DNA of 59,342 nt. Origin: a virus. Its lineage: Duplodnaviria > Caudoviricetes. Numbering within the stretch: the stretch's first letter is position 1; the number at the start of each line of letters is the position of its first letter. The stretch covers positions 1 to 59,342 of IMG/VR virus record IMGVR_UViG_3300030419_004548; one strand, given 5' to 3'. The notes below the pieces were generated by a model. That model made no database searches. It was not told the DNA's origin and was given only the letters and a program-made list of their open reading frames with translations. Of this stretch, positions 1-59,342 are shown one piece after another. Both the position numbers and the translations under genes were made by a program.

Positions 1-29
1 ATTTGAGGTTTGTCAAAAATAACAAAAAA

Positions 30-767
30 TTAGAACTTCTTAGGTATACTGATATCTCCCCAATTAAACTCTTCTACTTTAGTTTTAATCTCTTTCTTAT
101 CTTGTTCTTCTATCTGCTTGTCTATCTCTTCTGTCTTCTCGTTTAGTATCTCTTCGAACTTATCAGTATAGTGTTCAATCGAGGCTTCCATTCTCTTTTG
201 TTTAGTCATTTTATACATTGGTCTATCTAAAAGAAAATAACAATTATAACATAACATACGTAAGTTATCTATTGAATGATTGTGATGGTCTTTATCTAAG
301 AAATCTATCAGTAAACTTATCTTGTTATCCCGGACACGTTTCTTACTATAGTTACATTCATAACAAACGTCTATTAACTTCTTTTCTCTAAGTAATAGCC
401 ATTGTAGTTTCTGTATAGAATAATTTGGGTGCTTGCCATCTAATATATCGTTAGCTCGTTGATTCCAATCGAAGTGTAATACTTGTTTCGAGGGGCCACT
501 ATGTTTAGCTACTTTGAACAGATTATATTGTGTAGCATACTTTTTGAAAGTGTTGTAACTTATATTAAGTAAACGAGCAGCTTGTGTCATAGACTCTGTG
601 TTATGAATGGCCCATTCTATTCGTGACTTAGATAACTGAAGCCCCTTGTAAGTAGGCACTTTAAGAATACGATAGTCTTTTGTCATCTTTAACACTTTTG
701 TTCTATCAAAAGTCTCAGATTTTTCTTGACTTTCGTCAGGAATGGAGGTATTAGTATTTTCACTCAT
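30..767 (-). CDS. HTH plus HNH-like (zinc-binding) protein
   Basis: N-terminal HTH-like SMTQAARLLNISYNTFKKYA; CxxC (CYEC), then LIDFLDKDHHNHSIDNLRMLCYNC resembles the HNH motif, but with F at the usual catalytic H. Confidence 0.7.
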   Translation of the reverse strand: MSENTNTSIPDESQEKSETFDRTKVLKMTKDYRILKVPTYKGLQLSKSRIEWAIHNTESMTQAARLLNISYNTFKKYATQYNLFKVAKHSGPSKQVLHFDWNQRANDILDGKHPNYSIQKLQWLLLREKKLIDVCYECNYSKKRVRDNKISLLIDFLDKDHHNHSIDNLRMLCYNCYFLLDRPMYKMTKQKRMEASIEHYTDKFEEILNEKTEEIDKQIEEQDKKEIKTKVEEFNWGDISIPKKF

Positions 768-789
768 ATATAGTATCTGTTTTCTTAGT

Positions 790-799
790 TATATAAATA
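790..799 (-). promoter_or_regulatory. Putative phage promoter motif TATTTATATA
   Basis: Same 10-mer at four intergenic sites; here 22 nt upstream of the ATG at 767. Confidence 0.55.
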
Positions 800-926
800 A
801 ATAGATATGTAACTAATAATATTGATACTTTTATGATATATCAAGTTTAAGACTATTATATAAGAGTTGGCTAATCGTCAGTTGTGCTTTAGCACAAAAG
901 GTGCTATATCAAAGAGTTAGACGTAC

Positions 927-1079
927 TCAATGTATATCAGATATAGTATATCCTAATACTACAAAATACAGATATAAAATACTCACGAACACAAAACAAG
1001 CAGTCTTGAAGTATATCCAATTTATATCAGATTGAGTTACTTGTTTCTTTCTCTTTTCTACTTTATCCCAATTATTCAT
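927..1079 (-). CDS. Small membrane protein (50 aa)
   Basis: Hand-translated MNNWDKVEKRKKQVTQSDINWIYFKTACFVFVSILYLYFVVLGYTISDIH; one TM segment; start overlaps the upstream ORF end. Confidence 0.6.
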   Translation of the reverse strand: MNNWDKVEKRKKQVTQSDINWIYFKTACFVFVSILYLYFVVLGYTISDIH

Positions 1080-1185
1080 TTTTCATCTTTTCTCTTTTTA
1101 CTTGAAGTTCATTAATCAAAAACTTAATTGCTTCTTGTACATCTGAATCAAGTGACTTGAATCGTTTTGTTATTTTCTTATTCAT
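1072..1185 (-). CDS. Small hypothetical protein (37 aa)
   Basis: Hand-translated MNKKITKRFKSLDSDVQEAIKFLINELQVKREKMKNE; TAATG coupling to the upstream ORF. Confidence 0.5.
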   Translation of the reverse strand: MNKKITKRFKSLDSDVQEAIKFLINELQVKREKMKNE

Positions 1186-1286
1186 TATAAATACATCACA
1201 TACATTGATATCATATAGCCTACTGATATGCCTATCGCAATTCCCATTATCATATAATGTATGTTATCTTTTTGATTATCACTCAT
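1185..1286 (-). CDS. Small membrane peptide (33 aa)
   Basis: MSDNQKDNIHYMIMGIAIGISVGYMISMYVMYL; GxxxGxxxG TM helix; ATGA coupling. Confidence 0.5.
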   Translation of the reverse strand: MSDNQKDNIHYMIMGIAIGISVGYMISMYVMYL

Positions 1287-1450
1287 AGTTTCTTAATACA
1301 ACGTTGAAATCTTTTTAGCACCTTTTTTATTATATGTTTCTTACTTGTGTTTCTATTAATCAGTAACATAGTTTGACTTCTTATGAGAGCTTCCTCTTGT
1401 TCACTCTGATGTGTTTTTGTTATAGTATCTAATATAATCATACTATTCAT
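1283..1450 (-). CDS. Small hypothetical protein (55 aa)
   Basis: MNSMIILDTITKTHQSEQEEALIRSQ...; GGAG upstream; ATGA coupling at both ends. Confidence 0.55.
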   Translation of the reverse strand: MNSMIILDTITKTHQSEQEEALIRSQTMLLINRNTSKKHIIKKVLKRFQRCIKKL

Positions 1451-1590
1451 TTTACTCTCCCTTTTTCACTAAATAACAATTTAGGAGGGCCAACTCTTCG
1501 TTTGAGTTCTAAGAGAGTTATCTCGATGTCTTTTTCGTCAAGTTTGATGTTTGGGATTATCTTTATTATCTCTTTTATTTTCTTTGTCAC
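1447..1590 (-). CDS. Small hypothetical protein (47 aa)
   Basis: GGAG followed by GTG start; MTKKIKEIIKIIPNIKLDEKDIEITLLELKRRVGPPKLLFSEKGRVK; stop overlaps the next ATG. Confidence 0.5.
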   Translation of the reverse strand: MTKKIKEIIKIIPNIKLDEKDIEITLLELKRRVGPPKLLFSEKGRVK

Positions 1591-1855
1591 TTTGTTTCTC
1601 CAAGTGTTTCATTTCGATTAAATACATTTTATCATCAATGTATATCCAACATGGAGCCACGATTTTCTCTTGTGTAATCTTGTTCTTGATTTTGATTAAC
1701 TCTTCTTTTGATAATTCAATATCACTTGAGAGTATGAAATCATTTTGAGATGTCTTCGAGAGTAGTGGATTGAAAGAAAACATTATTGTGTATAAGGACA
1801 CACATAACACTTTGAAAAGTATTTTTTTCGTAGTTAAGCTTCGTAGTTTCGTCAA
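1538..1855 (-). CDS. Hypothetical protein with N-terminal signal/TM segment
   Basis: Track ORF 1538..1921; a TTG at 1855 overlapping the upstream TGA is a more plausible start, giving a basic plus hydrophobic N-terminus. Confidence 0.45.
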   Translation of the reverse strand: MTKLRSLTTKKILFKVLCVSLYTIMFSFNPLLSKTSQNDFILSSDIELSKEELIKIKNKITQEKIVAPCWIYIDDKMYLIEMKHLEKQSDKENKRDNKDNPKHQT

Positions 1856-2133
1856 CCAAGTATGTCGTAGACCCACTTGCCAAAAACAGCTACTAAAGCT
1901 GATGTAATCATTGTTCTCCATTTCTTTGTATCTTCTCTGAATTGTGTATTTAATTTAGTCTCTGCCCATAAACCTTCGTGTGGATTGAATAAACTTTCTT
2001 TGATAAACTTTAAGTTCTCATCTGTTTTTTGATGAGCATTATTCATAGACTGCTTTAGTTCTTCGATATCTTCTTTGATAGTATCTATCTTAGTATGAAT
2101 GATATCAAATTCTTTTCTGTCCGCCTGATTCAT
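1852..2133 (-). CDS. Coiled-coil protein with C-terminal TM helix (holin/XhlA-like architecture)
   Basis: Heptad pattern IHTKIDTIKEDIEELKQSM; C-terminal MITSALVAVFGKWVYDIL. Confidence 0.55.
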   Translation of the reverse strand: MNQADRKEFDIIHTKIDTIKEDIEELKQSMNNAHQKTDENLKFIKESLFNPHEGLWAETKLNTQFREDTKKWRTMITSALVAVFGKWVYDILG

Positions 2134-2181
2134 TTATTTCCCTTACGTTAGTTTCAATGTCTGTTGACAATAAATATAAAA

Positions 2182-2394
2182 CTAATTAGAAACTACATCA
2201 ACTATTTTAGATTTTTTTGAAGAAACTACTTCATAGCTGTACGGACTCTCACTTAAAAAGTCATATGTCATAGCTTCTGATGCTGTAACACTCTGTGCTT
2301 GTACTAAATACTTTCTTCTTACTTTTCTTATTTTGATGCCACTCTTTGTTGATACTTCTTCTTCAAAAACTACATCGACTTCATAGTATTCCAT
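2182..2394 (-). CDS. DUF4494-like protein
   Basis: YYEVDV...RKVRRKYLVQAQSVTASEA...YEVVSSKKSKIVDV matches the DUF4494 pattern as recalled. Confidence 0.6.
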   Translation of the reverse strand: MEYYEVDVVFEEEVSTKSGIKIRKVRRKYLVQAQSVTASEAMTYDFLSESPYSYEVVSSKKSKIVDVVSN

Positions 2395-2397
2395 TTT

Positions 2398-2667
2398 CTA
2401 TTCTCCTGATTTAGTTATCGGGGCTTCTACGTCAAGATATGTCTCTTCTTCTTTCCACCACTCGTATTGTTTATTTTCTCTATTAGCTAATTCTAATTCT
2501 CTGTGATATTGTTCTTGACTTTTTACTTTCCAAAGTTTGTCAAAAGACTTTTCATCTATTTGTTTTCTTTTTCTAAAATAAGTTTTAGCGCCTGAGACAC
2601 CCACGCCGGAAGCTATTTCAACTACATCAACTACTTCATCTGTTTTATTAATTAAGACCCATTTCAT
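2398..2667 (-). CDS. Hypothetical phage protein
   Basis: ORF; ATG at 2667 coupled (TGATG) to the upstream small ORF, with GGAG upstream. Confidence 0.65.
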   Translation of the reverse strand: MKWVLINKTDEVVDVVEIASGVGVSGAKTYFRKRKQIDEKSFDKLWKVKSQEQYHRELELANRENKQYEWWKEEETYLDVEAPITKSGE

Positions 2668-2819
2668 CAAACTCTCCCTTGACCTCTGTATTTCTTCTTG
2701 AATCTTTTCGAATTTACTCTTGTACTAAACTTAGTGCCTCGTCCCTGTCCTTGTCGTGTCTTCTTACGAGCTTTTGTTTCTTTGCCTACTCTAACATTTA
2801 TACTTTTTGCTTTTGCCAT
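2667..2819 (-). CDS. Small highly basic protein ending KKYRGQGR (50 aa)
   Basis: Hand-translated MAKAKSINVRVGKETKARKKTRQGQGRGTKFSTRVNSKRFKKKYRGQGRV; GGAG upstream; fills the gap exactly. Confidence 0.75.
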   Translation of the reverse strand: MAKAKSINVRVGKETKARKKTRQGQGRGTKFSTRVNSKRFKKKYRGQGRV

Positions 2820-2822
2820 CTT

Positions 2823-3371
2823 TTACTCCAAACTTATTTTTATTGTATCTATCAACCCTTCTACATCATATGTACTAACATACACATCATATACTAAAAT
2901 TAAAGTGTCTCCTATCATAGATTGAACAGGAGCTATCATATTTCTTGTCGTGCCATCTTCATCTGTCAAACTGCTGTAGTTTGTTGTAGGCACTAAATCG
3001 TGTAGACTTCCACCTATTACATAACTTGTATCGTATGTATTATATGTCATATTATCAGTTAGCCATCTATGTGTGAAATAGCCTATTGTATCATTTAAAC
3101 TCCAAAATAAATTAGACTTAAAATCAATATCAGCATACTCTACAAGATGTCCATCTACTTTTACTAAAAAATCTATAGGATGTATTGTTTGCCAATTTTC
3201 TCTATTCATCTGAAGTTCATAAACTCCATCGTTGTCAATATCAGGCATATTACAATATGGCTCTACTTCTAATACAGATTGATTCATTTCTACATCTGCA
3301 CATCCTATCATAAATAAGATTGGAAGACTAATTATGCTTTTTACGAATGCCAAAATCTTTTGATTTCTCAT
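2823..3371 (-). CDS. Putative lipoprotein
   Basis: Basic N-terminus, hydrophobic stretch, lipobox-like MIGC; beta-rich acidic body. Confidence 0.6.
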   Translation of the reverse strand: MRNQKILAFVKSIISLPILFMIGCADVEMNQSVLEVEPYCNMPDIDNDGVYELQMNRENWQTIHPIDFLVKVDGHLVEYADIDFKSNLFWSLNDTIGYFTHRWLTDNMTYNTYDTSYVIGGSLHDLVPTTNYSSLTDEDGTTRNMIAPVQSMIGDTLILVYDVYVSTYDVEGLIDTIKISLE

Positions 3372-3480
3372 TTTTCTTTTCCTTTTGTTTTTTCTTAGTT
3401 TTATGTTTGACTTTAATATTTTGTCTGAATGAGTCTTCCATCATTTCATCTTCATATTTTTCCCAATCTATATTAGCCAT
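3328..3480 (-). CDS. Small acidic-then-basic protein (50 aa)
   Basis: Hand-translated MANIDWEKYEDEMMEDSFRQNIKVKHKTKKKQKEKKNEKSKDFGIRKKHN; GAGG upstream. Confidence 0.5.
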   Translation of the reverse strand: MANIDWEKYEDEMMEDSFRQNIKVKHKTKKKQKEKKNEKSKDFGIRKKHN

Positions 3481-3733
3481 TTTCTACTACCTCTATGTCA
3501 GTTATGTATGTAATAAAATCATCAGCAGTATACTCTGAGCCCTGGTCATCTCTTATTCGAATCTGTCTGATGAGTTCAGGCTTTTTTTCACATATCATTA
3601 GAAAATTATGTAACATTTGTAATCCTCCATATGAATAGAATTTGCCAAATGATAATTCACCCATTTCTATCCAATCTTTATCTTCTGTCAATTTCATATA
3701 GAAAGAGGCTGATATGTTCTTAGCGTCACTCAT
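3473..3733 (-). CDS. Hypothetical protein
   Basis: ORF with GTG start coupled to the upstream gene. Confidence 0.6.
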   Translation of the reverse strand: MSDAKNISASFYMKLTEDKDWIEMGELSFGKFYSYGGLQMLHNFLMICEKKPELIRQIRIRDDQGSEYTADDFITYITDIEVVENG

Positions 3734-4947
3734 TTACATACTGAATTTACTAACGTATCCACCTGATTGTCAAGTGTTTTTGTTTTTATTTTAAAAATAT
3801 CTAATATAAAATCAGAATCAGGTTCTCCACTTTCTTGTAAGATATTGGGTAGCTGTAGAAATATCTGTGTAAAGTTTGTATTGTTTAACATACTAACATC
3901 AAACTCTATTAATACATCATTGAATGGTTTGACTTCAAATGTTGCTAATTTAGAACCCAAATCGTAATTAGTATCAGGCTGTTCTTTCTCAATATAATCT
4001 TTAAATAAAGAATCATCTTTTAGATATACGTGATTACAATATGGCTCTAACTCATACAATAATGGAGCTGTACAATTATGTAAGATGAATCCAATATCAT
4101 ACTTAGGAGGTATAATAGGCTTTAATAAATTAGTATGATTAACCATCGAGCCCCATTTTCTAATAAAGTTTCTTGTACTTCTTAGATTCTGTTTTAGCCA
4201 TTCTACAGACTCTCTGTTTTTCATAAAGACTTGACCATCAGGATTTCTCTTAGCGCCATCTTTGAATCGTGAGCCTCTACAAGTCATATGATATACATAG
4301 CCTTGCCAAGTCTGTATAAACTCATATCCTGCTAACATAAATCTGTTGAATATGTCTGAGTCTTCTTTTGATTGAGGAGCGAACAGAGGGTCGTGTCCAT
4401 GTATTCGTGTAAAGTCATCTTTCATTATACACCAAGGAGCAAAGATGCCATCAGTATATTTTTCATCTGAATAATCAGCATCGTCTTGTAGCCATTTTAA
4501 TAATTCTTCTTCTTTAAACTCTTCAGGCTCGATGCCAAAATCTACTAATACTTTCTCAGGCCCATCAGGATGAAGAGGAGGTTCAATTCTTGTAAGTGAA
4601 ACTACTCTACCTGGCTCTAATAATTTATCTATTTCATTGTCAGCATTAGGACATAAGTACATATCTGCGTGAAATATCATTACTCTATCGTGAGTAGCAT
4701 ATTCGTAAACTAATGTATCATATAGAATAGTGTGTCCAAGTCTTTCAGGACCTTCGTTGATGTGAAGTTTTACATTCTCATCTTCTTTCATTATCTCTTG
4801 TACCCATTCAACCGTTCCATCTGTACTTGCATCTGATGCTATACAAATCTCGTGTTGATGTTCAGAGTTTTCTCTGATACTTCGATATGCTTGTTTTAAA
4901 TATTTTAAATTGTTTCTACTTGGTAGAATAAAACTTATTAAATTCAT
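3730..4947 (-). CDS. Glycosyltransferase family 2 with C-terminal extension
   Basis: ISFILPSRNN, DASTDGT, HADM (DxD equivalent), EDSDIFNR. Confidence 0.85.
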   Translation of the reverse strand: MNLISFILPSRNNLKYLKQAYRSIRENSEHQHEICIASDASTDGTVEWVQEIMKEDENVKLHINEGPERLGHTILYDTLVYEYATHDRVMIFHADMYLCPNADNEIDKLLEPGRVVSLTRIEPPLHPDGPEKVLVDFGIEPEEFKEEELLKWLQDDADYSDEKYTDGIFAPWCIMKDDFTRIHGHDPLFAPQSKEDSDIFNRFMLAGYEFIQTWQGYVYHMTCRGSRFKDGAKRNPDGQVFMKNRESVEWLKQNLRSTRNFIRKWGSMVNHTNLLKPIIPPKYDIGFILHNCTAPLLYELEPYCNHVYLKDDSLFKDYIEKEQPDTNYDLGSKLATFEVKPFNDVLIEFDVSMLNNTNFTQIFLQLPNILQESGEPDSDFILDIFKIKTKTLDNQVDTLVNSVCK

Positions 4948-5843
4948 TATGGTCTAATCTCCTCTACTACTCTATGCCAAGGATAAAGTTGATTTTCATC
5001 TTTTTTAACTACTGCACGTCCTTCCATCTCTTCCCAATCTCTTTTTATTCGTACTTCATCGTTAGTATCTTTAGCACCTCGTAATACGTGATTAGGAGTC
5101 TGTAACTCTTCTGTCAAAGATATCATAGCTCTTATATCTTTAGGAAAACAATGTCCTCCATAGCCAAAATCTTCATCAGGGCCTGGGACTTGCCAATGTG
5201 AAGGCCCTAATCTTTCATCAAGTGTAGCATACTCAACTATTTTGTCATAATCTATTTGTAGTCTTTCACATACTTTATACATTTCATTTGCAAATGCTAC
5301 TTTGACGGTTAGAAAATTATTAGTAAGATACTTTATCATCTCAGCATATGTTGCATCTGTTTTGATTATATGTGCTGTAGGAAATGCTTTACTAAACATA
5401 ACTCTTAATTTATCAGTTCCATTTCTATCACCGCCTAATATAATTCGTGTTTGATTTTTGAAATCTTCTATTGAATTTGCTTCAGTAAGAAACTCAGGAC
5501 TAAATATTATTGTATTGTTTTTATATTGATAATTTAAAAATGATGTAGTTCCCGGCGGTATCGTAGACTTTATAACTACTATCTTGTTGTTAGTATATTC
5601 ATCAAGTTCTTTTACAACTTCTTCTACATAGCCTGTGTGACACGTGCCATCTTCTTTCATCGGTGTAGGAACACATACAAAAATAATTTCAGAATACTCT
5701 GCTAATATTTGTAAATTAGCAACACCGAGTCTCTTTACATTTACTTGAGTGTCTTTATCATAACAGAATAATTTGTGATGTTTTTTAAGACCCTCGAAGA
5801 CAGCAGTTCCTACGAATCCCTGTCCAACTACTCCTACTTTCAC
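4947..5843 (-). CDS. UDP-glucose/GDP-mannose dehydrogenase family (short form)
   Basis: GQGFVG Rossmann motif, CVPTP, KSTIPPGT, SPEFLTE, GYGGHCFPKD. Confidence 0.9.
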   Translation of the reverse strand: MKVGVVGQGFVGTAVFEGLKKHHKLFCYDKDTQVNVKRLGVANLQILAEYSEIIFVCVPTPMKEDGTCHTGYVEEVVKELDEYTNNKIVVIKSTIPPGTTSFLNYQYKNNTIIFSPEFLTEANSIEDFKNQTRIILGGDRNGTDKLRVMFSKAFPTAHIIKTDATYAEMIKYLTNNFLTVKVAFANEMYKVCERLQIDYDKIVEYATLDERLGPSHWQVPGPDEDFGYGGHCFPKDIRAMISLTEELQTPNHVLRGAKDTNDEVRIKRDWEEMEGRAVVKKDENQLYPWHRVVEEIRP

Positions 5844-6622
5844 GATTTCATATCCTCCATCATAACTAACTTTGCAACTTTGTTATAACTGAAAGTTTCA
5901 TTATTATCAAAATGTTCAGTAGCATACTTCTCAAAATCTGCATCATATTTTGAATCATAATAAATATTAGACTCCCAATACGTTTTCAAATCTTCGTATG
6001 TTGGCAAAGTTATTGTATTTATAAAGTCATTGGTTGTAACATAATGATAATTGTCATATGCAAACTTTCTAACATCATCCATAAAAGAATAAGAAGATTT
6101 CATTATAGAATCATCTAACTCTACATACTGATTTAAGAATTTGAACCAATCTTTATTATTGTCGCCATATGGTCCAATGATTGCAATTCTTCCATTCTCT
6201 TTTATTCTTTTCTTCAATAACTCTAATAAACTAATCGAATCTTTTGAATAGTAAAAAGCATATAGTGAATAAATAAGATTAAATTTATCACCACCGATTG
6301 GTGCAGAAGGTGTGTTTATTTCATCCATACTAAAATGATGATAACTCAAATTATCAGCTACATTTACTTTTGATTTTTGAATCATTTTCTCATCATAATC
6401 AATCCCTACACATTGTCCACTTGTCATTGAAGATATTTCTTTTAGATGTCTACCATCTCCACAGCCTATATCTAAAACATCTTCAGAATCTTTTACTTTT
6501 AATTGTTTCATTAACCAAGATTGTAAATCATTATTTCCGTATCCATTATTGATATTCAATCTGTTAGTCAATCCATCAATATTATCTTTAAAGTCTTTAC
6601 ACTCTTTTTGTTCTTTACTCAT
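5840..6622 (-). CDS. Class I SAM-dependent methyltransferase
   Basis: VLDIGCGDG motif I, GID. Confidence 0.85.
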   Translation of the reverse strand: MSKEQKECKDFKDNIDGLTNRLNINNGYGNNDLQSWLMKQLKVKDSEDVLDIGCGDGRHLKEISSMTSGQCVGIDYDEKMIQKSKVNVADNLSYHHFSMDEINTPSAPIGGDKFNLIYSLYAFYYSKDSISLLELLKKRIKENGRIAIIGPYGDNNKDWFKFLNQYVELDDSIMKSSYSFMDDVRKFAYDNYHYVTTNDFINTITLPTYEDLKTYWESNIYYDSKYDADFEKYATEHFDNNETFSYNKVAKLVMMEDMKS

Positions 6623-7284
6623 TATATCTCCATATCTTTTAAGAAATTAATTACATATTTTGTTAGTTCTCTCACTTGAGGTCTCATTAATTCGTATTCG
6701 TGTGTCATCACACATACCGGTTTATTAGAAGTCACTAATTCTACTAATTTATCTGCAACTTCCCAAGGTTCCAATCCAACTAAATTTTCTGTACGAAGTG
6801 ATGTTCTTACAAAGTTAAGTCCTTGATAATTACATTGACCTTTTTCACTCATCGACTCTTTTAATTCAATAGGTAGTCTCCATAATAATGCGTCTTTGTC
6901 TGTAGTAAATAACGTATCTACACCTCTCTGTAAAAAATAATCAGATAGTTCATATGATTCAGAAAAATAATGTAAACGTGTTTGATTACTTCTTTCATAT
7001 CCAATTCTTTGAAACTCATAATAAATGTCATTAAAAACAGATTTCTGTTCTTCAGGAACTTGTACATATGGCGGAGTCTCTCTATCTAATCCGTGTACAT
7101 TAAATTCAACGTGACCATTAAAATGATTGTTAGTAATATCACATAAAGTTTTCTCACCATCTTGATAGAAACAATACAAGTCTACAGGATGTACAACATC
7201 CATTTCATTTACAAACTGAACCAACGGATGTGTTTCATCGAACAATGAATCAAATACATCGTCTACTGAAAAGTGAAAGTCCAT
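6622..7284 (-). CDS. Polysaccharide deacetylase (NodB)-like protein
   Basis: FSVDDV, VHG, RLHYF, THEYE motifs. Confidence 0.55.
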   Translation of the reverse strand: MDFHFSVDDVFDSLFDETHPLVQFVNEMDVVHPVDLYCFYQDGEKTLCDITNNHFNGHVEFNVHGLDRETPPYVQVPEEQKSVFNDIYYEFQRIGYERSNQTRLHYFSESYELSDYFLQRGVDTLFTTDKDALLWRLPIELKESMSEKGQCNYQGLNFVRTSLRTENLVGLEPWEVADKLVELVTSNKPVCVMTHEYELMRPQVRELTKYVINFLKDMEI

Positions 7285-8216
7285 TAAAATATTTCTCTCA
7301 TATGTTGTAACACTTTGCTATAGTCTTGATAACCTCTCTGTAAAATATCATCTCTTAAATCTACTACAGGATGTATAGTCGCATCTGATAATTGATTGAA
7401 ATATGAATTTTCATCAAAGTATCCTGGTCTTGTATCTCCTGATGCATTTATGTAAATAATCACAGGCTTTCCGAAGTAACTACATAGTATACTCGAACCA
7501 CCTCCACGTGAAAAGAACCCTTCTGCTCTGCTAAATATTTTAAGTTGAGATTCATTGTAACTTTTGTTTATATTAATAATTATATCGTCAATCTTGTAAA
7601 CGTTAGAATAATGTTCACATAATTCAAAATCTGTCATTTTTCCAAAGCCATCTACATCAGCTGATATATCTCTACCTTGCCATTCATTCATATCTATAAC
7701 AAATTCAGTATTTCTTGGTCTTTTGTATATTACCGAATATCCTTTATCTGTAAGATAATTAAATATTTCATACAAACACTTGATATCGAAATAACCGATT
7801 GGTTTTTCTCCATGTTCTAAATTATAACTATTTTGTACAACTATAAACTTTTCGGGTAAATCTAAATCTGCATCGTAATAATGTTCTTTGTATGGTGGCG
7901 GTGTCCACTCTGAATAATCTAACCATGCATTTGCTTTCATTTTTTCTTCTTCAGTAAGTTCACTATACTTTTTGCCAAAGTGTGCTTGTGTATTGTGATG
8001 TATCCATTTGTTGGGTAAATTCTGTACACCATTTGTTCTGTTGTCTACACTTCTTTCATTATATCGTTCTTCTACATCATCACAAAAATAGTAAAAAGGT
8101 TTCATTCCTTTTGGAATAATACATTTTTCTAATTTACCTTTTGTATGTAAATAATAAGCATATGGAATAGAACAAGCTAACTCATATCCAAATTCAGGTT
8201 TGACATCAATTATCAT
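7284..8216 (-). CDS. Putative glycosyltransferase (GT-B-like)
   Basis: C-terminal IFSRAEGFFSRGGGSSILCSYFGKPVIIY resembles the GT-B nucleotide-binding end; lies within the sugar cluster. Confidence 0.5.
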   Translation of the reverse strand: MIIDVKPEFGYELACSIPYAYYLHTKGKLEKCIIPKGMKPFYYFCDDVEERYNERSVDNRTNGVQNLPNKWIHHNTQAHFGKKYSELTEEEKMKANAWLDYSEWTPPPYKEHYYDADLDLPEKFIVVQNSYNLEHGEKPIGYFDIKCLYEIFNYLTDKGYSVIYKRPRNTEFVIDMNEWQGRDISADVDGFGKMTDFELCEHYSNVYKIDDIIININKSYNESQLKIFSRAEGFFSRGGGSSILCSYFGKPVIIYINASGDTRPGYFDENSYFNQLSDATIHPVVDLRDDILQRGYQDYSKVLQHMREIF

Positions 8217-8952
8217 AAAACTCTCTCAACTCTTTTAACTGCTCATATATCGGTTTCATATCATAACCACCTGTCAAGCATTTATTAGGCATATCTTTAT
8301 CATTACGTTTTACTTCAATCTCTTTATCATATGCTCTGTTTATCTCTAACAATAACTCATACTTAGAAATACATTGTGAGTGTAATACATTCTCTATTGG
8401 ATACAAATCTAAATCATCAATCATTAGTTGCTCACAAAACTTAGCCCACTCTAAAGTAGTATTTCCATTCCACAGAGCTTGTGAAAATCCATATACAGAT
8501 TCTTCATTCAAAAACCATCCTAATAAACTATTTGTTTGTCCATTTAATTCGTGTCCAATAATAGAAGTTTTAATTATTATAGTTCTTCGACCATGAGCTT
8601 TTATATAATCAGATGCTATCTTTTTTGACTTACCATAGAAGTCATCATCCATTTCACAATCAGTTCCTGGATGTATTATTCTCACCCATTGTTTCCATTC
8701 ATATGTATCTAACCAAATAGGTAGTTCATAATTTATTCTCAAATCAGATGTTTCTTCTGCTACGTGTTTTTGTGGTATATGTCCAATACAATTTACTACA
8801 AAATTACCATCAAAAGCTCCTATCTTTTCTTTAAATTCAGGTGATGGCCAATGTTCTTCAATATGTACAATTTTGTGATTCAAAGAATTACTCAGATATT
8901 TTGATACAGCATTACCCAACATCCCTTTATGTCCTAATACTAATATTTTCAC
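8206..8952 (-). CDS. dTDP-4-dehydrorhamnose reductase (RmlD)-like SDR
   Basis: GHKGMLG, VNCIG, TDC, YGKSK, WNGNT. Confidence 0.8.
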   Translation of the reverse strand: MKILVLGHKGMLGNAVSKYLSNSLNHKIVHIEEHWPSPEFKEKIGAFDGNFVVNCIGHIPQKHVAEETSDLRINYELPIWLDTYEWKQWVRIIHPGTDCEMDDDFYGKSKKIASDYIKAHGRRTIIIKTSIIGHELNGQTNSLLGWFLNEESVYGFSQALWNGNTTLEWAKFCEQLMIDDLDLYPIENVLHSQCISKYELLLEINRAYDKEIEVKRNDKDMPNKCLTGGYDMKPIYEQLKELREFYDN

Positions 8953-9899
8953 TTTGTTACTCCGTGTTCAGTTAAAAAATCATATACATCTTCTGAATCT
9001 ATTAATGAATCTAAAGAATTATAAGTTTTCATTTCTTCATTTATAAAGTCATCTGTAATTAAAAAGAAATTATCAAGTTCTTCAACTCTTCTCCATTCTT
9101 CAGCTGATACCATCTCTTCGTGTAATTTTTCACCAGGTCTGATTCCAATCGGAATCAATCCAACTTTACCTGTTTTGTCATACATATAAATTAGTGACTT
9201 TGCTATATCTGTGACTTTTACAGATTTGACTTTAGGAACTGCAATCTTTCCGTGTGAGTTTTCATTGTAATAAGTCCAATTGATTAAGTCTACAGCATCA
9301 TCTAAAGTCAATACAAATCTTGTCATACGAACATCTGTAATTGGAAGATTATCAACTCCATCATTCAATAGTTTTTTAAAGAATGGAATAACCGAACCTG
9401 TAGATTCTAAAACGTTACCATATCTAACTACCATCACTTTCATATCTTTTTGTTGTTTAGCATACTCAATATAAAGTCTCTCTGATATTGACTTACACAT
9501 ACCATACACGTTTATAGGATTACAAGCTTTGTCTGTCGATACAAATATTAAATCTTTTACGTTACCAACTTCAGTTACAGCCTCTATAACATTTTGATGT
9601 CCTACTATGTTTGTCTTTACACTTTCGAAAGGGTCATCTTCACATATAGGAACGTGTTTTAGTGCGGCCGCATTTATTACAACTCCAGGATTGAATCTTA
9701 TCAAACAATTTTTGATAGAATTTTTATCTTTTATGTCACCAATCATATTCTTGATATCAGGATATACTTGTTTTAGACTATGATGTTTATGTTCATCTCG
9801 TGACAAAACAATCACATCATTATTATCATAATATCGTTTAACAAGTGTTCTACCCAATGCACCTGTACCACCTATTATTAATATTCTTTTATTCTTCAT
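8949..9899 (-). CDS. UDP-GlcNAc 4,6-dehydratase (PseB/CapD family)
   Basis: GGTGALG, SRDEHK, AAALKHVP, STDKACNPINVYGMCK, RYGNV, GIRPGEKLHE. Confidence 0.9.
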   Translation of the reverse strand: MKNKRILIIGGTGALGRTLVKRYYDNNDVIVLSRDEHKHHSLKQVYPDIKNMIGDIKDKNSIKNCLIRFNPGVVINAAALKHVPICEDDPFESVKTNIVGHQNVIEAVTEVGNVKDLIFVSTDKACNPINVYGMCKSISERLYIEYAKQQKDMKVMVVRYGNVLESTGSVIPFFKKLLNDGVDNLPITDVRMTRFVLTLDDAVDLINWTYYNENSHGKIAVPKVKSVKVTDIAKSLIYMYDKTGKVGLIPIGIRPGEKLHEEMVSAEEWRRVEELDNFFLITDDFINEEMKTYNSLDSLIDSEDVYDFLTEHGVTK

Positions 9900-10824
9900 A
9901 TGTTTTCCACTCTATTCTTGTCGGCACGTTTGTACCTTCTATTGGTTTGACAAAAGTTGCTTCATCTTCTTCAGGTAACTTTCCCCACTTATTCACGAAT
10001 TTCTGTATATTAACTTGTTCTGCTTCTTGTTGTCTTTTTGACTTCATATAAAATTTATCTTTTGCTTCATCTCTAAAGTGACTACCACGAGCAGAGAAAT
10101 GCCATAGAACTGATTGAGGTACCATTCTGAACTTATAACCTTCTAACTGCATACGAATAAACAAATCTTTATCTTCCCACGATGCGGGTCTAAACAAATC
10201 ATCATTACCGCCTATCCATTTATAGTCTTCTACTTTACAAAAGAATCCCGCTCCTCCTGCTTTGACAACTTCTAATGAATCATTCATCTTAGAAAATTCT
10301 GTAGCCCATTGGTCAAACGAACTCCCATCAAAGTTTTCAGCATATGCTCCAAACTCGTCAACATCTACAAATACCGTTCCTGGTCTGTAGTCAGGGTCGT
10401 TTGTAAATATTTTTGGTTGTATTCTAAATGATGATGCTATCAATCTTTCATCCGGTTTCAAGTTATCGTATAATTTCAACAACTCTAAATCTTGATTAGG
10501 TGCTATCCACATATCTGAATGAATAATATTCACAAATTCTGTCTTCACTTTATCAACACAAAAATTCATACCGCCACCGATTCCTTTTGGGTCATCATTG
10601 TGGTCAATATAATATTCTATATCTAATTTTCTATAGTTAGAATCTAACCAATTATCAGTTCCATCATTACAATTTTCAGCGTGTACTATTATAGGCATAT
10701 CTTTATAATAGGCATTTTGTCGTATTGACTTAACGGCTAACTTTAAGTAATCTAAATTATTATTCGTAGAAATTGTAGTAGTTATTTTATGCTCCATTTT
10801 GTAGTCTCCTAACGTCATTGTCAA
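9889..10824 (-). CDS. Glycosyltransferase family 2
   Basis: NNNLDYLKLAVKSI, CNDGT, HSDM, WEDKDLFIR; true start probably at MEHK. Confidence 0.85.
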   Translation of the reverse strand: MTMTLGDYKMEHKITTTISTNNNLDYLKLAVKSIRQNAYYKDMPIIVHAENCNDGTDNWLDSNYRKLDIEYYIDHNDDPKGIGGGMNFCVDKVKTEFVNIIHSDMWIAPNQDLELLKLYDNLKPDERLIASSFRIQPKIFTNDPDYRPGTVFVDVDEFGAYAENFDGSSFDQWATEFSKMNDSLEVVKAGGAGFFCKVEDYKWIGGNDDLFRPASWEDKDLFIRMQLEGYKFRMVPQSVLWHFSARGSHFRDEAKDKFYMKSKRQQEAEQVNIQKFVNKWGKLPEEDEATFVKPIEGTNVPTRIEWKTYEE

Positions 10825-11755
10825 CCATTCTTGTTACCATATCTTCAAAAGAAGTCTTTGGTTGCCAATCTAATAAATAACGTGCTTTTGAAGAGTCACC
10901 TCTCAACACATCTACTTCAGCAGGTCTCATAAATCTCGGGTCTTGTTTGATATGTTTTTGCCAACTATCTATACCAACCCATCTAAAAGCTATATCTAAA
11001 AAGTCTCTTATACTATGAGCAGTTCCTGTTGCTACTACAAAATCTGTAGGCGAATCGTGTTGCATCATTTTCCACATTGACTCAACATAGTCAGGTGCAT
11101 ATCCCCAATCTCTTAACGAATCTAAATTACCTAAACTTATATGGTCTGTATGTCCTAAGTATATTTTTGCAACTCCATTAGTAATCTTTCTTGTTACAAA
11201 TTCAACACCTCTTCGTTCTGATTCGTGATTAAATAATATACCACTTACATTAAACATATCGTAAGACTCTCTATAGTTTTTAGTCATCCAATGAGCATAT
11301 AGTTTTGCAACACCATACGGTGAACGTGGATAAAAAGGAGTGTCTTCGTTAGCAGGATTCTCTATCATCTTACCAAACATTTCAGATGTAGATGCTTGAT
11401 AGAATTTGACATCTTTGCCATACTCTCTGATTGCTTCTAACATTCTCAATGCACCCATTCCTGTAACATCACTTGTTTGTTCAGGTGTGTTCCAACTCTC
11501 ACCTACAAATGATTGCGCACCTAAGTTATAAACTTCATCAGGATTTGATTCTCTTAGACATCTAACTAATGAATTTTGGTCTGTCAAATCACCATTGACA
11601 AATGTTATCTCATTTTCTAAATGTCTTGTATTAGTTCTGTTAGGACTTGAAGTTCTTCTCTCCATCCCAAATACTTTATAATTCTTTTTTAATAAAAAGT
11701 CAGCTAAGTGACTTCCATCCATTCCATTAATACCTGTGATTAATGCTCGTTTCAT
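10787..11755 (-). CDS. gmd: GDP-mannose 4,6-dehydratase
   Basis: ALITGINGMDGSHL, YNLGAQSFV, QASTSEMFG, PRSPYGVAK, FNHESERRG, RDWG, RPAEV. Confidence 0.95.
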   Translation of the reverse strand: MKRALITGINGMDGSHLADFLLKKNYKVFGMERRTSSPNRTNTRHLENEITFVNGDLTDQNSLVRCLRESNPDEVYNLGAQSFVGESWNTPEQTSDVTGMGALRMLEAIREYGKDVKFYQASTSEMFGKMIENPANEDTPFYPRSPYGVAKLYAHWMTKNYRESYDMFNVSGILFNHESERRGVEFVTRKITNGVAKIYLGHTDHISLGNLDSLRDWGYAPDYVESMWKMMQHDSPTDFVVATGTAHSIRDFLDIAFRWVGIDSWQKHIKQDPRFMRPAEVDVLRGDSSKARYLLDWQPKTSFEDMVTRMVDNDVRRLQNGA

Positions 11756-12741
11756 TTCGACTCCTGTTTTTCTACTTCACTCCAAACATCGTCCCAAGTG
11801 TACCATTTAAAATTAGGATTAAAAATATTTGCATCATTTACTTTACACATCTCATTAGCAATGTGATACCAATTCTGTCCTTTAAGTCTTTTATCATCTA
11901 TGTATTCTATGTCAGCCTCATCCAATACCCAAGAACGTTTCTTAGGATGTTTTCTATTATGTACAATTAATATATTTTTAAAATGATATTGTGGCATATC
12001 AGGTAATACTCTTTTTGCCATCTGACCTAATGCTGTATCATCAATAAAGAATGTTCCTTTAGGTATGTTAACACCTGCCTTAACTGCTTCTGAACTTATT
12101 ATAAATCCACAACCATTAAACTTATGTGGTTTGATATTAGTAACTTGTAAATCTTCTACCTTATCATTGAAAGCATCCATCTCTTCTATATTCATTGTGT
12201 AAGGTATACTCCACCAATTTTTTGTATCTGCTTCTATGAATGGTTTGTCTGTAAACTCTACGTGTTCTAATGGTTTCCAAGAATCATCCCACATCTTATT
12301 TATACCAAATGTAGAAATGTATTTAGGAGTTTGGTCTTTAACTTGTTGATGTAAAGAATCTAATATTGTAAACATTGACTTAGGCATAAGTGCATCAGTT
12401 TCACCCTGTATAAGAACTTCAGCTTTATCACAATATTCTTCTAAGAACCATCTTCTGTAATATGCTATAGTAGTAAAATCTTCATTTATTTCATAAGTAA
12501 GATAACAATTCAACTCTTGGAACTCACTCATCATATCTTCAAATCGTTCTACTAATTTATCAATCGTCATCAATGAAGTATCTATCTTTTCTAACTTCTG
12601 ATTGATATTAAAAGTAAAGTGTACATCAACAGGTTCTCCGTCTTGATGATTCAAACATCTTTTTAAACTTTCTATATACTCTCCAACTATCTCTATCTCA
12701 TACCATTGTACAAGACACCCTATCGCAAATTTAGTTTTCAT
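11752..12741 (-). CDS. Hypothetical protein, possible GT-A fold glycosyltransferase
   Basis: GETD (DxD-like) after a hydrophobic strand, NGCG, DDT; cluster context. Confidence 0.45.
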   Translation of the reverse strand: MKTKFAIGCLVQWYEIEIVGEYIESLKRCLNHQDGEPVDVHFTFNINQKLEKIDTSLMTIDKLVERFEDMMSEFQELNCYLTYEINEDFTTIAYYRRWFLEEYCDKAEVLIQGETDALMPKSMFTILDSLHQQVKDQTPKYISTFGINKMWDDSWKPLEHVEFTDKPFIEADTKNWWSIPYTMNIEEMDAFNDKVEDLQVTNIKPHKFNGCGFIISSEAVKAGVNIPKGTFFIDDTALGQMAKRVLPDMPQYHFKNILIVHNRKHPKKRSWVLDEADIEYIDDKRLKGQNWYHIANEMCKVNDANIFNPNFKWYTWDDVWSEVEKQESK

Positions 12742-13465
12742 AATTATTTTTTATCCTGTTCCAAGTCTCTTCCATTAAACCATAACGCATAGACTTATCA
12801 AATCCATTAAAGTGCCAAACATATCCAGCATCAACAAACATAAAATCTTTTAACAACTCTTTCCTGTAAAGATGGGTAAGGTTGTATTTCTTAGGTAAGA
12901 ATTTAACACTATTATTTATTCTTGTCAAGTAATTTATTGGTGTTTGGTCAGTTCCTTTACTAATTGTATTTTGTAGATTAATAAGTTCTTCTCTGTTTTG
13001 AGATTCAAATTCTATGAACTTATCACATAATGATTTATGCTCTTTGGTCATAACAATAAATCCACAATTAAAATACTCTTCCCAATCTAACTCTCTATCA
13101 AAAAACTTTTTATATCCTTGTATACTTTCTTGTACCCAACCAATATTATCATTATCAGGACAGGCACTAAATGAATCAACTAAATCAAAGAAGTTTGGTG
13201 CGTTCCATTTGACCATAGTATCAACATCAACTAAAGCAACTTTATCATATTCCAAATCACTATTTTCTAATATCTTCCAAATGTACCATCGTTGCCAAGT
13301 AGGTTTCAATATAGTAGTATCCATTAATGGTTCTTCTAATACCATCAAGTCTACATTGTTTTTATTACACCAATAATTCCAAGTGTTTAAACAGAAGGGT
13401 TTGTAGTCAATATCTACAAGACCTTTCATTGCTGTAATTACAACTACATTTTTATTCATAGACAT
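12731..13465 (-). CDS. Nucleotide-diphospho-sugar transferase (GT8/GT34-like)
   Basis: LVDVDT DxD, YFNCGFIV, DQTPIN, WHFNG. Confidence 0.8.
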   Translation of the reverse strand: MSMNKNVVVITAMKGLVDIDYKPFCLNTWNYWCNKNNVDLMVLEEPLMDTTILKPTWQRWYIWKILENSDLEYDKVALVDVDTMVKWNAPNFFDLVDSFSACPDNDNIGWVQESIQGYKKFFDRELDWEEYFNCGFIVMTKEHKSLCDKFIEFESQNREELINLQNTISKGTDQTPINYLTRINNSVKFLPKKYNLTHLYRKELLKDFMFVDAGYVWHFNGFDKSMRYGLMEETWNRIKNNYEN

Positions 13466-14207
13466 AGTTTGCTGATAACTCTCTAAACTCTAAAAACTTT
13501 TCCATCAATCCGTTAGACTGCATATATCCAAACATTCCTTGTTCAGCATTTTGACAATAAGTTTGTAAATCTAAATCACTAACACCACTTTTGTAAGTAT
13601 GTGCTGAATGATGTATTAACGGACATCTATCTACTACTCCAACTTTCCATCCTTGTTTTTCACATAAGATACCTGATAAAACATCTTGACCCCAACCATA
13701 AACTAACTCATCAGGAAACTGAGGATACACTCTAATAAAATCTTTGTGTATTAATGGTGCTTGAAAGTCTACCCATTTTACTTGTCGAATCTCATTACTA
13801 TTCCAACAATGCATATATTTCCATTTACATTGATTCTCAACTTGTAGAACAGAAGGAGATATTATTTTATAAGTCAATGAGTCTTTGTAAAACATTTCTT
13901 CTCTGAGTGTTCTTACAAAGTTATTTCCTTGAAGGACTAAGTCATTGTTCAATGATAAAAGACTATCGTATTGTTCAGACATTGTGAAGAAATCTAATGC
14001 TATATTTAGAGCACCACCAAAGTATGTATTCTGACCTGTTTCGTGTGTTGTATACTTTGACTTACCATCTTCACGAGAACCATTATCAATCAGAATTAAA
14101 TCATAATCATCTCTTTCATATGGTTTTAATTCTTCCCATAATTTATCTGTCATCTCGGGAAGATTGTGATTGTATATAACTGCTAATGTTTTAGTTGGTA
14201 GGCTCAT
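13452..14207 (-). CDS. Glycosyltransferase family 2-like
   Basis: LIDNGS, YFGGALN, LNNDL, GWGQD. Confidence 0.75.
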   Translation of the reverse strand: MSLPTKTLAVIYNHNLPEMTDKLWEELKPYERDDYDLILIDNGSREDGKSKYTTHETGQNTYFGGALNIALDFFTMSEQYDSLLSLNNDLVLQGNNFVRTLREEMFYKDSLTYKIISPSVLQVENQCKWKYMHCWNSNEIRQVKWVDFQAPLIHKDFIRVYPQFPDELVYGWGQDVLSGILCEKQGWKVGVVDRCPLIHHSAHTYKSGVSDLDLQTYCQNAEQGMFGYMQSNGLMEKFLEFRELSANYVYE

Positions 14208-14898
14208 ATCTATGACCTTCTAATTTAAAATTAATAAATGGATTTAAAGAATGTATATTACATCCATAAACCTCTTGTATTCTATTTTTAATATCTATCG
14301 TGTTTTGGTCAGTTAGATAAAGCCAACGTTCTATTCCACTCCAATTACTTGCATCAGGCCAATGTGGTTTAACGTAACCATCATAATATAATTTTCCGTC
14401 AATCTTACCAACATCATTTCCACAAACAATTATATTCTTAGCGCCCATATAAGCAGCGATGTTCATACAAGTGTTTATAGTAGTCCTAATACAAATCATT
14501 AAGTCTGTTCCTATATTATCAAGTGTCGATTGTTCATTAGCGGGTCCGTTTTCCCACATATAAAAATTATCACCATCCGGACACTCGTTCTCACCTTTGT
14601 CTACATAACCTTTAAAGTATTTACTATATAAAAATTTAATCTTTGGATGATTGTGTAAATCTACAATAGTTTTATCCCATCGTACTTTTACGTTTAAATC
14701 TTTTCCGGCAATATAATCACAAGGATATTTTTCATAAGTTTGATTAACTCCCATTGTTATTTTGTTTTCAAAGAAAGAAGGGTCTACAAAATTCATAGAA
14801 GAGCCACCACCAACTATCCAAATGTCTTCACCTGAATGTACATCTTTTAATTCTTTCAATAACTTATTTGCCATATTTTCTCCAAATGTGTTCTGCAA
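14191..14898 (-). CDS. DUF115/MAF_flag10-like (Maf/sialyltransferase-like or MptE-like) protein
   Basis: LKDVHSGEDIWIVGGGSS, TMGVN, AAYMGAKNIIVCGND; start probably MANKLL at 14874. Confidence 0.7.
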   Translation of the reverse strand: MQNTFGENMANKLLKELKDVHSGEDIWIVGGGSSMNFVDPSFFENKITMGVNQTYEKYPCDYIAGKDLNVKVRWDKTIVDLHNHPKIKFLYSKYFKGYVDKGENECPDGDNFYMWENGPANEQSTLDNIGTDLMICIRTTINTCMNIAAYMGAKNIIVCGNDVGKIDGKLYYDGYVKPHWPDASNWSGIERWLYLTDQNTIDIKNRIQEVYGCNIHSLNPFINFKLEGHRYEPTN

Positions 14899-15520
14899 TC
14901 ATAAAGTCAAATTCAGTATCTATATCTATTGATTCAACTTCATTCGTAACGTGAAACGTAGGTTCATCAGTTACTACATTTCTAAACTCGTGTAAGTCTT
15001 CACAAGATAGAATACAACATCCATAATTTACAGAATAAATATCAGGTAAATCTTGTGAGTTTGGTGCATCACTTGGATTGTAATTTAGTGGTTTCCCATC
15101 TAACCACATATGATGTTTTTGTGATGTTACCGTTACTATATTTCTTGCACCATTTCTAAATCTTGATACACATTCACTTATAGTTTCACTACTAAGTAAT
15201 GGTGATGTACAAGGAGAATACATAATGTATTCACTATCAACTGCAGTAGTTAAATTTACCATAAAATCACTATTGTTCACTTCACTACTCGCATAATAAT
15301 CTTCTCTACGATGTGCAGTTACATTATGTTTACGAGCTATGTCTAACATTTTGTCTGAATCACTCGTCACAACTATTTCATCCAACCCCGCAACTTTCTT
15401 CAGAGTTTCAATTTTTATGTCTAATAAAGTCGTGTTTGCAAATGGTTTTAAATTCTTATTTTTAACTCTTTGTGAACCTTTTCTAACCGGTATAACTGCT
15501 GTTAGTTTATTTGTTTTCAC
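14864..15520 (-). CDS. Acylneuraminate/ulosonate cytidylyltransferase (NeuA/KdsB family)
   Basis: IPVRKGSQRVKNKNLKPF, VTSDS, TSPL, SQDLP, IDIDTEFDF. Confidence 0.9.
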   Translation of the reverse strand: MKTNKLTAVIPVRKGSQRVKNKNLKPFANTTLLDIKIETLKKVAGLDEIVVTSDSDKMLDIARKHNVTAHRREDYYASSEVNNSDFMVNLTTAVDSEYIMYSPCTSPLLSSETISECVSRFRNGARNIVTVTSQKHHMWLDGKPLNYNPSDAPNSQDLPDIYSVNYGCCILSCEDLHEFRNVVTDEPTFHVTNEVESIDIDTEFDFMIAEHIWRKYGK

Positions 15521-16505
15521 TCATAACCTCCTGTAAAATAGCATTCCAATTATCTCTAAAAGTAATTCCTCTGTCATCAATATAGTATTCTGCTCTTGGT
15601 TTTTCCCAAGTAACATAATCTACATATTGTCTAACATCGTATTTTTCTAACCATTCTTCAACTAATTCAACTCCTGTTTTACCATTAACTAATGGTCTAT
15701 CAGGTCTTGCTTTTGCTGTGAATATTATTATATTCCATTTCTCTGATAATTCTTTTAGTGCTTCTAAACTACCACGTATTGGTTCACCATAACAAGTTCC
15801 ATCGTACCAACCTTTATCCATACTATGAATCACACCATCAAAATCTACAGCTATATTTTTCAATTCATTTTCAAATCCTGGTGGAACATTTAAATTAGAA
15901 ATATCTGTATTTACTTCTGATTCTATACCTAATTCTTCAAATCGTCTGTCTTGAGCTTTACCTGCTATTGTCGGACATTTAAATCCTGCTCCGTGTATCA
16001 ATTCATAAATCAATGCTAATGATATTATTTCTGATGTATGATAATTTATTACATCAAAACTAATAGGAATAATTCTTTCGTCTAATCCTTCTTTCGGTTG
16101 TGCGCTCCATAAACAACTATTAATATTATTGTCCACAGACCAATTTAGTCCATTTACTAATGAATTAGAAGACGCACCTGTTGTCGAACAACTTATACCT
16201 ATTGCCAAACATTTAGATTTATCTAATCCTCTACTACGTAACTCTAACCATTTTGATAGCCAAGTTTCAAAAGATTCATCTGAAATAATAGATGTAACTA
16301 AAGTACCACTACCCGGTGCAATTACATTCTTATCAGTTAGTCTTGACATATCAATAGCACCATGGTCTGCTACTCCAAGATTACCACCGTGTCCAAACAA
16401 GAATATATGTTCAGCTTCATTAAATGCTTTTTGTAGTTCTCTCCACTTAGCTGAGTTTCCTATTTGTCTAAATTTACTTTCAAAATTTTCTATACTAACC
16501 ATCAA
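15507..16505 (-). CDS. SIS (sugar isomerase, GmhA-like) domain fused to a HAD phosphatase domain
   Basis: N-terminal FGHGGNLGVADHGAID (SIS); C-terminal AVDFDGVIH, FTA, KPRAEYYIDDRG (HAD). Confidence 0.8.
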   Translation of the reverse strand: MMVSIENFESKFRQIGNSAKWRELQKAFNEAEHIFLFGHGGNLGVADHGAIDMSRLTDKNVIAPGSGTLVTSIISDESFETWLSKWLELRSRGLDKSKCLAIGISCSTTGASSNSLVNGLNWSVDNNINSCLWSAQPKEGLDERIIPISFDVINYHTSEIISLALIYELIHGAGFKCPTIAGKAQDRRFEELGIESEVNTDISNLNVPPGFENELKNIAVDFDGVIHSMDKGWYDGTCYGEPIRGSLEALKELSEKWNIIIFTAKARPDRPLVNGKTGVELVEEWLEKYDVRQYVDYVTWEKPRAEYYIDDRGITFRDNWNAILQEVMSENK

Positions 16506-16514
16506 AGTCTCCTA

Positions 16515-17504
16515 CTAATTTTTCCAAAAATCATAAATGCCTTTTTCGACCTCATAGATTTCCCAAGATTGTCTTTTTCTATTTGGTTGTTCTTGTGCCC
16601 AAGACCACATATTACTTAGACCAAGTTCTAAGTCTGTAGTGTCTTTGTAGTCAAGAAGTTCCATAGACTTTTCCCACGTAGGATGTGCGTTCTTTACTTC
16701 GTGTCTCGGTTCAAGATGAACTGATTTACCACCTTGAATAACATCCATCAATACATTGTTTGCTTCATTAATAGTATAGAACGTACCACTACCAAGATTA
16801 ATTATCTCTTTAGATGCTCTTTCATCTACTCCTGCTTTATATAAAGGTTCTAAACAATCACCGATATAACTAAATGCTCTCTTTTGTTCACCATCTCCAA
16901 AAATAGTCATAGGTTGGTCATTCATATATTGATACATCCAAATACCTAATACGTTTCTGTACCTATCCCAAATGTTTTGTTTCTCACCATACACATTATG
17001 TGGTCTAATAATACACCAATCTAATCCGTGTTGTTCACCTGCGATTTGAATATCCATTTCACAAGCATACTTTGCTACACCATAAGGGTCTATTGGAGTA
17101 GGAGTATGTGATTCATCAAACGGAGGATTTCCGTGTCCGTAAACTGCCATCGTAGAAGTAAAAACGAGTCTCTGTACATCATAATTTATACAAGCATTTA
17201 TTACTTTTGATGTAGACATCAAATTATTTTTATAATTAAAAGACCTCATAAAAGGACTCAATCCTTCTGCGGCATATGCGGCAAAGTGATAAACTATATC
17301 AGGTCTTGCTGTTTCGAATAACTTTTCTAACTTACTATTATCTGCTAAATCAAATTGATGAAATTGAACTTCTCTATGTACATTATCAATGTAACCACCA
17401 CTCAAGTCATCAACACCTATGATTATATCATCTGTATTAGTTGCGAACCAATCAGCTAATCTACTACCAAGTAAACCTGCTACTCCTGTTATTAATATTC
17501 TCAT
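16515..17504 (-). CDS. NAD-dependent epimerase/dehydratase
   Basis: ITGVAGLLG, DDLSGG, HFAA, STMAVYG, YGVAK, RPHNVYG. Confidence 0.9.
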   Translation of the reverse strand: MRILITGVAGLLGSRLADWFATNTDDIIIGVDDLSGGYIDNVHREVQFHQFDLADNSKLEKLFETARPDIVYHFAAYAAEGLSPFMRSFNYKNNLMSTSKVINACINYDVQRLVFTSTMAVYGHGNPPFDESHTPTPIDPYGVAKYACEMDIQIAGEQHGLDWCIIRPHNVYGEKQNIWDRYRNVLGIWMYQYMNDQPMTIFGDGEQKRAFSYIGDCLEPLYKAGVDERASKEIINLGSGTFYTINEANNVLMDVIQGGKSVHLEPRHEVKNAHPTWEKSMELLDYKDTTDLELGLSNMWSWAQEQPNRKRQSWEIYEVEKGIYDFWKN

Positions 17505-18139
17505 ACTTTTATTCCACTTATCTCCTCGTTATAGAATTTATTTTGTTGTTCTTGTTTTTCAATAGTCTTTGTATGTAATAAACAAAACTCATCTTCAAAT
17601 GGTAATGCTGTAGTTACCTTCGCACCTGTCAGTATTTCGTGTACAGGTTTTACCCATTTAATTCTTTTATCATTCTTGTATAATCTTGCTTGTGGGTCAG
17701 GAAAATTTATCCTACCCTTCTCATCTAATCTATATCCATATCTTTTACAATGCTCTTCTGTTATTCCTTCTACGGTATTTATTCTCGGTATCCAAAACAT
17801 CTCTACCGTAGGATTAGCATTTATCAAAGCCTTGATATTTCCTATTAGTGTGTCTTGAGGTATCTCATCTGCATCTAATTGAAAAATATAGTCTTTTGTA
17901 CATAGAGAATTTAAGTAATTTTTATGAGAAGCAAAATCTTTTTTTAATTTTTTTTGTTCAAATTTATCTATAAATCCACAATCAATATAAGGTTTCAACA
18001 TATCCAAGTGACTATCATAGCTGAAGTCATCAAGTACAACTACTTCATCTTCATCTTGAATTTTCCAATTCATTAACTCATCAAGCAATCTTTTTAATTC
18101 ATAAGTCTCGTTGTGAGATGTTATCGCATAACTAATCAT
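17501..18139 (-). CDS. Glycosyltransferase family 2
   Basis: VLDD, QLDADE, PRIN, PDPQARLY, VHE. Confidence 0.85.
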   Translation of the reverse strand: MISYAITSHNETYELKRLLDELMNWKIQDEDEVVVLDDFSYDSHLDMLKPYIDCGFIDKFEQKKLKKDFASHKNYLNSLCTKDYIFQLDADEIPQDTLIGNIKALINANPTVEMFWIPRINTVEGITEEHCKRYGYRLDEKGRINFPDPQARLYKNDKRIKWVKPVHEILTGAKVTTALPFEDEFCLLHTKTIEKQEQQNKFYNEEISGIKV

Positions 18140-18567
18140 AATATCGCATCCAATACTTCAGGTTCTATTTTTACGGGTTCGAGAAAGACTTGACCTCGTG
18201 ATGCTCTATCATAATAATATGTTCTGTAAATCCCATATTTCTTAATCAAAGCTCGTGTTCTTGAGTACACTTGAGGACTTCTTCCTTCAACTAAAATCTT
18301 TATAATATTATCTTTTTTATCTACTTCTTTTATAGTACCAATCTTTTCAAATAAATCTATCAATGCAGATTCAGAACGAATAGCAGGAACATTTCTTACA
18401 TCTAATTGGTATCCGTGTAGTAAGAGGTTCTTTGAATTAGGATGTTTCAATCTCTTTTCAAGTACAATAACACTTCGTTTTGTAGAACGACCATCACTAC
18501 CTTGATATCTGAAAGATACTATATCTCCTCTTTCAACTTTACCCCAACTATATGGTTGTCTTGCCAT
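18136..18567 (-). CDS. Hypothetical phage protein
   Basis: Coupled ORF; at most a faint resemblance to T4 gp2-type proteins. Confidence 0.55.
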   Translation of the reverse strand: MARQPYSWGKVERGDIVSFRYQGSDGRSTKRSVIVLEKRLKHPNSKNLLLHGYQLDVRNVPAIRSESALIDLFEKIGTIKEVDKKDNIIKILVEGRSPQVYSRTRALIKKYGIYRTYYYDRASRGQVFLEPVKIEPEVLDAIL

Positions 18568-19027
18568 TTGATTTATCTACGTGTTGTGTTATTCCTAATG
18601 ATTTACAAGCATCAAGAAATTCATATTTACTAAATGATTCTGCACCATCGACATCAAGAAACGTTTCATAGTAACCACCATCAGGTTTAGGATAGTTCTT
18701 TCTTTGGTCTTTTGGTATCTCTTTTACTTTGGCAACTTTGTAGTACCATAACTCAGGTTCACCTTCAGGATAAATCATACCCATAGCTCCCATATTAATT
18801 AAAGAAGGATACCATTCTAATCCTCGTTCTCTGTCTTCTATTTTTAATTGTTTTACCAATGATGTATAATTTTGTGTCTCTTCATCACACTCATTTAATT
18901 TAAGTGCTGAGTTAGAAGTATAACCACAATCAAAACAAATATAAGATTCGAATCCTTCGTCCGTAACTTCTACAAAACAAGAATGATTATCACCATTGAA
19001 AGTAGGACAAGTTGTTTTCTTTTCCAT
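18548..19027 (-). CDS. Hypothetical protein with zinc-ribbon-like N-terminus
   Basis: CP...C...CFDCGY. Confidence 0.6.
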   Translation of the reverse strand: MEKKTTCPTFNGDNHSCFVEVTDEGFESYICFDCGYTSNSALKLNECDEETQNYTSLVKQLKIEDRERGLEWYPSLINMGAMGMIYPEGEPELWYYKVAKVKEIPKDQRKNYPKPDGGYYETFLDVDGAESFSKYEFLDACKSLGITQHVDKSNGKTTI

Positions 19028-19030
19028 TTA

Positions 19031-20341
19031 CTATTTCACCTTTTTAAGTTTAGGTAATTTCACACTATTTTCTTTTTTCTGTAACTTGGGTAAATTAACT
19101 GCTACGTGTTCAGGTATGTTTTCTACGTAAGGTTTAATTATCTTAGCCAACTTTTCTGTCATACCGTTTAGTGTAAATTGTTCATTAGCAATCTTCTGAG
19201 CATATGATTTTGTTAACCACTTATCATAGTTAGTAAATATGTCTTTTAGAAAATGAGAACCTGCCGCAAAATCTACCTGAAACCATTGTGCACCTTCAAA
19301 CATATAATCTTTAGGTATAGAATCTTTATGCACATCAACTAAAGCTCCTGGCAACATAGCAGACATTTCTTTATCAAGAAAATCTACGTGACCTGAAAAA
19401 TTAGGTGCTATGATAGGTTTACCTGTAGTACTAAACTCTAATAAGGGTCTACCAAATCCTTCACCTTTAGTAAAACTAACCATAGATTTTATTTTAGGGT
19501 GATTATATAATTCATTCATTTGTGTATCAGACAACTCTCCGTGTAATAAATAAATAGAAGGAGCTTTCTTATACACACATTGTTCTTTTACTTCTTTAAT
19601 GCTGTTCATTAAATCATATTTGTCTATAGGACTATGTGTGCCTCTTGAAGTTTTCAATACTAATGCGGGTGCATTATCAGTATTCTTAAACGTTTCTATA
19701 AAAGTCTTGACTAAACTTGCAACATCTTTTCTATCGTGTCCAAATGGACCAGGTAACCAATGTCCTGTAAATAGATATGCAAAATCTTCTTTTATAGAAC
19801 CAAGTTCATTTGCTATGCTTTCACTATACTCATCCGTCTTCTTGTATATAGTTTCATCATATCCTTCAAATAAAACTTCGATAGGTTTACTACATTTAAT
19901 TGTACCTGCTTTGTTTCCCTTCTCATCTTTTTTATCAAATGAAGATGAACCCATAACCGTCTTAACAAATTCAGAAGGGACTATATTCAAGTCCATTCTA
20001 TTCATCGCATCTACCCAATTAGGATGAGGTAGTGTCCATTCAACTCCGGCAGTAACACCTATATTAACTTTACCAATATTTTGAAATTCAGTTGGTACAC
20101 TAACGTGAAAATGTATATCAGGCTGTCTTTCGATACGACCATCTATAGACAATGTTTCTATGATTCTTTTATCTCTTTCATCATCTGAATTAAGAGCATT
20201 TTGAGGAGTGTTGCCCCATCTGATAGGTAATGTCTTTACTTGGTAACCTAAATCTAAAAGTGAAATTACTATATCTCTTGCGTGTGAACCATAACCACTA
20301 CGAGTACCTACAGGTCCTATAACTGAAACTAATTTACTCAT
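19031..20341 (-). CDS. Glycosyltransferase, GT-B/GT4-like
   Basis: SGYGSHAR, PSEF, RKDV, KGEGFGRPLLEF..TGKPIIA..SGHVDF. Confidence 0.85.
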   Translation of the reverse strand: MSKLVSVIGPVGTRSGYGSHARDIVISLLDLGYQVKTLPIRWGNTPQNALNSDDERDKRIIETLSIDGRIERQPDIHFHVSVPTEFQNIGKVNIGVTAGVEWTLPHPNWVDAMNRMDLNIVPSEFVKTVMGSSSFDKKDEKGNKAGTIKCSKPIEVLFEGYDETIYKKTDEYSESIANELGSIKEDFAYLFTGHWLPGPFGHDRKDVASLVKTFIETFKNTDNAPALVLKTSRGTHSPIDKYDLMNSIKEVKEQCVYKKAPSIYLLHGELSDTQMNELYNHPKIKSMVSFTKGEGFGRPLLEFSTTGKPIIAPNFSGHVDFLDKEMSAMLPGALVDVHKDSIPKDYMFEGAQWFQVDFAAGSHFLKDIFTNYDKWLTKSYAQKIANEQFTLNGMTEKLAKIIKPYVENIPEHVAVNLPKLQKKENSVKLPKLKKVK

Positions 20342-20342
20342 C

Positions 20343-21806
20343 TTAAACCTCGTATAACTGAAATTGTTTAATCGGCTTCCACTCTTTAAATGTAGTGTCT
20401 ATCGATTCTATAAAAGCTTTTCCCATATTCTTTGCTGATAAAGAAGTCTCAGGTAACAAACAATATTCTCTTCCTGCTTTACCTGCTTTCTGTCTGTATT
20501 CAGCTGAATGCTTATACCACTCATATAGTCTATCACCCGCATCTTCCCATTTAGGTCTGTCATCAAATATGTATGGTGTCTGTGGTGAACCTTGTAATGA
20601 ACGAGATGCAGGCCAAACAGGCTTTACCCATTCACCGTGTTCTGTATATCTACCATCGTGATTAGAACCCCACTCTTTTGTATAATCTTCTTTCATTAAA
20701 AGTGAACCATCTTCTTTTCTAAATCCACATTGGTCTTGCATTCCACCTGTAACGTTAACAACAATCGGTGTTCCTGCCATTAATGATTCTGCTGTACCAA
20801 GTCCGAATCCTTCATTAGATGCTATGTTAATTGTAACATCAGATATATTGTAAAGTATATTCATATCATCTTCATCTAATCTTTGTGGTATAAACATAAC
20901 TTCAGCGTTTGGACAATTATGTCTAACGACCTCTACTAAATCTGTACCGTTATTATCAACAGGTGCTGTTTTCATTATCAACAAACAATCTTTTCTTTCT
21001 TCGTCTGATAATTTATTTAACATATGTGCATATGCTAATACTACATCACCTGGCAGTTTTCTACGTATGTTTCTATTATTCCACAACACAACAAATTTAG
21101 TATTTTTATTTCTGATATTGTCGTCTTTCCATTTCATCATTTTATCATACGATTCTTTGTTTTTAGAATCAATAGGAAAGAATACTTTTTCATTAATACC
21201 ATGAGGTACAAGTGTATTCTGCCAATCTTTTACAGGAACATTCTTTCTAACGTTACGTACAATATTCCAAGTTTGTTTTGTTATGTTCATCAAACAATCT
21301 ACTGATTCATAGAAAGGTTCATTCCACATTGGATATGGTAAGTCATCCCAAATATTATAATAAAGAATTGGAATTCTTGAACGAATCTCGTGACTCATAT
21401 CAAACATAAATCTCCAAAATCTTGGGTCAGTATAAATTATTATAGCATCGGGATGATAATGATTCATCAGTTCTCTAACTAAAGTATCACTTCCGTATCC
21501 TGATATAGGATGTACAATTAGATTAGCATCTTCTACACCTGTTTTTGTTCTCAAGTCGTCAGAGCAATTAAATATTTGACCTTCTTCAGGATGTTTAATA
21601 GCACCACCTGCTTGTATCCAATCATACTTGTGACAAGTTTGTCTTATCATTTCTAAAGACATAACTCCTACACCTGATGCCATTCTACAATCATCAGAAA
21701 ATAATAATATCTTTTTCTTACCTGATGGACTCTTTCCTCTTAAATCAGATAACGGTTCTGCTTTAGCAGATACCTTTTTTAATTTAGGTAATTTTATATC
21801 AGCCAT
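20343..21806 (-). CDS. Glycosyltransferase, GT4-like
   Basis: SGVG, PHGIN, NRNIRRK, NEGFGLGTAESLMAGTPIV. Confidence 0.9.
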   Translation of the reverse strand: MADIKLPKLKKVSAKAEPLSDLRGKSPSGKKKILLFSDDCRMASGVGVMSLEMIRQTCHKYDWIQAGGAIKHPEEGQIFNCSDDLRTKTGVEDANLIVHPISGYGSDTLVRELMNHYHPDAIIIYTDPRFWRFMFDMSHEIRSRIPILYYNIWDDLPYPMWNEPFYESVDCLMNITKQTWNIVRNVRKNVPVKDWQNTLVPHGINEKVFFPIDSKNKESYDKMMKWKDDNIRNKNTKFVVLWNNRNIRRKLPGDVVLAYAHMLNKLSDEERKDCLLIMKTAPVDNNGTDLVEVVRHNCPNAEVMFIPQRLDEDDMNILYNISDVTINIASNEGFGLGTAESLMAGTPIVVNVTGGMQDQCGFRKEDGSLLMKEDYTKEWGSNHDGRYTEHGEWVKPVWPASRSLQGSPQTPYIFDDRPKWEDAGDRLYEWYKHSAEYRQKAGKAGREYCLLPETSLSAKNMGKAFIESIDTTFKEWKPIKQFQLYEV

Positions 21807-22038
21807 TTATAACCTCTTTATCATTCATCTTTTTATTAAGTGGAAAAAACTTTTCTAAGATTTCCAACTTGTCATTGTATTCAGACATAACATCAATTTC
21901 TTTTTCAATAGTTTCCATTATATCAGGATGTTCGGCAACTCCTGCGGGATTATTTAAAAGATTTTCTACGTTCATTCTGTGTCTTTCTATATGTGCTTTA
22001 AATTGTAAAGCACTCGCCTGTATTAATTCATCTCTCAT
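21799..22038 (-). CDS. Conserved small phage protein
   Basis: NPAGVAEHPDIMETIEKE motif, recalled from marine phage hypotheticals. Confidence 0.65.
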   Translation of the reverse strand: MRDELIQASALQFKAHIERHRMNVENLLNNPAGVAEHPDIMETIEKEIDVMSEYNDKLEILEKFFPLNKKMNDKEVING

Positions 22039-22238
22039 AGATTTCTACTCCCTGATACTGCTAAGTTATTATATTCAAATATTTTTTCTTTAAAGGAATT
22101 GTCGCTCATATATAAATCCATACATCTGTTTACAAGTTTTTGTAAAGTGAACTCATCATCCATTGCTTTTACTTTGAATTTATGATAAAGTGGTTTGTAT
22201 ATTTTGACCGAGGTTAATTTTAATTCAGATTTTTGCAT
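22035..22238 (-). CDS. Small ribbon-helix-helix-like DNA-binding protein
   Basis: LTSVKIY strand followed by two helices (LYHKFKVKA, LQKLVNRCMDLY). Confidence 0.55.
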   Translation of the reverse strand: MQKSELKLTSVKIYKPLYHKFKVKAMDDEFTLQKLVNRCMDLYMSDNSFKEKIFEYNNLAVSGSRNL

Positions 22239-22259
22239 AACATTTCTCTCATATATCTA

Positions 22260-22269
22260 TATATAAATA
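22260..22269 (-). promoter_or_regulatory. Putative promoter motif TATTTATATA
   Basis: 21 nt upstream of the ATG at 22238; heads the glycosylation operon. Confidence 0.55.
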
Positions 22270-22273
22270 TATG

Positions 22274-22684
22274 TTAACCCGAGATTATTACAAAACTTTT
22301 TTCTAATTCTTCAGCATACTTTAAAGCAGATTTTGTTCCGTTAGTTACATTCGTAGGAACAAATGCTATTACCATATCTGAATGTTCAACTAACTTTTTA
22401 TTACGACTATGATAGTTACCAACGTTATATGGTCTACCATAATAAAATCTTTCTAATACACAATGTAAATTATATGGTTCGTGATATGGTGGAAACTCGT
22501 GATACTCTAAATCAAAATCTAAAGCATATCTCTTTGCATATTTATCAGCACCATACTTTGCACCGCCTGAAACAATTATAACTTCTCCATTATACTTTTC
22601 TTTTAGTTTATAAATAAACTCTTGTATCTTTCTTTTGTTTGTGTATTCTCTGCTACCAATAATAGCACACTTAATCTTTGACAT
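22274..22684 (-). CDS. SLOG family protein (DUF2493/YspA-like)
   Basis: AIIGSR, VSGGAKYGAD, RNKKLV..SDMVIAF, GT. Confidence 0.8.
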   Translation of the reverse strand: MSKIKCAIIGSREYTNKRKIQEFIYKLKEKYNGEVIIVSGGAKYGADKYAKRYALDFDLEYHEFPPYHEPYNLHCVLERFYYGRPYNVGNYHSRNKKLVEHSDMVIAFVPTNVTNGTKSALKYAEELEKSFVIISG

Positions 22685-23180
22685 TTTTCTCCGGCTTTGG
22701 TGATGTTACAAAAACGGCCGCATCGTTGAATGCTTTCAAGCCAACAAATATATCTGCAGGTTCTTTATAATAAGAAGCATATGTATATTGACCTAAGTCT
22801 CTATGTTTTTCAGGTAATAAATTCATCCATATATGGTCTTGCGGTCTAACTTTTTCTATAGGTATTATCTCTGTTTTATGTGTTAATTTATCTGTTATAA
22901 AATCAGAAAATTCTTTGACTTTTATTGTTTCAACTTTATCATATACAAAAACGTGATGTACTCTTAACTTTAAAGTTTGTTCTACTTTTTGTAAATAGTA
23001 AATAACATAATCTCTGAGTGGTTTTGAATCATCAATAAAGTCATCTAAAAACATTCTGATACTAACTTTAACATCTCTATACTGCATAATCTTCTCCGTA
23101 AAATATATAGTTTCTCTGACCTTTAAACCTTGAATTAGGTCTGTCCATACGTTTTGCTGATACTTCATATAATTCTTCAT
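22671..23180 (-). CDS. Hypothetical protein
   Basis: ORF; true start probably internal (MQYRDVK) given the overlap with the upstream gene. Confidence 0.55.
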   Translation of the reverse strand: MKNYMKYQQNVWTDLIQGLKVRETIYFTEKIMQYRDVKVSIRMFLDDFIDDSKPLRDYVIYYLQKVEQTLKLRVHHVFVYDKVETIKVKEFSDFITDKLTHKTEIIPIEKVRPQDHIWMNLLPEKHRDLGQYTYASYYKEPADIFVGLKAFNDAAVFVTSPKPEKNVKD

Positions 23181-23883
23181 CTAATACCATACCCATAGAT
23201 TTTATATCTTCTATTATTTGCTGATGTTGTTTTCTGTATCTATAATATGAAGAATTTTTATGTTGAGGGTTAGGGAACAACTCAATTAATAGTGACTTCA
23301 AATTAGGTATAGTTTCTAAAGCACCTGCTACTACATCAGGTTCAGCACCATCAACGTCTACTTTCAAGTGTGTTGGATATGTCAAACCTTGTTTTACTAA
23401 ATTATCGATACTATCAACTACACATCCCGATTTATACCAAACACCTAATCTATGTTTAGACATTGCACTTACTTCTATTTCATTGGCACTACTTCCTGGG
23501 TCTGCATTATTTAAATGATTTAGAGTAGTGTAAGCAAACTCACTACCTATCCCCATAGGAAAAGATGTAATCTTATCAGATACTTTATTTAAAAGTATAT
23601 TCTGTTCTAAAACATTAATGTTATAACTTGCGGGTTCAAATGCTACAACTTGTACACCTCTTCTAACTGCAGCATAAATACTATAACTTCCGACACAAGC
23701 TCCAACATCCCACAACACATCGTCTTCTTCCATTCTATCTAACCAAGTAATAGTTTCAGGTTCCTTAGTCATCAGAGTTTTTGCTCGCATACCTAAGAAA
23801 GAGTCTTCATTATCTATTATAAAGTAAATAACATCACCATTAATAAATGTTCGTTTATTAGTCTTAAATTTTGTTTTAATCAT
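23077..23883 (-). CDS. FkbM family methyltransferase
   Basis: KEPETITW, WDVGACVGSYS, AFEP, LKVDVDGAE, LLIE. Confidence 0.9.
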   Translation of the reverse strand: MIKTKFKTNKRTFINGDVIYFIIDNEDSFLGMRAKTLMTKEPETITWLDRMEEDDVLWDVGACVGSYSIYAAVRRGVQVVAFEPASYNINVLEQNILLNKVSDKITSFPMGIGSEFAYTTLNHLNNADPGSSANEIEVSAMSKHRLGVWYKSGCVVDSIDNLVKQGLTYPTHLKVDVDGAEPDVVAGALETIPNLKSLLIELFPNPQHKNSSYYRYRKQHQQIIEDIKSMGMVLDEELYEVSAKRMDRPNSRFKGQRNYIFYGEDYAV

Positions 23884-24716
23884 AAATCTTTACACTTTGT
23901 AAATGCTTTACATTTTCCTACACATTTTTTGTATTCTATGTTTTTAACCTGCCCGGACTCATCATAACAAGAATCTAAGAACTCTTCAAATCTTGCTCTC
24001 ATCTTATTCATACTTGGAGTACCATTAGCAGGAACGTGTCTTTGTATTCTCTTCTGAGGAAAGTCTAAATTCTCATACAACTTTCTTTTGAAGATTAAAA
24101 ACTCGATATCAATCATTTCTACAGGAACGTTATGTTTTTTCGAATAGTATTCTTTGTACAATAATAATTGGTCACTCTTTACAGCATTTGCTTTCTGATA
24201 TTTATTCCAACCCATTGTTGCTGTCTTGATGTCAATGATTTTTATCTTACCACTTATCTCATCTTTCATTACTACATCAAGAAATCCAAGAAAGTGTAAA
24301 TCACCACGTATAGGTATAGCCAATCTTTCTTCTATGCCAAGAAGTGTCCAATTTCTTTTACTGAAGTATTGGTTACGTTTCTTTCTGAACCAATCTATTA
24401 TCTCTAATCCTTGTTCATAAAACTCAACCATATCTTCTCTTTTTACTAAGTGTAACTTTTCAGTTTCTACTATTTCTTTATCGTAAAACTCTTTCATTTT
24501 ACGTCTTAGTAAATCTTCTAAGTTTTGTTGGTCTGCTTCTTTAGCAGTAAAGTTATACATACAACCAAGATAAAGTTGAATTACTTCGTGCATAGCACTA
24601 CCAAAGATAGTGTGTATCGAAGGTTCACTTGTTTTAATCTTGTCTACGTATTGTAACTTCCACTGATAAGGACATTGATTCCAAAGTGAATATTGACTAT
24701 AACTTACTTGTCTCAT
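23880..24716 (-). CDS. PD-(D/E)xK nuclease (RecB/Cas4-like exonuclease)
   Basis: SYSQ..CP, FGSAMHE, GFLD, IIDIKT, QLLLY, C-terminal cysteines. Confidence 0.85.
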   Translation of the reverse strand: MRQVSYSQYSLWNQCPYQWKLQYVDKIKTSEPSIHTIFGSAMHEVIQLYLGCMYNFTAKEADQQNLEDLLRRKMKEFYDKEIVETEKLHLVKREDMVEFYEQGLEIIDWFRKKRNQYFSKRNWTLLGIEERLAIPIRGDLHFLGFLDVVMKDEISGKIKIIDIKTATMGWNKYQKANAVKSDQLLLYKEYYSKKHNVPVEMIDIEFLIFKRKLYENLDFPQKRIQRHVPANGTPSMNKMRARFEEFLDSCYDESGQVKNIEYKKCVGKCKAFTKCKDL

Positions 24717-24826
24717 TTGTTTTTGAATCTTTCTTCAAGTTTATCTGCTAACCAATCTACTATATCAGTAGACCATACTAAAAACATTATAGCTAAAAAT
24801 GTGCCCCACGATTCTAATGTACTCAT
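24713..24826 (-). CDS. Small membrane peptide (37 aa)
   Basis: Hand-translated MSTLESWGTFLAIMFLVWSTDIVDWLADKLEERFKNK; TAATG and ATGA coupling on either side. Confidence 0.6.
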   Translation of the reverse strand: MSTLESWGTFLAIMFLVWSTDIVDWLADKLEERFKNK

Positions 24827-25251
24827 TACTTACCCCACTTTCCACGACCAACAAGTGTCGCCATTATTCCATAGTTTGAAACATCAAGATAAGCATCTTC
24901 AAGAGGTTCATCTTTTACTGCTGAATCACGACCTGTCATTATAAGAGTTTTAACTCTCTGTAGTTTGTCGTTCATACGAAACCAAAGACCTGTAAGTGAT
25001 AACTTTATTTCTTCAGGTGTTTTTAATTGTGTACCAACTGAAATATTACCCGGACCATAATCGTGTTGTTTGTGACAAAACAATTCATATTGTTCTCTCT
25101 GTAATTTTTTGAACTCAGCAGTCATCTCAGGCCATTCTTTTTCCATTAGTGTCACAATATCACTATCTGATTTATCTTTATACACTTTTTTAGTGCTAGC
25201 TTCTTTTATTGTTTTAGGCATATTAACTCCATTACTTTTTAAATTTTTCAT
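24826..25251 (-). CDS. Nucleotide modification associated domain 1 (DUF1599) protein
   Basis: KQHDYGPGNI, FRMNDKLQR, LEDAYLDVSNYGIM. Confidence 0.8.
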   Translation of the reverse strand: MKNLKSNGVNMPKTIKEASTKKVYKDKSDSDIVTLMEKEWPEMTAEFKKLQREQYELFCHKQHDYGPGNISVGTQLKTPEEIKLSLTGLWFRMNDKLQRVKTLIMTGRDSAVKDEPLEDAYLDVSNYGIMATLVGRGKWGK

Positions 25252-25840
25252 CTTTATAAGGGAAAGGTTCTTTTAATTTTTCTACTCTTGAATCATCTTG
25301 AAACCAAGCTACAATACTATATTTTGTACCACTCACTAAAGGACTTACTTGATGTGTAGAATGTCCTGAATATGCGACACCATCACCCATTCCTAATTTT
25401 AAATTTGGGTCAGATTTAAGTTGAAAGTCTGCACCATCGTGTTCATCAGAGTCACTTAAATTAATAGAAAATGATACAAAACTAATTCTACCTTCTGCGT
25501 GCCACGAGAGTCCATCACCCGGTCTTCTGTATTTCATTATGTGCCAATACCGTGGTTTATGAATATTTGTTTCGTAGTAAAATTCTAACTTTTTTCTTAG
25601 TTTTTCAAAAAAGTGAGGGAACTCTTTAAATGACCAATATTGTCTATCAACTTCATACAAGCCTTTGTCAGGTCTTCGTAACTTGACGAGGTCTGCACCT
25701 CCACCATCAGGAAATATTTCTGTTAACCTACGTATTTCCATACACTCTTCTCTACTCAAAATATTCTTAATATGTAAGTCAGGTTGAGTAGGATATACTA
25801 ATGGTACTCCTGCAGAATTTTTTATGATTCGTTGTGTCAT
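25232..25840 (-). CDS. 2OG-Fe(II) oxygenase
   Basis: KY..GDGLSWHAE, SINLS...DGADF, HQVSPLVSGTKYSIVAW. Confidence 0.8.
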   Translation of the reverse strand: MTQRIIKNSAGVPLVYPTQPDLHIKNILSREECMEIRRLTEIFPDGGGADLVKLRRPDKGLYEVDRQYWSFKEFPHFFEKLRKKLEFYYETNIHKPRYWHIMKYRRPGDGLSWHAEGRISFVSFSINLSDSDEHDGADFQLKSDPNLKLGMGDGVAYSGHSTHQVSPLVSGTKYSIVAWFQDDSRVEKLKEPFPYKDEKFKK

Positions 25841-26424
25841 ATTATCTCGTCAATTATTCCTACTTCAAGTGCCTGTTCGGCGGTCAAGTAACTATCAAAT
25901 TTATTAATATTTTCCCAATATTCAAAGTCTTTTTTTGTAACTTCTGCCATTAATTTATTACATCTATCCGTTAAGTCCTTGAAGTGTTCTGATGCTCTTT
26001 GAAAGTCAGCTACTTTTTCTTGTATACCAATCTGACCATCGTGAACCATTATACTTGAATGTTTATGTGCTTGTCGTTTCCCTGTTCCTGAAGCAAGTAT
26101 TACTGCTCCTGCACTCATACAAGTACCAAGACAAATAGTATTTACCTTTACAGGTAAACTTCTCATCTTATCTATAAGTCCAAACATAGCATATGTATCA
26201 CCACCAAATGAATTGATGTTTAGATTTATATCTGCTTTAGGATTAAATCTATGTAATATGTCCATATGTATCGCACCTGAATGTAAAGTCTCTCCACCTA
26301 TATCACCTGCCAAGTATAAAGTGTTTGTATCTGTATTGATTCCCCACTCTAACTCTTTCATCAACATTTCGTGAAAGTTTCTGTAACCTTCATTTGCTTG
26401 TAAATTTCTAAGATTCATAATCAT
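25837..26424 (-). CDS. ClpP-like serine protease
   Basis: INSFGG, CMSAG (Ser), MVHD (His), DSYLTAEQALEVGIIDEI (Asp). Confidence 0.9.
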   Translation of the reverse strand: MIMNLRNLQANEGYRNFHEMLMKELEWGINTDTNTLYLAGDIGGETLHSGAIHMDILHRFNPKADINLNINSFGGDTYAMFGLIDKMRSLPVKVNTICLGTCMSAGAVILASGTGKRQAHKHSSIMVHDGQIGIQEKVADFQRASEHFKDLTDRCNKLMAEVTKKDFEYWENINKFDSYLTAEQALEVGIIDEII

Positions 26425-26875
26425 ATACCTTACGTATGTCTTTCGCGGCTATGCCGTATCTTGTTAGTACTTCATATAGTTCTAATTTACCACCTTCAGA
26501 TACCATATACATTTCCATAGCATCGTGTGCTTCTGTCATAGAAATCTCAAAGTGTTTAGATACTATCTCTATCCATTGTTTAGGCCAATTCATACTTTTA
26601 TCCTTACCTATGTATTTAAAAAAAATTGATTTGTTCGGCAACAACTCTGACCACAATAAAAAGTGATACTTGTCTTTTAGTTTTGACGAACCTTGCATTA
26701 TTTGTATGTCATTTACTAATGTGATAAAGTCGGGCTCCATAGATAAGTACCGATTTATCATATATTGACTATACTTTTTTTTAGTGTCATCAAGTGAGTT
26801 CCAAAAGTTTTCATTATGATGATAACCAAACTTTGTTAATCGTTTCAAAAAGTCATAAAAACTTTTGACCGTCAC
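26408..26875 (-). CDS. Clamp loader small subunit (T4 gp62-like)
   Basis: YSQYMINRYLSM motif; immediately follows the gp44-like gene. Confidence 0.7.
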   Translation of the reverse strand: MTVKSFYDFLKRLTKFGYHHNENFWNSLDDTKKKYSQYMINRYLSMEPDFITLVNDIQIMQGSSKLKDKYHFLLWSELLPNKSIFFKYIGKDKSMNWPKQWIEIVSKHFEISMTEAHDAMEMYMVSEGGKLELYEVLTRYGIAAKDIRKVYDYES

Positions 26876-27810
26876 TTCAACACTCCCAACATTTCTACAA
26901 ACATAGCCATTATATTAATTTCTTTATCAACTGCCATACTATCCATATTCTGATAACGTGCTAATAATAAAATCAACTCAGCTTTCTTGCCATTCTCGTT
27001 TGTCAACTTATCCAATCTATCATACAACAAACTAAACAACGGAGTAAAGTCTCTAACTTTATTCTTCATTAATAATTTACGTATAGATACAAAGGCATCT
27101 TTTTTGTTCTGTGATTTATCACCTAACAATTCAACGAGTTTCAACTTGTAATCTGAATCTTGTAATTCTTCTACATCTGAATTTAACTTACCATCAATAG
27201 ATTGTTTCTGAAGATAGTTAATTACTCTTCTGATATCAGGATAACAAGCATCTATGATTGTAGCAATAGTTTCTACATCGTATTCTACGTTTTCTTGTTC
27301 AAGAACTTGTACACAATGTTTACCGACTTCAGACCTGTTGGGTGGAATCAATTCATAATCTTGACATCTACTTTGTAAAGGGTCAATTACTTTTTCTTTA
27401 TAGTTACAAGTCAAGATGAATTTACAATGAGCCGAATAAGACTCCATTAGATTCCTCAACGCCGCTTGTGCATTAACAGACATAAAATCACACTCATCTA
27501 ATATTACAATTTTAATATTAGATATTGCTGTAGAATATGTCATAGCAAAACCTTTAACTTTAGTTCTGATATTATCTACATTGTTCTCATCTGAAGCATT
27601 GATGTATAAATAATCACAATCAATATTCTTTACAAGAATCTTTGCAAGTGTAGTTTTACCTGTACCTGCTTGTCCGTGAAACAAATAATGAGGCAAGTCG
27701 CCTTCTTCTATGTTTTTAGATATCTGTTTCTTGAGATGTTCATTCCCAATGTAATTATCAAGAACATCAGGACGATATTTCTCAACCCAAAGTGTGTTTG
27801 TTTTAGCCAT
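26872..27810 (-). CDS. Clamp loader ATPase (T4 gp44/RFC small subunit-like)
   Basis: WVEKYRP, GQAGTGKT, NASD, LDECD, AQAALR, SRC. Confidence 0.95.
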   Translation of the reverse strand: MAKTNTLWVEKYRPDVLDNYIGNEHLKKQISKNIEEGDLPHYLFHGQAGTGKTTLAKILVKNIDCDYLYINASDENNVDNIRTKVKGFAMTYSTAISNIKIVILDECDFMSVNAQAALRNLMESYSAHCKFILTCNYKEKVIDPLQSRCQDYELIPPNRSEVGKHCVQVLEQENVEYDVETIATIIDACYPDIRRVINYLQKQSIDGKLNSDVEELQDSDYKLKLVELLGDKSQNKKDAFVSIRKLLMKNKVRDFTPLFSLLYDRLDKLTNENGKKAELILLLARYQNMDSMAVDKEINIMAMFVEMLGVLK

Positions 27811-28514
27811 TACTTATCCAAAGCCACGAGATAATATTCTGAAGTATATTCTTTAGATGTAAATATACATCTCATAAGTCCCGCATTACTAACTGCAACA
27901 GAAATGCTGTCAGCATCTTTATTAGCAGATATTATTTTACTCATATGTTCAGATGAAAATGATTTTTCTTCTGCTTCAATTCCACTAACAACTTTTACAG
28001 GAACTCTTATCATATCTACGTTTTTAGTTTTATCATAATTGATGATAAATTCACTACCCACAATCGTAAAATGATTACTTTCTGAAATAGCATTACACCC
28101 TGTAACAAAAGAAGATGCTGAATCTTTACTAACATCTATTGTAAGTTCAAACTCAGGTACCTGTTTCAAACTTGATTGTTGAGGAAACACACTCAAATCA
28201 CCAAGAGTAAATTTAACTTCAGCATTTGAATCTTTCATCATTACAGATACTATTCTGTCATCTACTTTTTGATATTGTAAATTACAATCACCACTCAATA
28301 CTGATAACATTCTAACTAATCTCTCTGTATCGATGATGCCTAACTCTGCATCCGGTTCTTTAAAATCATTGAATTTTACCGTACCCAACATTTCTTTACC
28401 GTCAGTAGTAAAAGTAGTACTCAATGTATTATCTTTTATTTTCCAAATAGTATTTGAAATCAATCCACCAAGATGGTATTTTGATATAAAACTATCTAAG
28501 TATGTTATGTTCAT
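27810..28514 (-). CDS. Sliding clamp (gp45/PCNA-like)
   Basis: Size, beta-rich pattern, C-terminal SEYYLVA; position between polymerase and clamp loader. Confidence 0.7.
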   Translation of the reverse strand: MNITYLDSFISKYHLGGLISNTIWKIKDNTLSTTFTTDGKEMLGTVKFNDFKEPDAELGIIDTERLVRMLSVLSGDCNLQYQKVDDRIVSVMMKDSNAEVKFTLGDLSVFPQQSSLKQVPEFELTIDVSKDSASSFVTGCNAISESNHFTIVGSEFIINYDKTKNVDMIRVPVKVVSGIEAEEKSFSSEHMSKIISANKDADSISVAVSNAGLMRCIFTSKEYTSEYYLVALDK

Positions 28515-28530
28515 TTATAACCTCTTTCGT

Positions 28531-28806
28531 TTAATTTAATTGTCGTAAATATTCTAAAACTTCAAATTCTGTTTCTGTAGATGGAAACCCTGTAAATCCG
28601 TTTTCATCATTAATCATTACAAAAGGAAGTATTCCGATATCTTCTTTAAGTTCGTGTAAAGTGTCTTCTGCTTTCTGATACTCTTCGTTGTTTTCAGGTT
28701 GAGATATATCAATCGTTTTATATTCAAACTTATATCTTTCCATAAAAGAAACAGCATATTGACAATGCTTACAAGCTATCATTGAATTATAAAATATCTT
28801 AATCAA
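28531..28806 (-). CDS. Glutaredoxin-like protein
   Basis: CKHC active site, LPFVMIN..GF. Confidence 0.8.
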   Translation of the reverse strand: MIKIFYNSMIACKHCQYAVSFMERYKFEYKTIDISQPENNEEYQKAEDTLHELKEDIGILPFVMINDENGFTGFPSTETEFEVLEYLRQLN

Positions 28807-31319
28807 AAGAACCTCTCTAATGTAAATTTTTTATCTACAGGTTTTGACCAACCCATTGCTTCATAAAACATCATAATTTTACGATGAAGATTTTTGTCGT
28901 ACATTTTATCGTAATCTATATAATCTCGAATGTATTGAAGAATTTCTTTTGGGTCTTCATAACCTTTGTATGCTAAACTTTCGATACCTAATGGATTCTT
29001 TGTGAGATAAACCCATTTGATTTTTTCAGCTGAACTTATATATAAATATTGCTTAGAAACCTCAAAATGTAATAATAAATCATTATAATTAACAGCAGAC
29101 TTAACGTGTACAGGTGCACCTGATTTGAAAGTAGTAAACTTGTCATCTTCTAATTTACGTTCTACGTATTTAGATAAATTCTTAACACCTGTAGGCATTG
29201 ATATACCATCTATAGGCATCGTATTCATAGAAGATTTAAACTTTAATATTCTTTCATCTATTTTTTCTTTAGGAACATTCGCAAGAACATCATCAAGTAC
29301 CTCTTTCAAAAGTTTACCACAAGCAGGTGGGAAGTTTGAACGTACCGTATCGATACCTTTAACTAACATCTTGTTCACTTCAACACCATTGTCATTAATA
29401 ATCTTCATACCATATCGTTTCTTTGCAATAAACAATCCTGATATACCTATCACTTCTTGTTTAATTTCAAATCTATGGTCTTCTATATTACAAAACTTCT
29501 GTGCAAAATAATCATAACTATTATTCAAATAATCTTGAAGTTCTGATGCGATACTAAGAATACGTTTAGTCATCATAGGTTTTGAATTTACATTCTCATT
29601 AGGATATCTATGTTTTACTAAAGGTAATGCTGATGCGAAGATTGAATCTGTATCAATATAAATCACGTGGTCATCATCTGTTCCCAATTCATTATTGTAA
29701 AAATGATTTGTAATCGTTCTACTAAACTTAATTAATGATTGACCGGTTAGTGTAGTAGCCTCTGCATTATCAATATCATAAAATCTAAATACAGATAGAC
29801 CAAGAACACCATACAAACTATTCAACATAATCTTTTGAATCAACTGCCTTCTATCAAAATATTCATAACGTTCTGTATTACCATCGTTACCAAACTTCTT
29901 TGCTAATTTTCTATACTCTACTCTTTCATCAAACCACTTTGAAAGTATAGCAGGAATCAACCCTGCTTTATCATTACGATATAAAACTCCATTTGCTGAT
30001 ATAGAAATTTTGTTGTCAGTAACATAACTTTTAAAGTCTTCATAATTCATTGATGCTACTTGAGTACCATTGTCATCTTTGATTATATAAGTTTTCTCAA
30101 CTTCACGAATGAAATCTTCAGGCTCCCACTCTTCTAATTTACCAAGTTTAGTTTCCGGACTAATATTCAAAGACATAATAACTGAAGGATACATAGATGT
30201 TACGTCTAAATCAAATACCCAATCGTGTTTACCTTTTTGAGGGTCAGCAACATATGCACCTGCAAACTGAAAGTCTTCTGCTACTTTAGGTTTAGGCTTT
30301 TTGTCAGGAGCTACAATTCCTAAATTTCTTAGATAAACTAATATAGCACCTTCAAGATATCGAGAGGATGTAAATACATTTTCATAAGGAACGTGGCCTG
30401 AGTGACATAACGCTTGTGTAATACTAATAAAATCTAATTTCTTATCAAGTTCATCTACAATTCTAACGTCTTGTACATTATATAAAACAAACTTTGTTCT
30501 ATCATTATCATATAAATCATTAAGTGTTCCATCATATTCTACTTTCTTTTCACCAAGTTCTTCTTCAGCAATAGCATCTAATCGATAACTTGACTTTTCT
30601 GTATATGTAAATTTTCTATACAAAAATAAATAATCTAAATGTGATACACCTGCTATCTTGTGTTTCTCTTTAAACGTAGACCATTGTACAACTCCTATAG
30701 GACTCAACATAGATGCTACTTTTTTACCTACAACTTTACAAGCACGATTATATAGATACGGAACATCAAACTTTTCTGTATTCCATCCTGATACGATAGT
30801 AGGATTTATCTCTTTCCATCTTGAAAGAAATCTTTGTAACATATCAAATTCTGTTTTGAAACGTTCTACTTTAAAATTATTTCTTAGTATGTCGGGATGA
30901 TTTAAATCAACTTTGTTGTCAGAGTCTAACACTAAACAATGATATGTACCATCTGTACAATCATTAAAACCTATAGATGTTATTTCATTAGGTGCTTCAT
31001 TAGGGTCAGGAAATCCTTCTGTTACCTTTACCTCAATATCAAAAAATAGTTTTCTATGATTTGTTGATACGTCATCAGAGTCTGCATATCTATCAACTAA
31101 CACACGAGTTTCTACAGGAACATCTGATTCAAATAGTCCTCGTTCTTTAGGGTCATACTCATATACCTTTGTTAGTTTGTCTCCAAATAACGAAGTGTAG
31201 TTACCTGTAGGAGACTTCTTATATGCATATGGTTTAAACTTGAAAGTTTCATAACCTTTTACATCATCCCAAAGATGAACTTTTTTAGTTTTTATATCGA
31301 AGTAAATATTTTGATACAT
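28803..31319 (-). CDS. DNA polymerase family B (T4 gp43-like)
   Basis: Exonuclease FFDIE, GWNTEKFD, YNVQD; polymerase DVTSMYPS, KIMLNSLYG, YIDTDS, KKRY; C-terminal clamp-binding TLERFF. Confidence 0.97.
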   Translation of the reverse strand: MYQNIYFDIKTKKVHLWDDVKGYETFKFKPYAYKKSPTGNYTSLFGDKLTKVYEYDPKERGLFESDVPVETRVLVDRYADSDDVSTNHRKLFFDIEVKVTEGFPDPNEAPNEITSIGFNDCTDGTYHCLVLDSDNKVDLNHPDILRNNFKVERFKTEFDMLQRFLSRWKEINPTIVSGWNTEKFDVPYLYNRACKVVGKKVASMLSPIGVVQWSTFKEKHKIAGVSHLDYLFLYRKFTYTEKSSYRLDAIAEEELGEKKVEYDGTLNDLYDNDRTKFVLYNVQDVRIVDELDKKLDFISITQALCHSGHVPYENVFTSSRYLEGAILVYLRNLGIVAPDKKPKPKVAEDFQFAGAYVADPQKGKHDWVFDLDVTSMYPSVIMSLNISPETKLGKLEEWEPEDFIREVEKTYIIKDDNGTQVASMNYEDFKSYVTDNKISISANGVLYRNDKAGLIPAILSKWFDERVEYRKLAKKFGNDGNTERYEYFDRRQLIQKIMLNSLYGVLGLSVFRFYDIDNAEATTLTGQSLIKFSRTITNHFYNNELGTDDDHVIYIDTDSIFASALPLVKHRYPNENVNSKPMMTKRILSIASELQDYLNNSYDYFAQKFCNIEDHRFEIKQEVIGISGLFIAKKRYGMKIINDNGVEVNKMLVKGIDTVRSNFPPACGKLLKEVLDDVLANVPKEKIDERILKFKSSMNTMPIDGISMPTGVKNLSKYVERKLEDDKFTTFKSGAPVHVKSAVNYNDLLLHFEVSKQYLYISSAEKIKWVYLTKNPLGIESLAYKGYEDPKEILQYIRDYIDYDKMYDKNLHRKIMMFYEAMGWSKPVDKKFTLERFF

Positions 31320-31837
31320 TAAATACCTGTAGAGCCAAATCCACCTGAACCACGTTCAGAGTCAGATAAATTATCAACAATTTCTAATTTGATTTCTCCT
31401 AACATTGGAGATACAACTTGAAATAATCTTGTATGTTTTTCAATTATAAACTCTTCATCTGATAAATTATCAATAGGAACCATAAACTCTCCACGATAAC
31501 CTGAATCCATAATTCCAACACTATTAGACATTCTCAAAGGAGTTTTTGATATTGAAGAACGTGGTGTGACCATATAAGATATATTCGTATCTTGTATAGA
31601 ACCTCCAAACATATTTTCTATCATCTCTTTAGGTATATTATCTGTTAAATGATTTGAAACTACTTGTACCATTTCTCCTTTAATTCCTAACGGAACAATC
31701 ATTCCTAATTCTTTTGCAGGTATAGTTACTTCTTCAGGAAAATATAAATCAACTCCTGCATCACCTTCTACATTGACTCTCTTTTTATATAGAGATTTCA
31801 ATGATTCATCTAAGATTTCTATTCTTAGTGTATTCAT
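31319..31837 (-). CDS. dut: dUTPase (trimeric)
   Basis: AGVDL, PRSS, GIMDSGYRG, RLFQ, RGSGGFGSTG. Confidence 0.95.
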   Translation of the reverse strand: MNTLRIEILDESLKSLYKKRVNVEGDAGVDLYFPEEVTIPAKELGMIVPLGIKGEMVQVVSNHLTDNIPKEMIENMFGGSIQDTNISYMVTPRSSISKTPLRMSNSVGIMDSGYRGEFMVPIDNLSDEEFIIEKHTRLFQVVSPMLGEIKLEIVDNLSDSERGSGGFGSTGI

Positions 31838-31863
31838 AGTTATACTCCCTCAATTTACGTTTA

Positions 31864-31892
31864 AAGTTACGAAAAAAACCTTTAAAGGTCAA
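31864..31892 (-). promoter_or_regulatory. Sigma70-like promoter upstream of dut/polB
   Basis: TTGACC-17 bp-TAACTT on the minus strand. Confidence 0.6.
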
Positions 31893-31911
31893 GCACTTTT
31901 TTGAAATAAAT

Positions 31912-31931
31912 GGGGGGAAATTAATCCCCCC
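31912..31931 (-). terminator. Intrinsic terminator after the TonB-dependent receptor gene
   Basis: GGGGGGA-ttaatt-TCCCCCC stem followed by ATTTATTT, about 11 nt after the stop. Confidence 0.75.
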
Positions 31932-31942
31932 GATTTATTATT

Positions 31943-34672
31943 TTAGAAATTGACCGATAGGCCAAGGTTGAAGCTTCTTGGAGTTCCAAGAAAGACTTCA
32001 GCATTATGAGCTAAGTGCATTTTATCACCATACCCATTATACTTTGAGTTATCAACTGCGTCTTGGATGTAAACATCATCAAGTGCGTTGAATAGATGAC
32101 CATGTAAAGTCATATCAAGTCCTGCAATTTCAGGTAATTTATAAGATAGATGTAAGTCTAACTTACCATAAGATGGAGTTTTCCATACTTGCGCTCTATC
32201 TGCATCACCGTCTACTTCACGACTATCAGGACTCCAATCAGCATAGTGATTGTCATACCATCTGTAAAGTCCTTGAACACTTAGACCTTCAATAGGCTTT
32301 AGTGTAAGACCACCAACATATGATGTCTGTGGCATATCACCGACTTTAAGATTATTAAGAGCATATTCATACTCTGTAGATGTTTGACCAATGATTTGAT
32401 TATCATCATTGTATTCCATCTCTGTATAATCACCATTGGCATCGCCATCGAAATACCAATCACCGACACTTACAGCAATATCTAAATCAACCATTTCGTG
32501 AAGGGCTACTTTAGATTCAATCTCTACACCTGAGTGTGATTGATTTACACCTGTAAGATAAATGATGTCAGTATCACCTGAGTCACCTTGTCCTGTAGTA
32601 ACAGACTTAGTAAGGTTTCTATCCTTCCATTGTGTGTTATAGTAACTACCTTTGATAGCAACTAAACCACTTTTATATTCACCGCCAATTTCCATTGATG
32701 TGAATTTTTCGTTGTCAGGATTTGTAGATACGTTACCATCATAATCAATAACGTTATCTAAGATTGGTGGTTTCTGTACATATCCAAGATTAGCAAATGC
32801 TGATAGTCTATCATCAAGATTATATCTACCACCACCTTTAACTTGGAATGTTGTGATGTTGTCAGCAGTAACTTTAGAAGCATCAACTGCAAAATGGTCT
32901 AAGTAAGAATATCCAATAGTAGATATACCACCCATACCATAAAGACTAAACTTCTCAACATCATACTTACCTTGTAAGAAAGCACCGAACCAATCAACCG
33001 TTGTTTCGTTGTGATATGCGATAATGTCACCTAAACGAACCACTTTACCATCAGCGGCATTATCATCAGCGTAGTCTACATAGTAGTCTCCACCAAGTAA
33101 ATCACGAACTTCACGCGCGTGTTCTATACCAGCAGTTCTCCAATCAATACCGACTTGAACTTCAAGTGCATCTGAAACATCATAGTTTAATTTAGAAATC
33201 AAACCATAAGTGTTTTGTCTATTGATTGAATTACGAAGGATACCTGTTGAACGATTTTCAACATCAGACCAAGCAGAATCTACATTAGCAGAGTTCTGTT
33301 CAATCTCAGCATTCCAATCCCAAGTCCAAGGCGAACTTGCATACCAAGCATTTCCTTCTATCGCGGGTTGTCTACTTACGCTACCATAAGTTCCTGTTCC
33401 TCCACCTGAACCACCTGACCAATACAGAACAGAACTTAACCTCATTTGGTCATTCAAATCATAAAAATGATTTAAGTTGACAAGAGGCTTGTGAAAAAAG
33501 TTCTCTCTTTCATTTAGAAAGTTAGAACTATATCTATCGGTTGTACGCGCTCCGTACATATACCAATATTGTTGACCTTTATATGAAGGGTCAACGGGTG
33601 CCACGTTTTGATTGAAGAATCTACCTGCTTCGTGTTCAAACTTTTCGCCTGAAACATAAGCAGAGTCATTATACCCATCAATACTACCTGCTAACTCTTG
33701 TGAGTAAGTGGCAATATTTTGTTTGTATAGATTCTGTCCGTGACGTTGTGGTGCACCGATTGCATACAACTCAAAACGTTGGTCATCACTTACAGCATAA
33801 CTCGCTCCCGCGTAATATGCCCAAGCATCTGTCCAAGTTCCATCAATGAATCCGTCACCTGTTTTACGAACTATAGTTCCACTCAAAGCTAACTTATCTT
33901 TGATAAGACCTGAGTTATAGTTCAGAGTGGTTTTAAGAAATCCACCCTCACCAACTTCCTGCTTTAACTTACCGCCCTTCTCTTGAGCCGCAGGGTCAGT
34001 TATTATGTTCATAGTTCCACCAATTGATGGTGTTGCGAGATTCACGGCTGATAGACCTCTTTGCATCTGAATTGAAGAAGTAGCATCTCCTACTCCATCC
34101 CAATTAGACCAATAGACCCATCCGTTCTCCATATCATTCTGAGGAACTCCGTTTATCATCACAGCAACATTTCTTTGGTTAAAACCACGTACATTGATAC
34201 GAGCATCACCCGCACCACCACCTTGTTGAGTTGCATATACTGAAGGTGTAGTGTTAAGAATCATTGGAATGTCTTGAGAACCTAATCTCACTTCCATCTC
34301 TTCTTTACTAACATTCGTATAAGCAACAGGTGTTGTTTCATCAGCACGTGAAGCCAAGACTTCTAATGCTGATAGTGCTACAACGTCAGCTACTAAATTG
34401 AAGCTAACTGAAGCAACTATATCGCCTACCTCCACGCTTTGGGTTTGGGCGATGTACCCGATGTACGATGCAGTAATATCAAAAGTACCTGAACCGGTTT
34501 CGATAACAAATTTACCAGCGTCATCACTAACGCCACCAAGTTCAGTTCCTTCAACAACTACATTCGCTCCAACGAGTGGACCATCTTCAGTACCAACATA
34601 TCCTGTAACAGCTTGTCCGAAAACAAGACTAAAAGACATTGCTAATACTGAGATTAGATTACGATAATTCAT
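31943..34672 (-). CDS. TonB-dependent outer-membrane receptor with N-terminal carboxypeptidase-regulatory-like domain
   Basis: Signal peptide MNYRNLISVLAMSFSLVFG (ATG at 34672, AGGAG 7 nt upstream); PLVGANV..GT..G.SD..GKF domain; plug TPSVY...INVRGF..NVAVMINGVP; amphipathic beta strands; C-terminal PRSFNLGLSVNF beta-signal. Confidence 0.95.
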   Translation of the reverse strand: MNYRNLISVLAMSFSLVFGQAVTGYVGTEDGPLVGANVVVEGTELGGVSDDAGKFVIETGSGTFDITASYIGYIAQTQSVEVGDIVASVSFNLVADVVALSALEVLASRADETTPVAYTNVSKEEMEVRLGSQDIPMILNTTPSVYATQQGGGAGDARINVRGFNQRNVAVMINGVPQNDMENGWVYWSNWDGVGDATSSIQMQRGLSAVNLATPSIGGTMNIITDPAAQEKGGKLKQEVGEGGFLKTTLNYNSGLIKDKLALSGTIVRKTGDGFIDGTWTDAWAYYAGASYAVSDDQRFELYAIGAPQRHGQNLYKQNIATYSQELAGSIDGYNDSAYVSGEKFEHEAGRFFNQNVAPVDPSYKGQQYWYMYGARTTDRYSSNFLNERENFFHKPLVNLNHFYDLNDQMRLSSVLYWSGGSGGGTGTYGSVSRQPAIEGNAWYASSPWTWDWNAEIEQNSANVDSAWSDVENRSTGILRNSINRQNTYGLISKLNYDVSDALEVQVGIDWRTAGIEHAREVRDLLGGDYYVDYADDNAADGKVVRLGDIIAYHNETTVDWFGAFLQGKYDVEKFSLYGMGGISTIGYSYLDHFAVDASKVTADNITTFQVKGGGRYNLDDRLSAFANLGYVQKPPILDNVIDYDGNVSTNPDNEKFTSMEIGGEYKSGLVAIKGSYYNTQWKDRNLTKSVTTGQGDSGDTDIIYLTGVNQSHSGVEIESKVALHEMVDLDIAVSVGDWYFDGDANGDYTEMEYNDDNQIIGQTSTEYEYALNNLKVGDMPQTSYVGGLTLKPIEGLSVQGLYRWYDNHYADWSPDSREVDGDADRAQVWKTPSYGKLDLHLSYKLPEIAGLDMTLHGHLFNALDDVYIQDAVDNSKYNGYGDKMHLAHNAEVFLGTPRSFNLGLSVNF

Positions 34673-34703
34673 AATCATTCTCCTATTGTTGTGTTTGAAC
34701 ATT

Positions 34704-34737
34704 GACACATTTTTCTACAGGTGTGTCGTCTGCCTGT
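34704..34737 (-). promoter_or_regulatory. Candidate H-type RNA pseudoknot in the receptor 5' leader
   Basis: ACAGG-CAGAC-GACACA-CCUGU-AGAAAAA-UGUGUC: 5-bp and 6-bp fully Watson-Crick stems. Confidence 0.55.
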
Positions 34738-34748
34738 CCGCTTTTGTG

Positions 34749-36758
34749 TTAATTTGCATAATCCTGGTCATCATTGTCACCTGTCATCGGTATAATTTCA
34801 CACGAATCATTATTACAGAATTTATCTACTTCTGCTTCTTCGTGTTTAATCACACCAAATGTCAGACGACCAAGTTTTGAAACCTGTTTCTGATAAGTCT
34901 TCTCATCAATAGCTTCGTAAGGCATCTGTGGATAAGCACCATAATCGTGTCTTGGCAACAGACTTATTCCTTTTAAGTGATATTGATAATAATTCAATGC
35001 GGGTGCAATCTGTTCTGATTCAATTTCAGGATTGAACGTTACCGTACAACTAACTTGATTATCAGCCCAATGTCTTTGCATAAATGCCGCTAAACTAAAT
35101 TGTTCCCATATTGAAAGTTCTCCTGCAGTTCTGATGCCTTCTCCTACATCTACAGGAACTTCTACAACCATTGTTGTGTCTTCAGAACCAAACGCAGGTT
35201 CTACTTTATATCCTGCTTTTTTCATTGGTTCTAATAAATCTGAATGTTTTGAAACTCTAATTCTTCTAATATAAAATCTTGATTCAGGATAATGGAGACC
35301 AGGTGTCGCACCTGCTAATAGAGATACCGTTCCACTTGGTTTAACTGATGTTGTTTTTATAGAACGAGGAACAGCCATCCAATCTGAATATTGTTTATCC
35401 CAATCTTGAATAACATCGTATCCATCATTCAACCATTTTTTCAATTCACCTAATCCACGATTAGTAATGAACTGAGCAACACCACTAACACTACAACCAA
35501 TTCTTCTGTTTCTTAACATCACTCTATTTGTATCACTCCAATGAGTTCTACCTAACGTAACCGTCTTAGCATAAAGATACGCATATTTAAGAGTACGTGC
35601 ATAATCTTCAAAACTTTCGTGATTCTCAGGAAACGTTTCTACTAAACAGCATAACTCGTAAGACTCAAGCGTCTGCTCTAAACAAGGGTTGCCTCCCATA
35701 GCTCTGTGGTCTTTGTTGTCTCCCCCATTTTTCATTCTTGAGTACTTTCTCATATTGTCCAACCAAGCAAATCCTGGTTCTCCATTATCATTTATTCTCT
35801 TCGCGGCCTCTGAATAATCCATTCCTAACTCAGCAAATATACTATTGTTAGATGTCCAACCATATTGGTCACGATGAGGATTGACTTTATAATTTTTTAA
35901 ATCTAAATATTCTTCATTATCAGGTTCACCAAATACAATCTCTGCAGTTCTTCTTACATTACCCGCTACAACACATTTACCAATTAGATTCATTATGTCT
36001 ACGATTGTTGTTATTGTGATTGGTTCTCCACTATTCTTTTCAAGTACTTTTCTAATGTCTTCGTGTACTTCTAATAATGGTTCGTGACCACTTGCTACAC
36101 CACCAAATCCACTGATAGGTTCACCTGCAGGTCTTATCTTTGTATAGTCAAACTCAACAGGTGCTTGTCCGTGAAAGTAACTCTCTAATAATAGTTTCAT
36201 TGATTCTACCCAACCTTCTCTTGTATCGGGTATCTCATAAACTTGTTCTTCTCTATCTTTTTCTATACCTTTAACTATTATTTCTCCTGCACCTTTTGTA
36301 TCAAAACCAACACCAACACCTAACATACTCGCATCCATTAAGAAACAGAATGGCTTAGCATAATCTTCTTTAAGTGTTTTTGTTGATACAAAGGCACAAT
36401 TATTTAGGGCGGCATATAATCCTTTTTCTTCTGTGATTGGTGTACCCATAGCCCACAGACCGCGTCCAGGAGGCAAAAACTTCATTTGAAATATACGCTC
36501 ATACATATCTTGAGCAGACTTTTGAGCTTGCCACGCATTCCACCCTAATTGGTGTGATTCAATCCAATTCTTTTGCATATTGTAAGTTCCCTCTACAACA
36601 CGTTGAACCGTCTCCCACCATCGTTCATTCTTCCCATCTGCTTTAATTCGTGAGTAGGTTCTCATATAAACTAATTCTCCCAATCCATTAAAACCAAAAG
36701 GTGCTTTTTTCCGTTTATAACCATTAATAAAATTATCTGAGAGTTTAAATTTTTCCAT
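34749..36758 (-). CDS. nrdJ: Class II (adenosylcobalamin-dependent) ribonucleotide reductase, monomeric type
   Basis: RTYSR, LPPGRGLW, LNNCAF, VVAGNVRRTAE, NPCLEQ, CCLVE, RNRRIG, VKPSGT, C-terminal CNNDSC. Confidence 0.95.
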   Translation of the reverse strand: MEKFKLSDNFINGYKRKKAPFGFNGLGELVYMRTYSRIKADGKNERWWETVQRVVEGTYNMQKNWIESHQLGWNAWQAQKSAQDMYERIFQMKFLPPGRGLWAMGTPITEEKGLYAALNNCAFVSTKTLKEDYAKPFCFLMDASMLGVGVGFDTKGAGEIIVKGIEKDREEQVYEIPDTREGWVESMKLLLESYFHGQAPVEFDYTKIRPAGEPISGFGGVASGHEPLLEVHEDIRKVLEKNSGEPITITTIVDIMNLIGKCVVAGNVRRTAEIVFGEPDNEEYLDLKNYKVNPHRDQYGWTSNNSIFAELGMDYSEAAKRINDNGEPGFAWLDNMRKYSRMKNGGDNKDHRAMGGNPCLEQTLESYELCCLVETFPENHESFEDYARTLKYAYLYAKTVTLGRTHWSDTNRVMLRNRRIGCSVSGVAQFITNRGLGELKKWLNDGYDVIQDWDKQYSDWMAVPRSIKTTSVKPSGTVSLLAGATPGLHYPESRFYIRRIRVSKHSDLLEPMKKAGYKVEPAFGSEDTTMVVEVPVDVGEGIRTAGELSIWEQFSLAAFMQRHWADNQVSCTVTFNPEIESEQIAPALNYYQYHLKGISLLPRHDYGAYPQMPYEAIDEKTYQKQVSKLGRLTFGVIKHEEAEVDKFCNNDSCEIIPMTGDNDDQDYAN

Positions 36759-36816
36759 TTCGTATCCTTATTTGTAGTCTGCCTTGTAACATTTATAATT
36801 AGAATATATACACATT

Positions 36817-38199
36817 TTAATCAAACCCTTCCATCTCTTTATTATTAGTTTTATAATCTTTATATTTTTGTCCGAGAGTTTTTCTTAAAAATTCATCGTG
36901 ATTATTCATCTTACCTTGCACACTCTGTCCTTGTTGTGTCTGTTTATCGAATATTTGTATGTGTCCTGTATTAGTATTTATTGTTGCCGGAAATGTAATA
37001 CCATCAACACCAAATCTATTTTTGATTACGTGAAATCTACCTGTGTTTGCTATCTTGTCTTCTACTTTACGACTCATACTCATAACAAAGTCAGCAGTCA
37101 TCACCTTACTATAATCTTCAGCTACTTTACTTGCATCAATCACATCCTCTTCAAGTGCTGAACGATTTGCTTGAGAAGCAGTCCAAATAGGAATATCATA
37201 TTCACCTGCCATACCTCTCAAGTCTTCATATATGTTACCAAGTTGATGTCTTCGTTCTGTAAAATTACCAATAGGTTTTAGTATGTCAGCATAATCTACA
37301 AGAATCATATCAGGAAGATTGCCTTGTAATTCCATCTGCTTGATATGTGCTGAAAGTGTTTGTACAGATGCTGTTCTTGTAGGATAATATTTTATTAACA
37401 AATAACCTTCTAATGCTGATAATTTCTTTTGAACATCTTCTTGATAAAATTTTAAATTACCTGTTGGAACTCCTGAGAATATTGTATCATATCTTAATCC
37501 AACATATTCAGAATTTAATTCTAAAGTGTAGTGTGCTACTTTTAATCCATTACGAACACAATTAGCACCTAACGCTTGTAGTGTCCAAGACTTACCGATA
37601 CCTGCAGGTGCTACAACAACACCTAATTCTCCACCTGCTAAACCACCATCCATAACTTCATCAATAGTATCCCAACCGGTTTTTATAGTATCACGAGCTG
37701 ATTGATTTAATCGTTCTTCAAGAGAAATTAAATATTCGTGACCAAGATTTCTGTCACTACCTGCACGTAAAGCATCATCAATAATTCTTTTTATATTGTC
37801 ATAGTCTTTACTCTCAAGTAAATCAACACTCTCTATAATAGCATTCTTTAGTGTTTGATTCTTACAAAAACCAAGTACTTGTTCTTTTACAAAATCTAAA
37901 TCTGTAGCTTCTATATGTCTCCAAGATTCTTTTAAACTTTCTACTACTGCTACTTTTAAAACATCATTTTGTATTTCATCTGTTTTAACTTTTAATACTT
38001 CAAGTGTAGGAGCAGTTTTATATTCTACAAAATACTGCATTATAGTTTTTACTAAAAATTTATTAGAATCTGATTCAAAATAATCAGGATTCATAATGTC
38101 TGAAATCTGTGCTGTAAATGTATTATCACTTAATAAAGAAGACACTACTTTAGATTGAAACGTAGGACTATATTGATTTAAGTTTTCTTTATTCGCCAT
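36817..38199 (-). CDS. Replicative helicase (DnaB/T4 gp41-like)
   Basis: APAGIGKS, YTLEL, VDYAD, WTASQANR, KNRFG. Confidence 0.95.
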   Translation of the reverse strand: MANKENLNQYSPTFQSKVVSSLLSDNTFTAQISDIMNPDYFESDSNKFLVKTIMQYFVEYKTAPTLEVLKVKTDEIQNDVLKVAVVESLKESWRHIEATDLDFVKEQVLGFCKNQTLKNAIIESVDLLESKDYDNIKRIIDDALRAGSDRNLGHEYLISLEERLNQSARDTIKTGWDTIDEVMDGGLAGGELGVVVAPAGIGKSWTLQALGANCVRNGLKVAHYTLELNSEYVGLRYDTIFSGVPTGNLKFYQEDVQKKLSALEGYLLIKYYPTRTASVQTLSAHIKQMELQGNLPDMILVDYADILKPIGNFTERRHQLGNIYEDLRGMAGEYDIPIWTASQANRSALEEDVIDASKVAEDYSKVMTADFVMSMSRKVEDKIANTGRFHVIKNRFGVDGITFPATINTNTGHIQIFDKQTQQGQSVQGKMNNHDEFLRKTLGQKYKDYKTNNKEMEGFD

Positions 38200-38356
38200 A
38201 GAGTTCCTTCTTTAACTTTTCACTTTTTTTATTCAAATATCTTTTACGTGCTTTATCTAAAACACGTTGTCTATTTTTAAGATAATAATTTTGAGACCAC
38301 TTTAATTGTGCTACTCTTTTTTCTTCTTCAGTTTTATATTTTACTTTTCTACCCAT
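38189..38356 (-). CDS. Small basic protein (55 aa)
   Basis: Hand-translated MGRKVKYKTEEEKRVAQLKWSQNYYLKNRQRVLDKARKRYLNKKSEKLKKELYGE; overlaps both neighbours. Confidence 0.7.
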   Translation of the reverse strand: MGRKVKYKTEEEKRVAQLKWSQNYYLKNRQRVLDKARKRYLNKKSEKLKKELYGE

Positions 38357-39353
38357 TACGTGTAAGTGTATCCAAGGTTGACCAACTTTCTCTCAACCAC
38401 ACTTCTAAATTTTGAATCTCATTTGAGAATCCGTCTTCTAAATACATTTGACGAAATTTGAAACTATTTAAAGAGTTTGGCTTGTTATCAACAAAATCAA
38501 GAACTTTTTGTTTCGCATTACCACTTATAATTATCTCCTTCAAATCCATTAATTCAAAATTTCTTTTTAAAATATCTAAATTATCTGATAACCTATTATC
38601 TCTACTAACTAATTCTTTTAGACTTATAGGCTCTGTAGAAATTTCAGGATATAATTTAATCAAAGTCTTTAGACCTATTCCTTTAACACCTGGAATATTA
38701 TCAGACTTATCACCATCTACCATTCTGTACATCAAAAAGTTTTCAGGATGTATATCATACTCTTCCATCAAAGTTTCAGTATTATATAACTTTTTCTTAG
38801 ATGGACTATATACATTTATCCTATCATCTACTAATTGTAGAAAGTCTTTGTCTGTAGACATTATGGTGCAACGGGTAAACTTTCCCTTATTTGCTACGTA
38901 TGAAATTACATCATCTGCCTCCACATTGTCAAGCGAAAAAGTTTGAACAGGTAAACATTCTAAGTACTCCATCAATCGTGACATCTGTTGTACCATAGAA
39001 GTGTGTTCATCACCTTCTTTACTAAACTCTACTCTTCTATTTAATTTAGATTTAAAGGCACGACCTGCTTTATAATCAGGAAATAATTTCTTACGTTTTT
39101 GTGAGCCACCTTTACCATCAAAGACGATTAGGATTCTTGTAGGCCTAATAAGTTTTATTATATAACTTAGTGACCTCAAGAATCCTATCAATCCTCCTAT
39201 GTGATAACCATTGTCACTCATCATAGGTATAGCACTAAAACATCTGATAAAGTTATTTAGACCATCTATTACTAACACATGGTCATTTAACTTCAATGGC
39301 TTTGATGGATTATTTTTTATCTCATCAAGCAAACTCAGATATCGTTTTTTCAT
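38349..39353 (-). CDS. 5'-3' exonuclease / RNase H (T4 rnh, PolI N-terminal family)
   Basis: IDGLN, VFDG, YKAGR, EADD, STDKDFLQL, GDKSDNIPGVKGIG. Confidence 0.95.
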   Translation of the reverse strand: MKKRYLSLLDEIKNNPSKPLKLNDHVLVIDGLNNFIRCFSAIPMMSDNGYHIGGLIGFLRSLSYIIKLIRPTRILIVFDGKGGSQKRKKLFPDYKAGRAFKSKLNRRVEFSKEGDEHTSMVQQMSRLMEYLECLPVQTFSLDNVEADDVISYVANKGKFTRCTIMSTDKDFLQLVDDRINVYSPSKKKLYNTETLMEEYDIHPENFLMYRMVDGDKSDNIPGVKGIGLKTLIKLYPEISTEPISLKELVSRDNRLSDNLDILKRNFELMDLKEIIISGNAKQKVLDFVDNKPNSLNSFKFRQMYLEDGFSNEIQNLEVWLRESWSTLDTLTRNG

Positions 39354-40251
39354 CGTATTCCTTTACTTTTTGTGCTATGTATTCTTCAAGTGTATGTGTA
39401 GGTTTCCAACCTAAGAGTTCGTATGCTTTCGTGTCTGTACATAGAGTCTCTCGCATTTCTCCAGGTCTCGGTCCTATATTTACACTATCAGATTTATATA
39501 GTTTAACAACCTCATTTATACTATAGTTCTTACCTGTACCTAATTCAAAGTACTCTGCTCTTAAATCAGCAATCTTATCTTGACAATCAATCAATGCACT
39601 ACATATATCTAATACGTGAGTAAAGTCTCTTCGTTGTTCACCATCATTAGTAATTGTCAATGGTTCACCTCGTTCTTTCAACTCATCAAATATAGAAAGA
39701 ACCGTTGCATATGCACTTTCTGCTGGTATCATATAATCACCATACACGTTATAGAATCGTGTTATTATTGTAGGTAAGTCATAAACCTTAGAATATAACT
39801 CACATAACAATTCACCACTATACTTGTAAAAAGTATAAGGATTGGCATAATGGTCGCCGTGAATAGAACTTGAACCTGCGTATACTACAGGAATATTTCC
39901 ATTAACTCTTGCCCACTCTAAAATATTTTGTGTTCCAACTACATTAGCTGCGAACGTATTTTGAGGGTCTGTGAAAGATGGTTGTATCCTTGCTAAAGCA
40001 GCGAGATGATATATCATATCAGGTTTCCAATCACCCTCACCTACTACTACTTCGTGAAGATGTTTATCAAAGAAATAATCTGTAAGGTCAAACTCGTGAT
40101 ATGTTACTCTGTCATTATCAATAATATTCAAAGGAGAACCTGTTGAGTAATTATCTAAAACTTGAATGTAAGTGCTAGGTTGTTCTTTTAAGATTTTACT
40201 AATTAAATTAGTACCTACAAAGCCCGCACCGCCTGTAATCAATATCTTCAT
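39325..40251 (-). CDS. NAD-dependent epimerase/dehydratase
   Basis: ITGGAGFVG, HLAA, GSSS, YTFYK, RFYNVYG, RDFTHV. Confidence 0.9.
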   Translation of the reverse strand: MKILITGGAGFVGTNLISKILKEQPSTYIQVLDNYSTGSPLNIIDNDRVTYHEFDLTDYFFDKHLHEVVVGEGDWKPDMIYHLAALARIQPSFTDPQNTFAANVVGTQNILEWARVNGNIPVVYAGSSSIHGDHYANPYTFYKYSGELLCELYSKVYDLPTIITRFYNVYGDYMIPAESAYATVLSIFDELKERGEPLTITNDGEQRRDFTHVLDICSALIDCQDKIADLRAEYFELGTGKNYSINEVVKLYKSDSVNIGPRPGEMRETLCTDTKAYELLGWKPTHTLEEYIAQKVKEYDEKTISEFA

Positions 40252-41363
40252 TATAATTCGTCTATATCGTCTACAGGTTTATCAGTTTCTACAACATCAT
40301 CTAATCCAAGAGCAGAAGTATCATACTTTAAAATCAAAACATTACAAATTTCATTATATAACTTTTCTTCAAGTCCATCGTGTTCTCCTAATATAGATTC
40401 GAAGTCTTTTGATTGAAATTTAATGTCTTGTCCGTTATGTTCTAAAGTATACCAAGCTCCTGTTTGTTTAACAAGTTTGTATTCTTTCATCACTTGTAAC
40501 CAAGATGCTTTATCATCGATACCTCTATCAAAGTACAAAGGAAAGTCTGCTCTTCTTAAAGGCGGACCTAATCGATTCTTTATAACTTGTGAAGTTATAG
40601 TCATACCAATAGTATTCTTTTGTGCATCTTTAATTTGACCTTTGTTCTTCAAACGAAGTCTTGTTGAAGCGTGAAAAGGAAGTGCCTTACCGCCTGATGT
40701 TGTGTAAGGGTCTCCGAACATAACACCAAGTTTTTGTCTTAACTGATTAGTAAATACAAGTGCTACACGTTGTCTACCAATCATTTGAGTAATCTTACGA
40801 AGTGCTTTAGATATGATGATTGCTTTATGTGTCGCATATCCATCTTTATCAAAGTCTGCTTCAATCTCAAATTTCGTAGATGCCGCAGCAACTGAATCAA
40901 CTAATATAGTTACTAATCTATTCCTATCACTTTCACGAACTTTAGTGACAATCTCTTCAATAGCTTCAAAAATATCTTCTACCGTTTCTAAATGTAGATA
41001 TAACATTTTCTTACTATCGACACCAATCACTTGTAAAAACTCTTCACTAACTGCTGTTTCAGTATCTATGTAAACTGCAACACCATCTTTCTTTTGAGTT
41101 TCTGCAAGTATGTGAGCACCAAGTAAAGATTTACCACTCGATTCTAATCCATTGATTTCAGTTATACGACCAACAGCAATACCACCATTAGGTCTGTTTG
41201 AAATAGCTAAATCTAATATACTCGAACCGGTAGATAAAAACTCTCTTATATCTGTAGGTGTCGTATCTGAACCATCAAGAAAGTATGCTACTTTGTAATT
41301 TTTAAATTTTTTATTTAAACCATCAGCTAAGATATTAGCTAGGTCGTCTTTAGTTTTACCCAT
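40251..41363 (-). CDS. recA: RecA/UvsX-like recombinase
   Basis: STGS..LD, GRITEI.GLESSGKS, IDTE, VDSVAA, NQLR, SGGKAL.FHAS, KNR. Confidence 0.93.
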   Translation of the reverse strand: MGKTKDDLANILADGLNKKFKNYKVAYFLDGSDTTPTDIREFLSTGSSILDLAISNRPNGGIAVGRITEINGLESSGKSLLGAHILAETQKKDGVAVYIDTETAVSEEFLQVIGVDSKKMLYLHLETVEDIFEAIEEIVTKVRESDRNRLVTILVDSVAAASTKFEIEADFDKDGYATHKAIIISKALRKITQMIGRQRVALVFTNQLRQKLGVMFGDPYTTSGGKALPFHASTRLRLKNKGQIKDAQKNTIGMTITSQVIKNRLGPPLRRADFPLYFDRGIDDKASWLQVMKEYKLVKQTGAWYTLEHNGQDIKFQSKDFESILGEHDGLEEKLYNEICNVLILKYDTSALGLDDVVETDKPVDDIDEL

Positions 41364-41380
41364 ACATATCCCTTACAATA

Positions 41381-41409
41381 GAGGTGGTCCCGTTATTTGA
41401 GACCACCTC
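41381..41409. terminator. GC-rich hairpin between the SSB and recA genes
   Basis: GAGGTGGTC...GACCACCTC 9-bp stem; the T-run follows on the + strand. Confidence 0.65.
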
Positions 41410-41422
41410 GTTTTTTTATTGA

Positions 41423-42178
41423 TTACTTATTGAAGAGTTGGTCGAATGCTTCAGAAGTATCTTTTACGGTTTTCTGTGAAAGAACTTCAGAAGTTACAGA
41501 CTCATCTTTTTTATCAGAACTCTCATCCTCAGAAGGAGTCAACCAATTGTTGAGAACTTCTGTTAAATCATCATAAGAACGTTCCTGATACATCTCTTGC
41601 ATATTAGGTTGTTCATTTAACAATTTATCAAGAAGTTTGTCATCTTCTGTGATTGGAGTTTGATTAGGCTTAACCCTAATGTTAGTAACAGGAAAATTCT
41701 TTCCTGCTTCTTCAGCAGAAATAAATTCTACCGTTACGTCACGACCATTCATTGAATCTGTGATATCACCATAGTCAGGGTCTGCTATTACAGATAGAAG
41801 CTCTTGATAAACCATTTTACCAAAGCCCCAAAAACGAACACCTTCAGACTCTTCACCTCTAACGATTACAGGAGCGAATGTTCTCATCTTTGCCATAAGT
41901 TTTTTCGCTATCTGATAATCATCTTTGTTACCACTTGAACGAAGTTTTTGTGCAAACTCTTCAATCGGGTCAGGGCGACCATAAGTGATTGGAGACAAGT
42001 AAGTCTTACCACCTAAATCATAATGAAAGAACATTTCCAAAAAAGGATTTTCTTTATTATGTTGATAAGGCACTATACGTACTACTTGTTTTCCGGGTTG
42101 TGGTTTCCAAAGATTTGATGTCTTGGTGTTAGAAGTTTGAAGTTGTTCTAACCTTTTACGAATTGCTGTAATATCCAT
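41423..42178 (-). CDS. Single-stranded DNA-binding protein (gp32-like)
   Basis: WKP..G..VRIVP, DPI, VRFWGFGK, DITD..GRD, acidic C-terminal tail ending FDQLF; adjacent to recA. Confidence 0.8.
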   Translation of the reverse strand: MDITAIRKRLEQLQTSNTKTSNLWKPQPGKQVVRIVPYQHNKENPFLEMFFHYDLGGKTYLSPITYGRPDPIEEFAQKLRSSGNKDDYQIAKKLMAKMRTFAPVIVRGEESEGVRFWGFGKMVYQELLSVIADPDYGDITDSMNGRDVTVEFISAEEAGKNFPVTNIRVKPNQTPITEDDKLLDKLLNEQPNMQEMYQERSYDDLTEVLNNWLTPSEDESSDKKDESVTSEVLSQKTVKDTSEAFDQLFNK

Positions 42179-42237
42179 TTGCTATTCTCCTATTAGTTAA
42201 TTATTAATTTGTTAATTGTTACTTTTGTAACCATTCA

Positions 42238-42247
42238 TATATAAATA
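42238..42247 (-). promoter_or_regulatory. Putative promoter motif TATTTATATA
   Basis: Intergenic, 59 nt upstream of the SSB start. Confidence 0.55.
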
Positions 42248-42272
42248 TGAACTTAAATCTGAAAACGTTAAT

Positions 42273-42671
42273 TTATTTTTCTAAATCGATGATTTCTTTT
42301 AGTCTTGTGTGTATAATGTTTAAACCATCTTTGTTTGTTAATAAAATAGAATTACGATAGTTATCCCATTGTAATCTGTATGATTTATCTAAGATTCCGT
42401 TGTTAGCATCTTTAATAATATGATTAACTGCATTGATTGTATACAATGTATTTGTCTCTTTTTTTCTATGTAAAAGAATTGTATTAGGAAGAAATCCGGA
42501 TACTTCAGATTTCAACACATTGTATGTCACCATTAATTCATTAGGGTTATCTATTTTCTGTAGAACATATAATTTCTTCATAGAAAGAGGTGCAGAATCT
42601 TTAATAAGTAGAACCATTTCGGTAAGTTCTTTCTTGTTAGAGAAAGTGCAAAGTAGTTGTGAATCTATCAT
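42273..42671 (-). CDS. Conserved hypothetical phage protein
   Basis: QLLCTF, TYNV, HRKKETNTLYTINA; coupled ORF. Confidence 0.7.
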   Translation of the reverse strand: MIDSQLLCTFSNKKELTEMVLLIKDSAPLSMKKLYVLQKIDNPNELMVTYNVLKSEVSGFLPNTILLHRKKETNTLYTINAVNHIIKDANNGILDKSYRLQWDNYRNSILLTNKDGLNIIHTRLKEIIDLEK

Positions 42672-44764
42672 TACTTAGGTTCTTTATACTTTAATGCTGT
42701 ATTTGCTTTTTGATATTTTGCTCTTGATACGTGAGTAGTTCCATCATCACATTTGTCTTTTGATTCATTATCAGGCACTCCTTGATAACCTTTATCGTGT
42801 ATTTGCATATTAGATGTTTTATGCTCGCCTTCTTTTTCTTCTACTACAAGGTCTCCGTTAACATTTCTAACTTCAGCATATGTAACACCTAATTCTAAAT
42901 CAAGTTCATTCAAAGTCTTTTTTGTTTTTTCTTGTGCATACATTCTAAATACTTTTTCCATCAACGCTTTAGCATATACTTTTGGTTCTGCGGGTTCTAA
43001 ACCAACCGAATCCATATACTTTTCCATACTCTTCTTTATTTTTTCTACTGCCTTAGGACCATCTGTTACTTTAGATAGTATTTTTTCTGCTTCTGCATAT
43101 AATTCATCCCAAGTTGCACCATCATCACATACTTTATCTAATTTATCTATTTCAGCTAAATCAGCTTGTGTTTCTTCATCAAGATTTTCTCTCTTAACTC
43201 TTGATATTTCACCACGATGTAAATTTTCTATATTGTCAAATTTGTCTTTATGTTCAGGATACACATTTGCAAAATGTTTACAAAATTCAGAAGCTGAAGA
43301 ACCTGGTATATTAGTTCCTTTAGTAGCTGATTTTACACTTACAGAATTTATAGATATTACTTTTCCTGAACCATCACGTTCTAATACTAACACATCAGCT
43401 ATTGGAAAGTTTCCTGATGCTGGCATATATGCTTCTTTCTTTTGACATCTATATTTTAACAAGACCGTTACTTCTGCAAAATCTTTTAAAACAGATGCTT
43501 GTTCTTTAGGGTCAAGTTTACCTGCTTCATCATACATTTCTTTTTGTATTTTACCTAATTCACTCTCAAGTTTAGCTAATTTTTCATCCTCACTTAAACT
43601 ATCATCTTCAAGTATATCCATAACTCGTTTATGTGCTTTTTCAATATACTTCTGTGAAGACTCATCAGCTCGACTTCTTGATGTTTCAAGTATTTCATCC
43701 ATAACAGATTTAACAGAATCTACAAAATCTTTAGAATTTGGTGGTGGGTTATTTGGGTCTCCTATTGGACCGCCTAACATCTCGTCTTCGTCTTTCATCC
43801 CACTTTCGGTTAAAATATTTTTTACTCCAGGTGGTAAGTCTGAAACTTTACTTCTCGATTTTATTATTTGATTAGGTTTAAAGTTTGAGTTTTTATGTCC
43901 TGTCATAGCTGATGCGGGTGGGTTATCCATCTTACCTAATGGTGATTTAAATTTAGGTGGAGTCAAACCCTGCTCTTCCATCTTTTCTTTTAGTTTTGGC
44001 CATCTCTCATAAAAACTATTTTTGTCATTAACTCGTCCTTGATAAGCGCCTGAATCCTTATATTTTTTTATACCGGGAACAATAGATACTCCTGCAGAAG
44101 TATCAGTACGTTCTCCAAAAAATATTTGACCTGAATCAGTATTAGAACTTATTGTTAGAAATTGAAGATTATTTTTGTCTGCTTCAGTAAATTCAACATC
44201 TTGACCATTAGCTAATAATTGTAGTTTTCCAAATAATCTTCTCGCTACAGCTTCTCTTTGTTTCTTTTCACCAAAATCAGGAGGGTCTAATTTAACATTA
44301 CCCTCTTCATTATTAGCCGCATCTTCATATGCTTCCATGCCTTCTTCAGAAATTTCTAACTTATAAGGTTCTTTATCTTTTGGTTCATCTTTTGGTTCAT
44401 CTTTTGGTTCATCTGTTGGCTGTTCTCCATCTCTACTAAAGTCAGTAACTTTATCACTTTTCTTCTTCTCAACATCATCACCATCAATAGCTACATAGTT
44501 ATCACCATCTTTTTTATATTTTTTTGCGTTGTCATTATCTTTATCAGAAGTTTTGACATATATTCCACGACCTTTGTGAGTATACTCTTTTTCTTCTTTT
44601 TCTCCAATAAATCTTTCAGATAATTCTATAACATCAGAGTGTGGAAATCCTATAGATAGTAAATAATCGTATAACGCTTCTCTATCTTCTTTTATACTGA
44701 AATCAGGATATCCTTTATCATATAACCAAGATATGTTGGTAAGCAGTTTATCAAATGAGTTCAT
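42671..44764 (-). CDS. Large hypothetical protein with possible PD-(D/E)xK nuclease-like C-terminal domain
   Basis: DFAE...YMPASGNFPIADVLV...SVSVKS; low-complexity DEPK linker. Confidence 0.55.
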   Translation of the reverse strand: MNSFDKLLTNISWLYDKGYPDFSIKEDREALYDYLLSIGFPHSDVIELSERFIGEKEEKEYTHKGRGIYVKTSDKDNDNAKKYKKDGDNYVAIDGDDVEKKKSDKVTDFSRDGEQPTDEPKDEPKDEPKDKEPYKLEISEEGMEAYEDAANNEEGNVKLDPPDFGEKKQREAVARRLFGKLQLLANGQDVEFTEADKNNLQFLTISSNTDSGQIFFGERTDTSAGVSIVPGIKKYKDSGAYQGRVNDKNSFYERWPKLKEKMEEQGLTPPKFKSPLGKMDNPPASAMTGHKNSNFKPNQIIKSRSKVSDLPPGVKNILTESGMKDEDEMLGGPIGDPNNPPPNSKDFVDSVKSVMDEILETSRSRADESSQKYIEKAHKRVMDILEDDSLSEDEKLAKLESELGKIQKEMYDEAGKLDPKEQASVLKDFAEVTVLLKYRCQKKEAYMPASGNFPIADVLVLERDGSGKVISINSVSVKSATKGTNIPGSSASEFCKHFANVYPEHKDKFDNIENLHRGEISRVKRENLDEETQADLAEIDKLDKVCDDGATWDELYAEAEKILSKVTDGPKAVEKIKKSMEKYMDSVGLEPAEPKVYAKALMEKVFRMYAQEKTKKTLNELDLELGVTYAEVRNVNGDLVVEEKEGEHKTSNMQIHDKGYQGVPDNESKDKCDDGTTHVSRAKYQKANTALKYKEPK
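44375..44413. repeat. 12-bp tandem repeat x3 encoding DEPK
   Basis: ATCTTTTGGTTC repeated three times. Confidence 0.85.
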
Positions 44765-46022
44765 CGTAGTTCTTACCTCTTTTCATCTTGACAGGGAATC
44801 CATCTCTCTGTAACTCTTTTTGGACAATTTCAACAAATTTATCTCCATCGTTTTTATTGTAATCAAACAAAAAACTATCATAATGATATAATACTAATTT
44901 ACTTTCAAAGTCTTTTGTTGCGTTCAACAAACTTTTTAATATCAATATATTTCGTTCTGTTTCTAAACTTTGTATCATATAATTAAAAAGTTTTGAAGGA
45001 TAAAAGTCTTTTACATCTAACGTTATTCTTCTTTTATAAATATCAGTTACTAAAACTTTATCTCTGTTAAAACGTGACCATAAATTAGTATAATAATCTT
45101 TAACTTTACCAAAAAATTCGTGTGTTTTAGCTATATCATCAGGAACACCACCATATAAATACTTAAAAGTCATAGACTTTGAATCTTCATAAGATACATT
45201 ATATAGTTTACTGAAATGTTCGTGTACACTTTCATCACCAAAATCATATCCAATAATCTTACCAATTAATCTTACGTGATATGCATCAAAGTCAAATTCA
45301 ATTAATTCATCGTATCTACTCCTTATCATTTTACGTGAACCATCACTTTTATTTAAAGCCGCAAAGTTAATTCCATCATAAGCATTACTCGGTCTACCTG
45401 TAGGAGTCAATACATTATAATTAGTAAACATCAAATGTTCTTTTGATATATTATCTGATTGTCCAATTGGAACATATAAAGGAGTTACACGTAAACCTGC
45501 TCTTTCAACCTCTGCAAATACTTCATTCGCATCACGATAAAAATCATTATATTCATTTCCTATATTTTCTTTATAGTTCGTGAATAAATCTTGGCAATAC
45601 TCTAAATGTTTCATTAATGGAATAACATAGTTATTCATTCCTTTAGAATGAAAATATCTATGTGGTGTAGTTAAGAATATTTGATTATCAACTAAATTTC
45701 CTTGTTTCTGAAACTCTGCTTGTTGTAAATCAATTACATTACTAAAGTTAGCAAAGTGACAAACTGCTTTAATATCTGCTACATATTTAGGAATGTCATT
45801 ATCTAAATGTAATAAACAATCTAAAGTAAGTTCAGGAGCTTCATCGTGATTAAATGATAACACATACTCACTATCTTTAGATGTCCGTACGTATAGCATC
45901 AACGGATAATCGTTTAATGGATGTTTATTTTTACTTCCTATGAAATGTAAGAACACCCAATCAGAAGAACGATATTCTTCCACAAAGTCTTCAAATTGGT
46001 TGTACTTCTCTATTATAACCAC
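44751..46022 (-). CDS. Compact family A DNA polymerase-like protein
   Basis: TPTGRPSN, NFAALNK, motif A FDFDAYHVRLI, motif B SKSMTFKYLYG, NYMIQ, motif C YHYDSFLFD. Confidence 0.8.
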   Translation of the reverse strand: MVIIEKYNQFEDFVEEYRSSDWVFLHFIGSKNKHPLNDYPLMLYVRTSKDSEYVLSFNHDEAPELTLDCLLHLDNDIPKYVADIKAVCHFANFSNVIDLQQAEFQKQGNLVDNQIFLTTPHRYFHSKGMNNYVIPLMKHLEYCQDLFTNYKENIGNEYNDFYRDANEVFAEVERAGLRVTPLYVPIGQSDNISKEHLMFTNYNVLTPTGRPSNAYDGINFAALNKSDGSRKMIRSRYDELIEFDFDAYHVRLIGKIIGYDFGDESVHEHFSKLYNVSYEDSKSMTFKYLYGGVPDDIAKTHEFFGKVKDYYTNLWSRFNRDKVLVTDIYKRRITLDVKDFYPSKLFNYMIQSLETERNILILKSLLNATKDFESKLVLYHYDSFLFDYNKNDGDKFVEIVQKELQRDGFPVKMKRGKNYDELI

Positions 46023-46027
46023 GTGTT

Positions 46028-46056
46028 AATATATAACCTTTTATTGATAATGTCAA
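46028..46056 (-). promoter_or_regulatory. Sigma70-like promoter, probably giving a leaderless transcript
   Basis: TTGACA-17 bp-TATATT, then only 5 nt to the GTG start at 46022. Confidence 0.7.
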
Positions 46057-46064
46057 GTGTTTTT

Positions 46065-46886
46065 TTAGTAGCCTCCGCCACCTCCGCCTGAGCCACCGCC
46101 TCCTGCACCATACTTAGCTAATCCTTTTTTGTTAATTTTCATCTTACCAATACCGCCTCCTTTTTTAGGACCTTTCATTTTAAACTTACCAGGTCCTTCA
46201 TCCAAACTCATCTTTACAGGCGGTGTCATAGCTTCAGGATTAAATACAATATTTCCTTGTTCATCTTGTGGTATTTCTGCTATACCCAATCTTCTTTTAA
46301 TATCTAATTGAGTACTAATTTCAGGTATTCTTGCATACTCATACGGATTAGATAAAAGTCTCGCAACTTTAGGATTACGACTTTGTAATCCTAATATAAT
46401 TAAACTATTTTGTCTATATATTTTTTTGAAAGAGCCACGTATATACCATTTTGTAGTTATCACACGATATAAAGGACTTGAAAACTTAGCGTTTACTTCT
46501 ACAACAGGTTCTGATTCATCATTTAATTTTTGTGCAAAATATCGAGTAAATTGTCCGTTAACGTAATCCGCAGTTTTTGGTACTCCACGAATCATTTTTG
46601 GTTTAAGTAAATCATATTTTTTACCTCTATTTTCTGCGTATCTTTCATAATCTCCTTTATTATTAGATATAGGTCTTATTATTCTTGAAGTAATTTGATG
46701 TTTCGCACCTGTCATATAAACTTCTTTAAAATCTGTAGTATAGTGTATATGATAAGCTGTTCCTTTCTTTACAGGTGTGCTATTTGACTTATATAGAAAA
46801 GACGAATTATCAGGCACTATTCCTGCGTCAGTAACTATTCTTACCGTCTTACTATGTACATCTCTTATTTCATCATAATCTATCAT
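46065..46886 (-). CDS. Hypothetical (probable baseplate-region) protein with Gly/Lys-rich tail
   Basis: PKTADYVNGQFTRYF motif; ends GAGGGGSGGGGGGY; last gene of the tail operon. Confidence 0.6.
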   Translation of the reverse strand: MIDYDEIRDVHSKTVRIVTDAGIVPDNSSFLYKSNSTPVKKGTAYHIHYTTDFKEVYMTGAKHQITSRIIRPISNNKGDYERYAENRGKKYDLLKPKMIRGVPKTADYVNGQFTRYFAQKLNDESEPVVEVNAKFSSPLYRVITTKWYIRGSFKKIYRQNSLIILGLQSRNPKVARLLSNPYEYARIPEISTQLDIKRRLGIAEIPQDEQGNIVFNPEAMTPPVKMSLDEGPGKFKMKGPKKGGGIGKMKINKKGLAKYGAGGGGSGGGGGGY

Positions 46887-49800
46887 TATTCAGTCCTCTC
46901 GACTTCAAATGCTTTAAATCCTGCTATGCCTTTACCGTAAAAATCTAATTTTTTTGCATATGCCTTTGCCGCTCTGTCATTAGCTTTGTCATAACCTGCA
47001 GGTATTTCATTTAATGGTACCCAAGATTGACCAGGTCTTGGTCTTCTAAACTCACCTGATTGTATTAATTCTTTAACTCTTTTTTGTACTTTTAACTCAT
47101 CACTTATACCGCCTGGAGTAGGTGCTTCTATCATTTGATTCCAAAAGTCTTGTCTTATCTTAAATTTAACAGAATCTTTTACGCCTTCACCATAAAATGA
47201 TTGTGTTTTAACCACTTTCTTACCACTCTTAGGTCTCCACCCATTCATATCACCCATCACTCTATATAAGTATTGGCTGTTTTGTGATAATTTCTCACTT
47301 GTACTCATTCTATAACTTTGATAGGTAGACAAAATTGGTTCTACAGGAGGGTCAGGTATTGGTGTTGTTTTTTTCTTTTCAGGTACAGGGTCTACGGGTG
47401 CTTTTACAACAGGATTTATTACAGGGTCTTTAGGCTTGTCTTCGTCTTCTGTAATAGTTTCACTTTCTTTTTCGTCTTTAACCTCTTCTTCAATATCCGG
47501 TTCTATGTGTTCGATTACCGTAAGTCTTGTTCTCTGTGGTTGTTCTAAAATTCTATGTAAAATATCATCAACATAAAAGTTAGGAGAAGGGTTTTGGTCG
47601 TTTGGATTTGCTTCGACATCATTACCAATAACTTTAGTATCTTCTATCATCTGTTCAATATATTGCCCTATAGTAAAAGTTGCATCTCCTCCTACATTTC
47701 GATTGGCAACATAAAACTTTATTCCAGCTTGGGTATCCCAACTTCCGTAGTTAGCGTCATCAGTTCTTGGTGGCCCTTCTACAATATACTCTTCATACAT
47801 TTGTCCTAATGTATTTCTTATATTACCCGAGTCCATAAATGAACTACCAGCTAAGTGACCAAAAGATGCTTCATATGTTTCTATGATATTATTATATTCA
47901 GTTTCACTTAAAATATCTGTAACACCTAATGTAAATGATATAGGAGCATTGTTTTTATTTCCTTTAGGCCATACTTTAATAAGTTGTTGTTCATCATCTC
48001 CTGGTGTAGTTTTTACGGTTGCTTGACCATCTGTCCAAGATAAAACTATTTCAGCTTGTGGTGACTCTGAAATTTCATAAGGTATAAAAGGTTGTGGTGG
48101 TGGCGGGTCATCAAAATTAAAATCATCAAATTCTAATACATCTAATGTCACATCATCTGCAATATCTTCATCATCTGAAGGAACAGGGATTGAAGGTCTC
48201 GTAGGCTTGTATGCACTTACTTGGTCTCGCTGTGTACCTGCAGGGTCAGGGTCTCCGAGATTAGATGTAAAAGGAACATTATCTCCTTGGTCATATAGTG
48301 ACTTAGTATCAATTGGAGGTACTTCTTTCTTTTTATCTTCTCTTCTAAATTTGTTTATTCCAATTACTAAAGTTTTCCTGTCTTTAATTACAGAATATTT
48401 TCTTCTTTGTAAAGCAGTTATAGTTGTAGTCCAACCATCAGCACTACACGTTTGTTCTACATTCTTTACTATAAAATAAAAATAGTCTTTTATTAAATCA
48501 GGTAGATAACTTATAGTAAATGCTTCTCCTGGTAAAATGCCTGATATTCCGTCTATTGTAAACGTAAGTTCAAAATAACTTATTGTTCCATTCAATGCTT
48601 GTAAAGATTGTGATTCATCTTGATATATTAAATAATCTAAATATGCTTGATAATCAGAATGTGTACCAAATTCTAAAATTTGTGAACCTCGTTGTCCAGG
48701 TGCATTACTTGTTATCGAACCAAAAGTAGTAGTAAAACTTATCAGAGGATTACTTTTTTCAGGAGTTTGAATTAATCCTGTTACATTTCCATTTTGAAGA
48801 TTTACAGATACTTTTCTTTTTTCTGTTTCACCTGTTTCTTCATTAAAAACGTCTATTTCTGTTTCCGAAGTAGTTGTTTTAATCTTACCGGCTTTATCTA
48901 TTCTAAAAATATCAGTTAGAGTATCTCCTAATTGAGCAAATTGTGCGTTTATATTTGGATATAACTTTCTTATAAGTTCTTCATCATCTTTACTTTCATC
49001 TATCATAGACTCTAAACTACCTGCTATAACAGCCGGAGAGATTCCCATTAAAGGATACGATGTCCCTTTACCTGCTTTTACTTTTAATTCTTTAAGTGTT
49101 CTTGAATTTTTAATTCCTTGTCTATTTCCAAGTTCTTCAGCGTTAACTAAAATTGTCTGTTCTTCTCCCGCCGCTTGTATATTACGTGATACTCTTGTGC
49201 TTGAGCCTGCATTTGCATTCAATTCTAAGTATTCATCATTTTCTCCCATAGTTGCCTGTACTCCTTGAAGTTGCTCAAGAAATGCCGCAGCATCGACTGC
49301 GGGTTCTTCTGCTTCCGTTCTTAGAGTATCTCCATCATCAGTAGATGTTTCAGTACTTGGTGTATTGTCTACAGGAGATGCGGTTGTTACTTCCATTCCA
49401 AGAGATAGTTGTTTCATTCGAGCAACATACTCTGAATCTTCAAATGATACAGCACCGATAATATTACTATAATTTGTTGGTTTTACTATATCTTTATTTT
49501 GTAATAAATCCATAGCTAATTCTTCTTTTAGTCCGCCTTCATTTCCACCAAGTAAAGAATCAAAATCAAAAGTAGTGCTGGCTCCGAAAGTAGCGGCTAA
49601 TTGAACCGTAGTAGGAACTTGACTATTAAACTCTAAAGACTTTATGATAGAGTCTTTATTGAAAACATCAAACTCATAATATTCATTTGCTTTAGTAAAT
49701 CTCAAATCATATACCTGTAAAAAATTAGGTAAATGAATATTAGCACCAACTTCAAAATTAGGAAAATTATGAAAGTTTGAAGCAATTTGATTCCACATAT

Positions 49801-51769
49801 TATATAGACCTTCTCTGAGTGTCTTTACACAAGAAGCTTTATTAAACTTGATGTCTTTATCTGCGAAATAAGTATAAACTTCATCATCACCAATATCTCT
49901 ATCAAAATATTGATTTCTATCATCTCCTGAAGTTGGGAAGTAATTTCTATTAAAAAAATCAAGATTTTCTGCACCTAAAAATGCTTCTTGAACTACTTCA
50001 ATATTAACATACATATTTCTCATTAATGCAGAAACGTGTTTTGGATTTTTTATCTCATCATCTGTTTCTGTAGATGATTTAGCATCTTCACTTTTATCTA
50101 TAAATGGCAACCCATATTTATATAATGTTTGACCTAAGTTTTTTGTAAATTGTTTATATCGAAATTGAGTCCAACCTGTATCTTCTGCTTCAGGAGTGTC
50201 TGATTTAAACATTCCTGTAGGGCCACGTTGTAGTACAGAAGACATAGCGTCACTACCTATCAAGACTTGATTAAAATTTTTAGGAATTAAAAACTCGTGA
50301 GTTAACATTTTGTTACTTTTAAAAACACCTTTAGGTAAAGAATAATCAATATTTTTTGGTACATATATAGAACGTATTCCAGCAGTTATCGTTCCACTCT
50401 TTTCATTAACGACACCAAAAAGTCTTGATAATAAACCGTCTTCAATATAACGAACAGAGCAATAATAATTTATTTTATATCCCATAAAAGTTCGGTCATC
50501 TGTATCATCACTACCTTCTTCTTTTTCACCTGTTGATGAATCTACTTCATATGTTGTAGCTGTTACTTCAGCCTCACCAATATAAGTTAGAGTTATTATT
50601 AAATCTGAAGTATCTTTATGTATAGCTGTAAGATGCCACGGTTCTGTCGCATCGGCTTTTACTATGAAGCCTTTTTTCTCCAATGCTGATATTACTACTT
50701 CAAATTTATCTTTAAGATTGGTATAATTTCTCCCAACCATAGAAACATATATAAAAGATGGTGATTCAAAATCAACTTCACCTTCTACGCCTACTTGAAA
50801 TCGAGTACCTGAAAAAGTTGTAGTCAAAGCATCTTTAATATCAAAATCTTCTTGAATAATTAACTTAGCTTTTGACATCATTATAGGTGCACTTCTTTCA
50901 TCCATATTATGTTTGAACTTGTCACCGTCTAACGGATTACCATCTTTATCTACACCATCAGTAGCTATTTTAATGTTTGTTCTTGAATCAGCATATGTTG
51001 GTGAATGATACATAGAGTGACCTGTAGTTTTTAGTGAAATATTTATTTCAAATCCACCGTCTTCTTGCATTTTAGCATCATAGTTAGTAACCGTTCCTAC
51101 AAATAAATCACTATTTCCTCTTGTATTTATTGCAAACTCATCAGGATATTGTTGTACCTGTTCGAGGTCCATCGTTATTATAGGTTCGCCGTCTTGTAAC
51201 TCTACATTTAAAAAGTTTCGAGGGTATGCTTGTTGTTTATCTAATTCAAGTTTTGGATTAGTCCATCCATATTCAAGATATAAAATAGTTCCTATTCTAA
51301 CAAAATATGGTACTATTATATTGTATTGGTCTAAACTATATAAACGTAGAGTGATGTCTGCTTCTTTAATAGTATTAATAGTAGCACCTTCACCTGCATA
51401 AGCAGTTCTAATACTTGTTATACCTGGTGGTGGAACATAACCACGTTGGTCGCCTGTAGTATTCCAATACTCATTTTCAAAATTTCTACCAGCTTCAAAT
51501 TTGTCGTCTACTCCTAAAGCTGTAGATGCTAATAACCTCCCTTTTACTTCGAGTAGTGAGCCTTTTTTATTTTTATACTTAGGACTAACAAGTCTTGCAT
51601 AAGTAGTTTTAACCATCATCTCTGAAAAATTATATTCAGGGGCACCTGTTGTGGGTGAAGTCGGTGTACGTTCTCCACCGAATTGGTCATTATAATCTAA
51701 TCTATCTAAAGCTCGTTTTCTACGTTCTAATTCCGCAGTTACATTTTCGTTTAACCTTTTGCCAAACAT
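46886..51769 (-). CDS. Large baseplate hub-like tail protein
   Basis: 1627 aa; PPPGITS, LEYGW, GTVTNY, ELTFTIDGISGI.PG.AF, GWTTTI motifs of hub (gp27/gpD-like) proteins; follows the LysM-like gene. Confidence 0.65.
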   Translation of the reverse strand: MFGKRLNENVTAELERRKRALDRLDYNDQFGGERTPTSPTTGAPEYNFSEMMVKTTYARLVSPKYKNKKGSLLEVKGRLLASTALGVDDKFEAGRNFENEYWNTTGDQRGYVPPPGITSIRTAYAGEGATINTIKEADITLRLYSLDQYNIIVPYFVRIGTILYLEYGWTNPKLELDKQQAYPRNFLNVELQDGEPIITMDLEQVQQYPDEFAINTRGNSDLFVGTVTNYDAKMQEDGGFEINISLKTTGHSMYHSPTYADSRTNIKIATDGVDKDGNPLDGDKFKHNMDERSAPIMMSKAKLIIQEDFDIKDALTTTFSGTRFQVGVEGEVDFESPSFIYVSMVGRNYTNLKDKFEVVISALEKKGFIVKADATEPWHLTAIHKDTSDLIITLTYIGEAEVTATTYEVDSSTGEKEEGSDDTDDRTFMGYKINYYCSVRYIEDGLLSRLFGVVNEKSGTITAGIRSIYVPKNIDYSLPKGVFKSNKMLTHEFLIPKNFNQVLIGSDAMSSVLQRGPTGMFKSDTPEAEDTGWTQFRYKQFTKNLGQTLYKYGLPFIDKSEDAKSSTETDDEIKNPKHVSALMRNMYVNIEVVQEAFLGAENLDFFNRNYFPTSGDDRNQYFDRDIGDDEVYTYFADKDIKFNKASCVKTLREGLYNMWNQIASNFHNFPNFEVGANIHLPNFLQVYDLRFTKANEYYEFDVFNKDSIIKSLEFNSQVPTTVQLAATFGASTTFDFDSLLGGNEGGLKEELAMDLLQNKDIVKPTNYSNIIGAVSFEDSEYVARMKQLSLGMEVTTASPVDNTPSTETSTDDGDTLRTEAEEPAVDAAAFLEQLQGVQATMGENDEYLELNANAGSSTRVSRNIQAAGEEQTILVNAEELGNRQGIKNSRTLKELKVKAGKGTSYPLMGISPAVIAGSLESMIDESKDDEELIRKLYPNINAQFAQLGDTLTDIFRIDKAGKIKTTTSETEIDVFNEETGETEKRKVSVNLQNGNVTGLIQTPEKSNPLISFTTTFGSITSNAPGQRGSQILEFGTHSDYQAYLDYLIYQDESQSLQALNGTISYFELTFTIDGISGILPGEAFTISYLPDLIKDYFYFIVKNVEQTCSADGWTTTITALQRRKYSVIKDRKTLVIGINKFRREDKKKEVPPIDTKSLYDQGDNVPFTSNLGDPDPAGTQRDQVSAYKPTRPSIPVPSDDEDIADDVTLDVLEFDDFNFDDPPPPQPFIPYEISESPQAEIVLSWTDGQATVKTTPGDDEQQLIKVWPKGNKNNAPISFTLGVTDILSETEYNNIIETYEASFGHLAGSSFMDSGNIRNTLGQMYEEYIVEGPPRTDDANYGSWDTQAGIKFYVANRNVGGDATFTIGQYIEQMIEDTKVIGNDVEANPNDQNPSPNFYVDDILHRILEQPQRTRLTVIEHIEPDIEEEVKDEKESETITEDEDKPKDPVINPVVKAPVDPVPEKKKTTPIPDPPVEPILSTYQSYRMSTSEKLSQNSQYLYRVMGDMNGWRPKSGKKVVKTQSFYGEGVKDSVKFKIRQDFWNQMIEAPTPGGISDELKVQKRVKELIQSGEFRRPRPGQSWVPLNEIPAGYDKANDRAAKAYAKKLDFYGKGIAGFKAFEVERTE

Positions 51770-52068
51770 TATCTTTTCCTATTTAGGTCATTAAACTCTG
51801 ATAGTATTGGTGAAATATTTATCGGTATTCTATATGTTTTTGAAGGGTCTAATTGTATCTCTGCTCCTGAAAGATTGTTTGCTTTAGATATAATCCACCA
51901 AAGTGTTTGGTCTCCGTAATATTGGTCAGCTAATGTATCTAATCGTTGTCCGCGAGTGACTGCAATAAATTTATCTGAATCTTGTAAAGGTATCGTTGGA
52001 TAAAAAGTAGTTCCAAAAACTCTATTACCTTCTCTATCGATTATTACTTTTGTATTCTTGTATCTCAT
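51769..52068 (-). CDS. LysM/gpX-like baseplate wedge protein
   Basis: GQRLDTLADQYYGDQTLWWIISKAN...RIP. Confidence 0.85.
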   Translation of the reverse strand: MRYKNTKVIIDREGNRVFGTTFYPTIPLQDSDKFIAVTRGQRLDTLADQYYGDQTLWWIISKANNLSGAEIQLDPSKTYRIPINISPILSEFNDLNRKR

Positions 52069-52073
52069 ATTAT

Positions 52074-55000
52074 TTAATCACTTGTTGCTGCGGGATTAGG
52101 GTCTGCCGCAGGTACTTCTTCTTTTGCTTCTTTAGGAATATTGACACCAAGTGCTTCTTGCATTTTTGTAAGTTCTTTTCCGCCAGGAGATAATTCAGGT
52201 CCACCGCTCCTACTTCTGTTTACAGCATGGTCTTTATCTGATACCGTTGAACCAAGATTTCCAGGATTTGTTGTATCTATACCAAGCCAAGGTAAGTCAT
52301 AATGTTTACCAAATTTGTGTGGTAAATACTTACCTATATATCTATATGTTAAAGAACAAGTGATATGTTTTGGGAATTTAAACATATCAAATTCCCAAGT
52401 TGTATTTTCTTGTACATTAACTTGTAAAGAAGAAATATAACCCGGTGCATCATCATACATATTACCTAAAGTAAATCTTGTATAAGGTGCTATCATAAAA
52501 CCTGATGTATTATACTCCGGATAACAAAGTCCTACGAGATAATTTAATTTTTCTATTAAAAAAGGAAATTCTGTTGCTGTTTTTGGATACAAAGTAAAAT
52601 CTAAACTTATATCTCTGTCAACACCTGAGTATGTGTAATATTTATCAGGTCTTCCCAAATATTTTTGTTCATTATATTCAGGAGAAATGCTTTCATTTAA
52701 ACTATTTATCGATGCTCTAAATTGTAAATGTCGAGTCCGAGTTTTATTTGCTGAAGTTTGTTGTGTAGAGAAAGATAATTGTACCCAATCTATTAGTTCA
52801 TCTTCATCGTAATCAGAAAGTGAAAGTGCATTTACTTCATCTCCAAATTTGCCTTTCGCATTAGAATTGTCCATAATTCTTGCAATATCCATTCGAGAAA
52901 GGTCTTGAACATTGTCAAGAAGGTTCAATACCTCTCCTGTTTTTTCTTTGCTCCAAGCATTAGCTTGACCAGGACTATTTCCCGTATAAGAATTATTCTG
53001 ATTTGCTAAGTCATCTTTTATGATACTTTCGTATTCTTCGTTTTTGTCATTTGCTACGCTTTTGATTTGACCATAAGACAAATATCTATAATCCAACCCT
53101 TGTCTGTTTAATTCTTTTTCAGAAAATGTATGTGTAGTATGTAAAGTTTTATTATCAGCTCCTGTTTTTAATCTATTTTCAAGATTGGTTACATCTTCAT
53201 CAGAACCATCAGCGCTTTTATATGGGTCAAAAGGAAATTTAAGTCTAAACCAATGATTTGGATTACTTCTAATTAATGAAAATTTACTTAGTGCAGCAGC
53301 TTTACCAGCTAATGTTTTTTCTTTAATTTTCTCTGCAGCTGTAGACTCTTTATTTGATGCTTTATCTTCAGGACTTTTTACATTAGCACGCCATTTAGAT
53401 TGATATTGGTTCCTGCCGTCAGGTGTAATCTTATTATTTTCAGGTTCTTTAAGAAAACGTTGTAAGAATGAAGGCAATTTCTTTTTAAGAGCTGATATCG
53501 GGTCTGATAGTGCATCTTCATATGTTAATCCGCCTAAATGTCTTTTGATATGTATAAAATCATTACTTGCTAATGATAGTGGATTCCACATTCTTGTTTC
53601 TATAGTTCTATTCTGTAATTGTAAAAATAATTGTCCTAATCCAAAAGCAAGTCCATCTGTTGAAAGAAGCCACTTACCTTTACGTTGTACATCTGCTAAT
53701 TCTCTACCAAGTCTACCCATAATTGAATCATTAGGCGAACCTGTAGTTCTAACAAAACCGCCTACAAATTCTCCAATAAAATTACCCGAACCATCATCTG
53801 ATGAGCCCCAATGGTCATCTATCTTACGAACAATAAATGGTTGATTTTTACCTGGACTCATTTCTTGTATATAATTTGTATAAGTGTCTGCTCCTTTACG
53901 ACCTTGGTCTTTTGGTGATAAAAATTTAAATTGAGTTTTATTAGCACTTATTGCTTTGCCATCATCATCTACAGCAATAAACATACTTTTGTTTTCGTCT
54001 TTAAAATAATCGTCTGCAAATTCTTTTAATCTGTTAGGTTTTACTAATACTTCGTCATCTATGCCATCAAGACCGCCTTCTAAAATAAGACCTTCTTGAG
54101 TAATTTGTTTACCTGTGTAACTATTAGGATATTGCATAGATGTACGAGTTCCTGCAGGTATGTTTAAATTCGTGCCTTCTGAATCACGAGAAACATTTAC
54201 AACTTGGTCACGTACAAAATTTACTTCAGTAGCATCACCTGAATCAACATCAGTAGTAACAAAATTACTATCATCGATAGTCATATTTTCAATTCTACCA
54301 GCTTGTCGTCTGTAGTCTATTCCACCATATAATGATGTATCAGGTATAGCGAGTCTTGATTGAAATGTTATTGGGTCAGTAAGTGAACCTACATTTGAGA
54401 TATCAAGAAATTCAAGATTATTAAGATAATCAAAGTAATCTGTTGACCATAGATAAGAAGTAGAATTATATTGTCCGCCTTCTATAGAGTTAACAAGCAT
54501 TTTAGAAGAAACAGCAGGAACGTGAAATAGTGTAGAAGTTTGCATTTCTTTACTAAACCCTACAACGTGAGTATCAGAAAAGAAATTTACTGCATATGGC
54601 GAATTAAATGCCGGCCATTGATATGTTTGATTCGTAGAAACTTTTGGTATATAATCAAATACAGATTCTTCATCATTAATCTTTACAAATTGAGTACTTT
54701 GCATATTTGGAGTAAATCCTGTCGCAACATCATCTACTCTGCCATCACCAAAAAAGAAGTTTACACCACTTGGTGTGTCCCAAGCTGACCACTTATAAAC
54801 ATTACCACCAAAATCTTCCAATCGAGGTGTTACGGTATATGTATTTAAGTCATTATATAAAAATTTAAAATCTGATGTTCCTGGTCCATTACCTTGAAGT
54901 CCTTTATTTAAAATAAATCCATTTACAAATGGATGTTCGTCATCTTTATCAAAAAAGTTTACAGGACCTGGCCAAACACTATCGTTTGCTGTAGGAATAA

Positions 55001-55313
55001 AAGATGATTCATTTCCATCTATGAAAACAAAGTCAGTTTGTTTTTCTAATTTGTCTACTTCGAATCCCTTTGCGAATGAATCATCAAAAAAGTTAAAACC
55101 ACGATGGTCGCCTTGTAGAAAAATACTACCATTTCTAAGACCATATCCAAGTAATTGTTCTTGAACAGGTAATGGATTTTGTATAGGTCTATCAAATGAT
55201 TGTTTACCTGTTACAATCTTAGAATCTTGTGGATTTGCCTTATAAGATTGTGGCTTACCAACCTGATTATAATCAAACGATTGAATTTTATCTAATAAGT
55301 CTACTAATGCCAT
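52074..55313 (-). CDS. Baseplate/tail-tube initiator-like protein with long N-terminal extension
   Basis: C-terminal QFRASINSLNES..PEY...YLGRPD.YYTYSG..RDISLDF, LNYL, PYTRFTLG, PGYISSL; located between tape measure and LysM-like gene. Confidence 0.65.
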   Translation of the reverse strand: MALVDLLDKIQSFDYNQVGKPQSYKANPQDSKIVTGKQSFDRPIQNPLPVQEQLLGYGLRNGSIFLQGDHRGFNFFDDSFAKGFEVDKLEKQTDFVFIDGNESSFIPTANDSVWPGPVNFFDKDDEHPFVNGFILNKGLQGNGPGTSDFKFLYNDLNTYTVTPRLEDFGGNVYKWSAWDTPSGVNFFFGDGRVDDVATGFTPNMQSTQFVKINDEESVFDYIPKVSTNQTYQWPAFNSPYAVNFFSDTHVVGFSKEMQTSTLFHVPAVSSKMLVNSIEGGQYNSTSYLWSTDYFDYLNNLEFLDISNVGSLTDPITFQSRLAIPDTSLYGGIDYRRQAGRIENMTIDDSNFVTTDVDSGDATEVNFVRDQVVNVSRDSEGTNLNIPAGTRTSMQYPNSYTGKQITQEGLILEGGLDGIDDEVLVKPNRLKEFADDYFKDENKSMFIAVDDDGKAISANKTQFKFLSPKDQGRKGADTYTNYIQEMSPGKNQPFIVRKIDDHWGSSDDGSGNFIGEFVGGFVRTTGSPNDSIMGRLGRELADVQRKGKWLLSTDGLAFGLGQLFLQLQNRTIETRMWNPLSLASNDFIHIKRHLGGLTYEDALSDPISALKKKLPSFLQRFLKEPENNKITPDGRNQYQSKWRANVKSPEDKASNKESTAAEKIKEKTLAGKAAALSKFSLIRSNPNHWFRLKFPFDPYKSADGSDEDVTNLENRLKTGADNKTLHTTHTFSEKELNRQGLDYRYLSYGQIKSVANDKNEEYESIIKDDLANQNNSYTGNSPGQANAWSKEKTGEVLNLLDNVQDLSRMDIARIMDNSNAKGKFGDEVNALSLSDYDEDELIDWVQLSFSTQQTSANKTRTRHLQFRASINSLNESISPEYNEQKYLGRPDKYYTYSGVDRDISLDFTLYPKTATEFPFLIEKLNYLVGLCYPEYNTSGFMIAPYTRFTLGNMYDDAPGYISSLQVNVQENTTWEFDMFKFPKHITCSLTYRYIGKYLPHKFGKHYDLPWLGIDTTNPGNLGSTVSDKDHAVNRSRSGGPELSPGGKELTKMQEALGVNIPKEAKEEVPAADPNPAATSD

Positions 55314-57277
55314 TACATTATCTGCCTAACTGCTCTTGTTGTTTCTTCATTAGAAGATATTACTCTATTAAGTGTTTCTTTGTTATCTTTATTTCCTGAT
55401 TTCACTTCAGCAACTAATTCTTCTCTTATAACACTTACTAATTTACCCATTTCTAAGTTTATAGCATCTTGAGTTGACTTTGAAACGTTTATAGATGCGG
55501 CATCACCTAATGAAAATGTTGCGGCAGGTTCCATTGAACCAACTGATTTTCTTTCTATTGATGCGTCTTCCATTTTTGTTGCACCTAAAGCAAGTCCTCC
55601 TATTGTACCACCAACTCCTGCGCCTATAATAGCTCCTTTCGTACCCGCGCCTAAAGCCGCCCAAGTTACTCCTCCTGTAAATATTCCTAATGAACCTAAT
55701 ATAAAACCAATTGCTCCACCTAATGCTGTAGCAATACCTACGTACATTCCAATTTGTTTTAATAGTCCTTGATTTCCTTCTTCAGTTTTACTATTAAAAA
55801 TATCTTGTCCTTGTATAACTTTTTGTAATTGTTCTTGTGTCAATCCAAAAGCTTGTGTTAATGATTTAACCTGTGCCGCATTTGCTGTACTTAAATCAAA
55901 TTGACCTCCAAGTTGCATCTTAATTTCTTTTGCTAATGCAGCAGAATCTCTGTTAAATGCCGCTTCTCTTGCTTTATTTAAATTTATATTTTTACCAAAT
56001 AATAATTGTAATTCAAATTCTGAAGATATTGATGATTCTAAATCTAAAAGTGATTCTGCTAACGAATTTAATGCACTCGCTTCAATACCAAGTTTTCTCA
56101 TTTCAACCGCTGCTTTACCTATTTCTTCTGCACTCTTACCAAAGAATAAAGCTTGGTCTTTTGCGGCGTTAGCAACATCATCAAATACTTGACTTTTTAA
56201 GACTCCTTCTGATTCTGCTAATGCTTCTAAAGATGCTAAATCATCAATAGCCTTGTCAGCTGATATACCTTGTGATAATGCTTGTAATTCTACGATTGTA
56301 GCTAATGATTCTGCTGATGCTCCTGAAAGACTTGCTATCACACCAAATTGTGCTGCGCTCGTTGTAGATAACTGAGGAACTCTTCCCATAGACTCGGCTA
56401 AAGCTCTTACTGAAGCAGATGCTTTTTCAGCATCCCCACCAAATGCGGCTCCTGCTTTTGATGCTGCTTCCATATCCGCTGAAAGTGCTAAAGCACTACC
56501 TGCCGTAATACCTAATTCTTGACGAGCTTCTTTTGCCTGCATAACAAAGTCTGTTACTGCTTTTACTAATAAACCTACTGCGGCTAAAGCTATAGCAGGT
56601 CCACTCGTAAGTATAGCAGTAAAGTCTTCGGCTTTTTGTTTTAAATCATCTACCTTATCAAGAAATGGTATATTAGCGTTTAGAGCATTTGCAATACCCT
56701 CCGCATTTTTACCTGCACTTTCAAAACTATCTTTAAAGTTTTCAAATTGGTCTTCAGGTATTAAATCTTTATATTTGTCTTTTAACTCATCTACTTTACT
56801 ATTAAATTCTTCTTGAACAAAAGTCCCTTCTTCTAACTGAGATATAGCTTCTTGTCGAAGTGCTTCCATAGCATTAAAACCTTCCGCTTCTTCGTATTGT
56901 CCGGCTTTACGTGCCGCAGCTGCGGCTTTTACAAGTGATAAATCTTTTGCTTTTATACCAAGCATTTCTAATAAAGTAGATTTTGAAGAATTAGCTAGCT
57001 TATTCGCAGATTTAGCTAAATTTTGTCCTTTCTTAGAAACATCTATTCGTTTCTTTGATAATGCTATTCTTTCTTCTTCAGCTTTCTTTTGGTCAGCATC
57101 ACGTTTTTCTACGTATCTTTGATGCGCACGATATTGACGATAACTTCTTGTTTCACCTGCTTCTTTTGCTTTTAGATAATCAAGATAATTTTCATTCGCT
57201 TTTTGCCGTTTCTCGTCTAATCGAGCTTCTTCTCGTTTTGCTTCAAGCGAGGCTTTTTGTGCTTTACTTAGTGCCAT
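55313..57277 (-). CDS. Tail tape measure protein
   Basis: 654 aa, Ala-rich and helical; LLDLESSISSEFELQLLFGKNINLNKAR motif; Gly-rich hydrophobic C-terminal segments; position in module. Confidence 0.8.
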   Translation of the reverse strand: MALSKAQKASLEAKREEARLDEKRQKANENYLDYLKAKEAGETRSYRQYRAHQRYVEKRDADQKKAEEERIALSKKRIDVSKKGQNLAKSANKLANSSKSTLLEMLGIKAKDLSLVKAAAAARKAGQYEEAEGFNAMEALRQEAISQLEEGTFVQEEFNSKVDELKDKYKDLIPEDQFENFKDSFESAGKNAEGIANALNANIPFLDKVDDLKQKAEDFTAILTSGPAIALAAVGLLVKAVTDFVMQAKEARQELGITAGSALALSADMEAASKAGAAFGGDAEKASASVRALAESMGRVPQLSTTSAAQFGVIASLSGASAESLATIVELQALSQGISADKAIDDLASLEALAESEGVLKSQVFDDVANAAKDQALFFGKSAEEIGKAAVEMRKLGIEASALNSLAESLLDLESSISSEFELQLLFGKNINLNKAREAAFNRDSAALAKEIKMQLGGQFDLSTANAAQVKSLTQAFGLTQEQLQKVIQGQDIFNSKTEEGNQGLLKQIGMYVGIATALGGAIGFILGSLGIFTGGVTWAALGAGTKGAIIGAGVGGTIGGLALGATKMEDASIERKSVGSMEPAATFSLGDAASINVSKSTQDAINLEMGKLVSVIREELVAEVKSGNKDNKETLNRVISSNEETTRAVRQIM

Positions 57278-57468
57278 TAGATTCCAGCGTCAGGATATTT
57301 TTTTCTTAGATAATCTTGTAATTCTTTATTTGCGTCATTTGATTTCTTAATAGACTTAGCTAACGTAGGGTCGTCTTTCATCATTTTTTTAACTTTAGAG
57401 TCAATTCGACCTTTAGCTATCATACTAAAAAGTTTATCAATAAACCCTTCTTTAAGTTGATTTTTCAT
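57277..57468 (-). CDS. Small hypothetical protein
   Basis: ORF with GGAG upstream; TAATG coupling to the tape measure gene. Confidence 0.65.
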   Translation of the reverse strand: MKNQLKEGFIDKLFSMIAKGRIDSKVKKMMKDDPTLAKSIKKSNDANKELQDYLRKKYPDAGI

Positions 57469-57490
57469 AGAGATTCTCCGTTAAGACTCG

Positions 57491-57500
57491 TATATAAATA
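57491..57500 (-). promoter_or_regulatory. Putative promoter motif TATTTATATA
   Basis: 22 nt upstream of the ATG at 57468; heads the tape measure/baseplate genes. Confidence 0.55.
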
Positions 57501-57510
57501 TCAAGTTACC

Positions 57511-58116
57511 TTAAAATTCTTTTTTAGGCATATAATAAATTGAAATTTTTTCGTCAAAATAATCATTACTCACAGGTTCAATTCCTGTAACTTTTTGAAA
57601 AGAATAATCTTGAGGGAAAAATGGAAATTTGTTTTTTTCTGTTATATGACCATTCCACCAAGTAACACGAGTTCCTTCTCTTGTTAGTTGTGATAATGAT
57701 GAACTAAAATGTTGTGTATCAGATGTGAATCCTGCATCCCACCATATACCATCATATGTTTCTAACTTATCTAAATTACTATACCAACTACCTTCAACGA
57801 TTGTTACATTATGTTTGTCTTTGGCCCATTCATTTGCTTTTTCAATAATCTGAGGATGTATTTCACAAATAGTGTGAGATGAAATATCGTGTGATTGTAT
57901 GTAATCAGCACTTATACCCATTCCAAAACCAAACTCTAAAATGTCTCCTCCGTTCTCACAAACATATGCGGCTGAAGCAGACATTATAGGGTCTTCCCAT
58001 TTCATCATAACATTAATTAATTTGCCTTCAGTATTTATGTAAGTTATTCTATCATCTTCAAATGATAAAGATGCTGATAAGTAATTTGAAGTTGCTTGAT
58101 TTTTTTTACTTGGCAC
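57511..58116 (-). CDS. RMT2/guanidinoacetate methyltransferase-like SAM-dependent methyltransferase
   Basis: VMMKWEDPIM, GGDILEFGFGMGISADYIQ, HTICEIHP, YDGIWWD. Confidence 0.8.
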   Translation of the reverse strand: MPSKKNQATSNYLSASLSFEDDRITYINTEGKLINVMMKWEDPIMSASAAYVCENGGDILEFGFGMGISADYIQSHDISSHTICEIHPQIIEKANEWAKDKHNVTIVEGSWYSNLDKLETYDGIWWDAGFTSDTQHFSSSLSQLTREGTRVTWWNGHITEKNKFPFFPQDYSFQKVTGIEPVSNDYFDEKISIYYMPKKEF

Positions 58117-58316
58117 GTGTGTACTTACTTGATGCTTTTTTCATTCTTTCGTTTTCTTCTTTTTTAGCTTTTACTAATCTTCTATAATACCACTCTCTCA
58201 TACCTAAGGGCATATTATATAATTCATCAAAACTATGAAAACCTTGGCTGTAATAGCCTAATTGGAATATTTGTTCGTAGACGCTTTCTCTATATTGTGG
58301 CGTTAGGCCAAAAAAA
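58106..58316 (-). CDS. Frameshift extension of the hub/chaperone gene (GT-like / gp51-like segment)
   Basis: Open frame FFGLTPQYRESVYEQIFQLGYYSQGFHSFDELYNMPLGMREWYYRRLVKAKKEENERMKKASSKYTRAK, with no ATG near its 5' end, beginning at a T7 run in the upstream gene. Confidence 0.7.
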
Positions 58317-59027
58317 TCGAACGGTCATTGGGACCGTTACCTCCTGCTCAAAACCATCTGATAATTTAACTTTTGCTGTGAAATCAATGTCAGGATTAAT
58401 TTCAGAAATATAGTCTCTAAAAGCTACAGAGTCTCTTGCCATAAACTTATTATCTACAAAGTCATCTATATCTTTTGTTTCTGATTTTCCATCTACTGAT
58501 TTGATAATCAATTTGTATCGATTTGTTAACTCTCTTGATTGACCTGCTTTTTCATATGCTTTATTCAAGTCTTCAAGTTGTTTTTCCATATGACCATCTA
58601 ATATAGAAAATACTATTTTATTTTTACCAACAGGTGTAGTGTACTTAAACTCATTCTTATGTTTTTCAACAAGATTTTTTTCATCTAACCAAATTTCTTT
58701 TAAAGAAGTTAAATCAACACTTACTTCTTCATCTGCAACCATAATAGGATAATCTTTACCATACCCAAGTATACGTGCTGATACTAATAGAGTATTTTTA
58801 TCACCAATAACAAAATCTTCTAACTTGACTCCTTCTGTAACAATAATACTTTCTAAAAGTTTATCTAATACAATACCTTTTTCGATAAGGTTAGGAGAAG
58901 TAAGAATATCTTCTTCTTTTGCTGTCATATATTTGATTTCAACTTGTCCACTCGATAGTGGATGTTCTTTTGGATACACTAATCCTTTTGAAGGTAAATC
59001 TATTACCTCAGTAGGAAATTTACTCAT
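58290..59027 (-). CDS. Baseplate hub assembly / tail assembly chaperone (T4 gp26-like)
   Basis: PTEVIDLPSKG, KYMTAKEEDIL, GDKNTLL..ARILGYG, P.IDF, C-terminal FFWP. Confidence 0.8.
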   Translation of the reverse strand: MSKFPTEVIDLPSKGLVYPKEHPLSSGQVEIKYMTAKEEDILTSPNLIEKGIVLDKLLESIIVTEGVKLEDFVIGDKNTLLVSARILGYGKDYPIMVADEEVSVDLTSLKEIWLDEKNLVEKHKNEFKYTTPVGKNKIVFSILDGHMEKQLEDLNKAYEKAGQSRELTNRYKLIIKSVDGKSETKDIDDFVDNKFMARDSVAFRDYISEINPDIDFTAKVKLSDGFEQEVTVPMTVRFFWPNATI

Positions 59028-59061
59028 AACAATTACCTCTTAATTAAGTTAAGAATTAAAA

Positions 59062-59274
59062 CTATTTATTTCGACTAAATTTTTCTGCTGCTGTTACGCC
59101 TAAGCCAACTATAGTAATATACATAAAGTTTTCAAGAATCATCTCTTTAATCTCGAACTGCCAAAATGTATTTGCTACCCAACTCGCTACAAGCATAACA
59201 AATGATGCGAAACCTATCGCCCGTTTAGACGATATCTTCGCATCACTTGAAAGCATTTCTCTTATAAAGTTCAT
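59062..59274 (-). CDS. Small two-TM membrane protein (holin-like)
   Basis: SSKRAIG..TM1..TM2 GLGVTAAEKF; start at MNFIRE just after the tail tube stop. Confidence 0.65.
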   Translation of the reverse strand: MNFIREMLSSDAKISSKRAIGFASFVMLVASWVANTFWQFEIKEMILENFMYITIVGLGVTAAEKFSRNK

Positions 59275-59275
59275 A

Positions 59276-59341
59276 TTAGAATTGTAATACTGCGTAGTCA
59301 TAACGTAATGTACAAGTTATGTCTACAGGTTCACTAACTGA
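59276..59341 (-). CDS. Tail tube protein (gp19-like), 3' end only
   Basis: Hand-translated SVSEPVDITCTLRYDYAVLQF-stop; typical tube-protein C-terminus; truncated by the window edge. Confidence 0.7.
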   Translation of the reverse strand, partial: SVSEPVDITCTLRYDYAVLQF

Positions 59342-59342
59342 C

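Follow-up and report, generated by a model that had tools for sequence, protein, structure and literature searches.

A phage-encoded TonB-dependent receptor of probable Marinimicrobia descent, preceded by a covarying leader pseudoknot in the replication module of T4-like marine phages

The sequence studied here, hereafter the window, is the whole 59,342-nucleotide stretch of IMG/VR record IMGVR_UViG_3300030419_004548. A preliminary description made from its letters had placed an intact TonB-dependent receptor (TBDT) of about 909 amino acids inside the phage replication module, 76 nt after a class II ribonucleotide reductase gene (nrdJ) and just before dut. Our analysis bears out each of these points and finds the module to be T4-like (Table 1). 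The frame 31943..34708 on the minus strand is open for 921 amino acids from a GTG codon; relatives share a start at the ATG at 34672 (MNYRNL...), and the protein then has 909 residues, with its domains and C-terminal Phe in place. The strong Shine-Dalgarno sequence described for the gene is AGGAG at 34684-34680, 7 nt before this ATG. As had been proposed, the coding strand of the 76-nt gap between the nrdJ stop and the TBDT contains no hairpin-plus-T-tract, and the TBDT has a terminator of its own, a hairpin and T-tract (GGGGGGATTAATTTCCCCCC) 3′ of its stop codon. A TTGACC promoter-like box lies between this hairpin and dut, and the hairpin is also kept, with a TTGACT box, in two relatives (L177 and L178). 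dut is the next gene, but as an accessory gene it is confined to the closest relatives (4 of the 80 TBDT loci listed); polB forms the downstream edge of a variable nrdJ-polB interval. The reductase is of the RTPR type (TIGR02505, 371.9 bits against a cut-off of 340.05), with Pfam matches to RNR_Alpha, RNR-II_ins_dom and Ribonuc_red_lgC and a match to PHROG 367 at E 8e-137. Sugar-nucleotide and glycosyltransferase genes take up about 18 kb elsewhere in the window.

Table 1. Features of the nrdJ-TBDT-polB region, in window coordinates
Feature	Position	Strand	Basis
nrdJ, RTPR-type class II adenosylcobalamin-dependent reductase, monomeric, 669 aa	34749..36758	-	TIGR02505, Pfam, PHROG 367
nrdJ-TBDT spacer (TBDT 5′ leader), 76 nt	34673..34748	-	direct reading
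H-type pseudoknot RNA motif, 34 nt	34704..34737	-	covariation
TBDT, 909 aa	31943..34672	-	Pfam, AlphaFold2, Foldseek, conservation
intrinsic-terminator-like hairpin and T-tract, 11 nt after the TBDT stop	31912..31931	-	
dUTPase (dut)	31319..31837	-	Pfam dUTPase, 64.6 bits
family B DNA polymerase (polB)	28803..31319	-	Pfam DNA_pol_B and exonuclease domain

The predicted protein begins with a Sec signal peptide (residues 1-19) and continues with a CarboxypepD_reg-like domain (about 20-95), a TonB-box linker (about 96-120), a plug and a 22-strand barrel that ends in Phe; the N-terminus, MNYRNLISVLAMSFSLVFGQA, and the BAM-type C-terminal aromatic residue (...LSVNF) were read directly. Pfam recognizes the Plug domain (PF07715; 53.3 bits against a cut-off of 23.9, residues 124-232 of the 921-residue frame) and CarbopepD_reg_2 (47.9 bits), and the protein does not match the standard barrel family, TonB_dep_Rec. 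A candidate TonB box, assigned by position and conservation, reads ...LSALEVLASRA..., in which E104, L106, A107, S108 and R109 are invariant; most of the plug is likewise invariant (65 viral and cellular sequences). In the AlphaFold2 model (mean pLDDT 72.5) the barrel is confident, at about 80, and the plug poor, at about 30. Foldseek aligned the model to solved TBDTs at E values from 2e-24 to 1e-18, with PqqU, FhuA, Fiu, YncD and FecA at 2e-24 to 1e-21. Together the predicted structure and these matches identify the protein as a TBDT with a 22-strand barrel fold. Fold similarity was discarded as a clue to the substrate, since unrelated siderophore, PQQ and copper TBDTs rank equally. The best match of a PDB sequence search, 9gbc_A, covers only the N-terminal domain and the plug, and the protein matched no specific TBDT subfamily in NCBIfam. 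A SusC/RagA-type TBDT was rejected because the SusC/RagA NCBIfam signature gave no match and because neither the 71 genes found around 11 cellular orthologues nor the phage flanks included a member of the SusD family.

Matches to the TBDT were found in 354 IMG/VR stretches, and the phages concerned are large T4-like marine phages with estimated genomes of about 185 kb. nrdJ lies upstream in all 68 viral loci that have upstream DNA, directly adjacent in 64 and separated by another gene in 4, within the conserved order gp32-uvsX-exo-dnaB-nrdJ-TBDT-polB; polB is present in 59 of the 80 TBDT loci listed, the remainder being cut by contig ends. The earlier opinion that the gene is not an assembly chimera holds, because this order recurs in 68/68 loci and because DNA contigs from two further studies span both TBDT junctions. 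A tblastn search of GenBank phages gave 12 records only, at identities of at most 30% and with no informative relative among them, and an Atlas search returned only the viral and Marinimicrobia clusters of this TBDT. Some phage contigs of the clade are mis-binned into metagenome-assembled genomes (MAGs; L085 and L087).

The association with nrdJ, which the preliminary description had wished to see examined across relatives, proved looser than the gene order suggests. In 11 of 38 informative polB-related loci, nrdJ stands immediately before polB without a TBDT, and class II nrdJ is present in every relative seen. One TBDT-less locus is a clean 2782-bp deletion in a genome otherwise 98-99% identical. 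With at least two recent losses, and with one entire sister lineage lacking the gene, the TBDT is thus not essential. In relatives the nrdJ-polB interval also holds glutamine-synthetase-like, peroxiredoxin, DNA methylase and dut genes, and it is an accessory-gene hot spot. The adjacency to nrdJ is best explained by a single insertion into this hot spot and not by functional coupling.

The avoidance of two short sites that had been described for both gene and phage is confirmed: GATC occurs 0 times against 170 expected in the window and 9.5 expected in the TBDT, and ACWGT 0 times against 115 and 5.8, respectively. Viral TBDTs carry 0.50 GATC per kb and their flanks 0.48, whereas cellular orthologues carry 4.2 and their flanks 4.4. 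Since the TBDT shares the phage's own restriction-site avoidance, it must have resided in the phage for long, and the view that it is not a fresh host pickup stands. GC content rises to 0.39-0.40 over the gene, above its flanks, mainly at codon positions 1 and 2; GC3 is 0.25, compared with 0.14-0.25 in neighbouring genes. No frame is broken among the full-length viral copies examined. In comparison with close relatives, pN is 0.05 and pS 0.29 (pN/pS about 0.15); against distant relatives, pN is 0.07-0.08 for the TBDT and 0.27-0.30 for polB, with pS near saturation in both. These substitution patterns indicate strong purifying selection. The gene might still be a functionless passenger, that is, a recent pickup, a decaying gene or a chimera, as its dispensability in some relatives and its raised GC would allow, but we give this next to no probability: the intact frames, the low pN/pS, the phage-like site avoidance, the junction-crossing contigs and a leader RNA kept with compensatory changes (see below) effectively refute it. 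The TBDT is real and probably functional.

The closest cellular relatives of the protein are encoded in Marinimicrobia/Fidelibacterota MAGs, at 55-69% identity. The cellular orthologue is single-copy, occurs in 35 of 81 sampled genomes of the phylum, and sits among housekeeping genes, behind an SRAP/YedK gene in 30 of 53 loci. In the tree, the main viral clan forms one side of a branch with an SH-aLRT value of 100%. For one group of phages, L185-189, the identity of the TBDT to a Marinimicrobia gene is 77%, and the group falls with three cellular rows (SH-aLRT 99%), which suggests a second acquisition or an allelic replacement. A topology with all phage TBDTs, this group included, constrained to a single clan was not rejected by an AU test (p 0.456), and sliding-window comparison revealed no chimeric break. 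A 4.3-kb contig of a Marinimicrobia MAG (L089) falls inside the viral clan yet is GATC-rich, and may be phage or cell. Taken together, the sequence relationships place the phage TBDT as a descendant of the single-copy Marinimicrobia (SAR406) TBDT. Both have the same layout, from signal peptide and CarboxypepD_reg domain through the candidate TonB box and the plug, with its invariant NGVPQNDMENGWVYWSNWDG block, to a barrel ending in Phe; the phage copy differs in lying in a T4-like replication module and not behind SRAP/YedK, in its depletion of GATC and in its pseudoknot leader. That the donor lineage is also the phage host would be the usual inference, though it falls short of proof. The phage query detected no RTPR-type nrdJ in 5 Marinimicrobia genomes, so nrdJ itself provides no host link. 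With phage genes on both sides, a cellular origin by phylogeny and retention across related phages, the TBDT has the attributes of an auxiliary metabolic gene.

The leader between nrdJ and the TBDT contains an H-type pseudoknot, in which stem 1 pairs 34737-34733 with 34721-34717, stem 2 pairs 34727-34722 with 34709-34704, and an invariant AAAAA occupies 34714-34710. In an alignment of 46 distinct leaders (A3), 97% of cells are paired and 5 of 11 pairs show compensatory changes; double-change cells number 32, against 7.2 in shuffles (0 of 500 reach the observed value) and at most 7 in slid controls. For the minimum-free-energy fold of this leader the z-score is only -1.73, so that the motif is supported by covariation and not by folding energy; in this fold the stretch from the pseudoknot to the Shine-Dalgarno sequence is unpaired. 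The window holds one copy of the motif, and a search of 735 kb with model R1 detected no copy beyond TBDT leaders. IMG/VR contains at least 119 copies, with a TBDT start downstream in 76/76 informative cases among the 80 listed. By contrast with these phage leaders, the motif is missing upstream of 37 cellular orthologues read by eye, and R1 found none in 15 Marinimicrobia loci; nor does the phage's own gene 32 leader hold a copy. In the 4 loci where another gene intervenes between nrdJ and the TBDT, the element stays with the TBDT. Rfam 15 gave no relevant match at the gathering score and none at E<=10 on the coding strand. On this comparative evidence the pseudoknot is, in our view, a new RNA motif that is supported by covariation and confined to the phage TBDT. 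The autoregulatory pseudoknot of T4 gene 32 and the preQ1-I riboswitch are also H-type pseudoknots in mRNA leaders. Like them, the present motif is compact, has two stems and a third loop rich in A, and lies some 20 nt ahead of unstructured sequence and a Shine-Dalgarno element; unlike them, it is of unrelated sequence and matches no Rfam model.

The position of the gene had led to the proposal that it supplies cofactor to the neighbouring reductase. Phage nrdJ is B12-dependent, it precedes the TBDT with the regularity described above and with no terminator between them, and conservation of both genes far exceeds that of the adjacent replisome genes. Import of B12 for NrdJ is nevertheless very unlikely, and the cobalamin-supply inference is not supported. 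Of 5 Marinimicrobia genomes, 4 carry a single cobalamin riboswitch that lies ahead of another TBDT, a BtuB-like one of 688-717 amino acids, whereas no such riboswitch lies before 7/7 orthologues, in the window or in 4 viral loci, with the caveat that riboswitch control of BtuB is usual and not universal. The earlier remark that the protein is not recognizable as BtuB was correct: it has no match to TIGR01779 at E<=0.01, and the Marinimicrobia orthologue, matching over its plug alone, reaches 24.4 bits against a cut-off of 599.7. BtuB and the phage TBDT have in common the 22-strand fold and plug, and the candidate TonB box of the phage protein would be a further likeness, but the phage protein is about 300 residues longer, carries the N-terminal CarboxypepD_reg domain, falls below the family score and is without a cobalamin riboswitch, and the host lineage keeps its separate riboswitch-controlled paralogue. 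Candidate hosts carry the B12-dependent NrdJ_Z (4 of 5 genomes, 2 of them scanned against NCBIfam), so a B12 route already exists. The 11 relatives that retain nrdJ alone and the 4 loci in which the leader travels with a TBDT removed from nrdJ also speak against a cofactor role. The substrate is probably not cobalamin. The neighbourhood hints weakly at import of nucleotide precursors.

Other proposals draw on a second TonB-related gene. Related phages encode a predicted secreted TonB C-terminal domain (TonB_C) lacking a membrane anchor, and such a TonB_C-only protein is present in all 5 related records with a completeness of 52% or more. With no more than 31-37% identity between it and the TonB proteins of Marinimicrobia, this gene yields no host link. 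Neither the window nor any of 4 longer, incomplete records of relatives yielded an ExbB gene (PF01618). Fragments of E. coli TonB interfere with TonB coupling; by analogy, the phage TonB_C could block coupling rather than support it. One can imagine a regulated TonB module run by the phage, with the TBDT gated by the pseudoknot (as a ligand riboswitch or as the operator of an RNA-binding protein such as gp32) and the secreted TonB_C re-routing limiting host TonB, so that a nutrient, possibly derived from nucleic acids, is imported for phage DNA synthesis; we hold this to be a doubtful proposition.

The TBDT might instead alter the cell envelope or exclude superinfecting phages, for instance by taking the place of the receptor used by its own phage or by competitors, or by diluting it; it would then act with the secreted TonB_C and the phage glycan-synthesis cluster, and not in nutrition. 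TBDTs are common phage receptors, FhuA-pb5 and FhuA-Llp are among the fold matches, and the temperate phage PA-2 provides a precedent in encoding a porin that alters host receptor display; the periplasmic TonB_C-only protein of related phages and the ~18-kb sugar-nucleotide/glycosyltransferase cluster fit the same idea. The pattern of conservation, however, is unlike that of a receptor-escape variant. Loops are as conserved as strands within the phage clade (0.80) and are equally host-like (identity between phage and host protein 0.62 for loops and 0.64 for strands), with 7 clade-fixed differences in 302 loop sites. Furthermore, the candidate TonB box and the plug are constrained as in cells (plug identity between viral and cellular proteins is 0.86, with 0 clade-fixed differences in the plug/TonB-box linker), which a passive decoy would not need, and extra copies of the phage's own receptor would trap progeny. 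We therefore consider an envelope role unlikely. Use of the barrel for export of a phage or host protein, or for release, appears highly improbable. TonB-dependent secretion through Oar, a TBDT of Myxococcus, is documented (PMC11658791, PMC6434023). In two features the phage TBDT resembles Oar: a domain of the CarboxypepD_reg type at the N-terminus, and the lack of a Pfam match to the standard barrel family, TonB_dep_Rec. However, no Oar-specific family in Pfam or NCBIfam matches, no candidate cargo gene lies beside the phage TBDT, and the host orthologue sits amid housekeeping genes with no secreted partner.

With moderate confidence, we propose that the core TBDT, present as one copy in the Marinimicrobia (SAR406) host, was acquired by an ancestor of the clade and has since been retained as a functioning transporter. 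The best reading of the sequence data is a host-derived uptake gene that would be under phage-specific post-transcriptional control. During a long infection of a slow-growing oligotroph, the TBDT mRNA would be translated under control of the pseudoknot leader, and the protein would be exported by Sec, inserted by the host BAM machinery and energised by host TonB-ExbBD; it might then sustain or raise uptake of the substrate of the host orthologue as host gene expression declines. Two metatranscriptome runs of one sample include contigs identical to the window, which demonstrates presence only: such contigs from RNA libraries reveal neither the level nor the strand of transcription, and DNA carry-over is possible. 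RNA-library contigs are thinner over nrdJ than over the TBDT, although contig depth cannot rank genes and the conserved plug may attract relatives. No RNA contig bridging nrdJ and the TBDT was seen among the 32 pieces listed, from a set with 3045 more.

If these assignments are correct, the TBDT offers a sequence-based link between a large, widespread clade of T4-like marine phages and a candidate host. Marinimicrobia/SAR406 is an abundant uncultured lineage. Early SAR406-associated viral sequences came from single-cell genomes (PMC4611503). A complete TBDT that evolves more slowly than the phage polymerase would imply that outer-membrane transport limits phage production in oligotrophs. The leader motif has a defined target gene, and its effector could also reveal the TBDT substrate. 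In addition, ocean metaproteomes are dominated by TBDTs (PMC10504331), and phage TBDTs, with identities to cellular proteins as high as 77%, could wrongly be attributed to cells.

Known uptake-related auxiliary genes of phages are, to our knowledge, mostly soluble or inner-membrane components; cyanophage pstS is a phage nutrient-acquisition gene. A SusC-like TBDT of the marine megaphage Mar_Mega_1 receives a one-sentence mention, with a guess at carbohydrate uptake (PMC9723777), and ExbB in Lentisphaerae phages is reported as a candidate auxiliary metabolic gene in another study (PMC11361711). The literature search found nothing on phages with this nrdJ-TBDT pair, on a phage TBDT derived from Marinimicrobia or on the leader motif; such genes may be listed in supplementary tables (e.g. 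Table S2 of PMC9723777). Like pstS and these two examples, the present TBDT is a host-derived uptake component in a phage genome. It differs from known nutrient genes and from GenBank phages in being unrelated beyond the plug (identity at most 30% by tblastn), and in that it is fixed across a large clade, with its selection, origin, regulatory RNA and natural deletions documented; no SusD partner could be found for it. A second comparison is with phage genes whose products alter how outer-membrane receptors work during infection: Llp of T5 blocks FhuA, and Lc of PA-2 is a porin. The interplay of Llp with FhuA is named in the title of PDB entry 8a60 and treated in a preprint on Llp. Llp is a small inhibitor lipoprotein and Lc a porin, whereas the present phages encode a full transporter in which all transport elements are conserved.

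The window, a linear record of 59,342 bp with an estimated completeness of 32%, has all of its long open reading frames on the minus strand, and these include a T4-like replication module and a match to a baseplate-wedge protein. Within this module, the start of the TonB-dependent transporter (TBDT) that is common to relatives is MNYRNL at 34672, which gives a protein of 909 aa with AGGAG 7 nt upstream. The Plug domain exceeds the Pfam cut-off, and the barrel was modelled with confidence, its fold matching solved TBDTs at E values of 2e-24 to 1e-18. The gap to nrdJ, a gene of the monomeric RTPR type, spans 76 nt and lacks a coding-strand terminator, and the TBDT is followed by a strong hairpin with a T-tract. 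GATC and ACWGT are absent from the whole window, TBDT included (170 and 115 expected, respectively). Thus every detail of the preliminary description of the gene that was checked (open frame, Shine-Dalgarno sequence, gap, terminator, missing GATC and ACWGT) proved correct. The window also holds a glycan-synthesis block of ~18 kb, through which the phage apparently synthesises or alters a glycan of the surface or the virion.

Features of the window and of related loci
Feature	Position	Strand	Description
T4-like replication module	window	-	gp32, RecA/UvsX-like, 5′-3′ exonuclease, DnaB-like helicase, nrdJ, dUTPase, family B polymerase, clamp-loader subunits
TBDT open frame	31943..34708	-	921 aa from GTG
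TBDT protein, N- to C-terminal			hydrophobic signal sequence, CarbopepD_reg_2, Plug, barrel, terminal Phe
H-type pseudoknot (predicted)	34737-34704	-	two interleaved helices, invariant AAAAA in third loop
Start-codon hairpin	34655-34680	-	minimum-free-energy fold puts TBDT start codon in small hairpin (GAUUAUGA/UCGUAAUC)
Glycan-synthesis block	3730-21806 and 39325-40251	-	GT2 and GT4 glycosyltransferases, GDP-mannose 4,6-dehydratase, UDP-glucose dehydrogenase, methyltransferases, several epimerases/dehydratases including Polysacc_synt_2 type, CMP-sugar-type cytidylyltransferase
Accessory genes	22274-26424	-	SLOG/YpsA-like, FkbM-type methyltransferase, PD-(D/E)XK nuclease, DUF1599 (associated with nucleotide modification), 2OG-Fe(II) oxygenase, ClpP protease
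Natural TBDT deletion	L177:4409-4416 vs L178:4070-6851		leader and nearly all of TBDT removed
nrdJ-polB accessory genes	L010, L017, L073, L050, L048, L205		glutamine-synthetase-like
nrdJ-polB accessory genes	L015/L016		AhpC/TSA
nrdJ-polB accessory genes	L006		N6/N4 DNA methylase
TonB_C genes, outside window	L216:1387-1701, L218:1351-1686	+	
TonB_C genes, outside window	L217:1498-1890, L220:1498-1854, L219:1501-1836	-	
AAA_5 ATPase gene	L216:1-684	+	MoxR/CobS-like; ~700 nt 5′ of TonB_C gene, 111-aa ORF between

The assertion that the locus is not an assembly chimera holds, as both TBDT junctions are crossed by DNA contigs from two separate studies and relatives share the gene order. Metagenome homologues are very numerous (the best 120 matches are all 86-93% identical), and 354 IMG/VR stretches match the TBDT. 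Among the best 80 of these, nrdJ lies upstream in 68, the contig in the other 12 ending inside the TBDT or at most 115 nt before it, and polB lies downstream in 59. The nrdJ-TBDT distance is 33-95 nt, or a slight overlap by ORF call, in 64 of the 68; an extra gene intervenes in four, encoding a peroxiredoxin (L015/L016) or a glutamine-synthetase-like protein (L048/L049). Viral TBDTs contain 0.50 GATC per kb against 0.48 in phage flanks, and cellular orthologues 4.2 against 4.4 in their own flanks. Avoidance varies among relatives: 45 of 82 TBDTs lack GATC, and the loci L077/L085 and L185 show no avoidance. Contigs identical to the window and covering parts of TBDT and nrdJ occur in two metatranscriptome runs of one sample, which attests no more than presence in RNA libraries. 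Both the gene call and the residence of the gene in the phage are solid.

To place the gene, one genome per GTDB species was searched; 120 stretches encode relatives, of which 75 loci were fetched. Nearly all are MAGs of Marinimicrobia (Neomarinimicrobiota, Fidelibacterota; SAR406), at 55-68% identity. Two higher matches (L085 and L087, 72-74%), labelled Methanobacteriota and Flavobacteriales, have complete phage synteny and were rejected as mis-binned phage contigs; a 'Winogradskyella' contig (L096) is essentially identical to a Marinimicrobia contig. The orthologue is found, single-copy and at no more than 69% identity, in 35 of 81 sampled genomes of the phylum. In a FastTree phylogeny of 102 rows, from which incomplete ORFs, L085 and L087 were omitted, the viral TBDTs form one clan (support 100, stem 0.17). 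A quick IQ-TREE phylogeny of 69 rows agrees, with 32 rows, L087 and L089 included, on one side of a branch with 100% SH-aLRT. The TBDT of L089, a 4.3-kb contig binned with a Marinimicrobia MAG, groups within the phage clan but shows a cell-like GATC density. In one group of phages (L185-L189) the gene order is unchanged, but the TBDT shares 77% identity with a Marinimicrobia gene, is host-like along the entire barrel and nests with three cellular rows (99%). A single origin of the phage TBDTs is unrejected by the AU test (p 0.456), so that this group either branched off early and evolved slowly or had its TBDT replaced later by a host copy. Under either reading Marinimicrobia is the donor lineage and, by the usual inference, also the host.

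Compared with its closest relatives, the TBDT has pN 0.05 and pS 0.29, with polB similar. Compared with distant ones, pN is 0.07-0.08 for the TBDT against 0.23-0.37 for polB, helicase and exonuclease, and pS approaches saturation in all of these genes (TBDT 0.52-0.59, polB 0.66-0.74). The high protein identity of the TBDT therefore reflects constraint, later exchange adding modestly at most. Phage and cell copies share 0.86 identity in the plug, with no clade-fixed differences in the plug and TonB-box linker, and within the phage clade predicted extracellular loops (0.80) are as conserved as strands (0.77). This regional conservation is that of a working transporter, and the pattern across plug, linker and loops does not fit a decoy or receptor-escape variant.

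The preliminary description had proposed that the TBDT supplies cofactor (B12 for the class II NrdJ), metal or nucleotide precursors, or alternatively acts in receptor replacement or superinfection exclusion, and it did not recognise the plug as BtuB. Phage TBDT and cellular orthologue resemble BtuB in the plug only. An Rfam search found no cobalamin riboswitch in the window, four viral loci or seven orthologue loci. A single such riboswitch is present in four of five Marinimicrobia genomes, each time directly 5′ of another TBDT of 688-717 aa, to which the BtuB model aligns along its length. A ribonucleotide-reductase catalytic domain is present in four of the five, and NCBIfam scans of two copies identify them as the dimeric B12-dependent type NrdJ_Z. 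A dedicated B12 route is thus already in place in the host lineage. All relatives carry a class II RNR. A search with the phage PolB yielded 43 loci: the TBDT is present in 27, nrdJ precedes polB and the TBDT is missing in 11, and the rest are uninformative (2) or distant phages with no nrdJ nearby (3). B12 supply for NrdJ is therefore unlikely, given the dissimilarity to BtuB, the absent riboswitch and the 11 TBDT-less nrdJ loci.

On the PolB tree the TBDT is missing from one of five lineages and was recently lost twice, requiring at least three changes. What separates L177 from L178 is a clean deletion of 2782 bp, with an 8-nt overlap and flanks 98-99% identical; it fuses the last nrdJ codons to the last 11 TBDT codons, altering the NrdJ C-terminus. 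Elsewhere the nrdJ-polB interval holds glutamine-synthetase-like, peroxiredoxin, DNA methylase or dut genes, and the recurrent glutamine-synthetase-like gene is short (~325-346 aa) and also occurs in a TBDT-less phage. The interval is, by its gene content, a hot spot for accessory genes. Because of the TBDT-less relatives, the clean deletion and the varied interval genes, adjacency to nrdJ is best read as one insertion into this hot spot, then inherited.

A same-strand SRAP/YedK gene precedes the cellular orthologue in 30 of the 53 loci that extend far enough upstream, and dnaG lies nearby downstream in 28 loci; no SusD-like partner was found nearby. Within a few kb, subsets of loci encode S1/P1 nuclease (13 of 73), nucleotide pyrophosphatase/phosphodiesterase (9), deoxynucleoside kinase (13) or histidine phosphatase (17). 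In these compact genomes, such neighbours give a weak hint of nucleic-acid-derived substrates.

All five related records at least 52% complete, one of them the TBDT-deletion variant, encode a small secreted protein of 104-130 aa that consists of little more than a TonB C-terminal domain (TonB_C) above the Pfam cut-off (PF03544, 32-50 bits), preceded by a signal peptide and a short stretch containing Pro. A pattern search gave 31 viral loci, the gene lying just 5′ of gene 32 in some. Its product shares only 31-37% identity with Marinimicrobia TonB and lacks a TonB-type membrane anchor; judged by its length, it would not reach across the periplasm. No ExbB was found in the window or in four longer, incomplete related records, and the TonB_C gene is absent from the window, which is only a third of the genome. 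In E. coli, TonB fragments in the periplasm exert a dominant-negative effect, and by analogy the phage protein may modulate or block TonB coupling. One TonB_C gene has a MoxR/CobS-like ATPase gene upstream; CobS-type genes are common in marine T4-like phages.

Alignment of the nrdJ-TBDT spacer revealed one block conserved far above the surrounding DNA, which is predicted to fold as a pseudoknot. Across 46 distinct sequences pairing is kept in 97% of cells, and 5 of 11 pairs change on both sides (for example AU to UA, AU to GC, GC to AU); double-change cells number 32 against 7.2 in shuffles (0/500) and at most 7 in slid controls. The window has one copy, a covariance-model search of 735 kb of related phage and Marinimicrobia loci found no further one elsewhere, and no Rfam family matches. 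An IMG/VR pattern scan found at least 119 stretches with the pseudoknot; among the 80 listed, all 76 with sufficient downstream sequence continue into the N-terminus of a TBDT, eight having been confirmed by eye. The pseudoknot remains with the TBDT where another gene parts it from nrdJ, and it precedes the host-like L185 copy but none of 37 cellular orthologues examined. Because of this exclusive association, the pseudoknot is a phage-specific cis element of the TBDT. In these SAR406 phages the TBDT most likely functions as an uptake gene of host derivation, competent for transport and controlled post-transcriptionally in a phage-specific manner; exclusion or envelope remodelling are less probable roles. 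Phage TBDT genes are mentioned in PMC9723777, and full-text literature searches gave no account of this phage clade, of where its TBDT came from, of the leader motif or of the TonB_C companion. Between the pseudoknot and the Shine-Dalgarno sequence lie ~20 unpaired nt. The layout is similar to that of the T4 gene 32 operator and of small pseudoknot riboswitches, which are likewise pseudoknots in mRNA leaders.

Follow-up and report, generated by a model that had tools for sequence, protein, structure and literature searches.

A conserved, covarying H-type pseudoknot in the leader of a TonB-dependent-receptor-like gene of T4-like marine phages: a riboswitch or operator candidate

Introduction

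The small pseudoknot aptamers form a short list, and every class added to it has brought new biology. The SAM-II, SAM-V and guanidine-III aptamers fold as H-type pseudoknots whose stems stack coaxially and whose loops form triples with the helices; they work as translational switches, and their Shine-Dalgarno (SD) sequence lies within or beside the 3′ strand of the second stem (P2). In the preQ1-I architecture, P2 is 3–4 bp long and loop 2 (L2) reads the ligand. The operator of phage T4 gene 32 is arranged differently, as a pseudoknot followed by an unstructured A/U-rich leader that runs into the ribosome-binding site (RBS). Fixed loop bases are also expected in triple-helix pseudoknots that bind no ligand, such as the luteovirus frameshift signals and telomerase RNA. 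Among the genes controlled by riboswitches, transporter genes are the commonest targets.

Here we describe a 34-base element from a virus record of 59,342 bases (the window, that is, the whole stretch analyzed; completeness estimate 32%). It stands in the leader of a gene for a TonB-dependent-receptor-like (TBDT-like) outer-membrane protein. The element is a new structured leader RNA and a high-quality candidate for a riboswitch or an operator. A full-text literature search found neither a description of the motif nor a phage-encoded TonB-dependent receptor, and passages of a preprint on marine viruses carrying the ribonucleoside-triphosphate reductase RTPR mention neither of the two.

Results

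A perfect pseudoknot between a reductase gene and a receptor gene

The element sits in the 77-nt gap from the stop codon of a ribonucleotide reductase (RNR) gene to the start codon of the receptor gene. The features of the locus are:

34749..36758, minus strand: upstream gene, adenosylcobalamin-dependent ribonucleoside-triphosphate reductase (class II RNR), stop codon TAA at 34751-34749
34738..34741, minus strand: 5′ flank GCGG, kept in most leaders and replaced by other sequence in CCTGG-type lineages (alignment A1 and leader list)
34733..34737, minus strand: 5′ strand of the first stem (P1), ACAGG, partner of 34721-34717 (from the sequence)
34728..34732, minus strand: loop 1 (L1), CAGAC, with CAG nearly invariant and the final two bases free (alignment A1)
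34722..34727, minus strand: P2 5′ strand, GACACA, abutting the P1 3′ strand so that L2 = 0 (from the sequence)
34717..34721, minus strand: P1 3′ strand, CCTGT (from sequence and covariation)
34710..34716, minus strand: loop 3 (L3), AGAAAAA (alignment A1 and leader lists)
34704..34709, minus strand: P2 3′ strand, TGTGTC, which with the preceding A gives an invariant AUG
34685..34703, minus strand: spacer of 19 nt, A/C-rich and G-poor; 11–27 nt and variable in sequence in relatives
34680..34684, minus strand: SD, AGGAG (from sequence and leader comparison)
31943..34672, minus strand: downstream gene, TBDT-like outer-membrane protein of 909 aa, start codon ATG at 34672-34670

The upstream protein matched the Pfam families RNR_Alpha, RNR-II_ins_dom and Ribonuc_red_lgC, and scored 371.9 bits against the NCBIfam model TIGR02505 (RTPR; cut-off 340). 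The downstream protein has Pfam Plug and CarbopepD_reg_2 domains and a signal-like sequence at its N-terminus, in line with the receptor leader to which a preliminary description of this DNA had assigned the element. In the direction of transcription, the gene order is 5′-3′ exonuclease, DnaB-like helicase, RNR, element, receptor, dUTPase and family B DNA polymerase (PolB). The minus strand holds every ORF of at least 80 aa in the window that is not embedded in a longer ORF. PolB matches the polymerases of T4-type phages (best match a Microcystis phage, 45%), and a gp32 homologue (41423-42178), a clamp-loader and a RecA/UvsX-like protein are encoded near it; we therefore regard the phage as T4-like. 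Phage isolate records gave no match at the DNA level, and the matches to the receptor protein were all below 31% identity and in unannotated records. A receptor made by a phage, encoded between a B12-dependent RNR and a dUTPase, is an unusual auxiliary gene.

The pseudoknot occupies 34737-34704 on the minus strand and reads ACAGG-CAGAC-GACACA-CCUGU-AGAAAAA-UGUGUC. Both P1 (5 bp) and P2 (6 bp) are perfect Watson-Crick helices in the window; the sequence, the stems, the zero-nt junction and the AGGAG 19 nt further on are exactly as first read from the minus strand. In a lone sequence such a pattern is not above chance, since a scan of both strands for perfect H-type pseudoknots (5+6 bp; L1 of 1–7, L2 of 0–1 and L3 of 3–10 nt) gave nine in the window and 8.07 ± 4.29 in 40 dinucleotide shuffles. 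Nested folding did not stand out either (z = 0.00 with 101 nt folded, -0.82 with 43 nt). The single hairpins are weak, at -4.4 and -4.7 kcal/mol, and the stacking sums of the stems are -9.2 and -11.5 kcal/mol (summed outside any pseudoknot-aware program). Set against a pseudoknot penalty of roughly 9–10 kcal/mol, these values make it plausible that the RNA is most stable with both stems formed.

Conservation and covariation of the two stems in related phages

The receptor family is very abundant in marine viral data. A search of IMG/VR with the receptor protein returned 358 relatives, and a second query with 70% identity to it returned 363. The best 80 of the 358 and the best 80 of the 363 were fetched (some contigs twice), giving 159 loci. 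Nine of these end at the 5′ end of the receptor gene, and the motif was present in exactly one copy in all of the 150 viral loci with upstream DNA. The 150 loci reduce to 81 unique leaders, all from a single phage lineage (T4-like, marine) with receptor identities of 68–93%. The pseudoknot as named above was counted on alignment A1, with 82 rows of which 67 are distinct.

In the 67 distinct rows, standard pairs filled 97.6% of the cells, compared with 91.8% in shuffles. Six of the 11 pairs, three in each helix, showed changes on both sides, amounting to 38 cells versus 6.6 in shuffles. The covariation score was 0.185 versus 0.082, a value reached by none of 500 shuffles, and sliding the 3′ partners by 1–3 columns left only 0–3 doubly changed pairs. 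In P1, pairs 9-29 and 10-28 covary (CG/UA and AU/UA), so that ACAGG/CCUGU appears also as AUAGG/CCUAU, CCUGG/CCAGG or ACUGG/CCAGU. In P2, pairs 21-44 and 23-42 switch from AU to GC and pair 20-45 from GC to AU, and GACACA/UGUGUC becomes GGCACA/UGUGCC or GACGCA/UGCGUC. RNAalifold, which cannot draw pseudoknots, returned P2 independently. G-U pairs occur in P2 in five rows, and together with the A-rich L3 they fit a reading of the motif on the mRNA strand.

On a FastTree phylogeny of 112 distinct 1,050-nt receptor-coding segments (loci with less than 1,000 nt downstream and identical segments excluded), the two variable P2 pairs required at least 17 and 15 state changes and two P1 pairs at least 7 and 3. 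Hence, compensation arose or was reassorted many times, with the reservation that recombination may inflate such counts.

The fixed positions are concentrated at the junction and in the loops. The two junction-side G-C pairs of P1 and three P2 pairs, including the junction A-U, do not vary. In L1 the pattern CA.G is kept (A at column 14 invariant, C13 and G17 at least 90% conserved), and in L3 the final four A (34713-34710) never vary and the A in front of them is at least 90% conserved. Across A1, the blocks GG, CA.G, C.CACC and AAAAUG are invariant or at least 90% conserved, and it is the distal pairs, the final two bases of L1 and the start of L3 that vary. Loop lengths in relatives are 5–7 nt for L1 and 4–9 nt for L3. 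Two interleaved, covarying helices with loops able to span the grooves place the element in the H-type class.

The preliminary description had proposed conservation and covariation of the stems in homologous leaders as a check, and both stems hold up under it. Because the motif is present at every locus with upstream DNA and both stems change in a compensatory manner, it stands above chance and is almost certainly a real structured cis-RNA. These data show that the pseudoknot is selectively maintained under strong purifying selection.

The motif resembles several known pseudoknots and belongs to none of their classes

A scan of the whole window with Rfam 15 at gathering score was empty, the 401 nt and the 91 nt around the motif gave no relevant match at E values up to 10, and five variant phage loci gave no match. 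The models without a match include preQ1-I (RF00522), preQ1-II/III, SAM-II, SAM-V, guanidine-III, NAD+-II, fluoride and cobalamin; the earlier statement that no known pseudoknot aptamer fits is thereby supported.

The preQ1-I aptamer is similar in its size of ~34 nt, its H-type fold, its 5-bp P1, the A-rich 3′ loop along P1 and its place in a 5′ leader. The element differs from it in that P2 has 6 bp, covaries and abuts P1 without an L2, in that the SD is neither in nor adjacent to P2, and in the absence of a queuosine gene context. With respect to SAM-II/SAM-V and guanidine-III, the SD is 11–27 nt off and the gene contexts are unrelated. A B12-dependent RNR beside a TonB-dependent receptor is a setting that would suit a cobalamin riboswitch, but no model matched and the element is far too small for one.

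The T4 gene 32 operator is comparable in its general layout, namely a pseudoknot in a T4-like phage that is followed by an unpaired leader into the RBS; however, the present element precedes a receptor gene and not gene 32. The gp32 leader of this phage has a GGTTAC-loop-GTAAC hairpin, ~35 nt of unstructured A/U-rich leader and an AGGAG, a layout kept in 44 unique leaders. A covariance model of P2 plus sequence (R1) found no match in the gp32 leader.

By analogy, the short fold, the zero-base junction, the conserved A-rich loop and the conserved, C-containing L1 also recall triple-helix pseudoknots. Unlike the luteovirus frameshift type, the element has neither a slippery site nor a fixed spacing from the upstream ORF, and it lies in a leader outside any coding overlap. 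Taken together, it resembles the small H-type aptamers or the T4 gene 32 operator without belonging to any of these classes.

The motif is private to the phage receptor gene

The motif was also retrieved independently of the receptor, with a loose pattern in viral contigs that gave at least 120 matches and 80 loci with DNA. Among the 80 loci listed, 79 were true motifs and 66 had both stems complete. The receptor gene followed ~60–80 nt downstream in 72 of the 72 listed motif loci with at least 150 nt of downstream DNA; seven others were too short to judge and one was a chance match. On the window, R1 gave a single match of 66.9 bits (runner-up 9.9 bits), and it gave one match in each of four related contigs of 100–130 kb; in a fifth related contig the receptor gene is cut at the contig end. 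In contigs of 59–130 kb, the motif is thus private to the receptor gene and present in one copy per genome.

In bacterial and archaeal genomes, the same kind of loose pattern gave at least 120 matches. None of the 80 examined had both stems complete, six passed a looser rule of 4/5 plus 5/6 pairs, and none had a receptor or RNR gene nearby. In the absence of complete stem pairs and of receptor or RNR neighbors among the 80 listed, we attribute these matches to chance.

Full-length orthologues of the receptor were found in Bacteroidota, at 35 places among 401 genomes and with 44–53% identity. At 30 of these loci R1 scored nothing above 12.1 bits, and it gave no match at E values up to 0.001 in 151 whole Bacteroidota genomes. 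Since the motif is absent beside the cellular receptor gene in the genomes searched, it appears to be a phage feature, judged on the cellular genomes sampled. Rfam models returned tRNA alone at the 30 loci, with no cobalamin or other riboswitch. Of the 13 ORFs tested immediately downstream of bacterial orthologues, 11 encode lipoproteins of the type I phosphodiesterase/nucleotide pyrophosphatase family. The connection to B12 considered in the preliminary description finds no support in these loci, where no cobalamin riboswitch occurs and the usual neighbor is a nucleotide pyrophosphatase/phosphodiesterase.

The leader downstream of the pseudoknot is open

Each of the 81 unique leaders has an SD-like core, and the 3′ edge of P2 lies 24–39 nt before the receptor start codon in the leaders compared. 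The spacer is predicted to be largely unpaired (mean probability 0.74). The SD had a predicted mean unpaired probability of 0.41 when the motif was left unconstrained and of 0.40 when its bases were kept from pairing, and the predicted accessibility of the start codon was 0.47 in both cases. Sequestration of the SD by the P1 3′ strand is accordingly unsupported, and nested-fold models of the leaders showed no alternative structure through which the pseudoknot could act on the SD.

The preliminary description had also proposed a competing hairpin in which the P2 3′ strand pairs with a downstream ACACA close to the SD. The ACACA is present in the window spacer (34694-34690), but of the 81 leaders just 5 have spacer sequence complementary to the P2 3′ strand, and the proposed link to the SD gains no support from the unchanged SD accessibility. 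A second ACACA lies upstream (34749-34745) and is paired in the nested minimum-energy fold. An upstream competitor was rejected as well, with a P2 3′-strand complement within 30 nt upstream in 1 of 81 leaders.

With a spacer of 11–27 nt there is no room for a terminator. Of the hallmarks of a riboswitch, a conserved structured aptamer-like domain in the 5′ leader of a transport gene is present, and an expression platform was not seen in the nested-fold models.

Metatranscriptome contigs that end inside the motif

Metatranscriptome data were available as assembled contigs, in which coverage gaps and depth are uninterpretable. Contigs over the 5′ part of the receptor gene from two studies end inside the motif, at 34733 (X3 record 21) and 34728 (X4 record 29), and a contig over the RNR 3′ end (X1) stops at 34748. 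Among the contigs listed, none bridges 34734-34747. Since contigs cannot define transcript ends, this is a weak hint that the motif coincides with an mRNA 5′ end, either primary or processed.

Discussion

The element is probably a new cis-regulatory leader RNA, and we infer that the receptor gene is controlled after transcription has started. The three roles listed in the preliminary description, ligand sensor, protein-binding site and nuclease block, are all compatible with the data. The likeliest single mechanism is, tentatively, a riboswitch-type sensor, while a constitutive stabilizer and a protein operator are jointly more probable than a ligand sensor.

In a riboswitch-type sensor, a small molecule would bind the invariant core at the P1/P2 junction and stabilize the pseudoknot. 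The stabilized fold would then alter either the recruitment of ribosomes by the unstructured leader and its strong SD or the decay rate of the mRNA. The pseudoknot ends 24–39 nt before the start codon, roughly where the 30S footprint has its 5′ edge, and would therefore exert its effect from the margin of the region where ribosomes bind and not by hiding the SD. The pattern of a fixed junction core and fixed loop bases with variable distal pairs is typical of aptamers, and a transporter target and a single-copy placement in cis are likewise expected of a sensor. Against a sensor, no expression platform was seen, the spacer before the SD is non-conserved, and fixed loop bases need not mean a ligand pocket.

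The signal of such a sensor would most plausibly concern the supply of nucleotides or their precursors. Nucleotide-related signals appear likelier than B12, given that the phage gene stands among genes for DNA precursors, that the bacterial orthologues neighbor phosphodiesterase/pyrophosphatase genes and that their loci have no cobalamin riboswitch. The ligand itself cannot be inferred from gene contexts because the motif is limited to one phage lineage and one gene. In its most specific form, the sensor would be a new, minimal riboswitch class of ~34 nt, confined to an abundant lineage of marine T4-like phages, that senses a plausibly nucleotide-related host metabolite and switches on the phage's own outer-membrane importer without SD sequestration; we consider this version possible and rather doubtful. 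The identity of the signal would reveal how a phage tunes nutrient import during infection, and a sensor of this size would be a compact natural part for RNA engineering.

It is also possible, if somewhat doubtful, that the pseudoknot senses nothing and is a constitutive element near the mRNA 5′ end, either guarding the receptor mRNA from decay that depends on the 5′ end or serving as a standby or enhancer platform for ribosomes. The 5′ end involved might, with the same reserve, be primary or processed from a joint RNR-receptor transcript. The contigs that end inside the 5′ part of the motif offer a weak hint of this kind, no SD-coupled switch is predicted, and the gp32 gene shares the order of 5′ hairpin, open leader and AGGAG. 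Because the gp32 leader is built in the same way, a 5′ structure with an open leader may be a general design of this phage, and the leader-dependent stability of the T4 gene 32 mRNA is a precedent. For stabilization, however, pairing would suffice, yet CAG and the A run, both unpaired, do not vary, nor do the junction pairs, although the positions beside them do. Moreover, a plain hairpin suffices for gp32, and the pseudoknot is restricted to one gene in contigs of 59–130 kb.

A protein-bound operator of the kind known from T4 gene 32 is unlikely and has several features in its favor. In such an operator, an RNA-binding protein of phage or host would occlude the leader and the RBS, possibly by spreading cooperatively from the pseudoknot. 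The phage is T4-like and encodes a gp32 homologue, the layout equals that of the T4 operator with 11–27 nt of unpaired, G-poor RNA running into the SD, and the fixed loop and junction bases would suit specific recognition by a protein. On the other hand, the gp32 leader of this phage is a simple hairpin unlike the motif, and R1 finds nothing there. The receptor is an exported outer-membrane protein and therefore cannot autoregulate, and a dedicated regulator for one site would be uneconomical. If the element proves to be a stabilizer or a protein operator, it would provide a neat new system in which to study what pseudoknots do in phage mRNAs.

A signal that acts on the upstream gene or on DNA (a recoding stimulator, a protector of the RNR 3′ end, an antisense terminator or a DNA-level site) is very improbable. 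In most loci the motif does follow shortly after the RNR stop codon, and in two leaders (L021 and L023) an inserted stop-to-stop ORF enters the motif and ends at a UAG that spans the P1 3′ end and L3. A frameshift or readthrough stimulator would keep a fixed spacing of ~5–9 nt, whereas P1 begins 2–55 nt after the upstream coding end in RNR-adjacent leaders and more than 500 nt after it, 0.5–1 kb or more, in 7 of the 81, where other DNA separates the RNR from the motif. This DNA measures 0.5–1 kb in five cases (L021, L023, L059, L269 and, in part, L028-type extensions), and in L077 and L275 the RNR is absent within 1.4 kb. The distance from the motif to the receptor SD stays at 11–27 nt throughout, including in leaders split from the RNR, and the leader alignments showed no conserved slippery site. 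A terminator-like hairpin followed by a T run was scored on the plus strand at 34717-34737; it explains P1 and leaves the covarying P2 unexplained, and with all non-embedded ORFs of at least 80 aa on the minus strand, the plus strand has embedded ORFs only. In addition, the G-U pairs of P2 would be A-C mismatches on the opposite strand, and crossing helices are atypical of protein sites on double-stranded DNA.

A chance arrangement without function, as the shuffle-like frequency in the lone sequence would allow, has a negligible probability and is already refuted by conservation and covariation, that is, by the presence at 150 of 150 loci, the covarying stems, the linkage to the receptor at all 72 listed loci, the repeated changes on the tree and the lack of complete stem pairs in the 80 bacterial pattern loci examined.

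A frequent upstream box, TTCACATAC, has the potential to pair with AUGUG; inspection by eye showed compensation in about one of roughly ten leaders in which P2 had changed to the GCG form, and this pairing was rejected. The box was rejected as a general phage promoter too, with 27 matches (at most one mismatch) versus 23.3 expected, which is no enrichment. An upstream ORF starting at the invariant AUG would fall in frames 0, 1 and 2 in 20, 33 and 28 of the 81 leaders and encode unrelated peptides. Given this spread of frames and the lack of peptide conservation, the AUG is free of coding constraint.

With regard to the host, the nearest cellular clusters belong to Bacteroidota or Fidelibacterota, which are the candidate host phyla, and close receptor proteins number thousands in metagenomes. 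Of 56 crude ORF starts, 25 have an SD-like sequence in front of them, a larger share than would be expected for Bacteroidota.

Bacterial receptor orthologues and their putative cargo

Full-length orthologues of the phage TonB-dependent-receptor-like (TBDT-like) gene (window 31943-34672, minus strand) were found in Bacteroidota, with 44-53% identity. Thirteen bacterial orthologue loci (among L413-L442) were tested for the next same-strand gene, which in 11 encoded a type I phosphodiesterase/nucleotide pyrophosphatase (PF01663), with a lipoprotein signal on one of these 11 neighbours, and in the other two a second TBDT-like gene. This neighbourhood suggests that the transporter takes up nucleotides or organophosphates and not B12.

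Upstream of the receptor, four of the bacterial orthologues (L431, at ~1400-1450, L435, L438 and L439) also had in common a conserved stretch, TTGACA.GGGAGGAAACATTA ... GGTAAAACG. An Rfam search returned no match for this stretch and only a weak hairpin was predicted within it; it may represent a promoter or a regulator site.

Sequence elements around the phage pseudoknot

The surroundings of the conserved H-type pseudoknot (window 34737-34704, minus strand) were compared across 81 unique leaders from related viral loci, drawn from the best 80 of each of two receptor searches (358 and 363 relatives). Two elements recurred, one on each side of the fold:

0-18 nt 5' of stem P1: box TTCACATAC, in the leaders of L005, L012, L018, L024, L027, L046, L066 and others
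Between the pseudoknot and the Shine-Dalgarno sequence (SD): small palindrome, e.g. TTCATTAATGAA or TTCGTTAACGAA, in L021, L030, L045, L052, L053, L060, L062, L213, L254 and others

The box was present in 39 of the 81 leaders, or 45 with up to one mismatch, and absent from the window's own leader (34742-34760). Elsewhere in the window it matched 27 times with up to one mismatch, versus 23.3 expected, and hence showed no enrichment. It may be a local promoter, mark an RNA 5' end or serve as a protein site. The palindrome, scored with a 4-bp hairpin test, occurred in 18/81 leaders, and the differences between its two forms are compensatory; no palindrome of this type is present in the window's spacer.

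Within the pseudoknot itself, an invariant AAAAUG (window 34704-34710) would provide an A-rich start context were the fold opened. Short ORFs starting from this AUG overlap the receptor SD and begin in all three frames; keeping the AUG sequestered could be a secondary role of the pseudoknot.

In two relatives (L021, 1482-2066, and L023, in the same arrangement), ~0.5 kb was inserted between the upstream RNR gene and the pseudoknot. The insert holds a 194-codon stop-to-stop frame, which continues across P1 and the 5' strand of P2 as far as a UAG that spans the P1 3' end and loop L3.

The gp32 leader

The leader of gp32, the phage homologue of T4 gene 32 protein (window 42179-42272, minus strand), was kept across 44 unique relatives (among L443-L522) and has these features:

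Promoter-like TTGTAT-N17-TATACT/TATATA
GGTTAC-loop-GTAAC hairpin, loop variable
3' of the hairpin, ~35 nt of A/U-rich sequence with UUAAC-like repeats, then AGGAG

In layout this leader resembles a gene 32 operator with a hairpin in place of the pseudoknot.

Other phage genes

In one relative (L077), a tRNA gene (5780-5852) lies directly 3' of the receptor gene. The phage also carries a long sugar-nucleotide/glycan gene block (window 3730-21806 and 39325-40251), of an extent unusual for a phage, which includes, across these two stretches:

Several family 2 and family 1 glycosyltransferases
GDP-mannose 4,6-dehydratase, epimerases/dehydratases and UDP-glucose/GDP-mannose dehydrogenase
A cytidylyltransferase and methyltransferases
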